Below are positions 1 through 64,000 of a stretch of 64,000 nucleotides of DNA, piece after piece; within the stretch, counting starts at the first letter, position 1, and the number at the start of each line of letters is the position of its first letter. The notes under the pieces are model-generated. The model ran no database searches. It was not told the origin of the DNA and saw nothing but the letters and a program-made list of their open reading frames with translations. Both the position numbers and the translations under genes were made by a program. The DNA is from Candidatus Binatota bacterium (GTDB lineage: Bacteria > Desulfobacterota > Binatia > UBA1149), in contig DUBO01000050.1 of NCBI GenBank assembly GCA_012960245.1, forward strand, positions 38,039-102,038, given 5' to 3'.

Positions 1-490
1 CCGTTATTTCCTGCGGTATATCGGCGAACAATTTTACGACCAGTACACCGCCCTCGGATAGAGTCCTGCCGGCAACGGCTATCGCGAGCTCGACCAGGCG
101 CTCGTGCCGCGCTCGATCGGCGGCGCGCACGCCGCTCAGCGAAGGAGACATGTCGCTCAACACCAGGTCGGCGGTTCCGCCCAGCTCTTCGAGCAACTCC
201 CGAAAAACTGCTTCATCGGTAAGATCGCCAACCAGGGTGACGACGTTAGCGAGATCGAGTTTGTCCACGGCCAGCAGGTCAACTCCCACAACCCGCCCAC
301 GCTCACCCACGGCCGCGGCAGCTACCTGCAACCACCCCCCGGGCCAGCAGCCGAGATCAAGCACCCTGCCACCGCGACGAAAAACACGGAACTTGCCGTC
401 AATCTCGCGTAGCTTGAGAGCCGCCCGGGATCGCAGCCCCTCATCTTTTGCCCTTCGCCAGGCCGCGTCGTGGTGTTGGTACTTAGCCAT
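1..490 (-). CDS. rlmE: 23S rRNA (uridine-2'-O)-methyltransferase RlmE/FtsJ; N-terminus complete, 3' end runs off the window
   Basis: The minus-strand frame starting at ATG (rc of 488-490) translates MAKYQHHDAAWRRAKDEGLRSRAALKLREIDGKFRVFRRGGRVLDLGCWPGGW...VLSDMSPSLSG...GGVLVVKLF. This matches the conserved RlmE/FtsJ SAM-MTase motifs. It is absent from the ORF track because it runs off the window edge. Confidence 0.85.
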   Translation of the reverse strand, partial: MAKYQHHDAAWRRAKDEGLRSRAALKLREIDGKFRVFRRGGRVLDLGCWPGGWLQVAAAAVGERGRVVGVDLLAVDKLDLANVVTLVGDLTDEAVFRELLEELGGTADLVLSDMSPSLSGVRAADRARHERLVELAIAVAGRTLSEGGVLVVKLFADIPQEIT

Positions 491-583
491 AAACGATAAA
501 GCGCGGGTAGCACTTGAGGACAGCCGGGGCCTCGGGCACAGTGCCCCGGGAAGAATGCCCTATGGGCGGCTCCCCGGCCAACG

Positions 584-2845
584 ATGCCACTTGATCTTGA
601 CAGCCTTAACCCGGCCCAGCGCGAAGCCGCCGAGCACAACGACGGCCCCCTGCTCATCCTGGCCGGCGCGGGTAGCGGAAAAACCCGCGTCCTCGTGCAC
701 CGCATAGCGCGCCTGCTTGAAGAGGGCCGGGCCCGGCCCTGGGAGATCCTGGCCGTTACTTTCACCAACAAGGCCGCCCGCGAACTGGTAGAGCGCTGCC
801 GCTCAATGGTGGGCGACGCTGCCGACGAGTTGTGGGTAGGTACGTTTCACGGCATGGGCGCGCGCCTGCTGCGCCGGCACTGCGAAGAGCTGGGCTGCTC
901 CCGGTCGTTTACGATCATGGACGGAGACGACCAGCTCAAAATCGCGCGCGACGTGATAACCGCCGCCGGGCTGGACCCCGCCGTACTGAGGCCCGAAACC
1001 CTGCGCAACTTCATAGAAAACGCCAAGCACGAGGCCCGCAGCCCGGCCGACGAAGAAGCCCGCGGCGCCTCCGACGACCTGGTGCCTCTTTACGCAGCCT
1101 ACGAAAGACGCCTGCGCACACTCGACGCCATGGACTTCGGCGATCTGATAACACGGGTGCTGGAATTGTTCCGCGGGGCGCCGGGGCTGCTCAAGCGCTA
1201 CCAGCAGCGTTTTCGTTACGTACTGGTAGACGAGTACCAGGACACCAACCACTCCCAGTACCTGCTGGTGTCGCGACTCGCGGCCGGCCACGGCAACCTC
1301 TGCGTGGTGGGCGACGACGACCAGAGTATCTACGCGTGGCGGGGCGCCAGCCTGCGCAACATACTGGAGTTCGAGCGCGACTTTGCCGGCGCCAACGTAG
1401 TGAGGCTCGAACAGAACTACCGCTCCAGCGGCAACATAGTGGCAGCGGCGCACGGAGTGATAGCCAACAACGGCGACCGCAAGGACAAGGAACTGTGGAC
1501 CGATGCCACCGCTGGCCGGAAAGTGCACGTAGTGACCACCACCGACGAGCGCGACGAGGCACGCTACATAGTGGCCCAGGCGGCAGAGGGCGACCCCGGT
1601 GACGTAGCCGTGTTCTACCGCACCAACGCCCAGTCACGGGCGATCGAAGAAGAACTCGTACGCTCCCGCATGCGCTACGTGATCGTCGGCGGCACGCGCT
1701 TCTACGAGCGACGCGAGATCAAGGACCTTGTCGCCTACCTGCGCTTCATAGCCAACCCGCGCGACGAGATCAGCCTCGCGCGGGTGATAAACGTGCCCAC
1801 GAGGGGCATAGGCCGTACGACCTGGGAACGGCTGATAGTGGAGGCGCGTAATCGCGACGGCACGGCCTGGGATTTGCTCGAAGGTGACGATCCGTTGTCC
1901 TTTGCTTCGCCTGCACCACGGCGTCGGCTCAACGACTTCCGGGTACTCGCCCGGCGTTGGCTGGCCATGGACAGGGCTGCGGTAACGCCGCTGCTCGAAG
2001 CCATACTCGAAGACACCTCCTACGAGGACCACCTGCACGACCACGACGGGGACGACGCCGACAGCCGCATTGAAAACGTGCACGAACTGCTGACCGTCAG
2101 CCAGGAGTTCGACGAGGAATACGACGAACGCGAATTCGCCGATGCCGATGATAACGCTGACGACGTAGACCCCACCCGCTTCGACCCCGTACTCGGAGCG
2201 CTCGCAACTTTTCTCGAGCGCCTGGCTCTCAACGCCGACGTCGACAGCTACGAGGAGCAGGGTGGCCACGTGACACTGATGACCCTGCACAACTCCAAGG
2301 GACTCGAGTTTGACCGCGTGTTCATAGCCGGTGCCGAAGAGGGCGTCTTTCCGCACGCACGCTCCATGGCCGAGGACGGGCGCGGCCTGGAAGAAGAGCG
2401 CAGGCTTTGTTACGTGGGCGTCACCCGCGCCCGCCGCCAGCTGTCGTTGCTTCACGCCAGCAGGCGCAGCCTGTACGGCACACTGCAGGAAAACCTGCCA
2501 TCAAGATTTCTCGACGAGCTGCCCGCATCCGTGGTGGAAAGAATCGTCACCCCGCAACGCAGTACTCGCGGTGGCATATCGGCAAATAAGGGCGCCCGGG
2601 CTTATGGTAGCCAGGGCTACGGTGGGGTGCGCAAGCAGAACGACCAGTCCGGCACCACGCCGACCGGGCGCTCCTATGCCCAGCAGACCTGGGCCGAAGG
2701 TGCCAGGGTCGTGCACCCCATGTTCGGTGCCGGTCGCGTGTCGAGTTGCTCGGGAAGCGGCGACTCAGAAAAAGTCGAGGTGCGCTTCGACCAGGTTGGC
2801 CTCAAGCGCCTGGTGGTAAAATTCGCCAAGCTCGAGGCGGTCTGA
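584..2845 (+). CDS. uvrD: ATP-dependent DNA helicase UvrD/PcrA (superfamily 1)
   Basis: 753 aa. Walker A LILAGAGSGKT, then VTFTNKAAREL, GTFHGMGARLL, VLVDEYQDTN, VVGDDDQSIYAWRGA and LEQNYRSSGNI motifs. The C-terminal region is typical of UvrD/PcrA. Confidence 0.9.
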   Translation: MPLDLDSLNPAQREAAEHNDGPLLILAGAGSGKTRVLVHRIARLLEEGRARPWEILAVTFTNKAARELVERCRSMVGDAADELWVGTFHGMGARLLRRHCEELGCSRSFTIMDGDDQLKIARDVITAAGLDPAVLRPETLRNFIENAKHEARSPADEEARGASDDLVPLYAAYERRLRTLDAMDFGDLITRVLELFRGAPGLLKRYQQRFRYVLVDEYQDTNHSQYLLVSRLAAGHGNLCVVGDDDQSIYAWRGASLRNILEFERDFAGANVVRLEQNYRSSGNIVAAAHGVIANNGDRKDKELWTDATAGRKVHVVTTTDERDEARYIVAQAAEGDPGDVAVFYRTNAQSRAIEEELVRSRMRYVIVGGTRFYERREIKDLVAYLRFIANPRDEISLARVINVPTRGIGRTTWERLIVEARNRDGTAWDLLEGDDPLSFASPAPRRRLNDFRVLARRWLAMDRAAVTPLLEAILEDTSYEDHLHDHDGDDADSRIENVHELLTVSQEFDEEYDEREFADADDNADDVDPTRFDPVLGALATFLERLALNADVDSYEEQGGHVTLMTLHNSKGLEFDRVFIAGAEEGVFPHARSMAEDGRGLEEERRLCYVGVTRARRQLSLLHASRRSLYGTLQENLPSRFLDELPASVVERIVTPQRSTRGGISANKGARAYGSQGYGGVRKQNDQSGTTPTGRSYAQQTWAEGARVVHPMFGAGRVSSCSGSGDSEKVEVRFDQVGLKRLVVKFAKLEAV

Positions 2846-2880
2846 CACGGACAGAATCGCCACGGACAGAATCGCCACGA
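2846..2880. repeat. tandem direct repeat (15-bp unit cacggacagaatcgc, about 2.3 copies) immediately after the uvrD stop
   Basis: Read directly: cacggacagaatcgc cacggacagaatcgc cacga. Confidence 0.6.
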
Positions 2881-3204
2881 TCAGTGCGAGGGCATCGCCC
2901 TGGGCCCAACCGCCTTTGAGCCGTCGCGGTCCGGCTCTTCACGTTCACCGGTCATCCATGACCCCACGAACTGTATGGGCTTGAACACGAGCAGCTCGAT
3001 CAACTTACCCACTGGGTAAACGAGGTAGTACACAACCTTGAGTGGTTGTGAATCCGCGTCCTCGTAAGCGCCGGCTTCAGACGAGCTGGAGCCGGCCATC
3101 GCGTGCATGGGACTCAGCGCCGGTAACAGCGGCGCTGACAGCAGCAGCGCCGCCAGCAGGGCGACAACAACTGGCCTTACTGCAACTGGTCGTAATCGTT
3201 TCAC
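2881..3204 (-). CDS. small exported hypothetical protein with a signal peptide
   Basis: An internal GTG start is preceded by tGAGGGGgcc. The product MKRLRPVAVRPVVVALLAALLLSAPLLPALSPMHAMA|G has a classic n-h-c signal peptide. The mature part is about 65 aa and acidic (YYLVYPVGKLIELLVFKPIQFV). No family recognised. Confidence 0.4.
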   Translation of the reverse strand: MKRLRPVAVRPVVVALLAALLLSAPLLPALSPMHAMAGSSSSEAGAYEDADSQPLKVVYYLVYPVGKLIELLVFKPIQFVGSWMTGEREEPDRDGSKAVGPRAMPSH

Positions 3205-3246
3205 GGCCCCCTCAGTGTACACCAACCCGGCCTGCTGCGCAGCCGA

Positions 3247-3960
3247 CTAGCCCTCGGCCCAACCTATCCAGCTCAACTGCCGGCCCTGTTCGGCGCGATC
3301 GGCCCTCACCGAGTAGTAGTCCTCGGCGTGACAGCAGGTGCAGGGGCCCGTTGATTCTACACGCGACGCGCTCACGCCCATGGCCACGAGACGGGCGGTG
3401 TTAATAGCCCTGAGATCGAGGGCCGGCCGACCGGCAGCAGTGGTGGTAGTGCCCATTCCCGCAGAGCTGAAACGCTCGACCAGATCAGCAGACACCTCGT
3501 AGCAGCACGGTCCCACCGACGGGCCCAGCAACACCCGCAGGGCCGAGGCCTGGTAGCCGCTTTTCAGCGCGTGTTCCACCGCGGCGTCAACGACGCCGGC
3601 CAGGCTGCCCCTCCAACCAGCGTGCACGGCCGCCGCCCATGGCCTGTTGTCGACACCAGCTGTGGCTTCGTCGCCAGCTTCTCCAGGAACGTCGGCCAGC
3701 ATGAGCAGGGGCACGCAGTCGGCGGTCCGCACAGCCACTATCGACTCGCCCCTGCTCACCAGCCCGTCGGCCTCAATTCTATGGCCACCCGGAGCCCGCG
3801 CTGTTCCTGCCGCCGCCACGGGCAGCTCGACCACGCGCCGACCGTGCACCTGCCTGGCCGTCAGTAAGCCGGTGGGTGGTCTTGCTTCGCGGCCGCCAAA
3901 TCCCCAGCTGAAGCCCAGCCCGTGGCTGGCAGCGCCCAATCCCTTGTCAGTGGTCAGCAT
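3247..3960 (-). CDS. pgeF: YfiH/PgeF family purine nucleoside phosphorylase / polyphenol-oxidase-like protein (DUF152, Cu-oxidase_4)
   Basis: 237 aa with the hallmark AAAVHAGWRGSLAGVVDAAVE and GPCCYEV...CTCCH motifs of the YfiH/PgeF family. Confidence 0.8.
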   Translation of the reverse strand: MLTTDKGLGAASHGLGFSWGFGGREARPPTGLLTARQVHGRRVVELPVAAAGTARAPGGHRIEADGLVSRGESIVAVRTADCVPLLMLADVPGEAGDEATAGVDNRPWAAAVHAGWRGSLAGVVDAAVEHALKSGYQASALRVLLGPSVGPCCYEVSADLVERFSSAGMGTTTTAAGRPALDLRAINTARLVAMGVSASRVESTGPCTCCHAEDYYSVRADRAEQGRQLSWIGWAEG

Positions 3961-4085
3961 TCTGATAGTGTCCGTGTTTTGCCAACTCTAAGAAAGCCCC
4001 CTTATGCAGACACGGATTGTCGCAGCCATGGCGACTCGCCCCTGTACCACTGCCCCTGCAGCCCGTCGGGCCTGGAGACGGCGAC

Positions 4086-6839
4086 GTGAAAAAAACCATC
4101 CGGGTAGCCGGCGCACGCACCAACAACCTGCGCGAAGTCAGCTGCCAATTCCCCATGCGCAAGCTCTCGGTCGTAACGGGCGTATCAGGGTCGGGTAAGT
4201 CATCACTGGTTTTCGACACCCTCTACGCCGAGGGGCAAAGACGCTACGTACAATCGCTATCCACTTACGCGCGGCTGTTCCTCGAGCAGATGGAACGCCC
4301 CGACGTTGACTCCATAAGCGACATTCCCCCCGCCATCGCCCTCGAGCAGAAAAACTCCATCCGCAACGCGCGCTCGACGGTGGGCACCATAACCGAGGTC
4401 CTCGATTACCTGCGCCTGCTCATGACCCACGCGGGTACAGCGAGTTGCGTGGACTGCAACGAAGAGCTCGGCGCCGACGGCCCGGCCGAAGCCGCGGCGC
4501 GGGTACTCGAGTGGGAAGAAGGCCTGCGCCTGCTGTTCCACGCGAGGGTGCCGTTGCACGGCCTGGAACCCGAAGAGGCGGCGGCAGCCTTTGCCGGGCA
4601 GGGATTCAACCGCTTGCTCATAGACGGAAAGGCGGTGGACCTTTCGGAAGCCGGCAGCGACTACTTCAAGCGCGACGAAATCGACGTTGTACTCGACCGC
4701 CTGGTTCTCAGGGCCGACAGCGCAGAGCGCGTGCAGGAAGCCCTGGAGCACTGCTATGAACTGGGCGACGGCGTGGCCAGCGTGTCGGTGCAGGGCGAGC
4801 CCGAAGCGCGGGCGGTCTATCGTAACGCCTTCTGCTGCCGCTCATGCGGCCGCGAGTACACGCGGCCCTCGCCGCACCTTTTCAGCTTCAACAGCCCGCT
4901 GGGAGCCTGCACCACCTGCGAGGGATTCGGTCGCGTGGTCGACCTGAGCTTTGACAAGGTCATCCCCAACCAATCGCTTTCGCTGCGGGGTGGAGCGGTG
5001 GCCCCGTGGAGCACACCAGCTTTTGCCGAGGTGCAGGAAGACTTCGTCAAGGCTGCCGAGCGCCTGGGTTACTCTACCGAACTGCCCTGGGCACGGCTGC
5101 CCGAAGAAGTGAGAAACTGGGTCATCGAGGGCGACCGCGACAGCCCGGGGGTGAAGGGTTTTTTCAAGTGGCTCGAAGGACGTCGCTATAAAACCCACGT
5201 ACGGATACTGCTCGCGCGCTACCGCAGCTACCACGAGTGCGATGACTGCGGCGGCCAACGACTCAAGCCCGAGGCCCTGGCCGTCAAGATAGGACGGCGT
5301 AACGTGGCCGACTTCTGTGCCCTCAGCATTGCCGACCTCGCCCGTATCATGGCACGGCTCAAACTCACGCCCGAGGCCACCGAGCGCACCCGCCCGGTCA
5401 TGCGCGAAATTCGTAACCGCCTCGCTTACCTCGCCGACGTGGGGCTCGGCTACCTTACGCTCGCGCGGCAGGCCCGCACCCTGTCGGGAGGAGAAGCCCA
5501 GCGCATCCACCTGGCGGCCGCACTGGGAAGCGCGCTCACCGACACCCTCTACGCACTCGACGAGCCCACCGTAGGCCTGCACCCGCGCGACAGCCGCATG
5601 CTACTCAAGGTACTCAAGCGACTCACCAAGCTAGGCAACACCGTTGTGCTCGTAGAGCATGACCCCACGCTCATCAACGGCTCCGATCACGTGGTCGAGA
5701 TCGGCCCCGGCGGTGGCCACCTCGGCGGCAAGCTGGTCTACGAGGGTAAGCCGGCCGGGCTCGCGGGCACCGACACCGCGACCGGGCGCGTGCTGCTCAT
5801 ACGCACCATCGCCCGCCAGAAACGCAGCCTTACAGACTGCGGTTCACTGCTGATACGCGGCGCGAGGGAAAACAACCTCGACATAGACAAGCTCAGCATA
5901 CCGCTGGGACAACTGGTGTGCGTGACCGGGGTCTCGGGCTCAGGCAAATCGACACTGGTTGAGCAGGTGCTGTACGAAGGCTACCTGCGGCAGACCGGCA
6001 ACGGCGGCCAGGAAGCCGGCGAATGCGACGGAATTGACGGCTTCGACCAGATCGACGAGCTGTTGATGATGAGCCAGTCACCCATAGGCCGTTCGCTGAG
6101 GTCAAACCCGGCTACCTACCTGAAGTTCTACGACGATATTCGCAAGTTGTTCGCGGCCACTCCGGCTGCCCGGCGCGCACGCGTCAGCGCCGGGGCGTTC
6201 TCGTTCAACACCTCGGGTGGACGCTGCGAACACTGCCAGGGCACCGGCTCGGTCACCATCGAAATGCACTTCATGGCCGACATAACCGTTCCCTGCGACG
6301 ACTGCGGCGGGCATCGTTTTAAAAAACGTGTGCTCGAGGTGCGTTACCAGGACCGCAACATCAACGAAGTGCTCGGCATGACCGTGGACGAAGCGCTCGA
6401 GTTTTTTGCCAATCGCCCGGCCATGGCTCGCAAGCTAGGTGGGCTGGCGGCTGTCGGACTGGGCTACCTCGCTCTCGGGCAGGCCACGTCGACGCTTTCG
6501 GGTGGAGAAGCGCAGCGCCTGAAACTATCTTCGTTCCTGGCCGAGGAGAGCAAGGCCGGTCGCACGCTGTTCATATTTGACGAGCCTACAACGGGACTTC
6601 ACCTGCAGGACGTACATGTTCTCATCGAAGTACTCGACGGGCTTGTCGAGCGAGGCCACTCGGTACTGGTGGTGGAACACCACACCGACTTCATTTCCCA
6701 CGCTGACCACGTCATAGACCTCGGCCCCGAGGGCGGCGATGGTGGCGGCCGCGTGATCGTACAGGGCACGGTGATGGATATAGCCGGCTGCGAACAATCT
6801 CACACCGGCGTCGAGTTAAAGAAGCACCTCGAGCTCTAA
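4086..6839 (+). CDS. uvrA: excinuclease ABC subunit A UvrA
   Basis: N-terminus VKKTIRVAGARTNNL...VVTGVSGSGKSSLVFDTLYAEGQRRYVQSLSTYARLFL. Two ABC ATPase modules and zinc-finger cysteines (CxxC). The start is likely GTG 4086 with GGAGA 7 nt upstream. The ORF track extends to TTG 4017. Confidence 0.9.
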   Translation: MKKTIRVAGARTNNLREVSCQFPMRKLSVVTGVSGSGKSSLVFDTLYAEGQRRYVQSLSTYARLFLEQMERPDVDSISDIPPAIALEQKNSIRNARSTVGTITEVLDYLRLLMTHAGTASCVDCNEELGADGPAEAAARVLEWEEGLRLLFHARVPLHGLEPEEAAAAFAGQGFNRLLIDGKAVDLSEAGSDYFKRDEIDVVLDRLVLRADSAERVQEALEHCYELGDGVASVSVQGEPEARAVYRNAFCCRSCGREYTRPSPHLFSFNSPLGACTTCEGFGRVVDLSFDKVIPNQSLSLRGGAVAPWSTPAFAEVQEDFVKAAERLGYSTELPWARLPEEVRNWVIEGDRDSPGVKGFFKWLEGRRYKTHVRILLARYRSYHECDDCGGQRLKPEALAVKIGRRNVADFCALSIADLARIMARLKLTPEATERTRPVMREIRNRLAYLADVGLGYLTLARQARTLSGGEAQRIHLAAALGSALTDTLYALDEPTVGLHPRDSRMLLKVLKRLTKLGNTVVLVEHDPTLINGSDHVVEIGPGGGHLGGKLVYEGKPAGLAGTDTATGRVLLIRTIARQKRSLTDCGSLLIRGARENNLDIDKLSIPLGQLVCVTGVSGSGKSTLVEQVLYEGYLRQTGNGGQEAGECDGIDGFDQIDELLMMSQSPIGRSLRSNPATYLKFYDDIRKLFAATPAARRARVSAGAFSFNTSGGRCEHCQGTGSVTIEMHFMADITVPCDDCGGHRFKKRVLEVRYQDRNINEVLGMTVDEALEFFANRPAMARKLGGLAAVGLGYLALGQATSTLSGGEAQRLKLSSFLAEESKAGRTLFIFDEPTTGLHLQDVHVLIEVLDGLVERGHSVLVVEHHTDFISHADHVIDLGPEGGDGGGRVIVQGTVMDIAGCEQSHTGVELKKHLEL

Positions 6840-6872
6840 GCCCGACGGCAGCCACGTAGCCAGCGGTCACGG

Positions 6873-7331
6873 TCAGGCGGCGAACTCGACCTGCTGCAGC
6901 TGCATGCCCGAACGGTCGAGCAGCTCTTCTATGGTATCGAGCTTGTAAGCCTTGGCGTAGACCACGCGCTTGACGCCCGTGTTGACCAGGACCTTGAGGC
7001 AGTGAATGCAGGGCGTATGGGTAACGTACACGTCGGCACCGGCTATACCCGAGCCGTTACGCGCGGCCTGGGCTATGGCATTAATCTCGGCGTGTATGGT
7101 GCGAAAGCAGTTTTCCTCGATGTTGCCATCGGGGGTACGCGACTCGTAGACCAGGCAACCCACGTCGAGGCAGTGGGGCATGCCGGCGGGCGAGCCGTTG
7201 TAGCCCGTGGCCAGTATGCTGCGCTCACGCACTATTACCGCCCCCACCTGCGCCCGTGTGCAGGTGGAGCGCTTGGCCACCTCGGCGGTTATTGCCATGA
7301 AATACTCGTCCCAGCTTGGTCGTTCGTGCAT
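6873..7331 (-). CDS. comEB: dCMP deaminase (ComEB-like cytidine/deoxycytidylate deaminase zinc-binding protein)
   Basis: HAEINAI...PCIHCLKVLVNTGVKRVVY zinc-binding CDA motif. The N-terminus RPSWDEYFMAITAEVAKRSTCTRAQVGAVIV is typical of dCMP deaminase. The internal ATG start is preceded by cGGAGAAGcgcgcg. Confidence 0.85.
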   Translation of the reverse strand: MHERPSWDEYFMAITAEVAKRSTCTRAQVGAVIVRERSILATGYNGSPAGMPHCLDVGCLVYESRTPDGNIEENCFRTIHAEINAIAQAARNGSGIAGADVYVTHTPCIHCLKVLVNTGVKRVVYAKAYKLDTIEELLDRSGMQLQQVEFAA

Positions 7332-7403
7332 CGCGCGCTTCTCCGGTGACTTTTCTACCACACCCGCGCGCGGTCGCCACCGCGCGTCCCCCCGCGCCCC
7401 GAA

Positions 7404-7431
7404 TTGACCCGGTATCGCGCCCGACTAGAAT
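7404..7431 (+). promoter_or_regulatory. putative sigma70-type promoter for tRNA-Gly (TTGACC-N16-TAGAAT)
   Basis: ttgacc (7404-7409), a 16-nt spacer, then tagaat (7426-7431). The tRNA 5' end is 11 nt downstream. Confidence 0.5.
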
Positions 7432-7442
7432 CCACGACTCGA

Positions 7443-7517
<75 letters not shown>

Positions 7518-7642
7518 ATTGTTTTTTCAGCGAGGACCCGGGCTGACCCCGATTGAAACTTGCCGCTTGGTTGGTCGGCCCGCAGGCGTTAAATTGGTTT
7601 GGCCTGTCTCTCCGGGGAGCGACAGGCCAGCGGAGTATTATT

Positions 7643-8046
7643 TTGAGCACCCGAACCAGGTTCACCATAGGCATCGGCATCATAATAGCCACGGTGGGCT
7701 TTCTCATATTCACGGCGGTTGACCAGACGCGCATGTACATGGTCACGGTGAGTGAGTACCTGGATGCCAACCAAGCCTTTGCCGATTCCACCGTGCGCGT
7801 GGCCGGCCGCGTGGCTCCCGGCTCGATCGAGTGGGACCAGCAGAAGCTGCGCCTCAACTTCAGGCTCGACGACATGGAACAGGACCAGTCCATCGAGGTG
7901 ACCTACGAAGGCATCCTGCCCGACATGTTTGCCGAGGACCGAGACGTCGTGGTCGAGGGTCCCTTCGCCGGCGCGGAGGCTTTCGAGGCCGACACCATAA
8001 TCACCAGCTGTCCTTCCAAGTACGAGCCCGAGCAGACAGGACACGA

Positions 8047-8050
<4 letters not shown>
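7643..8050 (+). CDS. ccmE: cytochrome c-type biogenesis heme chaperone CcmE (CXXXY variant)
   Basis: Short basic N-terminus, one TM segment (FTIGIGIIIATVGFLIF), then an OB-fold region RVAGRVAPGSIEWD...VTYEGILPDMFAEDRDVVVEGPF. The C-terminal SCPSKYEPE places Cys at the heme-binding position where E. coli has HxxxY. Likely TTG start 7643 with GGAG 7 nt upstream. The ORF track extends to 7553. Confidence 0.8.
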
Positions 8051-10024
<1,974 letters not shown>

Positions 10025-10029
<5 letters not shown>

Positions 10030-10571
10030 CCGGAGTGGCACCACAGTTGCGCAGGACAGCCCGGGTACTGGGCGCCTTTATGCTGGCGGCGACGATGGCC
10101 AGCGGCCTGCTGGCGACAGCAACGCCGGTCTCGGCCCGGGACATGTCGCAGGAGCAGGTAGAAGAACACCTTACCTGCCAGTGTGGTTGCGGCCTCACGG
10201 TGCGAAACTGCAATCACCTGCAGTGCAGCTCCGCCCTGCCGATACGCGCCGACATAAAACAATCTCTCGCTGCGGGCGAAAGCGGTGAAGACATCCTCGT
10301 GCGCTACGCTGACACCTACGGCGAAAAAATCCTCTCCGCGCCCGGGTTCACTGGCTTCAACCTGCTGGCATGGACCATGCCGGCCTTCGCCATGCTGCTC
10401 GGGGGCCTGCTGATAGCTCGGGTCCTGAGAAAACCCGTTCGCCATTCATCAAACGACAGCGACCCGCCGAATGACGACGACGCCTCGGCCGACGATGGCC
10501 ATGCACCGACCGGCGGAAATGACGAGGACAGGCGTCGGGTCGCGCGTGAGCTGGAGAACCTGCCCCGATGA
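10025..10571 (+). CDS. ccmH: cytochrome c-type biogenesis protein CcmH-like (variant Cys motif)
   Basis: GTG overlaps the ccmF stop (GTGA). Signal peptide with RR, then EEHLTCQCGCGLTV and ...ILVRYADTYGEKILSAP, which resembles the CcmH core (LRCxxC...RYGDFVxYxPP), followed by a C-terminal TM segment. The cysteine spacing is CxCxC rather than CxxC. Confidence 0.65.
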
Positions 10572-10948
10572 GTACCCTTGTCGCCCTGCTGGCCATGGCT
10601 GCCGCGTCAACCTGGATAAGCTGGCCGCTGCTGCGCCCGGCCGCTGCCAGCCTGGAGGCCGAAACCGAGGCCTCAAAAGAACTCTGGGAGCGTGAAAAGT
10701 TCGTCGCCCTTACCGCCATCAGAGAAGCCGAGTTTGACCAGGCCACCGGTAAGTTAAGCGACGAAGACTACGAAGTCCTTCGATCCGACTACGAAGAACG
10801 CGCCATGAAAGCCATGGCCGAACTGGAAAGAACTCCGTCGGTCGATACCCCTGCCGCGGCTTCGCAGGCCCCCGGTTTCTGTGTTGATTGTGGCCAACGA
10901 TACGGGCAACAAGATCGCTTCTGCGCGGCCTGCGGGCGCGAGCGCTGA
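10568..10948 (+). CDS. hypothetical membrane-anchored protein with C-terminal CxxC-x10-CxxC zinc ribbon, translationally coupled to ccmH
   Basis: ATGA overlap with the ccmH stop. N-terminal TM (LVALLAMAAASTWISWPLL), a charged helical middle, and C-terminus CVDCGQRYGQQDRFCAACGRER. Confidence 0.5.
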   Translation: MSTLVALLAMAAASTWISWPLLRPAAASLEAETEASKELWEREKFVALTAIREAEFDQATGKLSDEDYEVLRSDYEERAMKAMAELERTPSVDTPAAASQAPGFCVDCGQRYGQQDRFCAACGRER

Positions 10949-10957
10949 GAACCCGAC

Positions 10958-12334
10958 GTGCCCGACTCAAATCAGACCGACGCCCCGATCAAGGGGATAG
11001 ACCAGCTCGTCGAATACTTTGAGGCCGGCTGTACACCGCGTGAGCAGTGGAAGGTGGGCGTAGAGTACGAGCAGCCCGTGGTCTACACGGCCAGCGGACA
11101 GGCAGTGACCTACGAGGGGCCCTCGGGCATAGGAGAACTGCTGTCCTTTTTTGCCCGCGAGTTCGGCTGGACACCGATAGAAGAAAACGGGCAGGTGATC
11201 GCCCTGCACGACAACAGGGCCTCGATCACCCTGGAGCCTGGAGGGCAGTTCGAGTTGTCGGGCGCCACCCTGTCCAGCCTGCACCAGGCCGAGAACGAAC
11301 TCAGCCGCCACCTCGAGCAAGTGAGCAGGGCCGGCCGCGAGCTCGGCCTTTCGTTTCTCGGGCTGGGCATATCTCCCAAAACCCCGCTGCCTCAAATGCC
11401 CTGGATGCCCAAGGGGCGCTACCGGGTAATGCGCGAGTTCATGCAGCGCACCGGCACGCTCGGCCACCGCATGATGCAGCAGACGGCCACCGTGCAATCC
11501 AACTTTGATTACTCGAACGAAGCCGACGCGCTGGCCAAGTTTCGCGTCGCGATGGCGGTGGCTCCGTTGCTGGTCGCGGTGTCTGCAAACTCGCCGGTCG
11601 TAGACGGTCGGCCCAGCGGTTACCGGAGCTACCGGGCACACGTGTGGAGCGATACCGACTCTGACCGCTGCGGCTACCTGCCCTTTGTTTTCAACAGCAA
11701 CTCCTTTTTCGCTTCTTACACCGACTACGCCCTCGACGTTCCCATGTACTTCGTGCTCCGGGGCGAGAACTGCGTGGATTCGGAAGGGCTGACCTTCCGG
11801 CAGTTCATGCAGAAGGGCGTGGCCGGAGAGCAGGCCACGATGGTCGACTGGACCTACCACCTGTCGACTGTATTTCCCGAAGTCAGGCTCAAAAACTGGA
11901 TCGAGGCACGCTCGGCCGACAACCAGCCTCCCCAGCTGATGCTGGCGACCCCGGCCCTGCTCAAGGGCCTGCTCTACGATGATGACTGCTTGCTGGCCGC
12001 GTGGGACCTGCTGAGGGATTGGCCGCTGGAACGCCTGGCCGAGCTGCACGAGGATGCCGCCCGCCTGGCGCTGTCAGCGAGGGTCAAAAAGCACACTCTT
12101 GGTCGCTACGGCCTCGAGTTGCTGGAAATCGCCCGTGAAGGCCTCAAGCGACAGGCCGGGGCCAATCCCGATGCCATCGATGCGCAGGGCCGCGACGAGA
12201 CACGCCATCTGGACAGCCTCGAAGACCTGCTCGTGGCTGGGCGCTGCCCGGCAGACGGGATCATCGAACTGTGGGAAGGGCCCTGGTCCGGGGACGTCGA
12301 CAAGCTGGTAGCCCAGGCCAACTGCGCCGGGTAG
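10958..12334 (+). CDS. gshA: glutamate--cysteine ligase, plant/alphaproteobacterial type (GCS2 family)
   Basis: 458 aa. KVGVEYEQPV..., LGISPK..MPWMPKGRYRVMREFMQ, QSNFDYSNEADALAKF, NSPVVDGRPSGYRSYRAHVWSDTD. This resembles plant-type gamma-glutamylcysteine synthetase. Confidence 0.75.
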   Translation: MPDSNQTDAPIKGIDQLVEYFEAGCTPREQWKVGVEYEQPVVYTASGQAVTYEGPSGIGELLSFFAREFGWTPIEENGQVIALHDNRASITLEPGGQFELSGATLSSLHQAENELSRHLEQVSRAGRELGLSFLGLGISPKTPLPQMPWMPKGRYRVMREFMQRTGTLGHRMMQQTATVQSNFDYSNEADALAKFRVAMAVAPLLVAVSANSPVVDGRPSGYRSYRAHVWSDTDSDRCGYLPFVFNSNSFFASYTDYALDVPMYFVLRGENCVDSEGLTFRQFMQKGVAGEQATMVDWTYHLSTVFPEVRLKNWIEARSADNQPPQLMLATPALLKGLLYDDDCLLAAWDLLRDWPLERLAELHEDAARLALSARVKKHTLGRYGLELLEIAREGLKRQAGANPDAIDAQGRDETRHLDSLEDLLVAGRCPADGIIELWEGPWSGDVDKLVAQANCAG

Positions 12335-12830
12335 TGGCCATTCCGCCATTTCTCCTAACCCCGTGCTGGAACGCGCTTTTCGCTCACCCCCCGTTCGGGT
12401 AGTGCAAAAAAATACCATTAGTGTGCAGAAACCTATTGACAGGTAGCGCATCAGGGTGGTTTATTAACGCCCATCGGGAGCGATTTTTTTCAGGGGTGAC
12501 CAGCCACCGGTTCTTCTACCCCCCCCTGCCCGAAAGGCCGCGTGATACGGGCCGGCAGAGATACAGGGGAGTTTTACAACAATAAACGGCCAGCCGGGTA
12601 CCGAAAGGATAAGGGCTGGAAAAAGCGGGCGCCACCCATGGCTCCAGGAAAACGATAGAACGAAGGTAAATAAGAGCTACTTATCATGAGGCTGAAACTA
12701 TTTCATGATATGTTATCTTCCAATACCTACGTAACTGGGGTTTAATAACGCCATGCATCATAGATGCTGAACTCTTAACGCGACCAGCTCGAAGTCCTGC
12801 CCCGGACTTTAAAACAGGGCGGACAGTTTC

Positions 12831-13244
12831 ATGAATTTATTTGAACCAGACACCTTGTTGCCGGCCCAGTTTTTTGCAGCTTTCACCCGTGAAGGCGGAA
12901 TGGTACGCGAGCGCAGGCTGATGCTTGCCGTGCTGCAGGACGCCGTAGAGTGCTACCAGAAATACGCCCTGGCCCGCGACCCACGTGGCAAGCTGCTTTT
13001 TGACGATGCCGCAGACTGGATAGACGCCGATGAGCGCGAATGGTCGTTCTCCTACGTCAACATCTGTGAAGTGCTTGGGCTCAATCCCGAATACATCCGC
13101 CGCGGGCTTTCGCGCTGGAGGCAGAGCAGGGCGCCGATCAAGCGCAACACCGCTCGCATCGTATCGCTGTTGGACCGCGAAGCGCTGTTGACGCAATTCG
13201 ACGAAGCCGAACCCGTTGCCGCTGAGTTGCAGGAAGCCTCCTGA
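12831..13244 (+). CDS. small acidic hypothetical protein (137 aa), paralog of CDS 55609-56103
   Basis: ATG start preceded by an ~500-bp ORF-free AT-rich leader and followed by a strong intrinsic terminator. Shares EPDT..PAQFF..RLMLAVLxDAv..fQ..W.D.DE.EWsFS..ICE.LgL.PeYiRRGLs.WR with the 164-aa protein at 55.6 kb. No known family recognised. Confidence 0.65.
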   Translation: MNLFEPDTLLPAQFFAAFTREGGMVRERRLMLAVLQDAVECYQKYALARDPRGKLLFDDAADWIDADEREWSFSYVNICEVLGLNPEYIRRGLSRWRQSRAPIKRNTARIVSLLDREALLTQFDEAEPVAAELQEAS

Positions 13245-13313
13245 GGCCCCCCCGAACGAGGCAACAGCTTTTTTTCGGCTGACGCAGAGCGTCTCAAAAC
13301 CGCAATTTAAAAG

Positions 13314-13346
13314 GCTGTCCCCCTTTGCAGGGGGGCAGCTTTTTTA
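13314..13346 (+). terminator. rho-independent terminator after the 137-aa gene
   Basis: gctgtccccc tttgca ggggggcagc hairpin (10-bp stem, one mismatch) followed by tttttta. Confidence 0.75.
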
Positions 13347-13388
13347 TTGTCTATTGACGACTCCCCCGCACCATGCTGACCTTGTCAT

Positions 13389-13883
13389 ATGGTTTGGCTA
13401 TTCAGAGCAGCGACAGCTACCACCCTGGCCGTACTCCTCTGCGCTGTAACGGCAACAGCCGAAACGGGCAGTCGCCCGGCCACCGCTCCAGGCGACCAAC
13501 AGGCGCTGGAACCCGACACCGCCGATATTGCAGAAAAGGCCTGGAGTGCCCTTGAGTACGACTCTGCAGCCCAGCGCAACTGGGCCACCGACCAGAAAGC
13601 CGTGCGCATGCATTTCGCTCGGACCCCGGACGAAGCAACACGGATGTTTCGCGAACAGTACGGACCCGACTCCATACTGACCCGCAGCGTTTCGGCGGTC
13701 GCGGTCATCACTAACGCGGCTGAACGCAGTGCCCAGCTACCGCTCGACAGCATCAACTCGGTTACCGAAAAAGTAAGCGGGGTGGCCCAGGAGATGGCCG
13801 GAATAGGCAGACTCCCGACTATAAAGCTGAAATCAAAGGTGGACAGCCACCATTTCGGAGTCAGCCTGACGACGAAGTGGTAA
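13389..13883 (+). CDS. secreted hypothetical protein
   Basis: ATG start. Signal peptide MVWLFRAATATTLAVLLCAVTATAETG, then a ~140-aa mature domain with no recognised motifs. Confidence 0.45.
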   Translation: MVWLFRAATATTLAVLLCAVTATAETGSRPATAPGDQQALEPDTADIAEKAWSALEYDSAAQRNWATDQKAVRMHFARTPDEATRMFREQYGPDSILTRSVSAVAVITNAAERSAQLPLDSINSVTEKVSGVAQEMAGIGRLPTIKLKSKVDSHHFGVSLTTKW

Positions 13884-15027
13884 GCGCCTGCGGGCGATTC
13901 CCGAGGCCGGCCGACTTGCCGTCTCCCTCGTCAACCGGGTCGCCGACCTGGTTGAATTGCGGCGACTCGCCGAGGTCTTCTTCGGGCCAATCAACATAAC
14001 CAACGTCGGTAGGAATACCGTTCATGGCCTCGATCGCTGCCTCGAGTAGTTCGGGGTCAACGTGGGCCACGACCCCCATTTTTTTTATCAACTCGTTTGC
14101 CGTCGCCCAGGCTCCGGGCTGCAGCCCGTAAATGTCCTCGTGCACTTCGACCAGCACACGGCCACGGCGAAGCCCCACCTTGACCGGCTGGTAGGTAAAA
14201 CGCCCCTTCGAGCCGACCTTGATGAGTGGAAACACCGCCTCGATGTCTTCGGGGTACAAGCGCACACAACCGTGACTGACCTGCATACCCACTCCCCAGG
14301 TCTTGTTGGTGCCGTGGATGGCGTAGGAGGGCAGGGTGAGCTCTATGCGGTGACGGCCCAGCGGGTTTTCAGGGTCCCCCCCGGCAATGGTGAAATCCCT
14401 GCGGCCGAGTTCTTTCAAACGCTCAGCGCGAATTGACGCCGGTATCACCCAGGTCGGGTTCGTGGTCTTACCGCGCACCCGGAAATCGGCCTCCGGCGTC
14501 TGCCAGCCCTGCCGCCCAAGACCAACCGGGTAAGTGATCACCGTTGACGAACGCGCACCCTTGCGCGGCGAGGGCAGGTAGTAGTACAGCCTCATCTCCG
14601 GGATGTTAACCACCAGTCCTTCGTAGCGACCACTGGGCAGGATCCACTCTGACGGCAGTAGCAGGTCCACCCCCCCGTCGGGCAGCCAGGGGTCGACTAC
14701 CGGGTTGGCCCCGAGGATTTCGTTGTACCCGAGGTCGTACTGCCGGGCGAGTTCAAGCAGGGTATCGCCGCCCACCACGCGGTGAGTATGGCTGCTACCC
14801 ACCACGGTCTGCGTGCCCTGCGAGCCCTTGTCGAGACCGGAAACGAAAAAGTGGCTGACGATCTCGCGGGGAGGCCAGCCCTTCTCTTCAAAACCGCGGG
14901 GCTCCACATCGACTCGCTCGTCGATCAAAGCAGCGGTCTCCGCCCTGGCAGAACGGCTGAGCAGCGGCGCGGCTGCCAGCAACAAGCCCGCCACCAGCAG
15001 TATTCTTCTCAGCGGGGTCAGTCGCAT
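13861..15027 (-). CDS. L,D-transpeptidase (YkuD/ErfK family) with LysM domain
   Basis: Signal peptide. LysM segment HRVVGGDTLLELARQYDLGYNEILGANP. Catalytic YkuD segment RIELTLPSYAIHGTNKTWGVGMQVSHGCVRLYPEDIEAVF (His...SHGC). Confidence 0.8.
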   Translation of the reverse strand: MRLTPLRRILLVAGLLLAAAPLLSRSARAETAALIDERVDVEPRGFEEKGWPPREIVSHFFVSGLDKGSQGTQTVVGSSHTHRVVGGDTLLELARQYDLGYNEILGANPVVDPWLPDGGVDLLLPSEWILPSGRYEGLVVNIPEMRLYYYLPSPRKGARSSTVITYPVGLGRQGWQTPEADFRVRGKTTNPTWVIPASIRAERLKELGRRDFTIAGGDPENPLGRHRIELTLPSYAIHGTNKTWGVGMQVSHGCVRLYPEDIEAVFPLIKVGSKGRFTYQPVKVGLRRGRVLVEVHEDIYGLQPGAWATANELIKKMGVVAHVDPELLEAAIEAMNGIPTDVGYVDWPEEDLGESPQFNQVGDPVDEGDGKSAGLGNRPQALTTSSSG

Positions 15028-16868
15028 ACCATCAACCTGCAGGAGGCCGGCAGAAGCTTAGGCAACTTCTTCAGTACTTGTCCGCGAAACACCCTGTAGG
15101 GCAACGAGCGCCCATTTATGCCGGTCACAAGGCAGTTCACCTCAAGCTCTCGCGCGGCCCGGGCCAGCCCCTCGGGCACGGTGTAAGTCGTGGTCCAGAT
15201 GGGTATCACCTGCACCCCCGCCGCCGCGGCCTGCCTGGCCGCAGAGGTGAGCGATTGTATCCCTTCTTCACTCGGAAGAGGGTCTTCTTTGCCGTACAGC
15301 ATTCCGGGCCACTCCTCGACGTAAATGCAGTATAGCGCGTTTTCACCCATACCCTTCACCCTCGCGAGCGCCTCCGCCACTACCCCGGTGCTTTCCCCGC
15401 GTACGGCCACAAGGGTCGAACTGTTGTACAGCGGCTTCAAATCCGCCGCCATCGCGAGATTGACTATCTCTGCCTGTATCTCAGGGGCGTGGGCCTCGCC
15501 CCGTTCCGACCTGCGATGGTCTTCGCGCGACACCGACGGAATGTGATGGATCGCTTCTTTAATCCAACCCTCCCTCAGTGCGATGCCGTAGATCATGCCG
15601 GCGGTGGCTATGCCCCCACCAAAGGCAGTGGCCAGTGGTTTTTCTACTATGTTCACCAGCCAGGCCACCACCACCATCGCGGTTGGCACCAGGCCCAGCA
15701 TGAATACCCAACCACGCTTCCTGTCGCGCCAGCGCAGAAGGTCGAGCCCACCCGACTCGATGGTAAACGCGCCCAGCAGGCCGAAGGCGTACATATCGCC
15801 CAGCACGCCCATCTCACCCTGCGTCACCAGCACAATCACGACGGGCACGATGGTGGCCACCAGTATGGCTATGTGCGGAGTGTTGAAGCGCGGGTTACGC
15901 CGCATCATGCGCCGGGGAACGTAGTGCAACTCGGCCAGTTTCAAGAAAACGTGGTAGGCACCGATGATAGCCGTGTTGGCCGCGAACAGCAGCAGCGACG
16001 CAGCGGTGAACACCACCGCCGTCGACAAGAACTGCACGTTGGTCTGGGCCGCGAGGTCAGAGATGAAACGTTCGCTGCCCGGTATCGATACGTTGGCGCC
16101 CACTTTTGCCACCGACAGCAAGGTGAGCATGGGCGAGGTCAACAGTATGGTGATTATCACACCCACCATGGCGAACATGGCCGTGCGCTTGACCGGTTGC
16201 CGCAACACCGGCGACAGCTGGCTGATGCTCTCCAGTCCCGAAAAGGCTAACCACGCCGCTCCAAAACCGACCAACAGCTCCCGCATGCCCAACTCGCGAA
16301 AGCCGTTAAAAAGACTGAACAGTGTTTTCCAGCCCTCGAGATCGAGGCTGGTGAGCATGACCACCAGCACGACCATGTTGGTGAGGAAGGAGGCCACTGC
16401 CATCACCAGCGAGAGCCTCGCGCTCTCCCGCACGCCCACGATGTTGACCGCCGCCAGCAGCGCCAGCCCCAGGCAGGCAAAAGCCGGTACGTTGCTAGCC
16501 ACGGTCGGGAAAACACTCGACAGGTAATAAAAACCCGAAGTGGACGAGATCGCGCCGGTCAGGAAGAAATCCACCGTGATGAACATCCCGCCCAGGGCGC
16601 CCATTCGTTCCCCGAAGGCCATCTCGCCGATCGCCACCACGCCGCCGCCGTTGGGCGTGCGCTCCACGATCTCTATGTACTTGATAGAGATGAGCACAAA
16701 TCCCACCGAAGTGAGCAGAACGAAGAAAGGAGCGTTGGTGCCTACCAGTTCGAACAGTATGCCCGGCACGTAGTAGACCGATGTCCCGATATCACAGAAC
16801 ACCACGGCCCATGCCAGCAACCACGTAAGCTGCCGTGCGCCGTCCTGGGAAGAATTGGATGCAGCCAA
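15018..16868 (-). CDS. APC-family amino acid permease fused to a C-terminal universal stress protein (UspA-like) domain
   Basis: About 12 TM segments (LAWAVVFCDIGTSVYYVPGILF...). The C-terminal ~150 aa have a USP-like alpha/beta pattern (LVAVRGESTGVVAEALARVKG...ALYCIYVEE...VNCLVTGINGRS). Confidence 0.7.
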   Translation of the reverse strand: MAASNSSQDGARQLTWLLAWAVVFCDIGTSVYYVPGILFELVGTNAPFFVLLTSVGFVLISIKYIEIVERTPNGGGVVAIGEMAFGERMGALGGMFITVDFFLTGAISSTSGFYYLSSVFPTVASNVPAFACLGLALLAAVNIVGVRESARLSLVMAVASFLTNMVVLVVMLTSLDLEGWKTLFSLFNGFRELGMRELLVGFGAAWLAFSGLESISQLSPVLRQPVKRTAMFAMVGVIITILLTSPMLTLLSVAKVGANVSIPGSERFISDLAAQTNVQFLSTAVVFTAASLLLFAANTAIIGAYHVFLKLAELHYVPRRMMRRNPRFNTPHIAILVATIVPVVIVLVTQGEMGVLGDMYAFGLLGAFTIESGGLDLLRWRDRKRGWVFMLGLVPTAMVVVAWLVNIVEKPLATAFGGGIATAGMIYGIALREGWIKEAIHHIPSVSREDHRRSERGEAHAPEIQAEIVNLAMAADLKPLYNSSTLVAVRGESTGVVAEALARVKGMGENALYCIYVEEWPGMLYGKEDPLPSEEGIQSLTSAARQAAAAGVQVIPIWTTTYTVPEGLARAARELEVNCLVTGINGRSLPYRVFRGQVLKKLPKLLPASCRLMVCD

Positions 16869-16898
16869 CTGACCAGCGGGGCAAAGACCGTCGGCTAC

Positions 16899-18998
16899 TC
16901 AGGCCTGCTCGAGCTGCAACAGCAGCTCTTCGCGACCGGTCACCGGGGCCGAACACGACGTGCCCCGGCAAAGCCAGGCCGTCGGAACTCCCTCAGCACT
17001 ATTTTTACCGCGAACAGGAGCTGGGAGCCAGCTTTCGCCTGTGCCATCTGACAGGCATAGCACCTCGAGACCCGGCAGTGGCTGCGCGAGGGCCTCGGCG
17101 GTCAACGATCCGACCTCGCCCTGCAACGGCGCGGAGGGCAACGGCTTCTCGCCACGGATGACCAGCAAGGACCTGCCGCTGAGAGTCGCCAGGGTCCCCC
17201 CGAGCAGGGCCGCGCCACCGTGGGGGTTGGCCAGGGCGGTACCCAGCAGTGCCTCACGGGAACGTTCAGCCGCCTCGGACCAGTGCTCCTCGGCCGTGAA
17301 AAGATACAGCCTGTCGAGCAATTCCAGGGCAATCGCGTTGCCCGACGGGACCGCCGAATCCCAGGCTTCGCGGGTACGCGCAAGCGGGGTGTCGGCTCCC
17401 GCCTGGGAAAAATAGAACCCCCCCTCGGCGTGGGCAAAACGGTCGAGCAGGCCCTGCCCCAACCCCTTAGCTTCGTCGAGGAAGCGCGGTTGTGAAGTAG
17501 CCGTAAACAGTTCCAGGCAAGCTCGGCCCATGAAGGCGTAGTCGTCGAGGAAAGCCCCCACCCGCGCCGAGCCGCCGGCGTGCAGGTGCAACAGGCCACC
17601 GTCGCCGTCGCGCATCTGCGACAACACGAAATCGACCGCAGCCTGCGCGTCAGCAACCAGGTCAGCACGACCGGCTGCCCGGCCGGTGGCCGCCATCGCC
17701 GCTGCGGCCAGCCCGTTCCAGTCGGCCATCACCTTGTCGTCTCTCGTCGGAGCAACCCTGCCCTGCCGCCGTCCCAGCATGGCGGGCAGCACCCTGCCCA
17801 GAAGTTCCCGATCGTCGGCCGACGGCTCACCCGCGAGGGCCTCCAACCTGAGAACGTTGCCAGGCTCCGGGGCACCACCCCCTTCCCAGTTTCCGGCTTC
17901 GCTCACGTCGAGTAGTTCGCAAGCCCGGGCAAAGTCGGCCGGCGCCACCGCGTCGGCCAATTGATCGCGGGTCCAGGTATAAAAAATGCCCTCCACGCCT
18001 TCGCTGTCGGCGTCCAGGGTCGCCGCAAAACCACCGCCCGGCAAGCGCATATCACGCCTTAGCCAGTCAAGGGTGGAAACCGCGACCTCGAGATACCGCC
18101 CTTGGCCCGTCAGTTTCCAGGCGCCGAGGTAGCTGGCCGCCAGCGAAGCCTGATCGTAAAGCATCTTTTCAAAATGGGGCACGTGCCACACCCGGTCTAC
18201 CGAGTAGCGATGGAAGCCACCGCCCACGTGGTCGTGCAAGCCACCGTCGGCCATCGAGTCCCAGCTCAGCCGCAGTAATGCGCGGCGCTTATCGTCGGGC
18301 TCGTGCGCCTCGGCTGTCGCGAGCAGGTCAAGCGCGCTGCAGGACGGAAACTTAGGCTGGCTGCCAAAACCCCCGTGCTCACCGTCCACGCTTTCGAGCA
18401 GGCCATCGGCCACGCGCAGCAAGCCGTCGGCGTCAACGGCGCGAGCGGCACCCCTGTCGCTCACCAATTCACGCCGCAACCAATCCGCGGTCTTGCCGGC
18501 ACTTTCGCTGACCTCGTCGCGTCGGTCGTTCCAGGCCCTGGCCACTCCCGCCAGCACCCGGCCAAAACCAGGCAGCTGGCCGCGGTCCTCAGGCGGAAAA
18601 TACGTACCGGCGTAAAACGGCTCGAGACCAGGAGTCAGAAAAACCGTCATCGGCCAGCCGCCGTGACCGGTCATGGCCTGCACCGCGCGCATGTAGAGTT
18701 GGTCAAGGTCAGGACGTTCTTCACGGTCGACCTTGATGCACACGAACAGCTCGTTCATCTGCGCGGCCAGAGTCGGATTTTCGAAGGTCTCGCGTTCCAT
18801 GACGTGACACCAGTGACAGGCCGAGTAACCAATGCTCAGCAGGATCGGACGTTGTTCGCGCAACGAGCGGGCCAGTGCCGCCTCGCCCCAGGGTTGCCAG
18901 GCCACGGGGTTCTCCGCGTGTTGCTGAAGGTAGAGGCTGGGCTCCCCCGAAAGGCGATTATGCGCGGTCTGCGCAAGCGAAGACGTGGTCATCGCCAA
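16899..18998 (-). CDS. thioredoxin-domain protein (DUF255/YyaL family, SPATA20-like)
   Basis: [69 protein letters not shown]-terminal thioredoxin-like module, then a six-hairpin-glycosidase-like C-terminal region. Confidence 0.8.
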
Positions 18999-19103
18999 GC
19001 ATAGTCATAGACTTAGAAAGTCCACAATCGCGGAGAACAGTCGAATTTCGCGAGTGGATTTCGCCGAGCCGGCTTACGGGCGTCCGGATCTGGCCTGCCC
19101 GAG

Positions 19104-19499
19104 TCAGCTCACGCCCAGCCGTGTCTCGGCCAGCTTGAGAGCCAGCAGCGCAGCCTCGGTGGCAGCGGTATCAGCCGCCGGATCGTCGAGTGTCGCCTGG
19201 GCCTGGTCACGGTCCCGGGCTGCCGCTTCGGCGTCAATTTCGCCTGCCGGTTGGGCGCTGTCAGCGAGTACGGTGACTATATCGCCCACGACCTCGGCGT
19301 ATCCGCCGCTCACTACGAGCTCGTGATTGTCACCCTTTGCGTCGGTGTAACTGAGCACACCGGTGTCCAGTCCGCCAAGAAAAGTAACGTGCTCGGGCAG
19401 TACACCGAACTCCCCGGCGACACCCGGAGCCGTGAGCTCACTGACCTCGGTATCGGCGAGGACCCTTTCCGGGGTCACTATGCGAAGGCGAAGGTTCAC
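19104..19499 (-). CDS. atpC: F0F1 ATP synthase subunit epsilon
   Basis: MNLRLRIVTPERVLADTEVSELTAPGVAGEFGVLPEHVTFL, typical epsilon. Confidence 0.9.
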   Translation of the reverse strand: MNLRLRIVTPERVLADTEVSELTAPGVAGEFGVLPEHVTFLGGLDTGVLSYTDAKGDNHELVVSGGYAEVVGDIVTVLADSAQPAGEIDAEAAARDRDQAQATLDDPAADTAATEAALLALKLAETRLGVS

Positions 19500-19500
19500 G

Positions 19501-20988
<1,488 letters not shown>

Positions 20989-21882
20989 TTAACCGTTGAG
21001 TGCCTCGGCTCCGGCGATGATCTCCATGAGTTCACCGGTAATCGTTGCCTGCCTCGCCTTGTTCATCTGCAGTGTCAGCGCGTCCATCATCTCGCCGGCA
21101 TTACGCGTGGCGCTGTCCATTGCCGTCATACGCGCGCCGTGTTCACTCGCCGCCCCTTCGAGCATCGCCTGGTAGACGGTGGTCTCCAGGTAACGGGGCA
21201 ACAGGCCCGCCAGCAGCTCCTCGGCCCCCGGCTCAAACAGGTAGTCTGTCGCCTCATCGTCGTTCTCGGCGCTTCCAGCGGCGCCGTCCTGCTGCGACGA
21301 TGCCTCCCCTCGGTCGATGGGCAGTATCTGCCGGGTGCGGACTATCTGGGTCATGGCCGATTTGAACTCCGAGTAAACCAGGTACACCGAGCCGGCGTCG
21401 CCCTCGGTAAACAAGCGGGCAGCCTCGGCTGAAACTTCACGCGCGAGCTCCAGGCTCACCCCGCCAGGTACGTTGACGTGCGCAGTCAAAACACGGTCGC
21501 TGCGCTTCTTAAAATAGTCATTGCCCCGCCGCCCACAAACGGTGAGCGAAGCACCCTTTCCCTGCTCAGACGCCATGAAAGCCTCTGCGGCCTTGGAAAG
21601 GTTGCTGTTGTAGGCTCCGCAAAGTCCACGGTCCGACGTGATCAGCAGCACGTGCACCGGCGCGTCGCTACCCTCGCCCAGAAATGGGTGCGAGGAAGCC
21701 TCGACCCTGTTGGCCAGGTTGGCCAGCAGCGACTGAAGCTTTTCAGAATACGGGCGCGACGCGGCCACCTGGTCTTCCGCCCTGCGCAGCTTGGCGGCCG
21801 ACACCATCTTCATGGCCCGCGTTATCTGCTGGGTGCTGCGCACCGAAGAGATGCGCTTACGGATGTCTTTGAGGTTGGCCAT
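20989..21882 (-). CDS. atpG: F0F1 ATP synthase subunit gamma
   Basis: MANLKDIRKRISSVRSTQQITRAMKMVSAAKLRRA N-terminus and a C-terminal conserved helix. Confidence 0.9.
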   Translation of the reverse strand: MANLKDIRKRISSVRSTQQITRAMKMVSAAKLRRAEDQVAASRPYSEKLQSLLANLANRVEASSHPFLGEGSDAPVHVLLITSDRGLCGAYNSNLSKAAEAFMASEQGKGASLTVCGRRGNDYFKKRSDRVLTAHVNVPGGVSLELAREVSAEAARLFTEGDAGSVYLVYSEFKSAMTQIVRTRQILPIDRGEASSQQDGAAGSAENDDEATDYLFEPGAEELLAGLLPRYLETTVYQAMLEGAASEHGARMTAMDSATRNAGEMMDALTLQMNKARQATITGELMEIIAGAEALNG

Positions 21883-21931
21883 TGTAGTTTCCGGTCAGTT
21901 TTTCCTTGTTCCTGTTCAGCAGCGCGCCGGT

Positions 21932-23443
21932 TCAGGCCGCGAAGATTCCCTGGAACTGCTCAAGCGCCGCGTCGAGCTTCGCCTTGAGATCGTCATCGAG
22001 TTCTTTTTTCTCGGCTATGGCCGGCAGCAACTCGGCATGCGAATTGTCGAGGTAACTCATCAACTCGCTCTCGTAGCGCCCCACATCCGACGGGCTGACA
22101 TCGCCCATCAATCCGTTGGTCGCCGCGTAGAGAATCACCACCTGTCGCTCGATGGGCATGGGCTCGTACTGCCCCTGCTTGAGCACTTCGACGAGCAGTT
22201 CGCCCTGGGCCAGCTGTTTCTGGGTGGCAGCGTCAAGATCTGATCCGAACTGCGCAAAGGCCGCCATCTCGCGAAACTGGGCGAGGTCGAGGCGCAGTGT
22301 CCCGGCAACTTTTTTCATCGCCTTGATCTGGGCCGCACCACCCACTCGAGAAACCGACAGGCCCACGTTCACCGCGGGGCGAACGCCTGAAAAGAACAGG
22401 TCCGACTCGAGGTATATCTGCCCGTCGGTGATCGAGATCACGTTGGTGGGAATATAAGCCGCCACGTCGCCGGCCTGGGTCTCGATGATAGGCAGGGCTG
22501 TGAGCGAACCTCCCCCCACGGAGTCATTCATCTTCGCCGCGCGTTCGAGCAGGCGCGAGTGCAGATAGAACACGTCACCCGGGTAGGCCTCGCGCCCCGG
22601 CGGCCGTCTGAGGAGCAACGACAACTGGCGATAAGCGGTGGCCTGCTTGGACAGGTCATCGTAAACGATCAGGGCGTGCTGGCCGTTGTCGCGAAAGTAT
22701 TCACCCATGGCCACGCCCGCGTAGGCCGCGAGGAACTGCAGCGGGGCCGCCTCCGACGCCGTGGCCGCGACCACTATGGTGTAGTCCATCGAGCCGTGTT
22801 TCTTGAGGCGGTCTACCACCTGCGCCACCGAAGACCGCTTCTGGCCGATGGCGACGTATATGCAAACCACGTCGCCGCCCTTCTGGTTGATGATGGTGTC
22901 TATGGCCACCGCGGTCTTGCCGGTCTGTCGGTCTCCGATGATCAGCTCGCGCTGGCCACGACCGATCGGGATCATCGAATCTACGGCCTTGATACCCGTC
23001 TGCAGTGGCTCGTTCACAGACTGCCGATCCACGATGCCAGGCGCCTTGACCTCGATGCGGCGGCTCTCGCTGCTCTCGATATCACCCAGTCCGTCTATGG
23101 GCTGGCCCAGTGCGTTGACCACCCGCCCGAGCAGGCCCTTGCCCACCGGAACCTCGGCGATACGACCGGTACGCTTTACCTCGCCGCCCTCAGAGATTTT
23201 TTCCGGGTCGCCGAACACGGCCGCGCCAACGTTGTCCTCTTCGAGGTTCAACGCCATGCCGTAAATACCACCCTCAAACTCAAGCAGTTCGCCCAGGGCG
23301 ACGCGGTCAAGTCCATGTATGCGGGCGATGCCGTCGGCGCTCGAAAGCACGCGACCGGTTTCACGGATCTCAACCTCGCGGTCAAAGTTCCGTATCTCGT
23401 CCCTGATAATATCGCTGATCTCTGATGCCCTGATCTGCATCAC
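21932..23443 (-). CDS. atpA: F0F1 ATP synthase subunit alpha
   Basis: P-loop GDRQTGKTA, and [16 protein letters not shown], typical alpha. Confidence 0.95.
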
Positions 23444-23538
23444 TTCTCCCTCGGGTCGTGTTGCCCGATTTCCCTGTTGTCTTTTTCAGTCATCATTTCT
23501 ACGTTCGCTCTTCTTCCGGGGTACTCGGCTAACGAAAC

Positions 23539-24090
23539 TCAGCCGTTCCCGCCCATGCTACGGGCCAACCTTCGCAAGCGCGTGCGCACGCTACCGTCAA
23601 ATACCCGTCCCTGCACTTCTACTTCGACTCCGCCCAGCAGGTCAGGATCAACCTCGAGCTCTGGCAGCACGGTACCACCGGTCCGACCACCCGCGAGATC
23701 AGCAAAACGCTGCGCGATGGAATCGAGCTCGGCTGCCGTAAGTTCGCTGGCCGACCTGACCGCGATTCTCACGCGACCCTCGACCTCGTCCTCCATGGCG
23801 CGATAACACTCATCTATAGCCGGCAATTCGGCCAGCCGGTCCTTTTTGGCGAGCAGCCTCACGAAACGCCCGATCGTTGAACCCTCGCCGGCACCCGCCA
23901 CCATGGCGGCGGCAATTCGCTGTCGTTGGGCAAGGCCCATGCGGCCAGCGGCCAGCGGATCCCCTTCCACCCCGCCCAGGCCATCGGCGAGTTGCGCCAG
24001 CTCCTGCCCGGTTTCCTGTACCCGGTTTTCTTCGTCGGCCAATGAAAACAGGGCCCGCGCGTAGCGCCGTGCTGCGGCTCCCGAAATCAC
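23539..24090 (-). CDS. atpH: F0F1 ATP synthase subunit delta (OSCP)
   Basis: MISGAAARRYARALFSLADEEN... delta/OSCP family pattern, and operon position. Confidence 0.85.
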   Translation of the reverse strand: MISGAAARRYARALFSLADEENRVQETGQELAQLADGLGGVEGDPLAAGRMGLAQRQRIAAAMVAGAGEGSTIGRFVRLLAKKDRLAELPAIDECYRAMEDEVEGRVRIAVRSASELTAAELDSIAQRFADLAGGRTGGTVLPELEVDPDLLGGVEVEVQGRVFDGSVRTRLRRLARSMGGNG

Positions 24091-24734
24091 TGGAGGCTGT
24101 TCTCCCCGGTCGTCTTCTCAGCCGCCGATACTTCCTTGAGAAACTCTTCGATCAAGCGGCTGCGATCGGCGTCGCCGAGTTTACTGGCCAGTGTTGTAGA
24201 GGCCAGCTCAGCAGCGAGCCGAGCGGCCTCGGCACGCAAGTCGGCACGCGCTGTCTCGTAGTCACTTTGCGCGGTGCGACCGGCCTCGGTAAGCATGCGC
24301 TCGGCAGCTTCACGCGCGGCAATGAGCAATCGCTTGCCGTCGGCCTCGGCCATCGCCCTGAGTTCGGCCGTTAGTTCTTCGCGCGCCTGGTCAAGACCCG
24401 CTAGTTTTTCCTTGTACTCGGCCTGAACACGCTCGGCCTCTTCTTTTGCCCGCGCGGCGGCCGACATGGCTTCCACGAGTTCCTTGCGACGAGAGGTGAG
24501 AAAATCGCGCAGCGGCGCCGAAGTGAAACGGTGGAACAGGAAAACGAACAGGCAGAAGTTGAATACCGAAGCACCCAAATTGAACCAGTCTCCACTGCTG
24601 AGATGATGCTCGCTGGCGTGACCGGCATCGCCGGCTGCCAGAGCAAACCCGGCGCCCGCGAGAACAGCCAACAGCGTGGCGGCGGCCGAAAAAACTCCGT
24701 GACGGGCAAACCGGGCTGCGCTGGGGTCGGTCAC
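24087..24734 (-). CDS. atpF: F0F1 ATP synthase subunit b
   Basis: N-terminal TM followed by a long charged coiled coil. Overlaps the atpH start. Operon position. Confidence 0.8.
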   Translation of the reverse strand: MTDPSAARFARHGVFSAAATLLAVLAGAGFALAAGDAGHASEHHLSSGDWFNLGASVFNFCLFVFLFHRFTSAPLRDFLTSRRKELVEAMSAAARAKEEAERVQAEYKEKLAGLDQAREELTAELRAMAEADGKRLLIAAREAAERMLTEAGRTAQSDYETARADLRAEAARLAAELASTTLASKLGDADRSRLIEEFLKEVSAAEKTTGENSLQ

Positions 24735-25159
24735 GATTGCCCACCGAGGACGGCCTTGACCATCGCGTCTGCCATCTCTTCTGATTGTGCCTTCAAGCTG
24801 CTGCGCGCCTCGTCGCGACTCTGCCAGACTTCCTTCCTGAGTGCGGCCAGGTTGTTGGCGGCCTCTTCCCGGGCTTTCTCAAGAATCACGGCCTCGTCTG
24901 CGCGCGCCTGGCTCCTGACTTCTTCGGCAGCCACCTGGGCCTGGGCCCTGCTGGCCTTGAGCTCCTTCTCGTAACGCTCGTTCATCTGCTGGGCTTCTTC
25001 GCGACCGCTGGCGGCAAGGTCCTGGTCGCCGGCCGTGCGCTGTTCGCGCTCCTCGAGCAGCTGCCCGAAAGGCTTAAACAACAGGCGATTGAGCAGGTAA
25101 GCGAGTACAAAAAAGCTTACCAGCTGAATGATAAAGGGAGCTTGCAGTTCGAAATTCAT
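24731..25159 (-). CDS. atpF2: F0F1 ATP synthase subunit b' (second b-type subunit)
   Basis: MNFELQAPFIIQLVSFFVLAYLLNRLLFKPF..., then a coiled coil. The b/b' pair is typical of alpha/delta-proteobacterial and photosynthetic-type operons. Confidence 0.8.
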   Translation of the reverse strand: MNFELQAPFIIQLVSFFVLAYLLNRLLFKPFGQLLEEREQRTAGDQDLAASGREEAQQMNERYEKELKASRAQAQVAAEEVRSQARADEAVILEKAREEAANNLAALRKEVWQSRDEARSSLKAQSEEMADAMVKAVLGGQS

Positions 25160-25354
25160 CTATCGAACGGTCCAGTAAAAAGGTCCTGTCTCAAGGTCAC
25201 AGCGCAGTGGAGGTAACCACGCGGATAACCGGTTTGTAGATCAAAGCGGGCCTTTCCGGCGCCCAACGCGCCGGAGCCTCTCGGCCTAACCTTGCTTGGC
25301 TAACACCGCCCGAAGAGCTTGTCAAAACTGTTCCCGGGCGAAGACCCGACAGGG

Positions 25355-26335
25355 TCAGGCCAGCAGCCGATCGGCCAGCCCGCTAAGCTCTTCTTCCGAG
25401 TAGAACTCGATCTCCACGCGACCGCCTTTACCCTTACGACGCACCCGCACGCGCGTGGAAAGTGCACGCCCGAGCTGCTCCTCCAGCCCACTTGTTTCGA
25501 GATCCGCAGAGCCGGCCTTCGAGCCAGTCTGCTCCCCATCATCGGTGGCGCTGCCAGCTTGGGAATCGATGATACGGCGCACTTCTTTCTCTGTCTGCCT
25601 GACCGACAGACCCCGTTTGCACACTCTCTTTGCGGACTTTATCTGCAAGGCAGCCGTCGGCAGCGCAAGCAACGCGCGGGCGTGGCCCTCGCTCAACTCC
25701 GAGCTCTCGAGCAGTTCTTTGACCGGCGCCGGCAAGCCATTCAAGCGCAGCGAGTTGGCAACGCTTGCACGCGACTTACCCACCCGCCTGGCGACATCCT
25801 CCTGGGTGTAGCCGTATTCGTTGACCAGTCGCCGATAGGCCGAAGCCTCTTCCAGGGGTGAGAGATCCTGCCTCTGTATGTTCTCAACCAGCGCAAGTTC
25901 GACCAGCTCGCCCTCGGAAACCTCTTCGCGCACGATAACCGGCACCTGCTGCAGGCCAGCCAGTGTGGCCGCACGCAGACGACGTTCGCCGGCTATGACC
26001 TCGTAACCACCCTTGCTGCGAGTAACAACCAGCGGCTGTATGATGCCGTTCTGCTTGATCGAATCCGCAAGCTCGCGCATCGGCTGCTCATCAAAGTTGC
26101 GCCTCGGCTGACCGCGGCCCGCCCAGATGCGCTCCACGTCCACGAGGCCCTGGCCCTTGGGCCAGCTCGGCAGGCCACCCGCAGCCTGGCCTTCGACAGC
26201 CTGGCCACCAGCTCCCGGCTTTACTTCTGTCCGCGCAGAGCTTTCCGAAGAAGCATCGTCGGGGCCGGCTTCGCTGGCAGTGGCCGCCCCGAATATCGCG
26301 TCAAGCCCTTTGCCCAGTGCTTGTCTCCTGCTCAC
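25355..26335 (-). CDS. parB: chromosome partitioning protein ParB (Spo0J)
   Basis: GIIQPLVVTRSKGGYEVIAGERRLRAATLAGLQQVPVIVREEV...ENIQRQDLSPLEEA...GYTQEDVARRVGKSRASVANSLRL. ParB box and HTH. Confidence 0.9.
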   Translation of the reverse strand: MSRRQALGKGLDAIFGAATASEAGPDDASSESSARTEVKPGAGGQAVEGQAAGGLPSWPKGQGLVDVERIWAGRGQPRRNFDEQPMRELADSIKQNGIIQPLVVTRSKGGYEVIAGERRLRAATLAGLQQVPVIVREEVSEGELVELALVENIQRQDLSPLEEASAYRRLVNEYGYTQEDVARRVGKSRASVANSLRLNGLPAPVKELLESSELSEGHARALLALPTAALQIKSAKRVCKRGLSVRQTEKEVRRIIDSQAGSATDDGEQTGSKAGSADLETSGLEEQLGRALSTRVRVRRKGKGGRVEIEFYSEEELSGLADRLLA

Positions 26336-27131
26336 TATGCCCTCCTGCCCGACTCTCCGACGAGCTTGTTCTTAATATTTTCGTCAGCAATTCTTCGCCT
26401 GCCGCGCGGTAGGCTTCGGCCCCCTTTGACGCCGGGTCGTACAACAGCACCGGCAAGCCGTGCGAAGGGCTCTCACTTATTCGGACGTTGCGCGGGATGA
26501 CCGTGCTCAACACAAGGCTCTGAAAATGTTTCCTTACCTGTTCAGCCACCTGGCGGCTGAGTGTGGTCCGACTATCAAACATTGTCAGCAGTATGCCGTC
26601 GACCACCAGCGCTGGGTTGAAAGCGCCGCGTATGCGCTCCACCGTGTCGAGCAGGCCTGTGAGCCCCTCAAGTGCGTAGTACTCGCACTGCAGCGGGATG
26701 AGCACCGAGTCAGCTGCCGACAACGCGTTGACGGTAATCATCCCCAGCGAAGGCGGGCAGTCTATAAGAACGCATTCATAGCCAGACCGCACTTCCTCAA
26801 GCTTTTCACGCAGGCGGTACTCCCTGGCCTCTTCGCTGACAAGTTCAAGCTCAGCCCCCGCAAGGCTGCGGTCAGCAGGAATTACGTCGAGTTCGGCGAG
26901 CTCGGTGGTGCATAGGGCCGATGAAGCCGGCGTGTCGTTAACGAGTACGTCATAGACCGTAACCCCGCTACTGCTGTTGGCTCCGACCCCGCTTGAAGCG
27001 CTGCCCTGGGAATCAAGATCGACGAGTAGCGTACGGTGACCGGTCAAGGCCAACGCCGCAGCCATATTGACGGCGGTCGTAGTTTTACCCACACCACCTT
27101 TTTGATTTGCTACTGCTACTATGCGCCCCAT
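26301..27131 (-). CDS. parA: chromosome partitioning ATPase ParA (Soj)
   Basis: MGRIVAVANQKGGVGKTTTAVNMAAALA... deviant Walker A. Start at the internal ATG. The ORF track extends to 27212. Confidence 0.9.
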   Translation of the reverse strand: MGRIVAVANQKGGVGKTTTAVNMAAALALTGHRTLLVDLDSQGSASSGVGANSSSGVTVYDVLVNDTPASSALCTTELAELDVIPADRSLAGAELELVSEEAREYRLREKLEEVRSGYECVLIDCPPSLGMITVNALSAADSVLIPLQCEYYALEGLTGLLDTVERIRGAFNPALVVDGILLTMFDSRTTLSRQVAEQVRKHFQSLVLSTVIPRNVRISESPSHGLPVLLYDPASKGAEAYRAAGEELLTKILRTSSSESRAGGHSEQETSTGQRA

Positions 27132-27270
27132 CGACCCATCCGCCCTTCTCCCCTTGGAATTATCACGCCAGAAGCCTGATTGCGAGCCTTCTGGGCACAG
27201 CGGCGGGCACATTCGGCAATACAGGCCGCCCTATACGGATCGAAGGACCGGATTAATTCCGGCTGAGAAT

Positions 27271-27286
27271 TGTTTCACGTGAAACA
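27271..27286. promoter_or_regulatory. parS centromere site (perfect TGTTTCACGTGAAACA)
   Basis: Exact 16-bp palindrome matching the canonical parS consensus tGTTnCACGTGAAAca. Lies between parA and rsmG. Confidence 0.85.
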
Positions 27287-27353
27287 TCTACCGGAACCAA
27301 AGCACCACTGAGGCGGACTTGTGAAACGATCTGCCACGGGCTGAGCGGGAAAT

Positions 27354-27369
27354 TGTTTCACGTGAAACA
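27354..27369. promoter_or_regulatory. parS centromere site (second perfect copy)
   Basis: Identical TGTTTCACGTGAAACA, 83 bp from the first. A half-site gtgaaacg sits at about 27321. Confidence 0.85.
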
Positions 27370-27382
27370 ATCTGGCGACTGT

Positions 27383-28021
27383 TCAGCCCTGGCTGTCGTC
27401 GTGCAGCCGATAAACGAAGAGCCGGCGGCCACCGGCCCACCCTAGATCGTAATCCTTCTGCCGCTCAAACTGCAGGCCACCGTGCCCGGGGTCGGGCTGA
27501 GCCGCAGTGCCGCCGGCCATGACCAGCAGGCGCCCCCCATCGCGAAGCAAACCCGCCCCCGTCTCCATGAAACGATGCGGGGCCTGAAAAGCCCGCGACA
27601 CCACGGCGTCAAAACACCGGTCCCGGACCTCAGGGGATTCGACGTCCTCGTTGATTACGCTGCAGTCGGTCAGCTCACAGCATCTGACCACCTGTTCCAG
27701 AAAGCCGGCCCGCTTGCGGCGTTTCTCAACCAGGGTTACACGCACGCCCGGCATAACCACCGCCAGGGGCACACCAGGCAAGCCCGCGCCGCTTCCGAGG
27801 TCAACAATGTCGCTGCAGCCCGAAAGGCAGTCTACCAGGGCCAACGAATCAAGCAGCTGGGCTTCTACCGCATGTTCTCGGGGGATAGCTGTAAGCCGCT
27901 GGACCCGGTTCCAACGGTAAAGCTCGTCGAGATAATCTATCAACCTGAGCGCGAGCTCGTCGTCCAGCGCCAGCCCCAACGAGGCTGCTCCAGCCTGCAG
28001 CCTGGAGAGCTCGCCTTTCAT
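27383..28021 (-). CDS. rsmG: 16S rRNA (guanine527-N7)-methyltransferase RsmG (GidB)
   Basis: LDDELALRLIDYLDELYRWNRVQRLTAIPREHAVEAQLLDSLALV...DLGSGAGLPGVPLAVV, matching the RsmG family. Confidence 0.85.
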   Translation of the reverse strand: MKGELSRLQAGAASLGLALDDELALRLIDYLDELYRWNRVQRLTAIPREHAVEAQLLDSLALVDCLSGCSDIVDLGSGAGLPGVPLAVVMPGVRVTLVEKRRKRAGFLEQVVRCCELTDCSVINEDVESPEVRDRCFDAVVSRAFQAPHRFMETGAGLLRDGGRLLVMAGGTAAQPDPGHGGLQFERQKDYDLGWAGGRRLFVYRLHDDSQG

Positions 28022-29907
28022 GCACTGCGCTTTTTGAGATGAATCGCGATGGCCGAGACCGAAGCCGGTGTCAGGCCACTTACCCGGGAGACCTGGCCCA
28101 GTGAAGTAGGCCTTATACGCCCCAGTTTCTCCCGGGCCTCGGCCGACAAGCCCTCGACGGCCTGATAATCAAAATCCTCGGCCAGGGAGGTCCCCTCAAG
28201 CTTTTTCATTCGTTGAACTTCTTCGCGCTGGCGGCCGAGGTAGCCATCGTAGGCGGCCTCGGTCTGCACCAGGGCTGCCAGGTCAGGCTCAACGCGGGGT
28301 AGGGCGGTCAAGCCAGCCCGTTCAACGAGGCGGCCCAGAAGCTGGTAGTCAACCGCCGGCCGCCTCAGCATCTCCCAGCAACTCGTAGAGCCGGTAGGCA
28401 CCGCTACCCCCGCTTCGCCAAGACCGGCACGAAGCGCGCCATCTGGATTGAGCCGGGTTGACTTCAGGGCCGAGGTGACCCGGCGCAAGCCGCTCTCCCT
28501 GCGCTCAAGCGAGGCCAGCCGCTTGTCACTCAGGACGCCGATCGATCGCGCGTGGGCAGCCAGCCTCAGGTCGGCATTGTCCTCTCTGAGCAGCAATCGA
28601 TACTCAGCCCTCGAAGTGAACATACGATAGGGTTCGCCCTCAACACCGCGGGTAACGAGATCGTCTATCATCACGCCAATGTATGCCTCATCACGACCCA
28701 GCAGCAGGGCATCGCTACCGGACAACAAGCGCACGGCATTTATACCTGCGATGAGGCCCTGGGCCGCCGCCTCTTCATAGCCGGTGGTTCCGTTGATCTG
28801 ACCGGCCAGGAACAGGCCACCCAGCACCCGGGTCTCTAAGGACGGACCGAGCTGGGTAGGCTCCACGTAGTCGTACTCTATGGCGTATCCCGGCCTCACG
28901 ATGATGGCCTGCTCCAGCCCCTCGATGCTGCGCACGAACTGTTCCTGCACCTCCAGCGGCAAGGCGGTCGACAGGCCGTTGGGATAGACCTCATCGCTGT
29001 CCAGGCCTTCGGGTTCAAGAAAGATCCGATGAGTATCCCGCTCAGGAAAGCGTACGACCTTGTCCTCCAGGGCCGGGCAGTAGCGGGGACCGCCGCAGTC
29101 TATCGTGCCGTTGTACATTGGCGATTTCTGAAGGTTATCGCTTATGATGCGATGCGTCATCGGGTTGGTCGCGGTAAGGTAGCAGCTCAACTGCTTCAGA
29201 GGAGGGACGATGTCGTCAAAAGAAAAAGTCGGCATGTCCGGGTCGCCCGGCTGCTCGACCAAACGATCCCAGGCTATGCTGCGTGCCGACAGCCGCGGGC
29301 AGGTACCCGTCTTCAACCTTCCCGTGAGCAGGCCGACATCGCGCAACGAAGCGCTCAGCCCGTGCGAGGCCCGGTCGCCAGCCCGACCACCACTGCTCTG
29401 CCTGTGGCCTTCGCGGATCAACCCCTCGAGAAAAGTACCCGTGGTAACGATCACAGCAGGCGCAAAGTAAGCTTGTCCGTCGCCGCTCAGCACGCCCCGC
29501 ACCCGACCAGCATCGTGCAGCAGTTCGGTGACCTCGCCTTCAAGCAGGGTAAGCCCTTGCGTGTCGCGGGCCACCTGCGTCATACGGCGACTGTAGAGCA
29601 GCTTGTCGGCCTGGGCGCGGGTGGCCTGCACCGCTGGGCCCTTACGCGTGTTCAAGCGCCGGAACTGTATGCCACACTCGTCAATGGCACGGCCCATTTC
29701 GCCACCGAGGGCATCGATCTCGCGCACCAGGTGGCCCTTGCCTATGCCGCCAATCGCCGGATTACATGACATGCGCGCAAGTCGGTCCGAGTCCATGGTC
29801 ACGAGCAGCGTGCGACAACCCGAACGCGCTGCCAGCAGCGCGGCTTCCATGCCGGCGTGACCTGCGCCGATGACGATTACGTCATAATCTGTATCCATGC
29901 TTCCCAT
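28018..29907 (-). CDS. mnmG: tRNA uridine-5-carboxymethylaminomethyl modification enzyme MnmG (GidA)
   Basis: MDTDYDVIVIGAGHAGMEAALLAARSGCRTLLVTMDSDRLARMSCNPAIGGIGKGHLVREIDALGG. Confidence 0.95.
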   Translation of the reverse strand: MGSMDTDYDVIVIGAGHAGMEAALLAARSGCRTLLVTMDSDRLARMSCNPAIGGIGKGHLVREIDALGGEMGRAIDECGIQFRRLNTRKGPAVQATRAQADKLLYSRRMTQVARDTQGLTLLEGEVTELLHDAGRVRGVLSGDGQAYFAPAVIVTTGTFLEGLIREGHRQSSGGRAGDRASHGLSASLRDVGLLTGRLKTGTCPRLSARSIAWDRLVEQPGDPDMPTFSFDDIVPPLKQLSCYLTATNPMTHRIISDNLQKSPMYNGTIDCGGPRYCPALEDKVVRFPERDTHRIFLEPEGLDSDEVYPNGLSTALPLEVQEQFVRSIEGLEQAIIVRPGYAIEYDYVEPTQLGPSLETRVLGGLFLAGQINGTTGYEEAAAQGLIAGINAVRLLSGSDALLLGRDEAYIGVMIDDLVTRGVEGEPYRMFTSRAEYRLLLREDNADLRLAAHARSIGVLSDKRLASLERRESGLRRVTSALKSTRLNPDGALRAGLGEAGVAVPTGSTSCWEMLRRPAVDYQLLGRLVERAGLTALPRVEPDLAALVQTEAAYDGYLGRQREEVQRMKKLEGTSLAEDFDYQAVEGLSAEAREKLGRIRPTSLGQVSRVSGLTPASVSAIAIHLKKRSA

Positions 29908-29927
29908 TGTCTCAGCCGCCGGCTCTC

Positions 29928-31319
29928 TTACTTGCCCACGCAGAACTCAGAAAATATCACGTCCAGGATATCTTCGTTATCCAGAACCTCGGTAAGCGCC
30001 GACAGTCCTTCGAGCCCCTGCCGTAGCTCAAAGGCGATCAACTCGCTACCGGCCCGGTCGCGCAACAGGCCACTGGCCTGCTGCAATGCGAGCGCAGCCT
30101 TTTCAAGCGAAACGCGGTGCCGCTCCCTGCCCATGAAGGCAGGTTGCCCGGGCTCGCCCAGTACGCTGTTGAGCTTGTCGCGAACGGCCTCGGCCAGCTG
30201 TTCACAGCCTTCGCCCGACAGCGCCGATACCCCGAGCACCGGGGCACCATCAGCGGCCTGCGACAGGCGCATACTGTCCAGCGAGCAACCGAGATCGAGC
30301 TTGTTGAGTAACAACAGGTCGGCTCCAACAGCAAGCTCAATATTGGCCTCGAGCAGTTCAGGCCGCGAACCGTCCACCACCAACACGCGCAGGTCGGCCT
30401 CCTGCATGGCCTGCCGACTACGCTCGGTAGCGGCACGGTCCAGATCGGTCATGTTCGCTCTCGTGTCTCCGACCAGGTGCTCCCCCAGGCCGGCGGTGTC
30501 GGTCATCACCAGCGCCAGCCCAGCAAGATCGACGGTCTCCTGTACGCAATCACGGGTGGTTCCGGGTTCGCTTGAGACGAGCACCCTGCCGTGCCCGAGC
30601 AGGGTGTTGAAGAGACTCGACTTACCGGCATTGGGCAAGCCGTAGAGCACCAGTCGACAGCCCTCGCGCAGGCGACGGCCGAGGGTGAAAGAGTCGAGCA
30701 AAGAGGCCACTTCGGATTGCAGACCAGCCAACGCCAGCAGCGACGCCTCCGGATCGGGTTCTCCTATTTCCTCTTCGCTGAAATCAACGTCGGCTTCCGC
30801 CGCTGCGAGCAGCCCGCACAACTGCTGCCTGAGCGAAGCCAGCCTGGTCGACAGACCGCCCTGCAGCTGCTCCCAGGCGGCTTCGGCGGCTAGCCCGGCA
30901 GGTGCGTTTATGAGATCGATCAAGGCCTCGGCCTGGCTCAGGTCCATGCGGCCGTTGAGCACCGCCCGGCGCGTGAACTCGCCCCTGTCGGCAGGCCTGG
31001 CGCCGGCTGCATGAACCGCGCCCATGATCCTCTCTACCACCACGGGCGAACCGTGGCACTGGATCTCCAGGCAGTCTTCGCCGGTAAAACTACGGGGGCC
31101 TGGCATCACCACGCACAACACCTCATCAATCGGGCGTTCGCTGACGGGGTCGACCGCGGTGCCGTGACTGAGCTTCCAGGGCTCGAGGGGCCGATCGGGG
31201 GACGGTCGAAAAACCGCCGCGGCTATGGCCGGTACCAGCGCCCCGCTGACCCTCACGACGGCTATCGCCGCTGTCCCGGCGGCCGTCGCGCAGGCAGCAA
31301 TCGTATCGGTCTTGTACAA
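29928..31319 (-). CDS. mnmE: tRNA modification GTPase MnmE (TrmE)
   Basis: G-domain GLPNAGKSSLFNTLLGHGRVLVSSEPGTTRD and C-terminal CVGK. Confidence 0.9.
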   Translation of the reverse strand: MYKTDTIAACATAAGTAAIAVVRVSGALVPAIAAAVFRPSPDRPLEPWKLSHGTAVDPVSERPIDEVLCVVMPGPRSFTGEDCLEIQCHGSPVVVERIMGAVHAAGARPADRGEFTRRAVLNGRMDLSQAEALIDLINAPAGLAAEAAWEQLQGGLSTRLASLRQQLCGLLAAAEADVDFSEEEIGEPDPEASLLALAGLQSEVASLLDSFTLGRRLREGCRLVLYGLPNAGKSSLFNTLLGHGRVLVSSEPGTTRDCVQETVDLAGLALVMTDTAGLGEHLVGDTRANMTDLDRAATERSRQAMQEADLRVLVVDGSRPELLEANIELAVGADLLLLNKLDLGCSLDSMRLSQAADGAPVLGVSALSGEGCEQLAEAVRDKLNSVLGEPGQPAFMGRERHRVSLEKAALALQQASGLLRDRAGSELIAFELRQGLEGLSALTEVLDNEDILDVIFSEFCVGK

Positions 31320-31334
31320 GGGCGTCGCCCCCGC

Positions 31335-32564
31335 TCAGGCAGCCACCGGGGCGGGAGCGTGACTGTCTATTTCCTGATCGTGGCCGAACTCGCCTTCGCT
31401 GACCACGGCCTCATCGACAACCGGTAACATGCGTATCTTACGATAAAAGCCAGAGCCCAGTATGCGCAGCTTGAGACCCTCGGTCTCGGCCAGGGCACCC
31501 TGGAAAACCCGCCGGTCCGCCGGGCTCATGGCCGCCAGTTGAACGCCCTTTACGTCGGCGATCACCTGCTCGCCCAGCCTGGCTGCAAGACTTTCAAGCA
31601 CGGTGGCCCGCAGCGCGCGGTAGTCGCCTATATCGACGGTGACGCGCAGCCGATCAGCCCGCTCGCCTTTGTGAATCATGCGGTTGAGCACGTGCTCAAG
31701 CGCGTCCAGGCACTGGGCCTCAGGGCCGACCAGAATGGCATCGGTTTCAGATCTGACCGTCACCACGACTTCGTTTCCGTCGTCCACGAGGCTGGCGCTC
31801 ACCCGGCCCGGAAAACCCATGGAAGCGATCAACTGACCCATGAGTTCGGCTCCGAGATCGCAAAGTTTTGCTTTTTCTTCTTCGCTCAAGGGCGGCGAGG
31901 GGGCCTGCTTCTCCTGTTGCCTCTCGGGCTGTTTCTCCCGCTGAGTCCCGGATTGCTGGCTATCAGATTGCTGGCTATCAGATTGCTGACCGCCACCCTG
32001 ACCACCACCACCCTGACCACCGCGGCCCCTGCCGCGACGGCCACGCCGGCGCCCACTGCCACTGCGGGCTTCCTGGTTGCCGCCCCGGCCAGCGTTGCCG
32101 CCCCGGCCAGCGTTGCCTCCCTGGCCGGCGTTGCCGCCCTGGCCAGCGTTGCCGCCCTGGCCGGAAGCGGTATCACCATCCGCAGCCGAAGCTCCGCCAC
32201 CACGATTCCTGGTGTCGTCGCGCTTCTTGTCATCACGCTTCTTGTCATCACGCCGAGCCCGGCCGCCACCCTCTCGGCGATTGCCGCCACGAGAAGCCCC
32301 GCCATCACCTTCACCGCCACGACGACGTCCGCGCCGCCGACGTCCGCTTTGCTCGGCCATGTCGTAACTCTGGCCGTCGTCCATGACACCCGGACGGGGA
32401 GTTGCCCGTACCTGGGCACGACGGGCGCCCACGCCAAGGAATCCCTTGCGCGGATGCCGCTGTATTTTTATCTCAACACGATCACGGGTCAGCCCGAGCT
32501 GATTAAGAGCCAACTGAATGGCTTCTTCGACCGTAACTCCCTGTACCTCGACGCTATCTGACAT
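31335..32564 (-). CDS. jag: Jag/KhpB (Jag_N-KH-R3H RNA-binding protein) with a ~200-aa Gly/Arg/Gln-rich low-complexity insertion
   Basis: N-terminus MSDSVEVQGVTVEEAIQLALNQLGLTRDRVEIKI (Jag_N). C-terminal KH/R3H (...VTVRSETDAILVGPEAQCLDAL...RVFQGALAETEGLKLRILGSGFYRKI). The middle is GRRRRGRRRGGEG...(GNAGQG)x4...QQSDSQQSDSQQSG. Conserved position yidC-jag-mnmE. Confidence 0.8.
   Translation of the reverse strand: MSDSVEVQGVTVEEAIQLALNQLGLTRDRVEIKIQRHPRKGFLGVGARRAQVRATPRPGVMDDGQSYDMAEQSGRRRRGRRRGGEGDGGASRGGNRREGGGRARRDDKKRDDKKRDDTRNRGGGASAADGDTASGQGGNAGQGGNAGQGGNAGRGGNAGRGGNQEARSGSGRRRGRRGRGRGGQGGGGQGGGQQSDSQQSDSQQSGTQREKQPERQQEKQAPSPPLSEEEKAKLCDLGAELMGQLIASMGFPGRVSASLVDDGNEVVVTVRSETDAILVGPEAQCLDALEHVLNRMIHKGERADRLRVTVDIGDYRALRATVLESLAARLGEQVIADVKGVQLAAMSPADRRVFQGALAETEGLKLRILGSGFYRKIRMLPVVDEAVVSEGEFGHDQEIDSHAPAPVAA
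31951..31989. repeat. tandem 15-bp repeat (gattgctggctatca, 2.6 copies) inside jag, encoding QQSDSQQSDSQQSG
   Basis: Read directly. Confidence 0.7.
32077..32160. repeat. tandem 18-bp repeat (about 4.5 copies, ttgccgccc(c/t)ggcc(a/g)gcg) inside jag, encoding (GNAG[QR]G)n
   Basis: Read directly. Units at 32077, 32095, 32113, 32131 and a partial at 32149. Confidence 0.7.
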
Positions 32565-32571
32565 CGGCTTA

Positions 32572-34251
32572 TTACTCCTGTGTCCGCTGCCGGTTGGTGT
32601 GGTACTGCTGCGCGATTGAAAGCAGGTTATTCGTGAACCAGTACAACACCAGGCCGGAGGGAAAGTTTACAAACATGACTGTGAAGACGACGGGCATGAG
32701 CATCATCATCTTCTGCTGGGCGGGATCTCCCATGCTCGGGGTCATGCGCTGTTGGAGGACCATGCTGGCCCCCATGAACAGGGTCATGACCGGTATTCCG
32801 GGCGGGGAGACAAAAGGAATGGCCAGGCTACCGAGTCTGTCGGGCTGCGACAGGTCGGTCATCCAACCGATGAAAGGGGCGTGACGTAGCTCAATTGCCT
32901 GCATGAGCGCGTTGTACAAGCCCAGGAACACGGGGATCTGCACCACCATCGGCAGGCAACCCGAAAGCGGGTTCACCTTGTGACGGCGATAGAGCTCCAT
33001 CATTTCGCGATTGAGGGTCTCGCGATCATCTTTATACTTTTCCTGTATCTTCTTGAGCTCAGGCTGCACTTTCTGCATGGCCTTCATGGCGTGGGCCTGT
33101 CGCTTGTTGACGGGGTAAAACAGTACCCTCACGCCCAGCGTGAGCAGCAGTATCGCCACCCCGAAATTGCCCACGTAGCGCTCCAGGAAAATAAGCGCCT
33201 CGAGCATCGGTCGAGCTATGGCCGAGAACCAGCCCAGGTCGATTGCCGTGTCGAGCGAATGGCCGACGTCTTCGAGCAGGTGCAACCGCTTAGGCCCAAC
33301 GAACAGGCTCCAGGACAGGCTGTCGGTGCCGTCCTCCCACAAGGTGGCTTCGCCCAGGCCTGATCCCGCGGCGGCAACAAACCGCAGCGCGGTAGTTTCA
33401 GGCGGAAAAAATGCCGCCATGAAATAGTGGCTCGCGTAGCCCGCCCAGGTGATCTGGCCCAGCTGGATCAGGGGCTCTTCGAGCCCCGACGCCGCGCTTG
33501 CCTCCAGCTCACCGTCTATAAACCCCACGGGCCCTTCTGTCCCCGCAAAGCGGTTGGCCTGTTCGCCCAACTGCCGGGTCCAGGACAAGCCGGTTGAACG
33601 ACTACCCTCGGCCTTTACCTCCAGCTCTACGTCCAGAACGTAAGAACCCCCGTGCACGGTCACTCGCTTGGTGATCTCTTCGCCCGCCGGGCCCTGGCCA
33701 CGCATGACCACTGCCATATCCGCCCCGAGCCTCTGCACGTCCAGTTCGTAGACAATGTTGCGGTCGTCGCGCGGCTGACCCTCGCCGTCGGTCCAGTAGG
33801 CACCAAGCGGCAGCAAGCTGCCGGCGGTTACCATGTCGAGCGGAGCACTATCGCCCGAGTTCGTTTCATTAAACTCTCGCAGCCGGTAGTGGCGCAGCCG
33901 GCCTCCCCGCGAAGTAAACACCGCCTCGACAAGATCGCTGGAAAGCTCGGCCAGCTGTTCGACGCTTCCCGGCGTGAAATGAATGGGGTCGGCCAACAGT
34001 CCGCGGGCTTCAATCGGGGGCAGCTTCAGTGCCGGCACCGGCGCCGTCGACGATACCGGCGGCGGGATGACCGCTCCCGATAAATCACCGCCGGTGGGTG
34101 CACTGCCAAGGTCGGGTTGCAGCCGCCCCGCTTGCTGTTGATCGGGGGGAAGCTGACCGGGGGGCACCTGCGCTTGAGGCGCAAAAAGATACTGGTAGCC
34201 AACCAGGATCCCGACCGAAAGTATAAATGCTAGTAGTGCTCTCTGTTCCAC
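32572..34251 (-). CDS. yidC: membrane protein insertase YidC
   Basis: C-terminus ...GLVLYWFTNNLLSIAQQYH with a 5-TM core and large periplasmic P1 domain. Probable GTG start (VEQRALLAFILSVGILVGYQYLF). The ORF track extends to 34380 and overlaps yidD. Confidence 0.85.
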   Translation of the reverse strand: MEQRALLAFILSVGILVGYQYLFAPQAQVPPGQLPPDQQQAGRLQPDLGSAPTGGDLSGAVIPPPVSSTAPVPALKLPPIEARGLLADPIHFTPGSVEQLAELSSDLVEAVFTSRGGRLRHYRLREFNETNSGDSAPLDMVTAGSLLPLGAYWTDGEGQPRDDRNIVYELDVQRLGADMAVVMRGQGPAGEEITKRVTVHGGSYVLDVELEVKAEGSRSTGLSWTRQLGEQANRFAGTEGPVGFIDGELEASAASGLEEPLIQLGQITWAGYASHYFMAAFFPPETTALRFVAAAGSGLGEATLWEDGTDSLSWSLFVGPKRLHLLEDVGHSLDTAIDLGWFSAIARPMLEALIFLERYVGNFGVAILLLTLGVRVLFYPVNKRQAHAMKAMQKVQPELKKIQEKYKDDRETLNREMMELYRRHKVNPLSGCLPMVVQIPVFLGLYNALMQAIELRHAPFIGWMTDLSQPDRLGSLAIPFVSPPGIPVMTLFMGASMVLQQRMTPSMGDPAQQKMMMLMPVVFTVMFVNFPSGLVLYWFTNNLLSIAQQYHTNRQRTQE

Positions 34252-34291
34252 CAAGCGGCCCCATCTGAAGGCCGCAACCTGGCTCTCGGTT

Positions 34292-34567
34292 TCAACCCAC
34301 TGGGTCGTAACCCCCGTCGGTGAACGGGTGACAGCGGGCCAATCGCGACAGCGCTCGTGCGCTGCCTGAAATCGGTCCATATCTATCTATCGCGGTCATG
34401 GCATAGGCGGAGCAACTGGGATGGTAGCGACAACTAGGTCCGAGTAGCGGGGATAAAACGGCACGGTAGGCGCGGATCGCATAGACCAGCGCGGCCGCTG
34501 TAAAAGCAGCCCAACTGGCACCAATAGCCCCCAGGCGACTAAGCCCAGGCGCTGACGGATCGGTCAT
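34292..34567 (-). CDS. yidD: membrane protein insertion efficiency factor YidD
   Basis: [53 protein letters not shown]. Internal ATG with GGAGG 8 nt upstream. Confidence 0.85.
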
Positions 34568-34580
34568 CACTGGACCTCCG

Positions 34581-34937
34581 TCATTCGGTTTTAATGCCCA
34601 CGAGGGCCGCAAGTTCCGTTTCAACATCCCTGTAACTCAAGCTGTCAGCACCCGCTCTGGCTATGACTACGAAATCGTGAGCCGGCTGCAGTTTGTTATA
34701 ATTTAACCTGAAAAATTCTCTGACTCTTCGCTTAATACTGTTCCTTTTGACCGCCGAGCCTACTCTGCGACTCACCGTTATGCCCAGCCTGACGTCCTTC
34801 GTCGGCCCGGGACAAGCGATCAAAACAAAGTGCGGTCCTCTCTTACCGCGATTACCTCGCTGGATGCGCAGAAACTCCGCACGCTTGCGCAAACGACGAG
34901 TGCGGGGGTAAGTAAACCCCATGTGCCTGAGCCCCAT
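34581..34937 (-). CDS. rnpA: ribonuclease P protein component RnpA
   Basis: [27 protein letters not shown]..., a basic protein. Conserved rpmH-rnpA-yidD-yidC order. Confidence 0.85.
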
Positions 34938-34978
34938 GTCCTTGAGACCCGTATCCCGTCGGCTTGTCAGCCCGCCTG

Positions 34979-35140
34979 TCAGCCCCTAGCCCGCTTGGGA
35001 GGGGTGGAGACCGCAAGGCGTTTGCGCCCCTTGGCGCGACGATTTCTGATCACGCTACGCCCGCCTGGAGATGACATACGCGCCCTGAACCCATGCCGCC
35101 GGCGGCGACTCTGATTGCTAGGTTGATAGGTTCTTTTCAC
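34979..35140 (-). CDS. rpmH: 50S ribosomal protein L34
   Basis: [45 protein letters not shown] matches the L34 consensus MKRTYQPS..R.R.HGFR.RM. Likely GTG start. Unusual 8-aa C-terminal tail TPPKRARG. Confidence 0.8.
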
Positions 35141-35347
35141 GCATTCAGCTCCCGTCTGAACCTTGCGCAGACTTCCACGCAGGATCCAACCGGGCAAAGC
35201 TGTCACAGCAATTCTATCTTGTCAATTGTACACGGCCTGGAGCAACAGCGCAGTTATTCTATATTACAGGGGTTTAGCGCCGCCGGGGCCGCTATCAAAG
35301 GGAGCTGAGCGAAGGCCGAAGAGAATTCGGGTGCCCCCTCGGCAAGC

Positions 35348-36376
35348 TCAGTGAAACTCGGGCTTGAGACTGCGCCCAAGCAGCTCCGAGAGGGCCTGGG
35401 ACGGGGCCATGCCGTTGTAAAGGACCTCGTAGCAGGTCTCGACTATGGGCATTTCGACACCGTGCCTGTCTGCCAGCATCTTCACCGAGCGCGTATTGCG
35501 TACGCCCTCCACCACCATGCGCATGCTGCCCAGGATCTGCTCCACGTCCTCGCCGCGGCCTATTCGCAAGCCGAACTGGCGGTTGCGGCTCAGGTCGCCC
35601 GTGCAGGTCAACACGAGGTCGCCCAGTCCCGACAAGCCCGACAATGTTTCGGGACGAGCGCCGAGCGCCGCGGCAAGGCGCTGCGTTTCGGCCAGGGCCC
35701 TGGTTATCGTCGCTGCCCGTGCGTTGTGTCCCAGGCCCAGCCCATCGCCGGCACCCGTGGCAATGGCAATCACGTTCTTCACCACGCCGCCCACCTCGAC
35801 ACCGGTCACGTCGGTGCTGCTGTAGACCCTCAGGTTGAGAGACGCAAAGTTGTGCTGGATGCTCTCGGCGGTCTCCTGGTCAGCGGCCGCGGCTACCACC
35901 ACGGTGGGCATTCCAGCTGCCACCTCGGTGGCAAAGCTTGGTCCTGACAGGACACCGACGCGCGGCATAACAGAGCTGCCGCCACCCTGCCGCTGCGCGG
36001 CGAGGCATTCACCAATTACCGCGGTCATGGTGGCACAGCTTTCGTCTTCGATGCCCTTGGATGCCGACACCACCACCGCGTCGTCCGCGATCCACGGCGC
36101 CACCGCAGTCATGGTCTCGCGCATTGCGTGCGAAGGCACAACCGCCACCACCAGGCTGGCGCCGGCGAGCGCCTGCTCGGCATCACTGGTCGCCTTGAGA
36201 TTTTCGTTGAGTTTGAGCCCGGGCAGGTAGACCGGGTTCTCATGCCTGGCGTTGACCGCCGCTGCGACTTCTTTGCCCCGCGACCAGAGTACCGTTTCGT
36301 GGCCGTTGCCAGCCAGCAGACTAGCCAGGGCTGTTCCCCAGCTACCAGCCCCCAGCACCGCAGCCTTCACGGGCAC
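35348..36376 (-). CDS. gpsA: NAD(P)H-dependent glycerol-3-phosphate dehydrogenase GpsA
   Basis: MPVKAAVLGAGSWGTALASLLAGNGHETVLWSRGKEVAAAVNARHENPVYLPGLKL. Confidence 0.9.
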   Translation of the reverse strand: MPVKAAVLGAGSWGTALASLLAGNGHETVLWSRGKEVAAAVNARHENPVYLPGLKLNENLKATSDAEQALAGASLVVAVVPSHAMRETMTAVAPWIADDAVVVSASKGIEDESCATMTAVIGECLAAQRQGGGSSVMPRVGVLSGPSFATEVAAGMPTVVVAAAADQETAESIQHNFASLNLRVYSSTDVTGVEVGGVVKNVIAIATGAGDGLGLGHNARAATITRALAETQRLAAALGARPETLSGLSGLGDLVLTCTGDLSRNRQFGLRIGRGEDVEQILGSMRMVVEGVRNTRSVKMLADRHGVEMPIVETCYEVLYNGMAPSQALSELLGRSLKPEFH

Positions 36377-36381
36377 GCCGC

Positions 36382-38865
36382 CTAGTCTCCCTCTTCCGGT
36401 GTTTCTATATCGGCCATCGACTCGGTGTCGACCTCTGCCACCAGCGCCACCGAGGCCACTTTCTCGCCACCACCGGAGTCTACCTTCACCAGGCGCACGC
36501 CCTGGGTCTGGCGCCCGATGACACGGATATCACCCACGCCCATGCGAATGAGCTTGCCGCCGTCTGTAACCAGTACGACGTCGTCATCAACATCGGCGAT
36601 CTGTACCACTCCCACGACCTGGCCGGTCTTGGGGGTAACCTTCATGGTGTAAACACCCTTGGCGCCGCGCTTCACCAGCCGGTAGGTCTCGATCTTGCTG
36701 CGCTTGCCGTATCCGTTGGCCGACACCGTGAGCAGCGTGGCTCCAGCCTCGACGACCTCCATCGACACCACGACGTCACCCTTACCCAGGGTGGCACCGC
36801 GCACTCCACCGGCCGTACGGCCCATCGAACGAACATCGGTCTCCTTGAAACGCACCAGCATTCCGTTGCGGGTCGACAGCGCCATTTCCTTGGAGCCGTT
36901 GGTGATGCGTACCGAGATCAACTCGTCCTTGCCCACAAGGTTGATGGCCCTTATGCCGTTGGTCCGGGGTCGCGAAAAATCCATCAATGGCGTTTTCTTC
37001 ACCGTCCCGGCCCGCGTTGCAAAGAACACGAACTGGTCCTTGGTGAACTCACGCACCGCGAGAAACGCCGACAACTCCTCGCCGGGCTGAAGGGGCAGCA
37101 GGTTCACTATCGCCTTGCCACGCGCCACGCGCCCAGCCTGGGGCAGCTCATGGACCTTTCGCCAGTACACCCGGCCCCGGTTGGTGAAAAACATCAGGTA
37201 GGAGTGGGTGGAGGCCACGAACATGTGCTCGATAAAGTCCTCGCCCTTGGTCCCGGCCCCGGTTTTACCGCGGCCACCGCGCCGCTGCTGCCTGTACAGC
37301 GAAGTCGCGTTACGCTTGATGTAACCCTCGTGCGAGACGGTAACCACCATCTCTTCGTCCACGATCATGTCCTCGATGCCGATGTCGTCGGTAGCCTCGG
37401 CTATCTCGGTACGACGTTCGTCACCGTATTTCAGCGCCAACTCTTCAAGCTCGGTGGAAATAATTTTCAACACCTCGGCCTTGTCCGAGAGTATTTTCTT
37501 CAGCCGGCGTATCAGTGCACGAACTTCCTTATGCTCTTGAAGAATCTTGTCGCGCTCGAGTCCGGTCAAGCGCTGCAGGCGCATGTCGAGAATGGCCTGG
37601 GCCTGCACCAATGACAGCTCGAATTTATCGACCAGTTGCTCTCTTGCCGTAACGGCGTCCTTGGCCTTGCGGATGAGCTTGATGACCGCATCGAGGTTGT
37701 CCAGCGCGATCTTAAGGCCCTCTAGTATGTGCAGCCTCGCCTCGGCCTTGCGCAGGTCAAACGCGGTGGCCCGGATAACCATCTCGCGCCGGTGATCAAT
37801 AAAGTGGACCAGCGCCGACTTGAGGTTGAGCAACTTCGGCACACCGTCCACCAGGGCGACCATGCGCACCGAGAAGGTCTGCTGCATCTGCGTGTGCTTG
37901 TAGAGGTTGTTGAGCACCACCAGGGGCACAGCGTCCTTTTTGAGCTCCACCACGATACGCATGCCATCACGGTCCGACTCGTCACGGAGGTCGGAGATAC
38001 CCTCGATTTTCTTGGCGTTGACCAGTAGCGCAATCTTCTCGATCAGCACCGACTTGTTCACCTGGTAGGGGATCTCGTTGATCACGATGCGCGAGCGCCC
38101 GGTACGTGAATCGGTCTCGGTGCTGGCGTTGGCCCGTACCTGCAGCTTGGCCCGCCCGGTCTGGTAGGCTTCCTTGATGGGCGCCCTCCCGAATATGGTG
38201 GCACCGGTAGGAAAATCCGGCCCCGTGACGTGCTTCATAAGCCCGTCGATCGAAATCTCCGGGTCGTCGATGAGGGCGCGCAGCGCAGCGCAGATTTCAC
38301 GCAGGTTGTGAGGGGGGATCGACGTCGTCATGCCCACTGCGATACCGGTCGCGCCGTTAATGAGAAGGTTGGGCACGCGCGCAGGCATAACCGTGGGCTC
38401 GGCCGTGCTGCCATCGTAGTTGGGAATGAACTCGACGGTTTCCTTGTCGATGTCGACGAGCATTTCACCCGCCAGCCGTGACATGCGGACCTCGGTGTAA
38501 CGCATGGCCGCAGCGGCGTCGCCGTCTACAGAACCAAAGTTGCCCTGGCCGTCAACGAGCAGGTAGCGCAGCGAAAAATCCTGGGCCATGCGAACGATGG
38601 TGTCGTAAACCGCCTGGTCGCCATGCGGGTGGTATTTACCGATAACGTCACCGACCACGCGCGCTGATTTCTTCGGCGGTTTATTCCAATCGTTGCTGAG
38701 ATCGTACATCGCGTAGAGCACGCGACGGTGCACGGGTTTCAATCCATCGCGCACGTCGGGCAGCGCACGACCGATGATGACACTCATCGCGTAGTCCACG
38801 AAGGACGCACGCATCTCGTCCTTGATCTCTATGGGCAGCTCGGGGCGGCGTACGTTAGCTTCCAT
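36382..38865 (-). CDS. gyrA: DNA gyrase subunit A
   Basis: [42 protein letters not shown]... with the active-site Tyr region and a C-terminal beta-pinwheel. Confidence 0.95.
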
Positions 38866-38876
38866 GCTTCATACCG

Positions 38877-41432
<2,556 letters not shown>

Positions 41433-41589
41433 TCAAGGGGTCGTCCCGACACCGGCCAAAGTATCAATCAGGGCTCGGAAAGTAAAACGGGTCTGCGGCT
41501 GTTCACCCGCAAAAAACAAGGCCGAAATCAGGGGACCGGGACCCCGATATTATTCCGTAGGGGGATCTTTTTCGGCCCGACGGCCGAGC

Positions 41590-42714
41590 TCATATACGCA
41601 TTGGCATAACGACGTAGCAGTAGTCCTTGTCGATTCCCCTGACGACGCCGGGGCTGAGCTGATCCTTGAGCGAAATCTCGACGTTTTCGTTGTCCGGAAG
41701 CACGTTGAGAACGTCGAGAAGGTAACGGCTGTTAAAGCCGATCTCGATCTCATCACCTCCGTACTTGACCTTCACATCTTCGCTGGCTTCGCCCAGGTCG
41801 GGGTTATTGGCCGACACCTCGAGAGAATCCTCCTGGACGCTGAACTTGATGCCTCGGGCTCGCTCACTCGAAAGCAAGGACACCCTGCGTACGGTCTGCA
41901 ACAGGCTGTCCCGTTCGGCTACCATCAGGTGAGGAACCTTTTTTGGTACGACCTGGTTGTAGTCAGGAAAATTACCCTCGACCAGGCGCATGCTCATTAT
42001 CGCGCTGCCAGCCTCGAGGAAGGCCTCGTTAGCGGTGATCGATAGCTTGACGTCTGCTTCCGAGGCCATATCGGAAAGTATCCTGGCAGTTTCGTTAAGG
42101 CCCTTGCGGGGTAGAATTACCCCGGAAGGAATTTCACCGCTGCTGTTCTTTTTTTCTATCATCGCCAGGCGATGACCGTCGGTAGCGACCATCCTCAACA
42201 GGCCACCTTCGGTAGCCGATTCCAAGTAGACCCCCGCCAGGTTGGACCTTGTGTCGTCGGTGGACACGGCGAAGATGGTTTTCTGTATCATGTCGAGAAG
42301 TTCGTTGACCTTGAATGAAAGAACCGTCGTGGCGCTACCGTTTCCCGGCGAATCGGAGACCCCCGGATGGTCGGAAGGGTCAATTCCCATCAGCTTGAAG
42401 TCTGAGCGACCGTAAGCCACTTCGACCCAGCTGTTCTTGAGAACCTTGAGCTTGAGTTCGATGCCGTCGGGAGCCTCCCTGACGATTTCGAACAACTTGC
42501 GGGCCGATACTGCCACTGTGCCGGGTTTTTTTACCTGGGCTGGACAGGACTGGCGCAGCCCGATTTCAAGATCGCTGGCCAGGACGATCACAGAGTCTGA
42601 ATCAGTTTCGATCACCAGGTTGGTGAGCACTGGCATCGAGTGTCTTCGGTCGACCACTCCCTGGCAGCGGTTGAGTACGGTAAGGAAGGATTCTCTTTCT
42701 AGGGTTATCTCCAT
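41590..42714 (-). CDS. dnaN: DNA polymerase III beta sliding clamp DnaN
   Basis: MEITLERESFLTVLNRCQGVVDRRHSMPVLTNLVIE... Three-domain clamp, about 374 aa. Directly downstream of dnaA. Confidence 0.9.
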   Translation of the reverse strand: MEITLERESFLTVLNRCQGVVDRRHSMPVLTNLVIETDSDSVIVLASDLEIGLRQSCPAQVKKPGTVAVSARKLFEIVREAPDGIELKLKVLKNSWVEVAYGRSDFKLMGIDPSDHPGVSDSPGNGSATTVLSFKVNELLDMIQKTIFAVSTDDTRSNLAGVYLESATEGGLLRMVATDGHRLAMIEKKNSSGEIPSGVILPRKGLNETARILSDMASEADVKLSITANEAFLEAGSAIMSMRLVEGNFPDYNQVVPKKVPHLMVAERDSLLQTVRRVSLLSSERARGIKFSVQEDSLEVSANNPDLGEASEDVKVKYGGDEIEIGFNSRYLLDVLNVLPDNENVEISLKDQLSPGVVRGIDKDYCYVVMPMRI

Positions 42715-42935
42715 GCGGACCTCTTCAGTAATAAAGGAATAGACTTATCCTGTTACTGTTGTTAGATGCCAACTTTCGAGGGATAAGTTCGTAAGTTGTT
42801 GTATTGATGTAGTATTGTATGCACAGCAAGCCTGTGCGCTTCCTGCTGACAATCTGAGCGTAACTCCTTTCTTTGTGTTTCGGCTGCGATAGGCAAAATC
42901 TGCGCACAGCCCAGCGCATAACTTATCCACAGCCA
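42715..42935. other. candidate oriC / DNA-unwinding element: AT-rich dnaA-dnaN spacer with DnaA boxes
   Basis: About 200 bp of markedly AT-rich DNA in a GC-rich genome (e.g. gttgtattgatgtagtattgtatgcac). Contains TTATCCACA at 42924-42932 and DnaA-box-like cttatcctg / gggataagt. Confidence 0.5.
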
Positions 42936-44284
42936 ATCATCCTCGTCACGGTGTCGACCAGATCGCGAAAACGGGGGTCGTCACTACGCTTCTTTTCGAC
43001 CACCCGGCAGGCGTGGACCACGGTTGAGTGGTCGCGGCCACCGAGGAACTCACCAATGCGGGGAAACGAAGCGCCGGCGTGGTTGCGCATGATGTACATG
43101 GCCACCTGCCTTGCTTCGGCCACCTTCTTGGTGCGCCGTCGTGCCGCCAGTTCACCGGGCCTGAGGCCGAAGTGGCGGTTGACCCCGGTAGCTATGTCCT
43201 CGAGGCCGATTTCCTTCTGGCCATTGCCGCCGCTGGTGGCGAGCAGTTCCCTGGCCAGGTCCAGTGTCAGTTCACTGCGGTTCAACGAAGCGTAAGCACT
43301 CAAGCGGGTGAGCGCGCCCTCCAGATCACGGACGTTGGAGTCGATCTGAGAGGCCACGTAGCTCATCACCTCGTCGGGCACGCTTATGCTCTCGGCCTGG
43401 GCTTTGCGCCGCAGAATGGCCACGCGGGTTTCGGCGTCGGGTGACTGGATGTCCGCCACCAGGCCCCAGCCGAAGCGGTTGCAGAGCCGTTCTTCAACAC
43501 CCTGTATCTCGTTGGGAAACTTGTCCGAGGTCAGCACGATCTGCTTGCCGCTGTCATAGAGCGCGTTGAAGACGTGGAAGAATTCTTCCTGGGTACGCTC
43601 GCGGCCAGCGAGAAACTGTATGTCGTCGACCACGAGCACGTCCATGCGGCGAACGCGGTTTTTGAATTCCTGCACGCGGTTGCGGGAGATGGCGTCGATG
43701 AGCTGGTTGGTGAAGCTGTCGGTGGACAGGAACAACACCCGCGCGTTGGGGTCAGAGTCGACGATGGCGTTGCCGATGGCGTTTGCCAGGTGAGTTTTAC
43801 CCAGTCCCACACCACCAAAAATAAAAAAGGGGTTGTAAAGCGCGCCCGGCTGCCCGGCCACCGCGCGGGCGGCGGCATGTGCAAACTGGTTGCTGGGGCC
43901 GACCACGAAGTTGTCGAAATCGTAGCGGGCAAGGAAGCCCCCGGGCCGTCGCGCAGGAGGTTTTCTGACTTTCTGGCTGGCCTTGTCCGGCTCGTCGGCA
44001 AACAGGTTTCCCTGGGCCGGCTGCTCGTCGCAGACAAGGCGCAGGGTGTTCCGTTGTCCACTGGCCTCGGTCCAGGCTGTGGATATGTCGTCGAGAAAGT
44101 TCTCCTCTATCCAGGACGCACAGAGCCGGTTGGGGACAGTGATTTCCAGCGCCCCATCAGGTGCCGGACGCGTTTTCATGGGCTCAATCCAGGATTCGAA
44201 GTCCTCATCGGATACAACCGCCCTGAGCGAGCTAACGACTTGATTCCAAAGGGTTTTAAAGTTGACCGACGGGGCGTTTTCCAC
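42923..44284 (-). CDS. dnaA: chromosomal replication initiator DnaA
   Basis: N-terminus ...FKTLWNQVVSSLRAVVSDEDFESWIEP. AAA+ region GGVGLGKTHLANAIGNAI...LLVVDDIQFLAGRERTQEEFFHVFNAL. C-terminal DNA-binding region ...VAEARQVAMYIMRNHAGASFPRIGEFLGGRDHSTVVHA. Start uncertain (GTG/TTG). The ORF track extends to 44320. Confidence 0.9.
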   Translation of the reverse strand: MENAPSVNFKTLWNQVVSSLRAVVSDEDFESWIEPMKTRPAPDGALEITVPNRLCASWIEENFLDDISTAWTEASGQRNTLRLVCDEQPAQGNLFADEPDKASQKVRKPPARRPGGFLARYDFDNFVVGPSNQFAHAAARAVAGQPGALYNPFFIFGGVGLGKTHLANAIGNAIVDSDPNARVLFLSTDSFTNQLIDAISRNRVQEFKNRVRRMDVLVVDDIQFLAGRERTQEEFFHVFNALYDSGKQIVLTSDKFPNEIQGVEERLCNRFGWGLVADIQSPDAETRVAILRRKAQAESISVPDEVMSYVASQIDSNVRDLEGALTRLSAYASLNRSELTLDLARELLATSGGNGQKEIGLEDIATGVNRHFGLRPGELAARRRTKKVAEARQVAMYIMRNHAGASFPRIGEFLGGRDHSTVVHACRVVEKKRSDDPRFRDLVDTVTRMIGCG

Positions 44285-44310
44285 AACAATTACCAAACTT
44301 AGACACAGGG

Positions 44311-44365
44311 TTATCCACAACTGTTGATAACCCGTATCGCGGGGCCGCGGTGGAACTTATCCACA
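44311..44365. promoter_or_regulatory. DnaA-box cluster upstream of dnaA (two perfect TTATCCACA plus TTATCAACA)
   Basis: ttatccaca at 44311-44319 and 44357-44365. tgttgataa (reverse complement TTATCAACA) at 44323-44331. Confidence 0.7.
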
Positions 44366-44544
44366 GGGGCACCGATGGTTGCCAATAGGCCCAAACGCGT
44401 GGAGTTTCAAGAGCGGTACGCGACGCGCGAGACAAGTATGCGAGAAACAAGCAGAGTTGAATGCAGGTTCGGTCGGTGCCATCGGTTGGTGTGAGCGGCA
44501 CTCGCCTCCGGGCGGGGCCGGCAGCCTGGGAGGAAGAGCTGAAA

Positions 44545-45816
44545 ATGGAAGCAAAGCCGGTTTCGGCTGAACTCTTTGAACGTGCGTGCCGTTGTATGCC
44601 CGGCGGCGTCAACTCGCCGGTGAGGGCCTGGTCGGCGGTGGGCGGTGTTCCGCGCATCGTGGAGTCGGCGGCGGGTGTTGAGCTCTGCGATGTTGATGGC
44701 TGTCGGTACCTGGATTTTACGGCCTCCTGGGGGCCGCTGATCGCCGGCCACGCCCACCCGCGGGTGGTCGAGTCGGTGTCAGCAGCGCTGGAAAAGGGCA
44801 GCAGTTTCGGCGCCACAACGCGTGGAGAAATAGAGCTTGCGGAGCGCTTGTGCAGCCGTTTTTCCTCGCTGGAGAAGCTGCGCCTGGTCAGCTCCGGCAC
44901 AGAGGCGACCATGAGCGCGCTGCGCCTGGCGCGGGCGGCCACCGGCCGCGACTCGGTAGTCAAGTTTGCCGGTTGTTATCATGGCCACAGCGACGGGTTA
45001 CTGGTGCGAGCGGGTTCGGGCGCCACCACCCTGGGCATTCCCGATAGCCTGGGTGTGCCGGCGGCCGTGGGTGGGCTTACGCGGGTGGCACGCTACAACG
45101 ACCTCGAATCGGTGCGCGTCGCCTGCGACGGCGAGGTAGCCGCCGTCATCGTGGAGCCGGTGGCCGGCAACATGGGAGTAGTGCCGCCGCGCGAAGGCTT
45201 TCTGGAGGGCCTGCGCGAGATAACCGAATCAACCGGGGCGCTGTTGATCTTTGACGAGGTGATAACCGGCTTGCGCCTGTCGCCCGGTGGATGGCAACAG
45301 TTGTCGGGGGTGACGCCCGACCTGACCTGCCTCGGCAAGGTGATAGGCGGCGGCTTGCCGGTGGGTGCCTACGGCGGGCGCGCTGACCTCATGGACCAGG
45401 TGGCACCCAACGGCCCGGTCTACCAGGCGGGCACCCTGTCGGGCAATCCGCTGGCCGTGGCCGCCGGCCTGGCCACCCTCGACCTGCTCGAGGAAGACGG
45501 CAGCTACGAGAGACTCGAGGAGCTTGGCAAGCGACTGGGCGACGGCTTGGCGCAGGCGCTGGCGGGCAACGGTTGCGTGCAGCGAGTCGGCTCGATGCTG
45601 ACGCTTTTTTTTGGCGTCTCTGACGTGGCCGATTACGACGACGCACTAAGCCTGGACGCCGATGCTTACGGGCGCTTCTTCCACGCGATGCTGGACCGCG
45701 GAGTGTGGCTGCCGCCGTCGGGCTACGAGGCCTGGTTCGTGTCGATGGTTCACAGCGATGAGCATGTCGACCGTGCGGTCGAAGCGGCTGGCGGCGCGAT
45801 GGCGGAGATCCTGTGA
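44545..45816 (+). CDS. hemL: glutamate-1-semialdehyde 2,1-aminomutase HemL
   Basis: MEAKPVSAELFERACRCMPGGVNSPVRAWSAVGG...; PLP-dependent aminotransferase class III. ATG 44545 with GGGAGGAAG upstream. The ORF track extends to 44461. Confidence 0.9.
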   Translation: MEAKPVSAELFERACRCMPGGVNSPVRAWSAVGGVPRIVESAAGVELCDVDGCRYLDFTASWGPLIAGHAHPRVVESVSAALEKGSSFGATTRGEIELAERLCSRFSSLEKLRLVSSGTEATMSALRLARAATGRDSVVKFAGCYHGHSDGLLVRAGSGATTLGIPDSLGVPAAVGGLTRVARYNDLESVRVACDGEVAAVIVEPVAGNMGVVPPREGFLEGLREITESTGALLIFDEVITGLRLSPGGWQQLSGVTPDLTCLGKVIGGGLPVGAYGGRADLMDQVAPNGPVYQAGTLSGNPLAVAAGLATLDLLEEDGSYERLEELGKRLGDGLAQALAGNGCVQRVGSMLTLFFGVSDVADYDDALSLDADAYGRFFHAMLDRGVWLPPSGYEAWFVSMVHSDEHVDRAVEAAGGAMAEIL

Positions 45817-46073
45817 ACGAGCCCGGCGTGAACGAGGACCGGGGCGGCTCGCTCAAGGCCCTTGGACTTGGCTGGAGCCTGGGCTGGCGCGTGGTGGCCG
45901 GCGCCCTGCTGGGCTACCTGGCCGATGCTTACCTGGGCAGCGGGCCCTGGCTCGCGTTGTTGGGTGGGCTGGGGGCAATGGTAAGCGGCGTGCGCAACAT
46001 GCTATCCGTGTTGGGCCCCGACCCTGCGCAGGATTCATCGCTGGACCCGGGGTCGAGCGATGAAGGCACTTGA
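45813..46073 (+). CDS. atpZ: AtpZ/AtpR-like small membrane protein (putative F0F1 ATP synthase accessory subunit)
   Basis: GTGA overlap with the hemL stop. Two predicted TM helices (LGLGWSLGWRVVAGALLGYLADAYLG...LALLGGLGAMVSGV). Position immediately upstream of atpI-atpB-atpE. Confidence 0.55.
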   Translation: MNEPGVNEDRGGSLKALGLGWSLGWRVVAGALLGYLADAYLGSGPWLALLGGLGAMVSGVRNMLSVLGPDPAQDSSLDPGSSDEGT

Positions 46074-46485
46074 TCTCGTAGAGCGCGATACGGCGCTGCT
46101 CGTGTTGGCGCTGGCCGTGGCCAGCTGGGTCGCCGGGCTCGGCAACGCCATCAGCGTGTTGCTGGGTGGTGGTTTCATGGTTATCAACTTTCGCGTCATA
46201 CGGATGTTGGTCGCCCGGGCGCTCGGTGGCCGCAAGCAGGCCGTGGCCGAGGGATCAACCGGTGCAGCCGAGTCGCCGTCAGCGTGGCGAACCTGGCCAC
46301 TGTTTGTTGGTAAGCTGCTACTTGGAATTGCGCTTATAGCCGGTGTGCTGTACCAGTTTCCCGTTGAGCCGCTGTCGTTTGCTGCGGGCACAACCGCCCT
46401 CCTGCTGGTCATATTGCTGCGGGGGCTCAGCGGTGGCCTGGCGGACGAAACTGGCACGAGCGAAAGCAGCCCGACGGAGAACTGA
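46060..46485 (+). CDS. atpI: ATP synthase protein I (AtpI-like)
   Basis: Small hydrophobic four-helix protein (LLVLALAVASWVAGLGNAISVLLGGGFMVINF...). Precedes atpB. Confidence 0.6.
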   Translation: MKALDLVERDTALLVLALAVASWVAGLGNAISVLLGGGFMVINFRVIRMLVARALGGRKQAVAEGSTGAAESPSAWRTWPLFVGKLLLGIALIAGVLYQFPVEPLSFAAGTTALLLVILLRGLSGGLADETGTSESSPTEN

Positions 46486-46487
46486 CC

Positions 46488-47294
46488 TTGAACAGCAAAG
46501 CGAGAAGGATCACCGCCACGTCGCTGTTTATCGGCCTGGCTACAGCTTTCACGCTGGCCGTTGTCCTGGTAGAGCCGGCCCGCGCATCGGGCGGAGTGAC
46601 CTGGTTTGCTCTGATCCCAGGACTCAACACCATCTGGCCCCACACCGTGGGTGCCACCCTGGTATCGGTGCTGCTGGTTTTGTTTGCCTGGGCCGCCGGT
46701 CGCCAGCTCGAAGCAGCGCGTGGGCGCGGCACGGCCCTGGTACCTGACGAGAACCTGAGCCTGCGCAATGCGGCCGAGCTCCTGGTCGGCGCCGTTCACT
46801 CGATGACCGAGGGTGTCCTGGGCAAATCGGGCAAGCAGTACGCGGCCCTCTTCGGCACGTTTTTTATTTTCATACTGATGGCCAACCTGCTCGGTCTCGT
46901 GCCGGGTTTTGCTCCGCCCACCGACAACTTCAACATTACTTTCGCGCTGGGCATCGCGTCGTTTCTCGGTTTCAACGCCATCGGCATACGCCGACAGGGC
47001 TTGGTCAATTACGCCAAGCACTTCGTAGGCCCGGTGTGGTGGCTGGCGGTGCTCATGGTTCCGCTCGAACTCATAGACACCATGGTCCGCCCGGCCTCGC
47101 TCGCACTTCGACTCGCGGGCAACATGACCGGCGACCATCTCGTGCTGGCGATTTTCACCGATCTCACCAAGTTCGTGATCCCGGTGGCTTTCTATTTCCT
47201 GGGGGCTTTCGTGTCCCTGGTCCAAGCTTTTGTATTCACCCTGCTTTCAATCATCTACGTGTCGCTGGCCATTGGCCACGCCGACGAGCACTGA
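46488..47294 (+). CDS. atpB: F0F1 ATP synthase subunit a
   Basis: TTG start. ...LGLVPGFAPPTDNFNITFALGIASFL...VPLELIDTMVRPASLALRLAGNMTGDHLVLAIF. The essential Arg in LRLAGNM. Confidence 0.9.
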   Translation: MNSKARRITATSLFIGLATAFTLAVVLVEPARASGGVTWFALIPGLNTIWPHTVGATLVSVLLVLFAWAAGRQLEAARGRGTALVPDENLSLRNAAELLVGAVHSMTEGVLGKSGKQYAALFGTFFIFILMANLLGLVPGFAPPTDNFNITFALGIASFLGFNAIGIRRQGLVNYAKHFVGPVWWLAVLMVPLELIDTMVRPASLALRLAGNMTGDHLVLAIFTDLTKFVIPVAFYFLGAFVSLVQAFVFTLLSIIYVSLAIGHADEH

Positions 47295-47424
47295 TTGGAC
47301 GACGACTTTCAAGGGTGGAATTCGAAACAACTTCGTTGCGGTCGGTGGTTGATAGAGGAGTGGTTGGTAGAGGAAAGAGGATGGATGTCGGGCCGTAGAA
47401 ACGCAGCGTGATAAGGAGAAAACA

Positions 47425-47745
47425 ATGAAGAAGATGAAGACTTTCGTATACGCGGCAACTGCTTTCGTGGCTGCTTCGCTGGTGGCTACACCGGCGATGG
47501 CTGCCGATGGCGGCGGCGGTGCTGGTGGAATGATAGCGCTCGCGGCAGGCATCTGCATGGGCGTGGCGGCTTTCGGCGCGGCGCTCGGCCAGGGCCAGGC
47601 CGTTGCAGCGGCCATGGAGTCGATAGGGCGTAACCCCAACTCGGCCGACCGTATCCAGACACCGATGATCATCGGTATCGCTTTCATGGAAGCACTGGGC
47701 ATTTACGCCCTGGTGGTTGCCTTCCTGCTGGTGGGCAAGGTCTGA
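47425..47745 (+). CDS. atpE: F0F1 ATP synthase subunit c
   Basis: AAGGAGaaaacaATG. Hairpin protein with GIAFMEALGIYALVVAFLLVG (conserved carboxylate E). Confidence 0.9.
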   Translation: MKKMKTFVYAATAFVAASLVATPAMAADGGGGAGGMIALAAGICMGVAAFGAALGQGQAVAAAMESIGRNPNSADRIQTPMIIGIAFMEALGIYALVVAFLLVGKV

Positions 47746-47793
47746 CAGGCGGGATATTGACCTGGCCAACGGGCTTCCGTTGGCTGGTGAACG

Positions 47794-47827
47794 GGCGGGG
47801 ATCGACAGCGGTCCCCGCCTTTTTTAT
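47794..47827 (+). terminator. rho-independent terminator after atpE
   Basis: ggcgggga tcgacagcgg tccccgcc hairpin (8-bp perfect stem) followed by tttttta. Confidence 0.75.
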
Positions 47828-47841
47828 GGGCTCTTCGCGGG

Positions 47842-48405
47842 CTATCGCCCGGCCGCTTCTATCTCGGCCCTGGTCGCCAGCGCCACCACCGAGTCGCAAC
47901 GCTTCGCGAGATGGGCCATCCCGTCGTTCTCCTGGCGGTCGACCACGGTGACGATGAGCGAGACCCGGCCGCCGGCTTCTTCCACGGCGTCGACGGCCTG
48001 GAGCGTTGAGCCACCGGTAGTGACCACGTCCTCCACGAGGGCGATGCGTGCGTCGGGTCGAAAACGACCGTCGAGTTTTGCCGCCGTGCCGTGATCCTTG
48101 ACGTCACGGCGAACAAAGAAGCCGTCCAGCGGCTGGCCCAGGCGAGCGGCCTCGCACAGCGCTACCGAAACCAGAGGCACTGCGCCTATCGCCATGCCAC
48201 CGACCAGTTCGACCTCGTTGGCAACCAGGATCTCGGCCACGGCCGTGCCCAGCAGGCTCGCTCCCTCGGAGGACATGACGGTCTGCTTTACGTCGACGTA
48301 GAAGTCGCTGGTCTGTCCCGAGGCCAGGGTGAAACTGCCACGTCGCCACGAGAGGCGGGCGAGCAGTGCGGCTACTTCGGCCCTTGTGTTGGTCGTTTTT
48401 GCCAT
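47842..48405 (-). CDS. pyrE: orotate phosphoribosyltransferase PyrE
   Basis: FTLASGQTSDFYVDVKQ..., PRPP-binding VALVEDVVTTGGS. Confidence 0.85.
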   Translation of the reverse strand: MAKTTNTRAEVAALLARLSWRRGSFTLASGQTSDFYVDVKQTVMSSEGASLLGTAVAEILVANEVELVGGMAIGAVPLVSVALCEAARLGQPLDGFFVRRDVKDHGTAAKLDGRFRPDARIALVEDVVTTGGSTLQAVDAVEEAGGRVSLIVTVVDRQENDGMAHLAKRCDSVVALATRAEIEAAGR

Positions 48406-48462
48406 CGTTATCTATTCCTGCGCGCTGGGCGGCGTCAGCACAAGTGGCGGCCGCCCGGCGGG

Positions 48463-49605
48463 CTATTTCTTGAGCAGGTTGCGGGCGATCACCATGCGCT
48501 GGATCTGCGAGGTTCCCTCGTAGATCTGCAGCAGCTTGGCGTCACGCATGAGTTTTTCTACGGGGTACTCTTTCATGTAGCCGTAACCACCAAAAATCTG
48601 CACGGCGTTTATCGCGATCTGCATGGTACGGTCGGCGCCGAAAGCCTTGGCGTAACTGGCCACTATCGAGGCCGGTTCACCCTGGTCTATGCTCCAGGCC
48701 GCTTTCCACGTGAGCAGGCGCATGGCTTCCACTTCTATGGCCATGTCGGCGAGCATGAACTGTATGGCCTGGAAGTTGGCTATGGGCTCGCCGAACTGCT
48801 TGCGCTCGAGCGCGTAGTCACGGCTCTCTTCGAGTGCCCGCCGGGCGATGCCGATACACATGGGGCCTATCTGCGGCCGCGTGCGGTCGAAGGTCTGCAT
48901 GGCTATGCGGAAGCCCTCGCCCTCGTTTCCCACGAGCGCGTCGAGGGGCACCCGCACCTGGTCAAAACTGATTTCGGCCGTATCCGAACAGCGCTGGCCC
49001 AGTTTGCCTGTCATCTTGGTGGTCGTCACGCCGGGCGTGTCGGCCGGCACGACGAAACAGGCGATTCCGCCGTGGCGTTCCGAAGCGTCACGGGTGGCGA
49101 ACACCGTGAACCAGTCTGCCTCGGTGCCGTTGGTTATGAAGTGTTTCACTCCGTCGAGTACGAAGTGGTCGCCGTCGCGCTTGTAGCGGGTCGTCATGCC
49201 GGCCACGTCGGACCCCGAGCCAGGTTCGGTCAGGGCGTAACCGGCAAACTTGAAATCGCTGCAGAGGCTGCCCAGGAAGCGCTGCTTCTGCTCTTCACTA
49301 CCGGCTATGAGCAGAGGCGTGGAGGCCAGCCCGTTGGCCGTCATTATGGTACCGACGCCCGAACAGCCGAAGTTGATTTCTTCCATCACCACGACCGCGT
49401 CGAGCACGCCGAGGCCCACGCCACCGTACTCGGCCGGGATCTCGAGGTTCATCAGGCCAACGTCCCAGGCCTTGCGCAGAACTTCCGTCGGAAACTCCTC
49501 GGCCTCGTCGTATCGGCCCGCTACGGGAATGATTTCTTTGGCCGTAAAGTCTCTCGCGGTTTCGCGTAACTGTTTCTGTTCGTCGGTCAGGTCAAAGGCT
49601 ATCAA
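48463..49605 (-). CDS. acyl-CoA dehydrogenase
   Basis: 380 aa. ...YALTEPGSGSDVAGMTTRYKRDGDHFVLDGVKHFITNG..., QIFGGYGYMKEYPVEKLMRDAKLLQIYEGTSQIQR. Confidence 0.85.
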   Translation of the reverse strand: MIAFDLTDEQKQLRETARDFTAKEIIPVAGRYDEAEEFPTEVLRKAWDVGLMNLEIPAEYGGVGLGVLDAVVVMEEINFGCSGVGTIMTANGLASTPLLIAGSEEQKQRFLGSLCSDFKFAGYALTEPGSGSDVAGMTTRYKRDGDHFVLDGVKHFITNGTEADWFTVFATRDASERHGGIACFVVPADTPGVTTTKMTGKLGQRCSDTAEISFDQVRVPLDALVGNEGEGFRIAMQTFDRTRPQIGPMCIGIARRALEESRDYALERKQFGEPIANFQAIQFMLADMAIEVEAMRLLTWKAAWSIDQGEPASIVASYAKAFGADRTMQIAINAVQIFGGYGYMKEYPVEKLMRDAKLLQIYEGTSQIQRMVIARNLLKK

Positions 49606-49677
49606 GTGTTCCTCCGGCGTTCGAGTATCCGGATATGAAGCCGTGAACGCGTCGCGCAGTCCAGTGACCAGGGCGGT

Positions 49678-50619
49678 GTGGCGCGTTTGCTGCGGTCAGC
49701 GGCGCGCGCTAATGCGGCAGCTGTGAAAGACGGCGACACTGTGGGGCCCGGAGAGGCACGATGGTCAACGATCGCGGTGCTGATGGGGCTGGCCGCGGGC
49801 GTGTTCATGACCGCAGCCGGATTGATGACCGGGGGTTCGAGGCACAGCTCGGGGCTGGCGCCTGGCATTGCGGCTACGGTGAACGGCAGGGAGCTTCTGG
49901 TAGAGGACCTGGAACGGCTGGCCGCCGGCCTGGCGGCCGAAGATCGTGTCGTTACTCTCGAAGATCGGCAGAGAGTACTCGATCGCATGGTCGACGAATC
50001 CCTGCTGCTGGGCAGGGCGGTTGAACTGGGCCTGGTCGGCCGCGACCCGGCGGCCCGCAAGGCGCTGGTGTCGGCGGTGGTTGATTCGGTGGTGACCGAC
50101 AGCAGCGACCTCGACCCTGGTGACGAGCAACTACGGGAGTTTTTCGAGGACAACCGCGACTACTTCCGCTCCTCGCCGCGGTTGGTGGTCGAGCAGATGT
50201 TCTTCAGCAGTGGGCGAGCCGGCCTGGACCATGCGCTGCGCGCTGACAAGGCGCTTGCCCGCTTGCGCGCGGGAGAGTCAGCAGAGTTGGTGGCCCGCGA
50301 GCTGGCCGACCGGTCGGCGCTGCCCCTGCCGGCCCAGCCGCTGCCGCCGGCGAAGCTGCGCGACTACCTCGGACCCACCGCCGTGCGCACCGCCATGGGT
50401 CTCGGCGAAGGCGAGTACAGTGAGGTGCTGCCCGGCGTTGGTGGCTCGCGGGTGCTGCGGCTTCTCGGGCGCGTGGAGGCGGCCGAGCCAGCGTTCGAGA
50501 TGAGCAGAGCGCAGGTGCTGAACGAGTACCGCCGCCGCGCCGGGGATGACGCCCTGCGGGCTTACATCGATCGCATGAAGCGTCGGGCGAGCGTCGAGAT
50601 TGCCGAGGGCTACAGGTGA
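49678..50619 (+). CDS. hypothetical periplasmic protein with SurA-N/PpiD-like chaperone-type domain (no PPIase domain recognised), N-terminal membrane anchor
   Basis: TM AVLMGLAAGVFMTAAGLM, then ATVNGRELLVEDLERL...RQRVLDRMVDESLLLGRAVELGL..., reminiscent of SurA N-terminal domains. Start codon uncertain. Confidence 0.4.
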   Translation: MARLLRSAARANAAAVKDGDTVGPGEARWSTIAVLMGLAAGVFMTAAGLMTGGSRHSSGLAPGIAATVNGRELLVEDLERLAAGLAAEDRVVTLEDRQRVLDRMVDESLLLGRAVELGLVGRDPAARKALVSAVVDSVVTDSSDLDPGDEQLREFFEDNRDYFRSSPRLVVEQMFFSSGRAGLDHALRADKALARLRAGESAELVARELADRSALPLPAQPLPPAKLRDYLGPTAVRTAMGLGEGEYSEVLPGVGGSRVLRLLGRVEAAEPAFEMSRAQVLNEYRRRAGDDALRAYIDRMKRRASVEIAEGYR

Positions 50620-51893
50620 CCCTGGTTCGACGGTCTCCTCCCGGCGGGCTGATCGTCATCGGGCTGCTGATCTTCCTGGTGTCGGCCGTGCTGTGGGAGG
50701 CCGACCCTGCCCAGGCCCATGATCGCAGCATCTCGTGGTCGCGCTGGTGGGTCAGCGGGAGTGAAAGTGGTACGCAGCTAAGCGCACGCCTGCGGTTGCG
50801 GGCTTTCGATCTTGAGCGTTATCGCAGTGGGGCACAGCTGTTCGGTGGAAGAATGCCTGTGCAGCTCGCGTCCCAGTTGGCGGTCACGGTAGACGGCCAC
50901 CGCTGCAAGGCTCATTCGGCCCGGCGGCTGGCGGGGTCGCCCGATCTTGCCCTGTTTGAGTGGGAGCTCGACTGTCCGGCCCAGGGCGTGGTGGTCATAC
51001 GCAGTGACTTGCTGGCACCGTTGCTCCCCCAGCACATGAACATGGGGCGGTTGTTTGACGCCGAGGGCAAAGAGCACGAGTTTCTGCTGGGCGCGGGGCG
51101 GCGCAGCTGGACGCAAGCAAGCTCCGGCCCGTCGCAGGAGCAGGCTTCATCGTCGGCCTGGGACGATTTCGTGGGCAGTGGTTTTCTCCACGCCGTGGGC
51201 GGGTACGACCACCTGGTGTTCCTGCTGGCCTTGCTGCTCGGCGGCACGGCGTTCAAGGAAATGCTGGCGGTGGTCACCGGCTTCACGCTTGCTCATAGCC
51301 TGACCCTGGGCTTGACCGTGACCGGCCTGCTGCGCCCGGACGCGTACGCTGTCGAGGCACTGATAGCGTTGTCGATAATTATAGTGTCGGTGGAGAACGC
51401 CTGGCTGGCCGGTGGCCGCTCTTCAACACTTACGCGCTGGACGCCATTGTTCATAGCCGTCCTGGCGCTTCCCGCGGCCATGGGCCTGCTCGCCGTTTCG
51501 GTAACGAGCATGCTCGGAATGGCTGTGTTTTCGGCTTGTTACTTTCGCCTGCTCGGCGGTAGCGACAGGCCCGGCCGCCTGCGCTGGTTCTGCGCGGTCG
51601 TGTTCGGCCTGCTGCATGGCTTTGGTTTTGCCGGGGCACTGCTCGAAGACAGTCGCGCGCAGGCGTCGATTCTCTCGGCACTGGTGGGCTTCAACGTCGG
51701 CGTAGAGCTGGGACAGCTGGCGGCACTTTCGTTGATGTGGCCCCTGCTCGGTTTTGCCGAAGGCTTTGCCCGGCGAGTGGGCGGAGCTCCCGCCGTGAGG
51801 GGGCTGACCAGGGTGGGTGCGGCCACGACGCTCGCGCTTGGTACCTGGTGGTTTACCGGCCGCGCTTTTCAGCAGCTGGCCATCGGTGGCTGA
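50616..51893 (+). CDS. HupE/UreJ-family membrane protein with a large N-terminal periplasmic domain
   Basis: GTGA coupling to the upstream gene. C-terminal six-TM region with GFLHAVGGYDHLVFLLAL and GLLHGFGFAGAL (HupE/UreJ signatures). Confidence 0.55.
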   Translation: MTLVRRSPPGGLIVIGLLIFLVSAVLWEADPAQAHDRSISWSRWWVSGSESGTQLSARLRLRAFDLERYRSGAQLFGGRMPVQLASQLAVTVDGHRCKAHSARRLAGSPDLALFEWELDCPAQGVVVIRSDLLAPLLPQHMNMGRLFDAEGKEHEFLLGAGRRSWTQASSGPSQEQASSSAWDDFVGSGFLHAVGGYDHLVFLLALLLGGTAFKEMLAVVTGFTLAHSLTLGLTVTGLLRPDAYAVEALIALSIIIVSVENAWLAGGRSSTLTRWTPLFIAVLALPAAMGLLAVSVTSMLGMAVFSACYFRLLGGSDRPGRLRWFCAVVFGLLHGFGFAGALLEDSRAQASILSALVGFNVGVELGQLAALSLMWPLLGFAEGFARRVGGAPAVRGLTRVGAATTLALGTWWFTGRAFQQLAIGG

Positions 51894-51917
51894 CTTGTGG
51901 GCGCAACAGGCGCTGCG

Positions 51918-53375
51918 TCAGGCGGGGTCGTCGCTGGCCGGGGAATCTTCGGCCGCCGGGTCTTCGTCGCCAGCGGGCGCCTGCCCCGGCGCGGGCGCCA
52001 GTAAAACGCGGGCTATACGCCGGCCCTGCATCTCGGTGACGCGGCCGCGGTAATCGCCTATTTCGAACACGTCGCCAGCGCGGGCGATTCTGCCCAGCTG
52101 GTCAGTAACGTAGCCACCCATGGTATCTGAATCGCTGCCAGTGTCTTCGATGTCGAGCTCGCGGCAGAGGTCTTCGACCAGGAGCATGCCATCGATCAGT
52201 ATGCCGTCGTCGGTGTGCAGGATCTTGGCTTCTTCGTCAGTGTCAAACTCGTCCTGTATTTCGCCGACGAGTTCTTCGAGCACATCTTCAAGCGTGACCA
52301 GTCCGGTAGGCACGCCGTACTCGTCCACCACCAGGGCCATGTGGGCCCGGCGGCGCTGGAAGTTCCTCTGAAGCACGTCGATGGCCTGGGTCTCGGGTAC
52401 AAACTGCATCTCGTGTTGGAGCAGCCGCAGGTCTTCTGAAGACTGCAGGCTGTTGGCGCGGTGAAAGAGATCCTTGATGTGGATCATGCCCACGACACTA
52501 TCCAACCCGGTCTCGCACAGTGGATAACGGGTATGGCTGGTTTCGTGGATGATGGTCATGTTTTCTTCGAGGCTGCGTTCAAGGGAGATAAAATCGATCT
52601 GGTCGCGGGCGATCATTACCTGCCGCGCGTTGTGGTCAGAGTACTCGATCAGGTTTCCCAACAGGCGCCGGTTGCTTATTGACAAGCGGCCCAGGGTGGA
52701 AGGTTCGGCCAGAAAAATCTGCAGCTCCTCGGCGCTCATGGATTCGTACTCGTGGTCGGCCTCGGTCACGCCAATCATCGAAAGCAGGGCCTGGGCGAGG
52801 CGGTTCATCACCGCGAGCAGTGGCGACGAAAGGCGGGCCACGAAGTGTAGCGGCGGCGACATCCACATTGCCACTTTCTCGGTACGGCGCAGGCCGAGAA
52901 ACTTCGGCGCCAGCTCACCGGCTATCACCAGTGTCACGGTGATGAATACGAAGGCCAGCAGCAAGGCGAGCAGGTGAACAAAAGCGGGAGAGGCGAGACC
53001 GGCAGGCGCCAGCAGTTGTTCGATCTTGCTGGCGAGCGCCTTTTCTGCGATTGCGCCTATGGCGAGGCTGGCTGCTGTTATCACGAGCTGGCCGGCGGTT
53101 ATGTGGCGATCAAGATCGTTGAGGACTTTTTCCAACACGGCTGCTCGCCGCCGGCCGTTGCGAACGAGGGTTTCTACCCGGCTCCGACGCACGGTGACGA
53201 TCGCGAACTCGGCGGCCACGAAGCAGGCGTTGACCAGCAACAGCCCGAGGGCCGTCAACAAGGCTGTAGTTTCGTTCACTGGATTTGCTGTCGCTGGCCG
53301 AAAGTCCGGATAGCCGGTGCCGGCGATGGAGGTTGGTCTGGGTCGTTCATCAAGCTTTTGCAGACTCACTTCCAT
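51918..53375 (-). CDS. CNNM/CorC/TlyC-family transporter (DUF21-CBS pair-CorC_HlyC) with an acidic Pro/Asp-rich tail
   Basis: LLVNACFVAAEFAIVTVRRSRVETLVRNGRRRAAVLEKVLNDLDRHITAGQLVITAASLAIG, then a CBS pair and the CorC C-domain. Confidence 0.8.
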   Translation of the reverse strand: MEVSLQKLDERPRPTSIAGTGYPDFRPATANPVNETTALLTALGLLLVNACFVAAEFAIVTVRRSRVETLVRNGRRRAAVLEKVLNDLDRHITAGQLVITAASLAIGAIAEKALASKIEQLLAPAGLASPAFVHLLALLLAFVFITVTLVIAGELAPKFLGLRRTEKVAMWMSPPLHFVARLSSPLLAVMNRLAQALLSMIGVTEADHEYESMSAEELQIFLAEPSTLGRLSISNRRLLGNLIEYSDHNARQVMIARDQIDFISLERSLEENMTIIHETSHTRYPLCETGLDSVVGMIHIKDLFHRANSLQSSEDLRLLQHEMQFVPETQAIDVLQRNFQRRRAHMALVVDEYGVPTGLVTLEDVLEELVGEIQDEFDTDEEAKILHTDDGILIDGMLLVEDLCRELDIEDTGSDSDTMGGYVTDQLGRIARAGDVFEIGDYRGRVTEMQGRRIARVLLAPAPGQAPAGDEDPAAEDSPASDDPA

Positions 53376-53465
53376 TTAAGCCACGAAGGAGCCGCGTTGC
53401 AAGCACCGTGGAGTCATGGCTGGATAGGGAATCGTTTCCGGTGACCCCGGGCGGGTAAATACGTC

Positions 53466-54410
53466 GTGCTAGCCCTTGTTCTCGATAATTCCCTCGTGCG
53501 CTTGCAGCGCGGCCGGGACCGCCCCCTTTCGGGGGATGGCCTCGTAAGGGTGCGTACCCGCATAGGGGGCATATGCAATACCGACCTTGAGCTGGCCCGC
53601 GGTTACATGGGATTCGAGGGTGTGCTGGGGCACGAGTTCGTGGGCGAGGCCCTCGACGGCCAGCTGGCCGGCGCGCGGGTGGTGGGGGGAATCAATTTTT
53701 CCTGCCACGATTGCGCTACCTGTCGCGGCGGAAACCCCAGGCATTGTCCCCGGCGTACCGTGCTCGGCATCCAAGGTGCCGACGGGGTGTTTGCCGAGGA
53801 GTTTCTCATACCCGAGCGCAACCTTTCGCTGGTGCCCGACGGCGTGAGCGACGAGCAGGCCGTTTTTACCGAGCCGCTGGCCGCTGCCTGCCAGCTGGTG
53901 GCGCAGCTGGCAGGAGAAGTGCCGCCGACGGCGCTGGTGATGGGCGACGGCAAGCTCGGCTTGCTGCTGGCCCAGGTGCTGGCGGCCAACGCTTGCAGGG
54001 TGGAGCTCGTGGGCCGGCACCTCGACAAGCTCGGCTGGCTGAGGGATTCAGGTGTCAGCCTGGTCGAAGAGTTGCAGCAGGGTAAGACCTGGCCGTTGGT
54101 CGTGGAGGCCACCGGCAGTCGCGAAGGGCTGGAGGCCGCTCTGCAGGTTACAAGTCCGCGGGGAACGCTGGTGCTTAAGACTACCGTTGAGGGTAGTCAC
54201 GAGCTGAACCTGGCCCCGGTGGTTATCAACGAGATCACGATACTGGGTTCCCGCTGTGGCGCGTTTGAGCCGGCGCTGGAGCTTCTCGAGCGCGGCCTGG
54301 TCCAGACCGATCCAATGATCGGTGGGCGCTACGGGCTCGACGACGGCGAGAAAGCCTTTGAGCGTGCGGCCTGCCGCGGCGCCGGCAAAATACTGATCGA
54401 GGTGGGTTGA
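53466..54410 (+). CDS. zinc-dependent alcohol dehydrogenase (MDR family)
   Basis: GICNTDLELARGYMGFEGVLGHEFVGEA and the ...CHDCATCRGG structural Zn motif. Rossmann-fold region LVMGDGKLGLLLAQVL. Confidence 0.8.
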   Translation: MLALVLDNSLVRLQRGRDRPLSGDGLVRVRTRIGGICNTDLELARGYMGFEGVLGHEFVGEALDGQLAGARVVGGINFSCHDCATCRGGNPRHCPRRTVLGIQGADGVFAEEFLIPERNLSLVPDGVSDEQAVFTEPLAAACQLVAQLAGEVPPTALVMGDGKLGLLLAQVLAANACRVELVGRHLDKLGWLRDSGVSLVEELQQGKTWPLVVEATGSREGLEAALQVTSPRGTLVLKTTVEGSHELNLAPVVINEITILGSRCGAFEPALELLERGLVQTDPMIGGRYGLDDGEKAFERAACRGAGKILIEVG

Positions 54411-55597
54411 TGGATTTCGGTTACAGCGACGAGCAGGAAGTTTTCCGCGGCCGGCTGCGCAAGTGGCTCGAACAGTGCGGCGAAGACGGTTCTATTCCCC
54501 GGCTGAAGGGATTGGGCCTGGACGAAAAGGTCGCCGTGGGCAGGGTCTGGCAGAAGCGCTTGTATGAAGGAGGTTGGTGCGGGCTTTCCTGGCCCGCGGA
54601 GTACGGCGGGCAGGGGATCGGTATTGTCGAGCAGATAATTTTTCAGGAAGAGCTGGCCCGCGCGGGTTCGCCGCAGCTGGTCAACCTGCTGGCCCTGAGT
54701 ATGGTCGGTCCGATGATCATCGAGCATGGCAGCGAAACCCAGAAAAAACGCTTCCTGAAGTCGATCCTCAACGCCGACGAAATCTGGTGCCAGTGTTTCA
54801 GTGAGCCGGGCGCCGGTTCGGATCTCGCTTCGTTGTCCACCCAGGCCGAACTCGACGGTGACGACTACCTGGTAAATGGCACCAAGGTGTGGACCTCGTA
54901 CGCGCAGTACGCCGACTACTGCATCCTGCTCGCGCGTACAGATCGCGGCACGAAACCGCACGAGGGTATCACCATGCTGATCGTCGACATGAAGAGCGAT
55001 GGCGTCCAGGTGAGGCCCCTACGCCAGCTCAACGGCGACAGTGAGTTCAACGAGGTATACCTGGAGAACGTGCGTGTTCCGCGGTCGGGGGTCATAGGCG
55101 AGCCGGGCGGTGGCTGGAAGATGGCGATCGCCATGTTGATGCACGAGCGTGCGACGCTTACTTTCCAGAGGCAGTTACAGTCGCGCGTTGCGCTGGACGA
55201 CATGCTGAAGTTTGCCCGTGACTTTGACCACGGCAAGGGGGCGCCGGCCGATGATCCGGTCTACAGGCAGCGCCTGGCCCAGGCCTGGATAGAAAGCGAA
55301 GCCATACGGCTGACCTCGCTGAGGCACCTGACCCGGCGTCTCAAGGGCGACCCACCCGGCGCCGAGGGATCAATGGAAAAGCTGTTCTGGAGCGAGATGT
55401 ACCAGCGCATGCTGGCCGTGCCGATGTCGATGTCCGGCCCTTACTCGATGCTCTCCGGGGAGGATCCCAGGGCACCGCTGGCAGGCCAGTGGCCCGAACT
55501 CTACCTCTACTCTCGCGGGCGCACGATCGCCGCGGGCACCTCGGAGGTGCAGCGCAACATCATCGCCCAGCGCGTGCTGGGCATGCCCCGTTCCTGA
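54410..55597 (+). CDS. acyl-CoA dehydrogenase family protein
   Basis: TGATG coupling to the ADH. ...CQCFSEPGAGSDLASLSTQAELDGDDYLVNGTKVWTS...; C-terminal ...GTSEVQRNIIAQRVLG. Confidence 0.8.
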   Translation: MDFGYSDEQEVFRGRLRKWLEQCGEDGSIPRLKGLGLDEKVAVGRVWQKRLYEGGWCGLSWPAEYGGQGIGIVEQIIFQEELARAGSPQLVNLLALSMVGPMIIEHGSETQKKRFLKSILNADEIWCQCFSEPGAGSDLASLSTQAELDGDDYLVNGTKVWTSYAQYADYCILLARTDRGTKPHEGITMLIVDMKSDGVQVRPLRQLNGDSEFNEVYLENVRVPRSGVIGEPGGGWKMAIAMLMHERATLTFQRQLQSRVALDDMLKFARDFDHGKGAPADDPVYRQRLAQAWIESEAIRLTSLRHLTRRLKGDPPGAEGSMEKLFWSEMYQRMLAVPMSMSGPYSMLSGEDPRAPLAGQWPELYLYSRGRTIAAGTSEVQRNIIAQRVLGMPRS

Positions 55598-55608
55598 ACG
55601 AAGCAGGC

Positions 55609-56103
55609 TCAGGCAGTTTTGCGTATGCGGCGCCGCTCGCGTTTGGGGTTGATGCTGTGGCGACGTCCGTTGACGCGTCGGAAAGGGAAACGGTAGACCT
55701 GTCCCTCGACGCCGGCCAACCTGGCCCGGTCACGCCAGGTCTCCAGGCCCCTGCGAAGGTAGTCGGGCTCCATGTCCAGCGCCTGGCAGATACTCTCAAA
55801 CGAGAAGGCCCAGTCCATGTCTTCCGAATCCAGCCATGAGTCGACCGCGGCTTCGTCTTCAGAGGGCGGCAGCGGGATGCTGCCACCGCGGAAGACGTTG
55901 CGTTGGAACGAGGCGATCGCGTCTTCGAGCACGGCGAGCATCAGGCGTTTTTCCGGCACGAGCGAGGACTCGTCAAGGGGGTGGGTAAAGAACTGGGCGG
56001 GGCTCACCGTGTCAGGTTCGACCATGGTAAGGGCCGGGTCTTCTATGCATACGGTGCGTGATTTTCTCGGCTCAACGGTCTCGGTTTTTTGCTGCTCACT
56101 CAT
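55609..56103 (-). CDS. small acidic hypothetical protein (164 aa), paralog of CDS 12831-13244; last gene of the merR/diiron operon
   Basis: AAGGAG-N6-ATG. Shares VEPDTVSPAQFF...EKRLMLAVLEDAI..FQ...WLDSEDMDWAFSFESICQALDMEPDYLRRGLETWR with the 137-aa protein. Basic C-terminal tail (KRERRRIRK). Confidence 0.65.
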   Translation of the reverse strand: MSEQQKTETVEPRKSRTVCIEDPALTMVEPDTVSPAQFFTHPLDESSLVPEKRLMLAVLEDAIASFQRNVFRGGSIPLPPSEDEAAVDSWLDSEDMDWAFSFESICQALDMEPDYLRRGLETWRDRARLAGVEGQVYRFPFRRVNGRRHSINPKRERRRIRKTA

Positions 56104-56151
56104 TTTATGCTCCTTTTTTCTCTCTCTACTCGATTTCGTACGATAAACGGC

Positions 56152-57231
56152 TCAGGCCACTAGCGATGTCTCGGCTTGGGCTTCGGTGTTGTACTCGTTC
56201 ACCAGCGCTGCCGGGTCGGCGAACTCTTCTTCAGACGAGGGCATGCTCTCGAACTCGAGGATGTCGAGTTCTTCGAATCCCCTTCTCAGCTTGTCGTTGA
56301 GCAGCCCGAGTTTCTTGACGTTGGGTACGATCTTGGAAAACATCGCGCGGCGGAAGGCCTTGGACATTTCGTCGTGATATTCGATCTCAACGCAGGCTTC
56401 GACGTCCATGCCCATCTTCTCGTAGACCTCGCGCTGCAGCAGTCGATCGCGCATCAGGCGGCAGCCTTCGTAGACAAATTCCACGCGCTCGTCGACCTCT
56501 GCCTCGCTCAACTCGCGGTAGTAGTCCTTCAGGCTGAGTACGCCGAAGGCAACATGGCGCGACTCGTCTTTCATGACCATGGCCGTGAGTTCCTTGATCA
56601 GCGGCTCGGTGCTGTAGTCACGCATGGTCTGGAAGGCGGCCAGCGCCAAGCCCTCCACGAGTATCTGCATGCCGAGGTACTTCATGTCCCAGCGTGAGTC
56701 GCTGAGAATCTGGTCGAGGAGGGTCTTGAGCTCCGGGTTTATCGGGTAGACGATCTCGATCTTTTCATGCAGGTAACGGTCGTAGACCTCCACGTGACGG
56801 GCTTCGTCCATGACCTGGGTCGCCGCGTAGAGTTTTGCGTCTATGTTGGGCACCGAGTCCACGATCTGCGCGGTTGCCAGCAGGGCGCCCTGCTCACCGT
56901 GCAGAAACTGCGAGAGTGTCCACGCCATCGACTCGTGGTTGAGTTGGACTTTCTCGCGCTCGGTGAGACGGGTCCAGTGCGAGGTGCCGGAAATGGCTGT
57001 TTCTTCTACCGGGAAAAAAGGCTTTTCCGGGTCAACGTCGATTGACCAGTCGAGGTAGGTCTCGCCGTCCCACTGTGCCTGCTTGGCCATGCGGTAGAGC
57101 CGCACGAGGTCACCGCGCAAGTGATCGTAGTCCGCTAGAAAGGCGCTGTCGTAGCTGTGGGCCACGCTGTCGAAGGCCCGGGCTACCAGCGGCGGAGTGG
57201 TTTGGTCAGCGATTGTTTCTTTCCGGGGCAT
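56152..57231 (-). CDS. ferritin-like diiron-carboxylate oxygenase, AurF/CmlI-like (two EX29DEXRH motifs)
   Basis: HGEqgall...(29 residues)...MDEARHVEVY and VEGLAL...(29 residues)...KDESRHVAFG, i.e. two E-X29-DExRH half-sites as in p-aminobenzoate N-oxygenase-type diiron enzymes. Soluble, 359 aa. Acyl-ACP-desaturase-like is an alternative. Confidence 0.6.
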   Translation of the reverse strand: MPRKETIADQTTPPLVARAFDSVAHSYDSAFLADYDHLRGDLVRLYRMAKQAQWDGETYLDWSIDVDPEKPFFPVEETAISGTSHWTRLTEREKVQLNHESMAWTLSQFLHGEQGALLATAQIVDSVPNIDAKLYAATQVMDEARHVEVYDRYLHEKIEIVYPINPELKTLLDQILSDSRWDMKYLGMQILVEGLALAAFQTMRDYSTEPLIKELTAMVMKDESRHVAFGVLSLKDYYRELSEAEVDERVEFVYEGCRLMRDRLLQREVYEKMGMDVEACVEIEYHDEMSKAFRRAMFSKIVPNVKKLGLLNDKLRRGFEELDILEFESMPSSEEEFADPAALVNEYNTEAQAETSLVA

Positions 57232-57258
57232 TTTTCTTATTTCTCTTCCGGCTGCTCT

Positions 57259-58053
57259 TCAGTCGTTGGTACCCGTATTTTCAGTTTCGTTACCGAGCCT
57301 GATTTCCGCCATGGCGCGTAGTATCATCTTGCGCCTCAAGAGTGCCATGAACTGCTCGGCGTGCTTCATGGCGGCTATTGCTATTTCGGGCACGCGCTCG
57401 GGGTCGGAATGGTCGGTCACGCCCCGCGTGAAAATTTTGATTTCTTCGCGGGCGAGCTTTTCGAGCGCTTCCACGTAGATGGGCAGCGTAGTCTCGTAGG
57501 GGAACAACTCCGGTCCCATGCCGGCCTCGCGCATGGCCTGGAAGTTTTCGAGCAGCAGAAGGTCATCGCCCTCTACGCAGCTCACGCCTTCGCGTTGCAT
57601 GGGGGTGATGATTCCCAGGCGAACGCAGAAGTCGAAACGATCCCGGTCCACGCCGTAGCGGGCCAGGGCTTCTTCTACCGGCACCGGCGGCTGGTCGGGC
57701 GCGTAATGAATTTCTTCGTACAGTGTTCCCTCGATGCCCAGCAGGGTGCTGACCTCGCGCTCGCTCACCACCTCGGAGTCGTGCTCGAGTATGGCCTTGA
57801 TGACGTCCAGGGGCAGGAAACGCTTCTGCTGCAGTTCCTTGATCACGCGGATGCGCTCAATAAACGAGTGATCGTACCAGGCCATGTTGCGTCCGGTCTT
57901 CACCGTGGGTTTGGGCAGAAGGCCTTCGCGGATGTAGAATTTTATGGTGCCGGTAGACACGCCGGTCTCGCGCGCGAGATCGGAGATCTTGTGCAGGCCC
58001 GTGGTGCTCGGGTGATTGTCGGTGTCGGTGTCGGTGTTTCTGGTTCTCGTCAT
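57259..58053 (-). CDS. MerR-family transcriptional regulator with long C-terminal domain
   Basis: HTH LHKISDLARETGVSTGTIKFYIREGLLPKP...WYDHSFIERIRVIKELQ (MerR N-domain). TDTDTD repeat at the N-terminus. The ~170-aa C-terminal domain has no B12 motif. Confidence 0.75.
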   Translation of the reverse strand: MTRTRNTDTDTDNHPSTTGLHKISDLARETGVSTGTIKFYIREGLLPKPTVKTGRNMAWYDHSFIERIRVIKELQQKRFLPLDVIKAILEHDSEVVSEREVSTLLGIEGTLYEEIHYAPDQPPVPVEEALARYGVDRDRFDFCVRLGIITPMQREGVSCVEGDDLLLLENFQAMREAGMGPELFPYETTLPIYVEALEKLAREEIKIFTRGVTDHSDPERVPEIAIAAMKHAEQFMALLRRKMILRAMAEIRLGNETENTGTND

Positions 58054-58216
58054 GGTAAGTAGAAAGTGCGACTATCCACTTACTATAACCAGGGCATGGC
58101 TGTCAAGGGATTTCTCGGAACGGCAGAACTTTTTTTTCCGGGCCAAAAACGGCTGGGAACCAATAAAATACTGGCCTTTTTGACAATTCACCCTTTGCCG
58201 AGCAGTCTGCTCGCCA

Positions 58217-59857
58217 GTGTCTGAGTCGTTTCAGCCAGCTCCAGAAACGGCCCCCCCGACCAGGGGGGAGCGTCTTGGCCAGGCGGCCGAGGGCTGCTTT
58301 GACCTCGTCGTGGTGGGCGGAGGGATCACCGGCGCGGGGGTCGCCCGCGAGGCGTCGGCCCGTGGATTATCTACCCTGCTGCTCGACCGTGGAGACTTTG
58401 CCGGGGGCACCAGCAGCCGTTCGTCCAAGCTCATTCACGGCGGTATACGCTACCTCGCCCAGGGTGACGTAGCCCTGGTGCGAGAGGCTTCGCGCGAGCG
58501 CGCGGTATTGCACCGCATGGCTCCGCACCTGGCCGTGCCCATCAACGTTGTTTCGCCCGCGCGATCGAAAGCCGGCTTGGCCAAGCTGGCAACCGGCATG
58601 TGGACCTTCCGCCGATTGTCGGCCGACGGTGAAGATTACAAGGTGCTGGGGTCACGCCAGACGGTTGAGTTTGAGCCCTTGCTGGCCGATCGCGGCATCG
58701 CTGGCTCGGTGGTGTTTCGCGAGTACCTCACCGATGACGCGCGCCTGGTACTCGAGACGGTGCTGAGCGCTGCTGATTCTGGCGCGGTGGTTCTCAACTA
58801 CACCGAAGTCACAGGTATAGAGATGGGAGAGGCTGGCGCCATGCTGTCGGCCCGCGACGTACTGGGAGCCGACGACCTGGTGATCAGGGCGCGCTGCGTG
58901 GTAAACGCTGCCGGCCCCTGGTTCGACGAGGTGGCCGGACTCGCCGACGCTTCGCAGCGGCCCCGCCTGCAGTTGACCCGGGGTATTCACGTTGTGGTCA
59001 AGGGCGAGGCCCTGCCGTTGGCGAGCATGCTGGCCTTGCGCACGAGCGACAATCGCACCGCGTTTGCGCTTCCTCGAGGCGGCGCGTGCTACGTGGGGAC
59101 GACCGACACGCTCTACGAGGGCGACCCGGCCGAGCCCGATATCGAGGGTGCCGACGTTGCCTACCTGCTCGACGCGGTCGAAGAGACACTCGGTTTGCGC
59201 TTGCGGGCCGACGACCTGCTCGGTTGCTGGGCGGGGGTGCGGCCGCTCATGGCATCGCCCGGTCGCAAGGTGTCGGAGATATCGCGGCGCGACGAGCTCA
59301 GTAGCGGCCCCGGTCCGCTGGTGTCGATAGCTGGTGGCAAGCTGACGACCTTTCGCCGCATGGCCGAAAGGGTCGTTGACGCCGCTGTCAAACAGGCCGA
59401 CCTGAAGCCGAGTGCCGGGCCGCCGGGCGACACGCCGTTGGTGGGAGGCAGCGCTGACCAGCAACTCGAGGCCCGGGCCTGCGCTGTCGGCCTCGAGGAC
59501 AGCGAGCTAGAGCAGCGTTTGTGGGCTGTCTACGGCGCCCGGGCCCCGGGGCTACTGCGCTGTATCGCCGATGACCCCGCCCTGGGCAGAGCCGTGGGCG
59601 GTCTCAAAGACCTGACCCTGGCCGAGCTCGAGCACTGCGTTGAACAGGAAATGGTGCTCACCCTCGATGACCTGTTGCGACGCCGTGTGCGCACTGCGAT
59701 GTTCGACGCCGAGGCGGCCATGGCTGCTGCGCCCGAGGCCGCTCGTGCGCTGGCGGTGAGATTGGGCTGGGACGATGACCGGCGGCGGCGGGAAGTGGAC
59801 GTTTTTGTCTCGAGAACCCGTGCCCAGCTTTCTGCGGCGCGCGACGCAGCAAAATAG
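58217..59857 (+). CDS. glpD: FAD-dependent glycerol-3-phosphate dehydrogenase (GlpD-type)
   Basis: FDLVVVGGGITGAGVAREASARGLSTLLLDRGDFAGGTSSRSSKLIHGGIRYLAQGDVALVREASRERAVLHRMAPHLA, near-collinear with the E. coli GlpD N-terminus. Confidence 0.85.
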   Translation: MSESFQPAPETAPPTRGERLGQAAEGCFDLVVVGGGITGAGVAREASARGLSTLLLDRGDFAGGTSSRSSKLIHGGIRYLAQGDVALVREASRERAVLHRMAPHLAVPINVVSPARSKAGLAKLATGMWTFRRLSADGEDYKVLGSRQTVEFEPLLADRGIAGSVVFREYLTDDARLVLETVLSAADSGAVVLNYTEVTGIEMGEAGAMLSARDVLGADDLVIRARCVVNAAGPWFDEVAGLADASQRPRLQLTRGIHVVVKGEALPLASMLALRTSDNRTAFALPRGGACYVGTTDTLYEGDPAEPDIEGADVAYLLDAVEETLGLRLRADDLLGCWAGVRPLMASPGRKVSEISRRDELSSGPGPLVSIAGGKLTTFRRMAERVVDAAVKQADLKPSAGPPGDTPLVGGSADQQLEARACAVGLEDSELEQRLWAVYGARAPGLLRCIADDPALGRAVGGLKDLTLAELEHCVEQEMVLTLDDLLRRRVRTAMFDAEAAMAAAPEAARALAVRLGWDDDRRRREVDVFVSRTRAQLSAARDAAK

Positions 59858-59887
59858 AACAGCGGCGCTGAGCTGTGGAGACGAGCT

Positions 59888-61297
59888 ATGACTGAACAGG
59901 TAGAAGGGCTGGACAAGCTGGCGGCCGACGCTCCCGGTCTCGAAATAGTGACCGAGGGCGAGCTGCTCGAGGAAACCGGCCGCGACACCTGGATGCGCAG
60001 TCTCATGCAGGCACGCGCGAGTGGGCGCGAACCGCGGGCGGGGGCGGTGCTCAGACCCGGCAACACCGCGGAACTTTCGGCAGCCCTGCGCTGGGCCGGG
60101 GAGACCGGCACACCGGTGCTGCCCTACGGGCACGGCTCGGGCGTGTGTGGCGGCGTGTTGGCGTCGGCGGGTAGCGTGGTAGTCGACCTGCGGCGCATGG
60201 ATGCCGTGCTCAATATAGACGACGTTTCGTTGAGGGCGACCGTCCAGGCTGGCGTGCGGGGCTCCGACTTTGAGGCTGCTCTCAACGAGCGCGGTCTGAC
60301 GATGGGGCACTGCCCGCAGTCGATCGAGATTTCGAGTGTCGGCGGTTGGTGCGCCACGCGCGCCTCGGGCCAGTTCTCTACCCTGTATGGAAACATCGAG
60401 GATATGTTGCTGGGCTGCGAGTTCGTACTGCCCGGGGGCAGGGTACTCAGGCTGGCCAGTTCCACCCGTTCGGCCACCGGCCCCGATCTTAAGCACATGT
60501 TGATGGGCAGCGAGGGCACACTGGGCATATTCAGCGAGCTTACTTTCCGTGTGCATCCCTTGCCTGACTGCAGGCGCGGCCAGGCCTTCACCGTGCCCGA
60601 TTTTGCCGCTGGCGTGGAATCACTCAGGCTGATAATGCGCGGGGGGTGGCGGCCGGCGGTTACCCGCCTGTACGATGCGGCCGAAGCGGGTCGTCATTTT
60701 GCCGGCATGGCCGAGGGCGCACCTGCCCTGCTGTTTCTGAGCGAGGGGCCCGAGTCGCTCGTGCAGGCTGAGTCTGCGGCCATAGCCGCCATAGTGGAAA
60801 CGCAGGGCGGCACGCCGCGCGGCGAAGAGCCGGTTCTCAGCTGGATGGAGCACCGCAACCAGGTGCCCACTTTTGACTCCCTGCTCGACCAGGGGCTGGT
60901 GGCCGACACCATAGAGGTGGCCATTGCCTGGGACAGGCTTTCGGCCCTCTACGACGATGTAAGCAAAAAGGGCGGGGAGATAGAGGACATGCTCCTCATG
61001 TCGGGGCATGTTTCGCACTGCTATACCCACGGTGCGAATATTTATTTTACCTTCGTAGCGTCCCAGCCCGATCTCGAGCGAGGCCTGGAGATTTACGACC
61101 GGGCCTGGGAAACCACCATGCGCGCAGTTCACGAAGCGGGCGGCACGATCGCTCACCATCACGGCATCGGCCGCGTGAGACGCGGCTGGTTGAGAGCCGA
61201 GCTGGGCGAGGGCGTCGAGTTGTTGCGTGCCCTCAAGGACTCGTTGGACCCCGGGGGCATCATGAATCCGGGCGTGCTGCTGGAGCCCGCCGAATGA
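59888..61297 (+). CDS. FAD-linked oxidase (FAD_binding_4 + FAD-oxidase_C); alkyl-dihydroxyacetonephosphate-synthase-like with HHH motif
   Basis: RPGNTAELSAALRWAGETGTPVLPYGHGSGVCGG (FAD-binding PCMH). C-terminal GGTIAHHHGIGRVRRGWL...SLDPGGIMNPG. The HHHG(I/V)G(K/R) block is characteristic of AGPS rather than GlcD (GEHGIG). Confidence 0.65.
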   Translation: MTEQVEGLDKLAADAPGLEIVTEGELLEETGRDTWMRSLMQARASGREPRAGAVLRPGNTAELSAALRWAGETGTPVLPYGHGSGVCGGVLASAGSVVVDLRRMDAVLNIDDVSLRATVQAGVRGSDFEAALNERGLTMGHCPQSIEISSVGGWCATRASGQFSTLYGNIEDMLLGCEFVLPGGRVLRLASSTRSATGPDLKHMLMGSEGTLGIFSELTFRVHPLPDCRRGQAFTVPDFAAGVESLRLIMRGGWRPAVTRLYDAAEAGRHFAGMAEGAPALLFLSEGPESLVQAESAAIAAIVETQGGTPRGEEPVLSWMEHRNQVPTFDSLLDQGLVADTIEVAIAWDRLSALYDDVSKKGGEIEDMLLMSGHVSHCYTHGANIYFTFVASQPDLERGLEIYDRAWETTMRAVHEAGGTIAHHHGIGRVRRGWLRAELGEGVELLRALKDSLDPGGIMNPGVLLEPAE

Positions 61298-62763
61298 AAA
61301 CCGCGCTGCTCGCGCTCGACGCGGGCACCACCCAGATAAAGGCGGTTGCCTACGATGAGAAGGGCACGGTGCTGGCCCGCGCCGTGAGGCCGGTGACCAC
61401 CATTTATCCGGGGCCCGGGCTGGTGGAGCAGGACGCGTCGCAGGTGCTGGCCGCGTCGGTCGAGGTACTCACAGAGGTGCTGGGCCGGACGGGCGGCAAG
61501 GCCGAGGGAGTAAAGGCCCTGGGCATAGCCAACCAGCGGGGCTCGATAGTGGCCTGGGACTCGGTCAGCACGGAGCCCTTGTCGCCGATGATAAGCTGGC
61601 AGGACACGCGCGGGGCTGAGCGTTGCGAGCAGTTGCAGGCGGCCGGGTTTTTCGTGATGCCGGGGATGGCGGCGAGCAAGGCCGAGTGGATCATGGCCAA
61701 CATCGAAGCCGCGGCCACGGCAGCAGCCGCGGGCCGGCTGCGCATGGGAACGCCCAACTCCTGGTTGGTGGCAGGCCTCTGTGGAGGCTTGCACACCTGC
61801 GATCACTCCAACGCTTTTCCCAGCGGCCTGTACGACTTTGCCGATGGTGACTGGAGCGATGCCCTGCTGGTGGAGCTTGGCCTCGAACGCGCCATGTTAC
61901 CCGAGCTCGTAGACTCCAAGCTGGTGACCGGAGGCCTGCAGGCGGAACTGCTCGGTGCCCCGGTGCCGCTGGGCTGTACTTCGGCCGATCAGCAGGCCTC
62001 GTTGTTCGGGCTCGATTGCCTTGTTGAGGGCAGCGCCAAGTGCACGCTGGGGACCTCGGCTTCGGTCAATCTCAATACCGGGGGCAAGCTGCGGCTCGGT
62101 GGGCCGGGAACTTTTCCGCTGGTGGCCTGGAGAGAGGACGGCGTGTCGACTTACTGTATGGAGGGGCAGGTCCTCACCGCAGGCGAAGCCCTGCGTTGGG
62201 CGGCCACTGCGCTGGGCTTTGACGGTGGCCCGGCGGCCCTGGCAGCACAGGCCGAAACAGCCGACGATTGCGGGGGCGCCTGGATGATCCCTGCCCTCCA
62301 CGGCCTCGGTACTCCCTGGCAGAATGATGTGCAGGCCCAGCTGGGAGGGCTTTCGGCGGCCGTGGGTCGCGCGCAGCTCGCGCGCGCGAGCGTTGAAGGA
62401 GTGGCCCACCGTGTGGTCGATGCTGCCGAGGGGCTGTGGCAAACCCCCGGCGAGACGCTATCTACCGAGCCATTACCCCTCGAAGTGCTGCGGGTTGATG
62501 GTGGGGCCTCGAGCAGCGAGATGTTGCTACAGATGATCGCTGACTTTGCAGGCACGCGGGTCGAGCGCAGCAGTGATCTCGACGGTGGCGCCCGTGGCGT
62601 TGCCCTGATGGCGGCCGCAGCGGTGGGACTCGAGCTGGGCGAGGGCGGAGATGGCTGGTCGTTTGACCGGGCATTTGAACCCGCCCTGACCGAAGAGCGA
62701 AGGCTCGAGCAGCGCGCGACCTGGAAGGCTCGCGTGCAGGCCCTGGTCGAGGTCAGCAGCTGA
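61294..62763 (+). CDS. FGGY-family carbohydrate kinase (glycerol kinase-like)
   Basis: ALDAGTTQIKAVAYDEKGTVLARAVRPVTTIYPGPGLVEQDASQV...NQRGSIVAWD. C-terminal ...VDGGASSSEMLLQMIADFAG. Confidence 0.75.
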   Translation: MKTALLALDAGTTQIKAVAYDEKGTVLARAVRPVTTIYPGPGLVEQDASQVLAASVEVLTEVLGRTGGKAEGVKALGIANQRGSIVAWDSVSTEPLSPMISWQDTRGAERCEQLQAAGFFVMPGMAASKAEWIMANIEAAATAAAAGRLRMGTPNSWLVAGLCGGLHTCDHSNAFPSGLYDFADGDWSDALLVELGLERAMLPELVDSKLVTGGLQAELLGAPVPLGCTSADQQASLFGLDCLVEGSAKCTLGTSASVNLNTGGKLRLGGPGTFPLVAWREDGVSTYCMEGQVLTAGEALRWAATALGFDGGPAALAAQAETADDCGGAWMIPALHGLGTPWQNDVQAQLGGLSAAVGRAQLARASVEGVAHRVVDAAEGLWQTPGETLSTEPLPLEVLRVDGGASSSEMLLQMIADFAGTRVERSSDLDGGARGVALMAAAAVGLELGEGGDGWSFDRAFEPALTEERRLEQRATWKARVQALVEVSS

Positions 62764-62765
62764 CC

Positions 62766-63413
62766 GTGTCTATCCGCCTGCTGGTGTTCGATTGTGACGG
62801 CGTGCTGTTCGAATCAGGTGACGCCAACATCGGTTTTTATAACGAAGTGCTGCGCCGTGTCGGCGAGCCGGCGATGACGTCGGCGCTCGAAGAAAAATGT
62901 CACGCAATGTCTTCGCCCCAGTTCTTCGAAGTCTACTTCGCCGATCGTCCCGACATGGCTGCGAGGGTACGCGAGATGGCGATCGCTACCGACTACGAAC
63001 CGTTCTACTCGTTGATGCATCCCGCCCCGGGCCTGCACGACCTGCTCGACGCTTTGCGCGCCGAGGGTTACGACACGGCCATGGCCACCAACCGTGGCCG
63101 CACGGTGGGCCGTCTTCTCGAGCTTTTTGAGCTCGACAGTCGTTTTGATTTCAGCATCGGTACGCTCGACGTCGAGTTACCCAAGCCGGCTCCGGACATG
63201 CTGCTCAGTTGTCTCGAGCGTTTTGCCCTGGAGGCGCGTGAAGCCGTTTACCTGGGCGACCAGGACTGCGACCTCCAGGCGGCTACCGCTGCGGGGCTGC
63301 ATTTTGTGGGAGTCGGGCCGGTTGTCGCCCACGCACAGTTGAGTATTGAAGCTATCGGTGAGCTGCCCGGCCTGCTCACGCTGCTCAACGAGCCTGGCGG
63401 CAGCGCGACTTGA
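62766..63413 (+). CDS. HAD-superfamily hydrolase (phosphatase, PGP-like)
   Basis: LLVFDCDGVLFES (motif I DxDG), ...ATNRGR..., YLGDQDCDLQAA (motif IV). Confidence 0.75.
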   Translation: MSIRLLVFDCDGVLFESGDANIGFYNEVLRRVGEPAMTSALEEKCHAMSSPQFFEVYFADRPDMAARVREMAIATDYEPFYSLMHPAPGLHDLLDALRAEGYDTAMATNRGRTVGRLLELFELDSRFDFSIGTLDVELPKPAPDMLLSCLERFALEAREAVYLGDQDCDLQAATAAGLHFVGVGPVVAHAQLSIEAIGELPGLLTLLNEPGGSAT

Positions 63414-63478
63414 TGCAACAATTCGCAACGTTGCGAGTTATTGCGGTCTATAGTTGAACCAGAACGCCAGCGCGGGGC

Positions 63479-64000
63479 TCAGTCCCGGCCGTTGATACGG
63501 TTGATCAGCTCGCGCAGGCGGCCGTGACCCGAACGGTTGAAATCGAGTGCGAGGCGCGGCATTCCGGCCAGCTCGGGCTCGTCTGATTCCTCGGCAAAGG
63601 CTTCGCGCTGTTCGGGTGGCGAGCCCAGGATGTCGCTGAACTCGCGACCCAGCTCTGTCACCAGGCCCTCGTCGAGTCGCTGCTGCAGGCGCAGCACCAG
63701 GCGCGAGCCTACGTAGCGCGACGAGTGGTACACGCGGTAGAAACGGTTGATCTCGCGTAGCGCCGCTTCGCTGTCGTCGGTGACAGTGTAGAGCGAGAGG
63801 TCCTCTTTTGAAATCAGACCGCGCCTGAGCAGGTGCTCGCGGATGTACTTGTCCCAACTCTTCCAGTAGGTGCCGCCGGGCACGTCAAGATAGATCACGG
63901 GTACGAGCTGGCTCTTGCCGGTCTGTATCAGGGTGAGAGATTCAAAACTTTCGTCGTGGGTTCCGAAGCCACCGGGAAACAACACGATGGCCGATGACTC
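63479..64000 (-). CDS. LOG-family (TIGR00730 Rossmann-fold nucleotide-binding) protein with C-terminal extension; N-terminus beyond window
   Basis: ...SSAIVLFPGGFGTHDESFESLTLIQTGK... (PGGxGTxxE LOG motif). The frame stays open to the window edge. Confidence 0.6.
   Translation of the reverse strand, partial: ESSAIVLFPGGFGTHDESFESLTLIQTGKSQLVPVIYLDVPGGTYWKSWDKYIREHLLRRGLISKEDLSLYTVTDDSEAALREINRFYRVYHSSRYVGSRLVLRLQQRLDEGLVTELGREFSDILGSPPEQREAFAEESDEPELAGMPRLALDFNRSGHGRLRELINRINGRD

Follow-up and report, generated by a model that had tools for sequence, protein, structure and literature searches.

A recurrent MerR–diiron protein gene pair in a putatively autoregulated operon of a Candidatus Binatota bacterium

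We found that a gene for a MerR-family regulator and a gene for a ferritin-like diiron-carboxylate protein are linked beyond the genome in which they were noticed, the pair recurring in three gene orders in otherwise unrelated surroundings. The pair lies in a 64,000-nt stretch (the window) of contig DUBO01000050.1 from a Candidatus Binatota bacterium (assembly GCA_012960245.1), where a third gene, encoding a small helical protein, follows it (Table 1). With moderate confidence, we favor an explanation in which the three genes form an autoregulated operon, the diiron protein acts as an oxidative enzyme, and the small protein belongs to the regulatory side.

Table 1. Genes and candidate expression signals of the MerR–diiron–small-protein locus (window coordinates)
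Feature	Position	Strand	Remark
MerR-family regulator gene	57259..58053	-	264 aa ORF
Ferritin-like diiron-carboxylate gene	56152..57231	-	359 aa ORF
Small helical protein gene	55609..56103	-	164 aa ORF
Shine–Dalgarno-like GGAAGAG	57243..57249	-	11 nt 5' of diiron-gene ATG (57231)
Shine–Dalgarno AAGGAG	56110..56115	-	6 nt 5' of small-gene ATG (56103)
TTGACA, -35-like hexamer of operon promoter	58101..58106	-	read from sequence
25-bp palindrome AAGTGGATAGT-CGC-ACTTTCTACTT, putative MerR operator	58057..58081		ends 3 nt before MerR ATG

The three genes are codirectional on the minus strand with gaps of 27 bp (MerR/diiron) and 48 bp (diiron/small), which confirms what an earlier reading made from the letters of the window had described (hereafter, the sequence-only reading); the separate Shine–Dalgarno sequences it had assigned to the diiron and small-protein genes were both found. 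GC3 was of coding type in all three ORFs (0.72–0.78), and no promoters or terminators were predicted between the genes on the minus strand. Gene structure and spacing bear out the proposal of a single compact operon as likely, and the genes are probably cotranscribed. The setting is oriC-proximal, as had been claimed, with dnaA at 42923–44356, gyrB and gyrA adjoining, and a turn in GC skew at ∼42–44 kb. Neighboring genes encode a GlpD-type dehydrogenase, an FAD oxidase, an acyl-CoA dehydrogenase, an ADH, and a CNNM transporter, among which we found no substrate hints. A search of the locus against Rfam returned no RNA family, and PADLOC defence models gave a generic HTH match only.

We examined adjacency in 80 metagenome loci retrieved by the MerR alone. 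The diiron gene adjoined the MerR gene in 43 of them, ordered MerR–diiron, with or without the small gene after it, in five, diiron–MerR in 34, and MerR–diiron in a further four. In 19/80 loci the small gene was the one partner of the MerR gene and followed it, and three loci had neither partner despite at least 1.1 kb of sequence on either side. The complete trio was kept in L001, L083–L085, L090–L092, and L098, with MerR identities of 55%–97% and gaps of 14–63 bp. In diiron–MerR loci the distance between the two genes was -4 to 34 bp, and what flanked them was otherwise unrelated, with Pfam matches to functions as dissimilar as SIMPL, glyoxalase II, UvrD, acyl-CoA dehydrogenase, TPR, GST, and acyltransferase. 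The regulator–enzyme link read from the window is therefore upheld by three gene orders in many unrelated contexts, together with an operator-like palindrome at the first gene. The reverse retrieval was asymmetric: the MerR was present in three of the 82 diiron-retrieved loci (L033, and the two near-identical window relatives L001 and L002), so the enzyme can do without this regulator. Neighborhood clustering of 80 diiron-retrieved genome loci revealed no conserved partner; the sole recurring neighbor was a divergent paralog of 23% identity in Streptomyces (the simple ORF caller also called antisense ORFs in GC-rich loci of this set). Across more than 160 related loci, we found no conserved neighbors beyond the MerR gene, the small gene, or this distant paralog, and a search of the literature on PF11583, on AurF-like proteins with MerR, and on MerR with ferritin-like diiron proteins found nothing on the pairing.

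The small protein belongs to a family of more than 8600 clusters. Its conserved blocks (alignments A2 and A4) are PEKRLMLAVLEDAIASFQR, W-FSF-IC-AL-EP-YLR-GL-W, and the basic tail YRFPFRRVNGRRHSI, and it had no match in Pfam, NCBIfam, or the PDB; a fold search gave nothing meaningful. The description of an acidic family lacking annotation stands as to the annotation and the paralog within the window (12813–13244, plus strand; 37% identity, E = 2e-19), but the protein is only mildly acidic (pI 5.55) and its C-terminal tail is strongly basic. In Binatia-type genomes, the gene downstream of this MerR gene is usually that of the small protein, including where no diiron gene is present. It had been taken for an accessory of the oxygenase; it tracks the MerR instead, as the 19 loci with MerR–small adjacency and no diiron gene attest. 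Because the small protein persists with the regulator in loci that lack the diiron gene, its most likely place is on the regulatory side. From this adjacency, a co-regulator, adaptor, or nucleic-acid-binding partner is the most likely role. For the relatives with MerR and small gene but no diiron gene (group B), loss or relocation of the diiron gene is the more parsimonious account on neighbor-joining trees, which carry no support values. An origin of the trio by insertion of the diiron gene into a MerR–small pair was dropped, as more distant MerR clades are also diiron-linked.

The N-terminal winged helix-turn-helix of the regulator (residues 22–91; Pfam MerR_1 PF13411, E = 1.1e-18) places it in the MerR family. 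Residues ∼125–190 form a second, degenerate MerR-like segment, and a PDB profile search, in which the MerR-type matches were 2dg6, 4ua1, and CadR, gave weak second-HTH matches at profile positions 116–176. The C-terminal region is helical and has no family match; the last 170 aa, searched alone, matched nothing in Pfam. NCBIfam equivalogs for MerR, CueR, ZntR, CadR, SoxR, NmlR, HspR, and FtsR scored 15–42 bits against cut-offs of 104–261. The top match was FtsR (residues 32–181), and the likeness to this actinobacterial FtsR/Rv1828 type reaches past the HTH; the L088 ortholog of the window MerR also has a faint Rv1828_C match. The window protein differs in its score (42 vs. 150 bits), its phylum, and its gene neighborhood, and has no ftsZ link.

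These observations bear on an alternative that we consider unlikely, in which the diiron protein serves chiefly as a sensor or co-regulator whose O2-, iron-, or redox-dependent state is read by the MerR through contact, the small protein being a further adaptor. Contacts of this kind have precedents in HspR, which is paired with DnaK, and in the MerR-type regulators GlnR/TnrA, which are paired with glutamine synthetase, and in dnaK–hspR operons the partner gene likewise lies ahead of the regulator gene, as the enzyme gene does in our 34 diiron–MerR loci. Stop and start codons that overlap or nearly abut in either gene order, a self-contained two-gene module in unrelated contexts without pathway genes, and a large MerR C-terminal part with no ligand-binding family match would all fit such a sensor. 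However, such a MerR is lacking near most members of the diiron clade, so the diiron protein must also do something independently of it, and group B retains the MerR and small genes without the diiron gene. We give little weight to a broader version, an undescribed signal-transduction module distinct both from a simple pairing of enzyme and regulator and from a natural-product step, in which the diiron center would sense O2, iron, or oxidants and signal to the MerR by contact, with the small protein as adaptor or as a second DNA- or RNA-binding output.

The preferred reading, an autoregulated operon encoding an enzyme, draws on the promoter region. The -35-like TTGAC(A) is kept in all related loci and is followed 17 nt on by GTAAGT; a simple sigma-70 scan missed it because the -10 element is non-canonical. 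The predicted 5' UTR of the MerR gene is ∼18 nt long and has no Shine–Dalgarno sequence. The 25-bp palindrome covers the -10-like element and the predicted transcription start, and is unique in the window (chance expectation, 0). It is kept in L001, L083, L084, L085, L088, and L090–L092, with a perfect 11-3-11 form in L084, and diiron–MerR loci have a different palindrome at the equivalent place. In every arrangement, the palindrome sits just past TTGAC(A), upstream of the first gene and at its -10/+1, with 15 to 23 nt between -35 and palindrome among relatives. Its sequence varies by MerR subgroup (GATAG..CTATC type vs. TGCGTAGTA-N3-CTACGCACTACGCA type), and among the loci compared such palindromes are restricted to those encoding the MerR. 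Their position at the first gene suggests an autoregulated, probably repressor-controlled operon, with the palindrome most likely bound by this MerR in repressor mode. In principle, the palindrome may instead form an RNA hairpin (z = -4.3) that masks the AUG, but the predicted start site falls inside it, and the arm differences among relatives are non-compensatory.

A classical MerR activator promoter, with its dyad centered in a 19–20 bp spacer, was not found at this operon, where the TTGACA–GTAAGT spacer is 17 nt. The closer likeness is to repressors of the HspR and CarH/LitR types: here too, a MerR-family protein is encoded within the operon it apparently controls, a palindrome lies over the core promoter and not in a 19-bp spacer, and, in 34 loci, the regulator gene comes after its paired gene. 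The window MerR nevertheless scored 22 bits against the HspR cut-off of 105 in NCBIfam and, unlike CarH/LitR, has no B12-binding domain; the window operator sequence is presumably unrelated to the HAIR motif of HspR.

The promoter evidence also weighs on a reading that we find improbable, that adjacency in the window is inherited synteny without coupling and that the MerR regulates elsewhere, for example the divergent glpD-type gene (58217–59857), with which the MerR gene has a 163-bp intergenic region in common. The closest relatives are indeed syntenic on both sides, with glycerol kinase, FAD oxidase, and GlpD on one and acyl-CoA dehydrogenase, ADH, and a CNNM-type transporter on the other. 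However, the pair is found in three gene orders outside that synteny, and the palindrome is placed at the promoter of the MerR/diiron pair, shifting with whichever of the two genes comes first.

We then considered the diiron protein. It has the four-helix-bundle core and two E...(D/E)ExxH ligand pairs of the ferritin-like diiron-carboxylate superfamily, in the motifs E113...D142 E143 A R H146 and E193...D222 E223 S R H226. Two E-X29-DExRH motifs had been read from the sequence; both are present, but the spacing is E-X28-DExRH (equal to E-X29-ExxH), which is why a regular expression with X29 before D fails on this protein. The predicted ligands are E113, E143, H146, E193, E223, and H226, and Tyr150 is invariant; we predict an R2/AurF fold and, within it, the classical site of four carboxylates and two histidines. 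In both sequence and fold, the protein is equidistant from AurF, ribonucleotide reductase R2, R2lox, and aldehyde-deformylating oxygenase (ADO). An exact look-up found no copy of it in the public collection, and we used a 97%-identical relative (P0001) instead. Its clade is very large and strongly conserved, with more than 8000 scored homologs at 50%–60% identity across phyla, and has no named function. Most members are stand-alone genes with no secondary-metabolite cluster nearby, and the context of a remote family member (P0253) was unrelated.

Among named relatives, ADO is ∼230 aa long and lacks the N- and C-terminal extensions of the window protein, which scored 18 bits against the TIGR04059 cut-off of 223. 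Soluble acyl-ACP desaturases (PF03405) were neither a family-model match nor the closest fold. An R2-like radical-bearing or Mn/Fe protein (an R2lox-like oxidase or radical donor) in place of an oxygenase is improbable. Tyr150 sits at the position of the R2 radical tyrosine, although this residue alone does not define membership, and R2lox has Phe where the window family has Tyr150. The protein fell far under the curated cut-offs of both families (23.5 vs. 33.6 bits, the gathering score, for R2 PF00268; 39.5 vs. 194 bits for R2lox NF006200). Moreover, its first ligand is Glu and not Asp, and no R1-type partner (reductase large subunit) is encoded nearby.

The sequence-only reading had called the protein an AurF/CmlI-type N-oxygenase and proposed a choice between PF11583 and PF03405; the match is indeed to PF11583 (62.6 bits vs. 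a cut-off of 29.6; model positions 10–282 of 282). The seven-ligand site of AurF consists of Glu101, Glu136, His139, Glu196, His223, Glu227, and His230, with His223 as the third histidine (PMC11775713). In an hhalign comparison, with the AurF sequence checked against 3chh_A, His223 paired with Val219, a residue that did not vary among 25 family members, and the remaining second-half ligands aligned correctly. The third histidine is thus missing from the window clade, the doubled E...DExRH motif read as an N-oxygenase signature is common to the whole superfamily, and AurF has negligible similarity to the diiron family profile (E = 2.4). Nor did we find a biosynthetic cluster that would supply an arylamine around the diiron gene, the neighbors being of other kinds. 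The contrast that had been drawn with enzymes of secondary-metabolite clusters falls away for a clade that is widespread and mostly single-gene. We consider an arylamine N-oxygenase in an inducible, secondary-metabolism-like module highly improbable.

Taken together, the autoregulated-operon reading would run as follows. A conserved two-gene core, the long MerR regulator and a soluble, O2-activating diiron-carboxylate protein, would have been joined by the small protein in a Binatia-type lineage. The three-gene operon would be transcribed from the TTGACA-N17-GTAAGT promoter upstream of the MerR gene, and the MerR, most likely seated on the palindrome over the -10 and start, would repress the operon including its own gene, in the geometry of HspR or CarH-type repressors and not of the classical 19-bp-spacer activators. 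Some signal would lift repression and induce the operon, and the diiron protein would then carry out a two-electron oxidation of a substrate that is probably not an arylamine. By analogy with R2lox, ADO, and monooxygenases, hydroxylation- or oxidase-type chemistry appears more likely than N-oxygenation.

If correct, this reading would provide a very large, strongly conserved diiron clade, whose members are currently labeled only "ferritin-like domain-containing" or "AurF," with a dedicated regulator and a candidate operator. As the third histidine is missing clade-wide, a PF11583 match or a doubled E...DExRH motif is insufficient to call an N-oxygenase. The small-protein family, which has thousands of clusters and is without a counterpart in Pfam, NCBIfam, or the PDB, is tied to this MerR at least in part. 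The regulator itself would represent a MerR subfamily apparently working from a -10/+1 operator, and its inducing signal would offer an experimental handle on the function of the diiron clade.

The sequence-only reading described three co-directional minus-strand genes, and the open reading frames bear this out, with a long MerR regulator, a ferritin-like diiron protein and a small protein separated by 27 bp (MerR–diiron) and 48 bp (diiron–small). All three show GC3-rich codon usage typical of genuine coding sequence (the window is 62% GC), and the second and third genes each carry a Shine–Dalgarno sequence of their own (GGAAGAG 11 nt ahead of the diiron-gene ATG and AAGGAG 6 nt ahead of the small-gene ATG). 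No minus-strand promoter or terminator was predicted between the three genes, and an Rfam search of the locus gave no match. The origin-proximal setting was likewise recovered: dnaA adjoins gyrB and gyrA, and the GC skew turns at the dnaA region (cumulative minimum at ∼42 kb). The chromosomal replication origin probably lies inside the window, ∼12 kb from the probable operon. Divergent from the MerR gene is a conserved run (58217–61297 on the plus strand and beyond) of GlpD-type, FAD-oxidase, glycerol kinase and HAD hydrolase genes that looks like a glycerol or glycerol-phosphate block.

Features of the locus and its surroundings, in window positions
Feature	Position	Strand	Remark
Long MerR regulator	57259–58053	minus	264 aa
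Diiron protein	56152–57231	minus	359 aa
Small protein	55609–56103	minus	164 aa
TTGACA	58101–58106		upstream of MerR ATG
Palindrome AAGTGGATAGT-CGC-ACTTTCTACTT	58057–58081		overlaps GTAAGT and predicted start site
GlpD-type FAD dehydrogenase	from 58217	plus	DAO + DAO_C; first in divergent run
FAD-linked oxidase	within 58217–61297	plus	FAD_binding_4 + FAD-oxidase_C; after GlpD-type gene
Glycerol kinase			next in divergent run; placed by synteny with relatives
HAD hydrolase	62679–63413		after glycerol kinase
dnaA	42923–44356	minus	
gyrB and gyrA	36382–41432	minus	beside dnaA
Small-protein paralog	12813–13244	plus	37% identity, E 2e-19
GCS2-type glutamate–cysteine ligase	10949–12334		on one side of paralog
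YkuD L,D-transpeptidase	13861–15057		on other side of paralog

Viewed from the diiron gene, the association with MerR looks weak; of 82 loci retrieved with the diiron protein, only three had a homolog of this regulator (L001 and L002, near-identical relatives of the window, and L033, from a Binatia MAG). From the MerR side it is strong. Scanning metagenomes with a MerR alignment yielded 80 loci, arranged (in the direction of transcription) as diiron>MerR (34), MerR>diiron(>small) (five), MerR>diiron with a distant MerR at 35%–41% identity (four), MerR>small only (19), and MerR alone with sufficient flank on both sides (three); 15 contigs were too short for a call. This adjacency upholds the proposal that the regulator belongs with the enzyme. 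In diiron>MerR loci the two genes lie −4 to 34 bp apart and the flanking genes are unrelated between loci, which marks the pair as a self-contained two-gene module. No account of a long-MerR/diiron pairing came up in literature searches. Because a rough neighbor-joining tree of the diiron genes placed MerR-linked members in three separate clades beside unlinked ones, some lineages appear to have kept MerR with the enzyme or recruited it there, while most of the clade lacks it.

The regulator has a MerR winged helix–turn–helix (residues 22–91) and a second, weak MerR-like segment (residues ∼125–190); its helical C-terminal part had no family match. None of the curated MerR subfamilies reached its cut-off, the nearest being FtsR (42 bits vs. 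a cut-off of 150). Upstream of its ATG, GTAAGT follows TTGACA after a 17-nt spacer. The palindrome there occurs once in the window, where none is expected by chance, and is conserved in relatives of the same gene order, including a perfect 11-3-11 dyad in one (L084). MerR>diiron loci have dyads of the same GATAG..CTATC type. At the equivalent place upstream of the diiron gene, 15–23 nt after TTGAC(A), diiron>MerR loci carry a different element, TGCGTAGTA-N3-CTACGCACTACGCA, a conserved composite that pairs a single left arm with two right arms in tandem (an extra direct repeat; L033, L117, L119, L123, L132, L135, L136, L140, L147, L148, L150, L163). Since operator-like palindromes were found only in MerR-encoding loci and differ by gene order, the candidate operator moves with whichever gene of the pair comes first, and its sequence co-varies with the MerR subgroup, as autoregulation by MerR would predict. 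Given its location at −10/+1 and its variable distance from the −35 (15–23 nt), repression is more likely than the spacer distortion of classical MerR activation. That the palindrome instead acts as an RNA hairpin is energetically possible (z = −4.3) but less likely, because transcription should begin within it and the arm differences between relatives are not compensatory. Eight MerR>small loci (L086, L087, L100, L103–L107) are without the GATAG..CTATC palindrome at −10; a conserved dyad, (G)ATGACGC-N3-GCATCAT(C), lies instead ∼25 bp ahead of the −35, upstream of the promoter and in the intergenic region shared with the GlpD-type gene. In some of these loci CRP-family genes follow the small gene.

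The diiron protein carries two metal motifs, E113...D142-E143-A-R-H146 and E193...D222-E223-S-R-H226. The motifs are thus E-X28-DExRH (equal to E-X29-ExxH), one residue off the X29 spacing first given, which is the only error in an otherwise correct set of observations (ORFs, Shine–Dalgarno sequences, motifs, paralog and oriC setting). Pfam assigns the full-length protein to AurF (PF11583, 62.6 bits), with subthreshold matches to RNR R2, aldehyde decarbonylase and phenol hydroxylase and none to acyl-ACP desaturase; the top NCBIfam match, R2lox, falls far under its cut-off. No close solved structure was found. In a search of solved structures with the family profile, a de novo designed helix bundle headed the list, the best natural proteins were ADO-like and R2lox (E about 1e-5), and AurF itself reached only E 2.4. 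Comparison values were 22.0 for AurF (278 residues aligned), 22.0 for RNR R2, 21.3 for R2lox, 20.9 for CmlI, 20.1 for ADO and 13.6 for acyl-ACP desaturase.

The AurF/CmlI site is set apart by a third histidine, His223 in AurF (PMC11775713). After its sequence had been verified against 3chh_A, AurF was aligned with the profile of the diiron family; this paired E143/H146 with AurF E136/H139, E193 with E196, and E223/H226 with E227/H230. AurF His223 aligns with Val219, a residue that does not vary among family members, so the site is predicted to be of the classical 2-His/4-carboxylate type. Despite clearing the Pfam threshold, the protein should thus not be classed with the AurF-type N-oxygenases. 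The AurF/CmlI reading of the motifs was wrong, and so was the expected affinity to secondary metabolism. Tyr150, four residues past ligand His146, is also invariant. It occupies the position of the radical tyrosine in class Ia/Ib R2, where R2lox and ADO-like proteins have Phe in the profile-search alignments, and may be redox-active.

The diiron family is very large (at least 8,000 homologs, each of the 8,000 candidates scored being a significant match), and its members are named only "ferritin-like domain-containing protein" or "hypothetical protein". Identity is 55%–63% in Myxococcota, Dadabacteria and Bdellovibrionota and ∼50% in Streptomyces, Nonomuraea, Acidimicrobiia, Methylomirabilota, Rhodospirillales, Chloroflexia and others. 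Across 25 aligned members ∼95 positions are invariant; among them are all six ligands along with H111, Y150 and a conserved C-terminal segment, VPNVKKLGLL. In Streptomyces the gene stands head-to-head with a distant paralog (21%–25% identity; L015, L017–L019, L023, L024, L031, L032, L037, L038, L042, L055, L058, L061, L062, L071–L073, L079, L081), and in several loci a TetR-type regulator adjoins the pair in place of MerR. Three Rhodospirillales loci (L048, L056, L060) have two copies ∼2.5–3.5 kb apart, ∼47% identical to the query, with a conserved ∼340-aa gene on the opposite strand between them.

The small protein, first read as an attachment of the oxygenase, goes with the regulator: in Binatia-type relatives its gene directly follows MerR whether the diiron gene is present or absent, within the same wider synteny, flanked by glycerol kinase, FAD oxidase and GlpD genes and, at the other end, by genes for acyl-CoA dehydrogenase, ADH and a CNNM-type transporter. 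In the MerR tree, trio and MerR>small loci are intermixed and the outgroup clades are diiron-linked, so the MerR–diiron link is probably ancestral; the small gene may have joined in the Binatia-type lineage, the diiron gene later being lost or moved in some sublineages. This history is tentative because the trees carry no support values. A full HMMER profile search placed 8,653 clusters (50% identity) in the small-protein family at E ≤ 1e-3 and 4,397 at E ≤ 1e-10, sharing the core PEKRLMLAVLEDA...W-FSF-IC-ALG-P-Y-R-GL-W. Members had no Pfam, NCBIfam or PDB sequence matches, and the predicted helical fold had no informative neighbor. Only the MerR-linked subgroup and the sequences closest to it have a basic tail, YRFPFRRVNGRRHSI; adjacency and composition suggest a regulatory or nucleic-acid-binding role. 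The paralog noticed earlier in the window was located and is without this tail; one relative (L089) has a paralog in the same placement.

The view of the locus as a regulated oxidative module, MerR belonging with the enzyme, was right. The novelty is modest but real: a conserved module of long MerR and diiron protein that has a candidate operator, the position of this module within a very large uncharacterized diiron clade, and a large unannotated small-protein family partly tied to the same MerR regulator.

What the first reader, a model, noticed from the sequence alone, without database searches (positions are those of the whole stretch)
58217..63413. glpD - AGPS-like FAD oxidase (HHH motif) - FGGY kinase - HAD phosphatase cluster suggests ether-lipid or glycerol-derivative chemistry
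The FAD-linked oxidase ends with AHHHGIGRVRRGWL. The HHH block followed by G-I/V-G-K/R matches the catalytic histidine triad of alkyl-DHAP synthases, whereas GlcD/D-LDH enzymes have GEHGIG. It sits directly after a GlpD-type G3P dehydrogenase, which produces DHAP, and before a glycerol-kinase-like FGGY kinase and a HAD phosphatase. A Zn-ADH and acyl-CoA dehydrogenase pair lies just upstream, at 53466-55597. This is the gene set one would need to make or recycle alkyl-glycerol (ether) lipid precursors, as reported for myxobacteria.
Basis: partly seen in the sequence, partly recalled or inferred. Interest (0 to 1): 0.5.

Follow-up and report, generated by a model that had tools for sequence, protein, structure and literature searches.

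The report
AGPS-like flavoenzyme in glycerol-type operon
The gene is a real relative of the enzyme that makes ether lipids, but it belongs to a separate, widespread and uncharacterised branch that always travels with a kinase and a dehydrogenase, which points to the breakdown of a glycerol-like compound and not to ether-lipid synthesis.

Summary
Four tightly packed + strand genes encode a GlpD-like dehydrogenase, a 469-aa FAD enzyme with AHHHGIGRVRRGWL, a GlpK-like FGGY kinase and a HAD phosphatase. The AGPS resemblance is also real. Solved AGPS structures are the best sequence and fold matches. The catalytic Arg, Tyr and HHH are invariant or nearly so in 174 relatives. The His/Glu metal site of D-lactate/glycolate dehydrogenases is absent.

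The ether-lipid reading is not supported. The protein sits outside canonical AGPS (monophyletic in 200/200 bootstraps). It lacks the AGPS-specific N-terminal domain. It has no fatty-acyl reductase or acyltransferase partner, whereas all three bacterial canonical AGPS loci examined have both.

Instead, GlpD-like is adjacent in 58 of 71 loci and FGGY in 43, across many bacterial phyla and some archaea. The partner kinases have all lost the GlpK glycerol-pocket residues E84 and Y135. Relatives on annotated plasmids pair the enzyme with other kinase-plus-dehydrogenase sets, sugar transporters, ETF or lipid kinases.

Best reading (about 0.4): a catabolic or salvage module in which kinase and dehydrogenase make a substituted DHAP-type keto-phosphate and the flavoenzyme acts at its C1. 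No characterised member was found.

The parts
58217..59857 (+). GlpD-type FAD-dependent glycerol-3-phosphate dehydrogenase homologue (546 aa), first gene of the operon
   Evidence: Pfam DAO 5.6e-49 and DAO_C 5.3e-21. NCBIfam G3P dehydrogenase 297 bits, below the 360 cut-off. Best PDB match 3da1 G3P dehydrogenase, 8.9e-94. The residues I recall as the E. coli GlpD substrate site (R54, H233, T270, D272, R317, R332, K354) are kept in at least 44 of 49 family members. Adjacent to the AGPS-like gene in 58/71 loci.
59888..61297 (+). Short AGPS-like FAD enzyme (469 aa). Catalytic-type residues: R260 (nt 60665-60667), H374-x-S376-H377-x-Y379, Y386 (nt 61043-61045), H423-H425 (nt 61154-61162)
   Evidence: Pfam FAD_binding_4 + FAD-oxidase_C. 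Best PDB matches are AGPS 2uuu (1.6e-60) and 4bby (2.5e-54). AF2 model pLDDT 86.5; Foldseek top hits are AGPS, TM 0.88. Residue conservation in 174 relatives. Phylogeny.
61294..62763 (+). GlpK-like FGGY kinase (489 aa) with a remodelled acceptor pocket; its start overlaps the AGPS-like stop (ATGA)
   Evidence: Pfam FGGY_N/FGGY_C. NCBIfam GlpK 319 bits, below the 590 cut-off. 32-33% identical to E. coli GlpK. Keeps R83, W103, D245, Q246, but E84 is Gly, Y135 is Gly and F270 is Ser. 0/39 triad kinases keep E84 or Y135. Motif 'NQRGS' against 'NQRET'.
62766..63413 (+). HAD-IA family phosphatase (215 aa), last gene of the operon; present only in the window's closer relatives
   Evidence: Pfam HAD_2 8.8e-27. 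Only weak, sub-threshold NCBIfam matches, e.g. phosphoglycolate phosphatase 75 bits against a 180 cut-off. Found downstream of the FGGY gene in 15 loci (13 distinct) and.
57259..58053 (-). Divergently transcribed MerR-family regulator (264 aa), the likely regulator of the operon
   Evidence: Pfam MerR_1 1.1e-18. Same divergent position in 7 distinct related loci.
58054..58216 (.). MerR-glpD intergenic region with conserved divergent CTGTCAA ... TTGACA(G) boxes and a GTAAGT..ACTTAC inverted repeat next to the MerR start
   Evidence: Sequence. The same boxes are seen in 7 orthologous intergenic regions. Their function as promoters or an operator is inferred, not shown.
55609..56103 (-). Small conserved ORF (164 aa, no Pfam hit) that accompanies the MerR gene in close relatives
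   Evidence: 63-69% identical copies next to MerR in 9 distinct close loci (L001, L003, L006-L011). No Pfam family.
56152..57231 (-). AurF / R2-like ligand-binding-oxidase-type di-iron protein (359 aa), inserted between MerR and the small ORF; lineage-specific and probably not part of the core
   Evidence: Pfam AurF 4.3e-17. NCBIfam R2-like ligand-binding oxidase, sub-threshold. Present only in the window, L010 and L011.
53466..55597 (+). Zn-dependent alcohol dehydrogenase (314 aa) plus acyl-CoA dehydrogenase (396 aa) pair upstream; conserved only among close relatives, link to the operon uncertain
   Evidence: Pfam ADH_N/ADH_zinc_N and Acyl-CoA_dh_N/M/1. The ACAD recurs upstream in L001, L003, L007-L009 and L011; the Zn-ADH in L001, L009 and L011.

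Best explanation
The 469-aa protein belongs to a large, uncharacterised branch of the AGPS lineage, made up of short AGPS-like enzymes that include E. coli YgcU. This branch keeps the flavin/Arg/Tyr/His-His-His machinery that AGPS uses to activate C1 of a dihydroxyacetone-phosphate (DHAP) moiety. It lacks the AGPS-specific N-terminal domain that carries the gate-keeping helix. The operon most likely works as a catabolic or salvage module with the logic 'phosphorylate, oxidise, then act at C1'.

(1) The GlpK-like kinase has lost the residues that close around the distal end of glycerol. It phosphorylates a glycerol-type compound that is substituted or modified at the far end.
(2) The GlpD-like flavoenzyme oxidises the C2 hydroxyl and gives a 1-substituted DHAP-type keto-phosphate.
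(3) The AGPS-like enzyme enolises this ketone, traps it on flavin N5 as AGPS does, and expels or exchanges the C1 substituent, with water as the likely acceptor. This releases DHAP for central metabolism and a free alcohol or other leaving group.

The MerR regulator controls the operon. The role of the HAD phosphatase is unassigned.

Shown: gene content, operon structure, conservation of the gene trio, conservation of catalytic residues, phylogenetic position, and the absence of ether-lipid biosynthetic partners. Inferred: the order of reactions, the nature of the substrate, and that the outcome is C-O cleavage or exchange and not net oxidation. Because the partner is a soluble-substrate FGGY kinase and the lipid-gating domain is missing, the substituent here is more likely small or polar than a long alkyl chain.
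For: AGPS lineage: best sequence and fold matches are AGPS. R260 and HHH are 174/174 and Y386 is 173/174. The D-LDH metal ligands are replaced by Tyr and His. All AGPS-like sequences separate from GlcD/GlcE in 188-198/200 bootstraps.

Conserved module: GlpD-like is adjacent in 58/71 loci, FGGY in 43/71 and both in 40/71, across Binatia, Myxococcota, Chloroflexota, Acidimicrobiia, Caulobacterales, Sphingomonadales and Spirochaetota. Archaeal operons have the same trio. The genes are translationally coupled in the window.

Kinase is not a plain glycerol kinase: 0/39 partner kinases keep E84 or Y135, while R83, W103 and D245 are invariant and Q246 is kept in 38/39. They are 26-45% identical to GlpK, against more than 50% reported between authentic archaeal and bacterial GKs (PMC11962113).

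Convergent contexts in annotated genomes always supply a kinase plus a dehydrogenase that would create a keto-phosphate: GlpD-like + FGGY; GldA-type Fe-ADH/SDR + FGGY; PdxA-like + DUF1537 kinase; GlpD + DAG-kinase-family lipid kinase. All of these homologues keep the AGPS catalytic set.

In Paracoccus jeotgali the trio is followed by an aldehyde dehydrogenase, two enoyl-CoA hydratases, an Fe-alcohol dehydrogenase and a thioesterase. That is the kit expected for a released alcohol side chain. The window has a Zn-ADH and an ACAD upstream.

Chemistry: AGPS exchanges the C1 substituent of acyl-DHAP through a flavin adduct, with no net redox change (PMC3509576).
Against: No member of the short clade has been characterised, so the reaction is inferred from homology and context only. 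Some relatives are directly coupled to electron-transfer proteins: EtfB/EtfA immediately downstream in Enterococcus gilvus, ETF genes next to E. coli ygcU, and an Fe-S/CCG protein immediately downstream in archaeal loci. That suggests net redox chemistry, which AGPS-type exchange does not need. The residue equivalent to Dd R447, important for AGPS catalysis, is Asp here and varies across the family. A phosphatase in the operon is not explained by a route that ends in DHAP. Sugar-type transporters, LacI/RpiR regulators and a sugar-phosphate isomerase in relatives fit ordinary polyol catabolism, where the enzyme could simply be a second dehydrogenase or an isomerase. The roles I assign to the GlpK and GlpD residues rest on my memory of the structures, because the papers were not available.
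Confidence: 0.4

Rival explanations
1. The AGPS-like protein is a conventional redox flavoprotein dehydrogenase. It oxidises a phosphorylated polyol or hydroxy compound, or DHAP itself, and passes electrons to ETF, an Fe-S subunit, quinone or oxygen. The operon is then a two-dehydrogenase polyol pathway, for example a tetritol-like route analogous to EryA/EryB/EryC, or a pair of enzymes for opposite stereoisomers such as sn-glycerol-3-phosphate and sn-glycerol-1-phosphate.
For: EtfB/EtfA lie directly downstream of the homologue in Enterococcus gilvus. E. coli ygcU lies beside ETF (ygcQR) and FixCX-like ygcNO genes. An Fe-S + CCG protein follows the gene at +1 to +36 bp in six archaeal/Firmicutes loci. 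The other characterised families of this fold that matched (D-LDH, glycolate oxidase, D-2-hydroxyglutarate dehydrogenase, LctD) are dehydrogenases or oxidases. Relatives sit with sugar ABC/MFS transporters, LacI/RpiR regulators and a sugar-phosphate isomerase/epimerase. A HAD phosphatase fits sugar-phosphate metabolism.
Against: The metal-binding His/Glu residues of the D-2-hydroxyacid dehydrogenases are replaced by the AGPS Tyr/His set in every member. The GlpD-containing bacterial loci have no recurrent ETF or Fe-S neighbour. The archaeal Fe-S/CCG gene also lies next to a GlpA-type dehydrogenase and could be its GlpC-like partner. A second dehydrogenase does not by itself explain why a keto-forming enzyme always accompanies the AGPS-like gene.
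Confidence: 0.25
2. One reading: the enzyme is a true alkyl-DHAP synthase and the cluster makes or recycles alkyl-glycerol (ether-lipid) precursors. For example, lysophosphatidate is oxidised by the GlpD-like enzyme to acyl-DHAP, which is then converted to alkyl-DHAP.
For: The AGPS catalytic residues are conserved. JGI automatically names the family 'alkyldihydroxyacetonephosphate synthase'. The actinomycete relatives pair GlpD and the AGPS-like enzyme with a DAG-kinase-family lipid kinase. They group with canonical AGPS (182/200) and have an 81-85-residue N-terminal extension like that of canonical bacterial AGPS. Zn-ADH and ACAD lie upstream.
Against: The protein is outside the canonical clade (200/200). 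It has no N-terminal gating domain. No FAR, acyltransferase or alkyl-DHAP reductase occurs in the window or recurrently in 83 loci, whereas 3 of 3 canonical bacterial loci have them. Binatia and Deltaproteobacteria also possess canonical long AGPS. The family occurs in lineages not known for ether lipids, such as Caulobacter, Sphingomonadales and E. coli YgcU (my own knowledge). The partner kinase belongs to the FGGY family, whose known substrates are soluble sugars and polyols (family names).
Confidence: 0.1
3. It is an ordinary glycerol utilisation operon (GlpK + GlpD) carrying an unrelated accessory flavoenzyme, for example a D-lactate dehydrogenase that handles the methylglyoxal bypass from DHAP.
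For: The kinase and dehydrogenase are closest to GlpK and GlpD. PGAP names one partner kinase 'GlpK'. GlpR- and GlpP-type regulators occur near relatives.
Against: All partner kinases lack E84 and Y135, including the one named GlpK, and they score far below the GlpK equivalog cut-off. The flavoenzyme lacks the D-LDH metal site. No glycerol facilitator recurs among the neighbours. The strict conservation of AGPS residues argues for a specific reaction linked to DHAP.
Confidence: 0.1

Closest known systems
Canonical alkyl-DHAP synthase (AGPS/ADPS, EC 2.5.1.26): Dictyostelium 2UUU, guinea pig 4BBY, M. xanthus MXAN_1676 and long bacterial forms
   Same: Same two-domain VAO-type fold (TM 0.88). The same catalytic Arg (Dd R352/Cp R419), Tyr (Y508/Y578) and HHH loop, plus the shared H-x-S-H-x-Y motif with Dictyostelium. 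Sister lineage in the tree.
   Different: Only 29-35% identical. Lacks the N-terminal domain that carries the gate-keeping helix: about 35 residues against 84-130 in nearly all canonical forms. Dd R447/Cp R515 is not conserved. Never found next to FAR, acyltransferase or SDR, which flank canonical bacterial AGPS in 3 of 3 loci. Found instead with GlpD-like and FGGY genes.
E. coli YgcU and the ygc cluster (function unknown)
   Same: 33% identical over the full length (1e-80), similar size (484 aa), same R/Y/HHH residues, and it groups with the short clade (157/200). It is also encoded near an FGGY kinase (YgcE) and a dehydrogenase (SDR YgcW).
   Different: The ygc type has ETF (YgcQR) and FixCX-like genes and no GlpD. 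Its kinase is only 20% identical to GlpK. The same layout, with EtfBA directly downstream, is seen in Enterococcus gilvus.
Actinomycete GlpD / TetR / flavoprotein / lipid-kinase cluster (Streptomyces, Kitasatospora; from my memory also M. tuberculosis Rv2249c-Rv2252)
   Same: A GlpD homologue plus an AGPS-like enzyme plus a kinase. The same catalytic residues.
   Different: The kinase is a DAG-kinase-family lipid kinase, not FGGY. The flavoenzyme is about 530 aa with an 81-85-residue N-terminal extension and is sister to canonical AGPS (182/200). It is therefore more likely to handle a lipid.
GlcD / D-lactate dehydrogenase (LDHD) / D-2-hydroxyglutarate dehydrogenase family
   Same: Same Pfam domains and overall fold (TM 0.83-0.84). 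Some relatives have GlcF-like Fe-S/CCG or ETF neighbours.
   Different: 25-27% identity. The metal-ligand His is replaced by Tyr386 and 'GEH' by 'HHH'. It falls outside the GlcD/GlcE group in 188-198/200 bootstraps.
Kinase + GlpD-type dehydrogenase polyol routes (GlpK/GlpD; erythritol EryA/EryB/EryC) - my own knowledge of the pathway
   Same: The same 'FGGY kinase, then FAD dehydrogenase gives a keto-phosphate' logic. Novosphingobium adds a TIM-barrel sugar-phosphate isomerase/epimerase like EryC.
   Different: Those pathways contain no VAO/AGPS-type flavoenzyme.
Ether-cleaving systems that first create a ketone next to the ether carbon (lignin beta-etherase LigD then LigE/F) and alkylglycerol monooxygenase (AGMO)
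   Same: Works-like analogy only. Oxidation next to the ether carbon followed by nucleophilic displacement matches the proposed GlpD-like then AGPS-like steps. AGMO is described as the only known enzyme that cleaves the 1-O-alkyl bond (PMC7911779, PMC9192799).
   Different: No homology. LigE/F use glutathione, and AGMO is a tetrahydrobiopterin-dependent membrane oxygenase. Cleavage by the enzyme here is a hypothesis.

Membership tests
Canonical AGPS (EC 2.5.1.26) | VAO-type FAD-binding domain plus cap domain | tested here: met
   Pfam PF01565 + PF02913. AF2 model matches AGPS structures with TM 0.88.
Canonical AGPS (EC 2.5.1.26) | Catalytic Tyr (Dd Y508 / Cp Y578) | tested here: met
   Y386 aligns to it. 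Tyr in 173/174 family members.
Canonical AGPS (EC 2.5.1.26) | HHH loop (Cp H615-H617) | tested here: met
   H423-H425. 174/174 members.
Canonical AGPS (EC 2.5.1.26) | Active-site Arg (Dd R352 / Cp R419) | tested here: met
   R260. 174/174 members.
Canonical AGPS (EC 2.5.1.26) | Second catalytically important Arg (Dd R447; review PMC3509576) | tested here: not met
   Asp330 in the window. E/D/A/T in the short family, but Arg in Dd and in 10/11 canonical sequences. Variable in plasmid homologues.
Canonical AGPS (EC 2.5.1.26) | AGPS-specific additional N-terminal domain with the gate-keeping helix | tested here: not met
   About 35 residues precede the FAD domain, against 84-130 in canonical forms (one 530-aa metagenomic sequence has 55) and 48 in GlcD.
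Canonical AGPS (EC 2.5.1.26) | Placement inside the clade of experimentally supported AGPS (Dictyostelium, trypanosomatids, long bacterial forms) | tested here: not met
   The canonical clade is monophyletic in 200/200 bootstraps and excludes the window protein.
Canonical AGPS (EC 2.5.1.26) | Genomic association with fatty-acyl reductase and DHAP acyltransferase (bacterial operons) | tested here: not met
   None in the window and none among recurrent neighbours of 83 loci. Present in 3/3 canonical bacterial loci.
Canonical AGPS (EC 2.5.1.26) | Acyl-DHAP + fatty alcohol to alkyl-DHAP activity | not testable with these tools
   Needs an enzyme assay.
GlcD / D-LDH type D-2-hydroxyacid dehydrogenases | His/His/Glu metal site and the 'GEHG' motif | tested here: not met
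   Mouse LDHD 'NFH' against 'NIY', and 'GEHGIG' against 'HHHGIG'. E. coli GlcD has G-E-H at the HHH columns.
GlcD / D-LDH type D-2-hydroxyacid dehydrogenases | NCBIfam equivalog score | tested here: not met
   GlcD TIGR00387: 160 bits against a cut-off of 568.
Short AGPS-like (YgcU-like) clade, uncharacterised | About 465-495 aa with no N-terminal extra domain, and H-x-S-H-x-Y ... Y ... HHHG-I/V-G-x-x-R | tested here: met
Short AGPS-like (YgcU-like) clade, uncharacterised | Monophyly with YgcU and other short forms | tested here: inconclusive
   157/200 and 128/200, from NJ trees with only two outgroup sequences.
Glycerol kinase GlpK | FGGY fold with catalytic D245 and R83 | tested here: met
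Glycerol kinase GlpK | Glycerol-enclosing residues E84, Y135, F270 (roles from my memory of the E. coli structure) | tested here: not met
   Gly, Gly and Ser in the window. 0/39 partner kinases keep E84 or Y135.
Glycerol kinase GlpK | NCBIfam equivalog score | tested here: not met
   319 bits against a cut-off of 590.
Aerobic G3P dehydrogenase GlpD | DAO + DAO_C domains and conserved substrate-site residues (roles from my memory) | tested here: met
Aerobic G3P dehydrogenase GlpD | NCBIfam equivalog score | tested here: not met
   297 bits against a cut-off of 360.
HAD-IA phosphatase | HAD fold with the N-terminal DxD motif | tested here: met
   HAD_2 8.8e-27 and the sequence 'FDCDGVL'. No specific equivalog was reached.

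The most novel reading that the evidence does not exclude
The short AGPS-like enzymes are flavin-dependent 'C1-etherases/transferases' of substituted DHAP. Together with a dedicated kinase and a C2 dehydrogenase they would form a previously unrecognised pathway, widespread in bacteria and archaea, that cleaves glycerol ethers or other 1-O-substituted glycerols by running AGPS chemistry in the degradative direction. This would be an oxygen-independent alternative to alkylglycerol monooxygenase, which the literature describes as the only known enzyme for this bond. The actinomycete lipid-kinase version would handle true ether or acyl lipids.
Probability: 0.2. Interest if true: 0.85.

Novelty: new variant of a known kind. 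Interest (0 to 1): 0.6.

Why it matters
AGPS is the textbook example of a flavoenzyme that forms an ether bond without net redox change, and it is used as the marker gene for aerobic ether-lipid synthesis in genome surveys. This analysis shows a large sister group: at least 591 hits among species-representative genomes and 1,732 protein clusters. It keeps the catalytic residues but lives in completely different operons. Automatic pipelines already label it 'alkyldihydroxyacetonephosphate synthase', which would inflate predictions of ether-lipid capacity, for example in sponge-symbiont, marine or soil metagenomes. The family includes genes of unknown function in model organisms: E. coli ygcU and, from my memory, M. 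tuberculosis Rv2251 next to glpD1. Its constant pairing with a kinase and a keto-forming dehydrogenase gives a concrete, testable biochemical hypothesis. If the reaction turns out to be ether or ester cleavage at C1 of DHAP, it would be a new route for degrading glycerol ethers.

Tried and rejected
(1) GlcD/D-LDH identity: rejected on residues, HMM scores and trees.

(2) Canonical AGPS membership: rejected on clade, N-terminal domain, R447 and context.

(3) The first search with a 241-aa Dictyostelium fragment returned only truncated proteins. It was still useful for N-terminal lengths. A 426-aa query was needed to obtain full-length AGPS.

(4) My first tree script timed out. The first tree had weak support because it had few outgroups and partial sequences.

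(5) I first favoured a long-chain alkylglycerol 'etherase' pathway. I toned this down after annotated plasmid contexts showed sugar-type transporters, LacI/RpiR regulators and ETF coupling in relatives, and because FGGY kinases act on soluble substrates.

(6) I first read the archaeal Fe-S/CCG neighbour as proof of redox function. It is ambiguous, because it also adjoins a GlpA-type dehydrogenase and could be a GlpC-like partner of that enzyme.

(7) Literature searches for AGPS + glpD/glpK, ygcU/ygcE/Rv2251, bacterial alkylglycerol catabolism and Binatota ether lipids found nothing functional.

(8) The GlpD and mammalian AGPS structure papers were not held, and the AFDB fold library was unavailable.

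(9) Terminator and promoter scans were at background level.

(10) Two of my ad hoc clade definitions were wrong (0/200) and are ignored.

Full report
**1. Observation**

They translate to proteins with the following Pfam architectures:
- DAO + DAO_C (GlpD-type)
- FAD_binding_4 + FAD-oxidase_C
- FGGY_N + FGGY_C
- HAD_2

The 469-aa protein contains AHHHGIGRVRRGWL at residues 422-435. The junctions are a 30-bp gap, a 4-bp ATGA overlap and a 2-bp gap, so the four genes form one operon. A MerR-family gene (57259-58053) is transcribed divergently. The Zn-ADH and acyl-CoA dehydrogenase pair at 53466-55597 is also real. None of the four proteins reaches the NCBIfam equivalog cut-off of its nearest named family: GlpD 297 against 360 bits, GlcD 160 against 568, GlpK 319 against 590.

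**2. Is the flavoenzyme AGPS-like or GlcD/D-LDH-like?**

- *Sequence:* the best solved structures are Dictyostelium AGPS (1.6e-60, 208 bits) and guinea-pig AGPS (188 bits). D-lactate dehydrogenase (141 bits) and glycolate oxidase (134 bits) score clearly lower.
- *Fold:* an AlphaFold2 model (pLDDT 86.5) matches mammalian AGPS best (TM 0.88, E about 1e-40), with LDHD close behind at TM 0.83-0.84. Because the fold is shared, residues have to decide.
- *Residues:* the review PMC3509576 lists Dictyostelium R352, Y508 and R447 as important for catalysis, and describes an extra domain with a gate-keeping helix that is unique to AGPS. In the alignments R352, Y508 and the HHH loop correspond to R260, Y386 and H423-425.
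- *LDHD comparison:* where mouse LDHD has its metal-ligand His ('NFH') the window protein has 'NIY'. Where LDHD has 'GEHGIG' it has 'HHHGIG'.
- *Family-wide:* across 174 relatives, R260 and HHH are invariant, Y386 is 173/174, and the H-x-S-H-x-Y motif shared with Dictyostelium AGPS is invariant.

**3. It is not a canonical AGPS**

- The Dd R447 position is Asp in the window and E/D/A/T across the family, while it is Arg in 10 of 11 canonical sequences.
- Canonical bacterial AGPS fragments are about 50% identical to Dictyostelium over the FAD domain and carry about 92 residues before it. The window protein is 34% identical and has 35.
- *Tree with full-length canonical sequences* (Dictyostelium, Leishmania, Trypanosoma, Silvanigrella, Bdellovibrionales and others; NJ, 467 columns, 200 bootstraps):

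| Grouping | Support (of 200) |
|---|---|
| Canonical AGPS monophyletic | 200 |
| Short family plus E. coli YgcU | 157 |
| All AGPS-like versus GlcD/GlcE | 198 |

- Canonical proteins have 84-130 residues ahead of the FAD domain (one 530-aa metagenomic sequence has 55). Well-called short forms have 31-63, and GlcD has 48.
- The plasmalogen-origin study (bioRxiv 10.1101/2025.10.10.681575) kept only AGPS hits of 500-700 aa, so this family was excluded there by design.

**4. Gene neighbourhoods**

Three bacterial canonical AGPS loci all carry a PF01553 acyltransferase, a PF07993 fatty-acyl reductase and an SDR next to the AGPS gene. This matches the M. xanthus MXAN_1674-1676 operon described.

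The window's family is different:
- Three metagenomic contigs with 54-62% identical proteins repeat the four-gene cassette.
- A scan of species-representative genomes found 591 relatives, and the best 80 loci were kept.
- Of 71 loci with enough flank, 58 have the GlpD-like gene, 43 the FGGY gene and 40 both within 2.5 kb on the same strand.
- No other neighbour family recurs in more than 8 of 83 loci, and no FAR or acyltransferase is among them.
- The taxa include Myxococcota/'Deltaproteobacteria' MAGs, Binatia, Chloroflexota, Acidimicrobiia, Caulobacterales, Sphingomonadales, Spirochaetota and Symbiobacterium.
- Archaeal operons read AGPS-like, Fe-S/CCG, GlpA-type G3PDH, NOX, MOX, FGGY. PMC11962113 describes the GlpTk-NOX-MOX part but not the AGPS-like gene.
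- The rest of the window is the chromosomal origin region and contains no lipid-synthesis partner.
- The exact protein is deposited from marine MAGs labelled Deltaproteobacteria or Candidatus Binatota. NCBI names it 'FAD-binding oxidoreductase', and JGI names it 'alkyldihydroxyacetonephosphate synthase'.

**5. The partner enzymes**

*Kinase.* It keeps GlpK residues R83, W103, D245 and Q246. None of the 39 partner kinases retains E84 or Y135, and F270 is usually Met or Thr. The 'NQRE' to 'NQRG/S' change is visible in the raw motifs. These kinases are 26-45% identical to E. coli GlpK, whereas PMC11962113 reports that authentic archaeal GKs are more than 50% identical to bacterial ones. Even the Microbacterium partner that PGAP names GlpK has Ala and Val at these two positions.

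*Dehydrogenase.* The GlpD-like protein keeps the residues I recall as forming the E. coli GlpD substrate site.

The roles of these residues come from my memory of the structures, because the papers were not available.

**6. Annotated relatives** (plasmid collection, 34-40% identity)

All keep the R / H-x-S-H-x-Y / Y / HHH set. They fall into five context types:

| Type | Organisms | Layout |
|---|---|---|
| A | Novosphingobium | G3PDH, AGPS-like, FGGY, plus a sugar-phosphate isomerase/epimerase, MFS transporters and LacI |
| A | Paracoccus jeotgali | ABC transporter, G3PDH, AGPS-like, FGGY, aldehyde DH, 2 enoyl-CoA hydratases, TetR, Fe-ADH, thioesterase |
| A | Microbacterium | HAD, then AGPS-like, a membrane protein, 'GlpK', G3PDH |
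| B | Streptomyces, Kitasatospora (Streptomyces gives 19 of 60 records) | G3PDH and TetR, divergent from AGPS-like (about 530 aa) and a YegS/Rv2252/BmrU lipid kinase |
| C | Roseibium, Shinella, P. contaminans | LacI, AGPS-like, xylulokinase-like FGGY, sugar ABC transporter, GldA-type Fe-ADH, SDR |
| D | Enterococcus gilvus | AGPS-like, EtfB, EtfA, SDR, FGGY, with a G3P-responsive antiterminator; mirrors the E. coli ygc cluster |
| E | Methylobacterium | GlpR, then AGPS-like, PdxA-like dehydrogenase, DUF1537 acid-sugar kinase |

In a tree with these sequences, type B is sister to canonical AGPS (182/200) and has an 81-85-residue N-terminal extension. The remaining short forms, including the window's, group at 128/200.

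**7. Interpretation**

Every context has a kinase plus an enzyme able to oxidise a secondary alcohol to a ketone (GlpD-like, GldA-type, SDR or PdxA-like) alongside the AGPS-like enzyme. Together the first two would deliver a phosphorylated alpha-hydroxy- or alpha-alkoxy-ketone, that is, a DHAP-type molecule. AGPS machinery is built to activate exactly this kind of substrate at C1.

I therefore propose a catabolic or salvage module. The kinase phosphorylates a modified glycerol. The GlpD-like enzyme makes the substituted DHAP. The AGPS-like enzyme cleaves or exchanges the C1 substituent through a flavin N5 adduct and yields DHAP.

Supporting hints are the alcohol/aldehyde/enoyl-CoA genes that follow the trio in Paracoccus jeotgali and the Zn-ADH/ACAD upstream in the window. 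The logic resembles the lignin beta-etherase route (oxidise next to the ether carbon, then displace). That is an analogy from my own knowledge, not homology.

Because the kinase is an FGGY enzyme and the gating domain is missing, the substituent in this subfamily is probably small or polar. The actinomycete version with a lipid kinase is the better candidate for lipid substrates. Confidence is about 0.4.

**8. Rivals**

- *Conventional redox dehydrogenase (about 0.25).* ETF genes directly downstream in Enterococcus and beside ygcU, and Fe-S/CCG genes in archaea, argue that at least some members carry out net electron transfer. The enzyme could be an ordinary dehydrogenase in a two-dehydrogenase polyol pathway. 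The Fe-S evidence is ambiguous, because that gene also adjoins a GlpA-type dehydrogenase.
Clade, domain architecture and context speak against it.
- *Plain glycerol operon with an accessory D-lactate dehydrogenase (about 0.1).* The kinase pocket and the missing metal site contradict it.

**9. Novelty**

I found no paper that characterises any member or notes the AGPS-like/GlpD/FGGY association. Reviews state that AGMO is the only enzyme known to cleave the 1-O-alkyl bond (PMC7911779, PMC9192799).

The finding is best described as a new variant of a known kind: a sister clade of AGPS with conserved chemistry-defining residues but a different architecture and pathway context. A practical consequence is that automatic 'AGPS' labels on these roughly 465-aa proteins should not be taken as evidence of ether-lipid biosynthesis. 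For comparison, the sponge-symbiont survey used tBLASTn with M. xanthus Agps to infer such capacity.

Noticed in passing
window 35348-44320, with GC skew across 40000-46000: The window spans the chromosomal replication-origin region: dnaA (42923-44320, -), dnaN (41590-42714, -), gyrB (38877-41345, -), gyrA (36382-38865, -) and gpsA (35348-36376, -). Further left lie yidC, jag, mnmE, mnmG, parAB and ATP synthase genes. GC skew changes sign at about 42-44 kb.
   Followed up: partly
window 56152-57231 (-): An AurF / R2-like ligand-binding-oxidase type di-iron protein is inserted between the MerR gene and the small conserved ORF. It is present only in the window and in two related MAG loci (L010, L011; 74-77% identical). 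Its function and any link to the operon are unknown.
   Followed up: partly
window 58054-58216, and orthologous regions in L001, L003, L006, L007, L009-L011: The MerR-glpD intergenic regions share a CTGTCAA ... TTGACA(G) pair, which looks like divergent -35 boxes, and an ACTTAC element next to the MerR start. In the window this forms a GTAAGT-N17-ACTTAC inverted repeat, a candidate operator.
   Followed up: partly
L075, L076, L077 (archaeal MAGs), L039 (Firmicutes MAG): Operons read AGPS-like, Fe-S/CCG protein, GlpA-type G3P dehydrogenase, Pyr_redox_2 (NOX-like), a small protein, then a GlpK-like kinase. The published survey of archaeal glycerol operons (PMC11962113) describes GlpTk-NOX-MOX but not the upstream AGPS-like/Fe-S pair.
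   Followed up: partly
L089 (E. coli K-12 2897964-2899418, ygcU) and L095 (Enterococcus gilvus plasmid): E. coli YgcU is a member of this AGPS-like family (33% identical, with the HHH/Tyr/Arg residues). The E. coli ygc cluster and an Enterococcus cluster share AGPS-like + ETF + SDR + FGGY kinase + a GlpP-like antiterminator. This suggests a common pathway that has not been assigned.
   Followed up: partly
L096 (Streptomyces fungicidicus p1), L103 (Kitasatospora plasmid): Actinomycetes have G3P dehydrogenase and TetR divergent from a roughly 530-aa AGPS-like enzyme followed by a YegS/Rv2252/BmrU-family lipid kinase. This type is the closest sister of canonical AGPS (182/200). It appears to correspond to M. 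tuberculosis Rv2249c-Rv2252, which I state from memory and have not verified.
   Followed up: partly
L009 (CAXQPB010000048.1): A contig binned as 'Nitrosopumilus sp.' carries the complete bacterial-type cassette (small ORF, MerR, Zn-ADH, ACAD, GlpD-like, AGPS-like, FGGY, HAD). Its proteins are 52-67% identical to those of the window, which suggests the contig was mis-binned.
   Followed up: no
window 46035-47225 (-) and 48091-49569 (+): Two long ORFs (396 and 492 aa) near the origin have no Pfam match at E <= 0.001. I did not check whether they are real genes.
   Followed up: no
window 63479-63985 (-): A LOG / 'possible lysine decarboxylase' family gene lies convergent to the HAD gene. The same neighbour follows the cassette in L001 and L003, so synteny extends beyond the operon in close relatives.
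   Followed up: no
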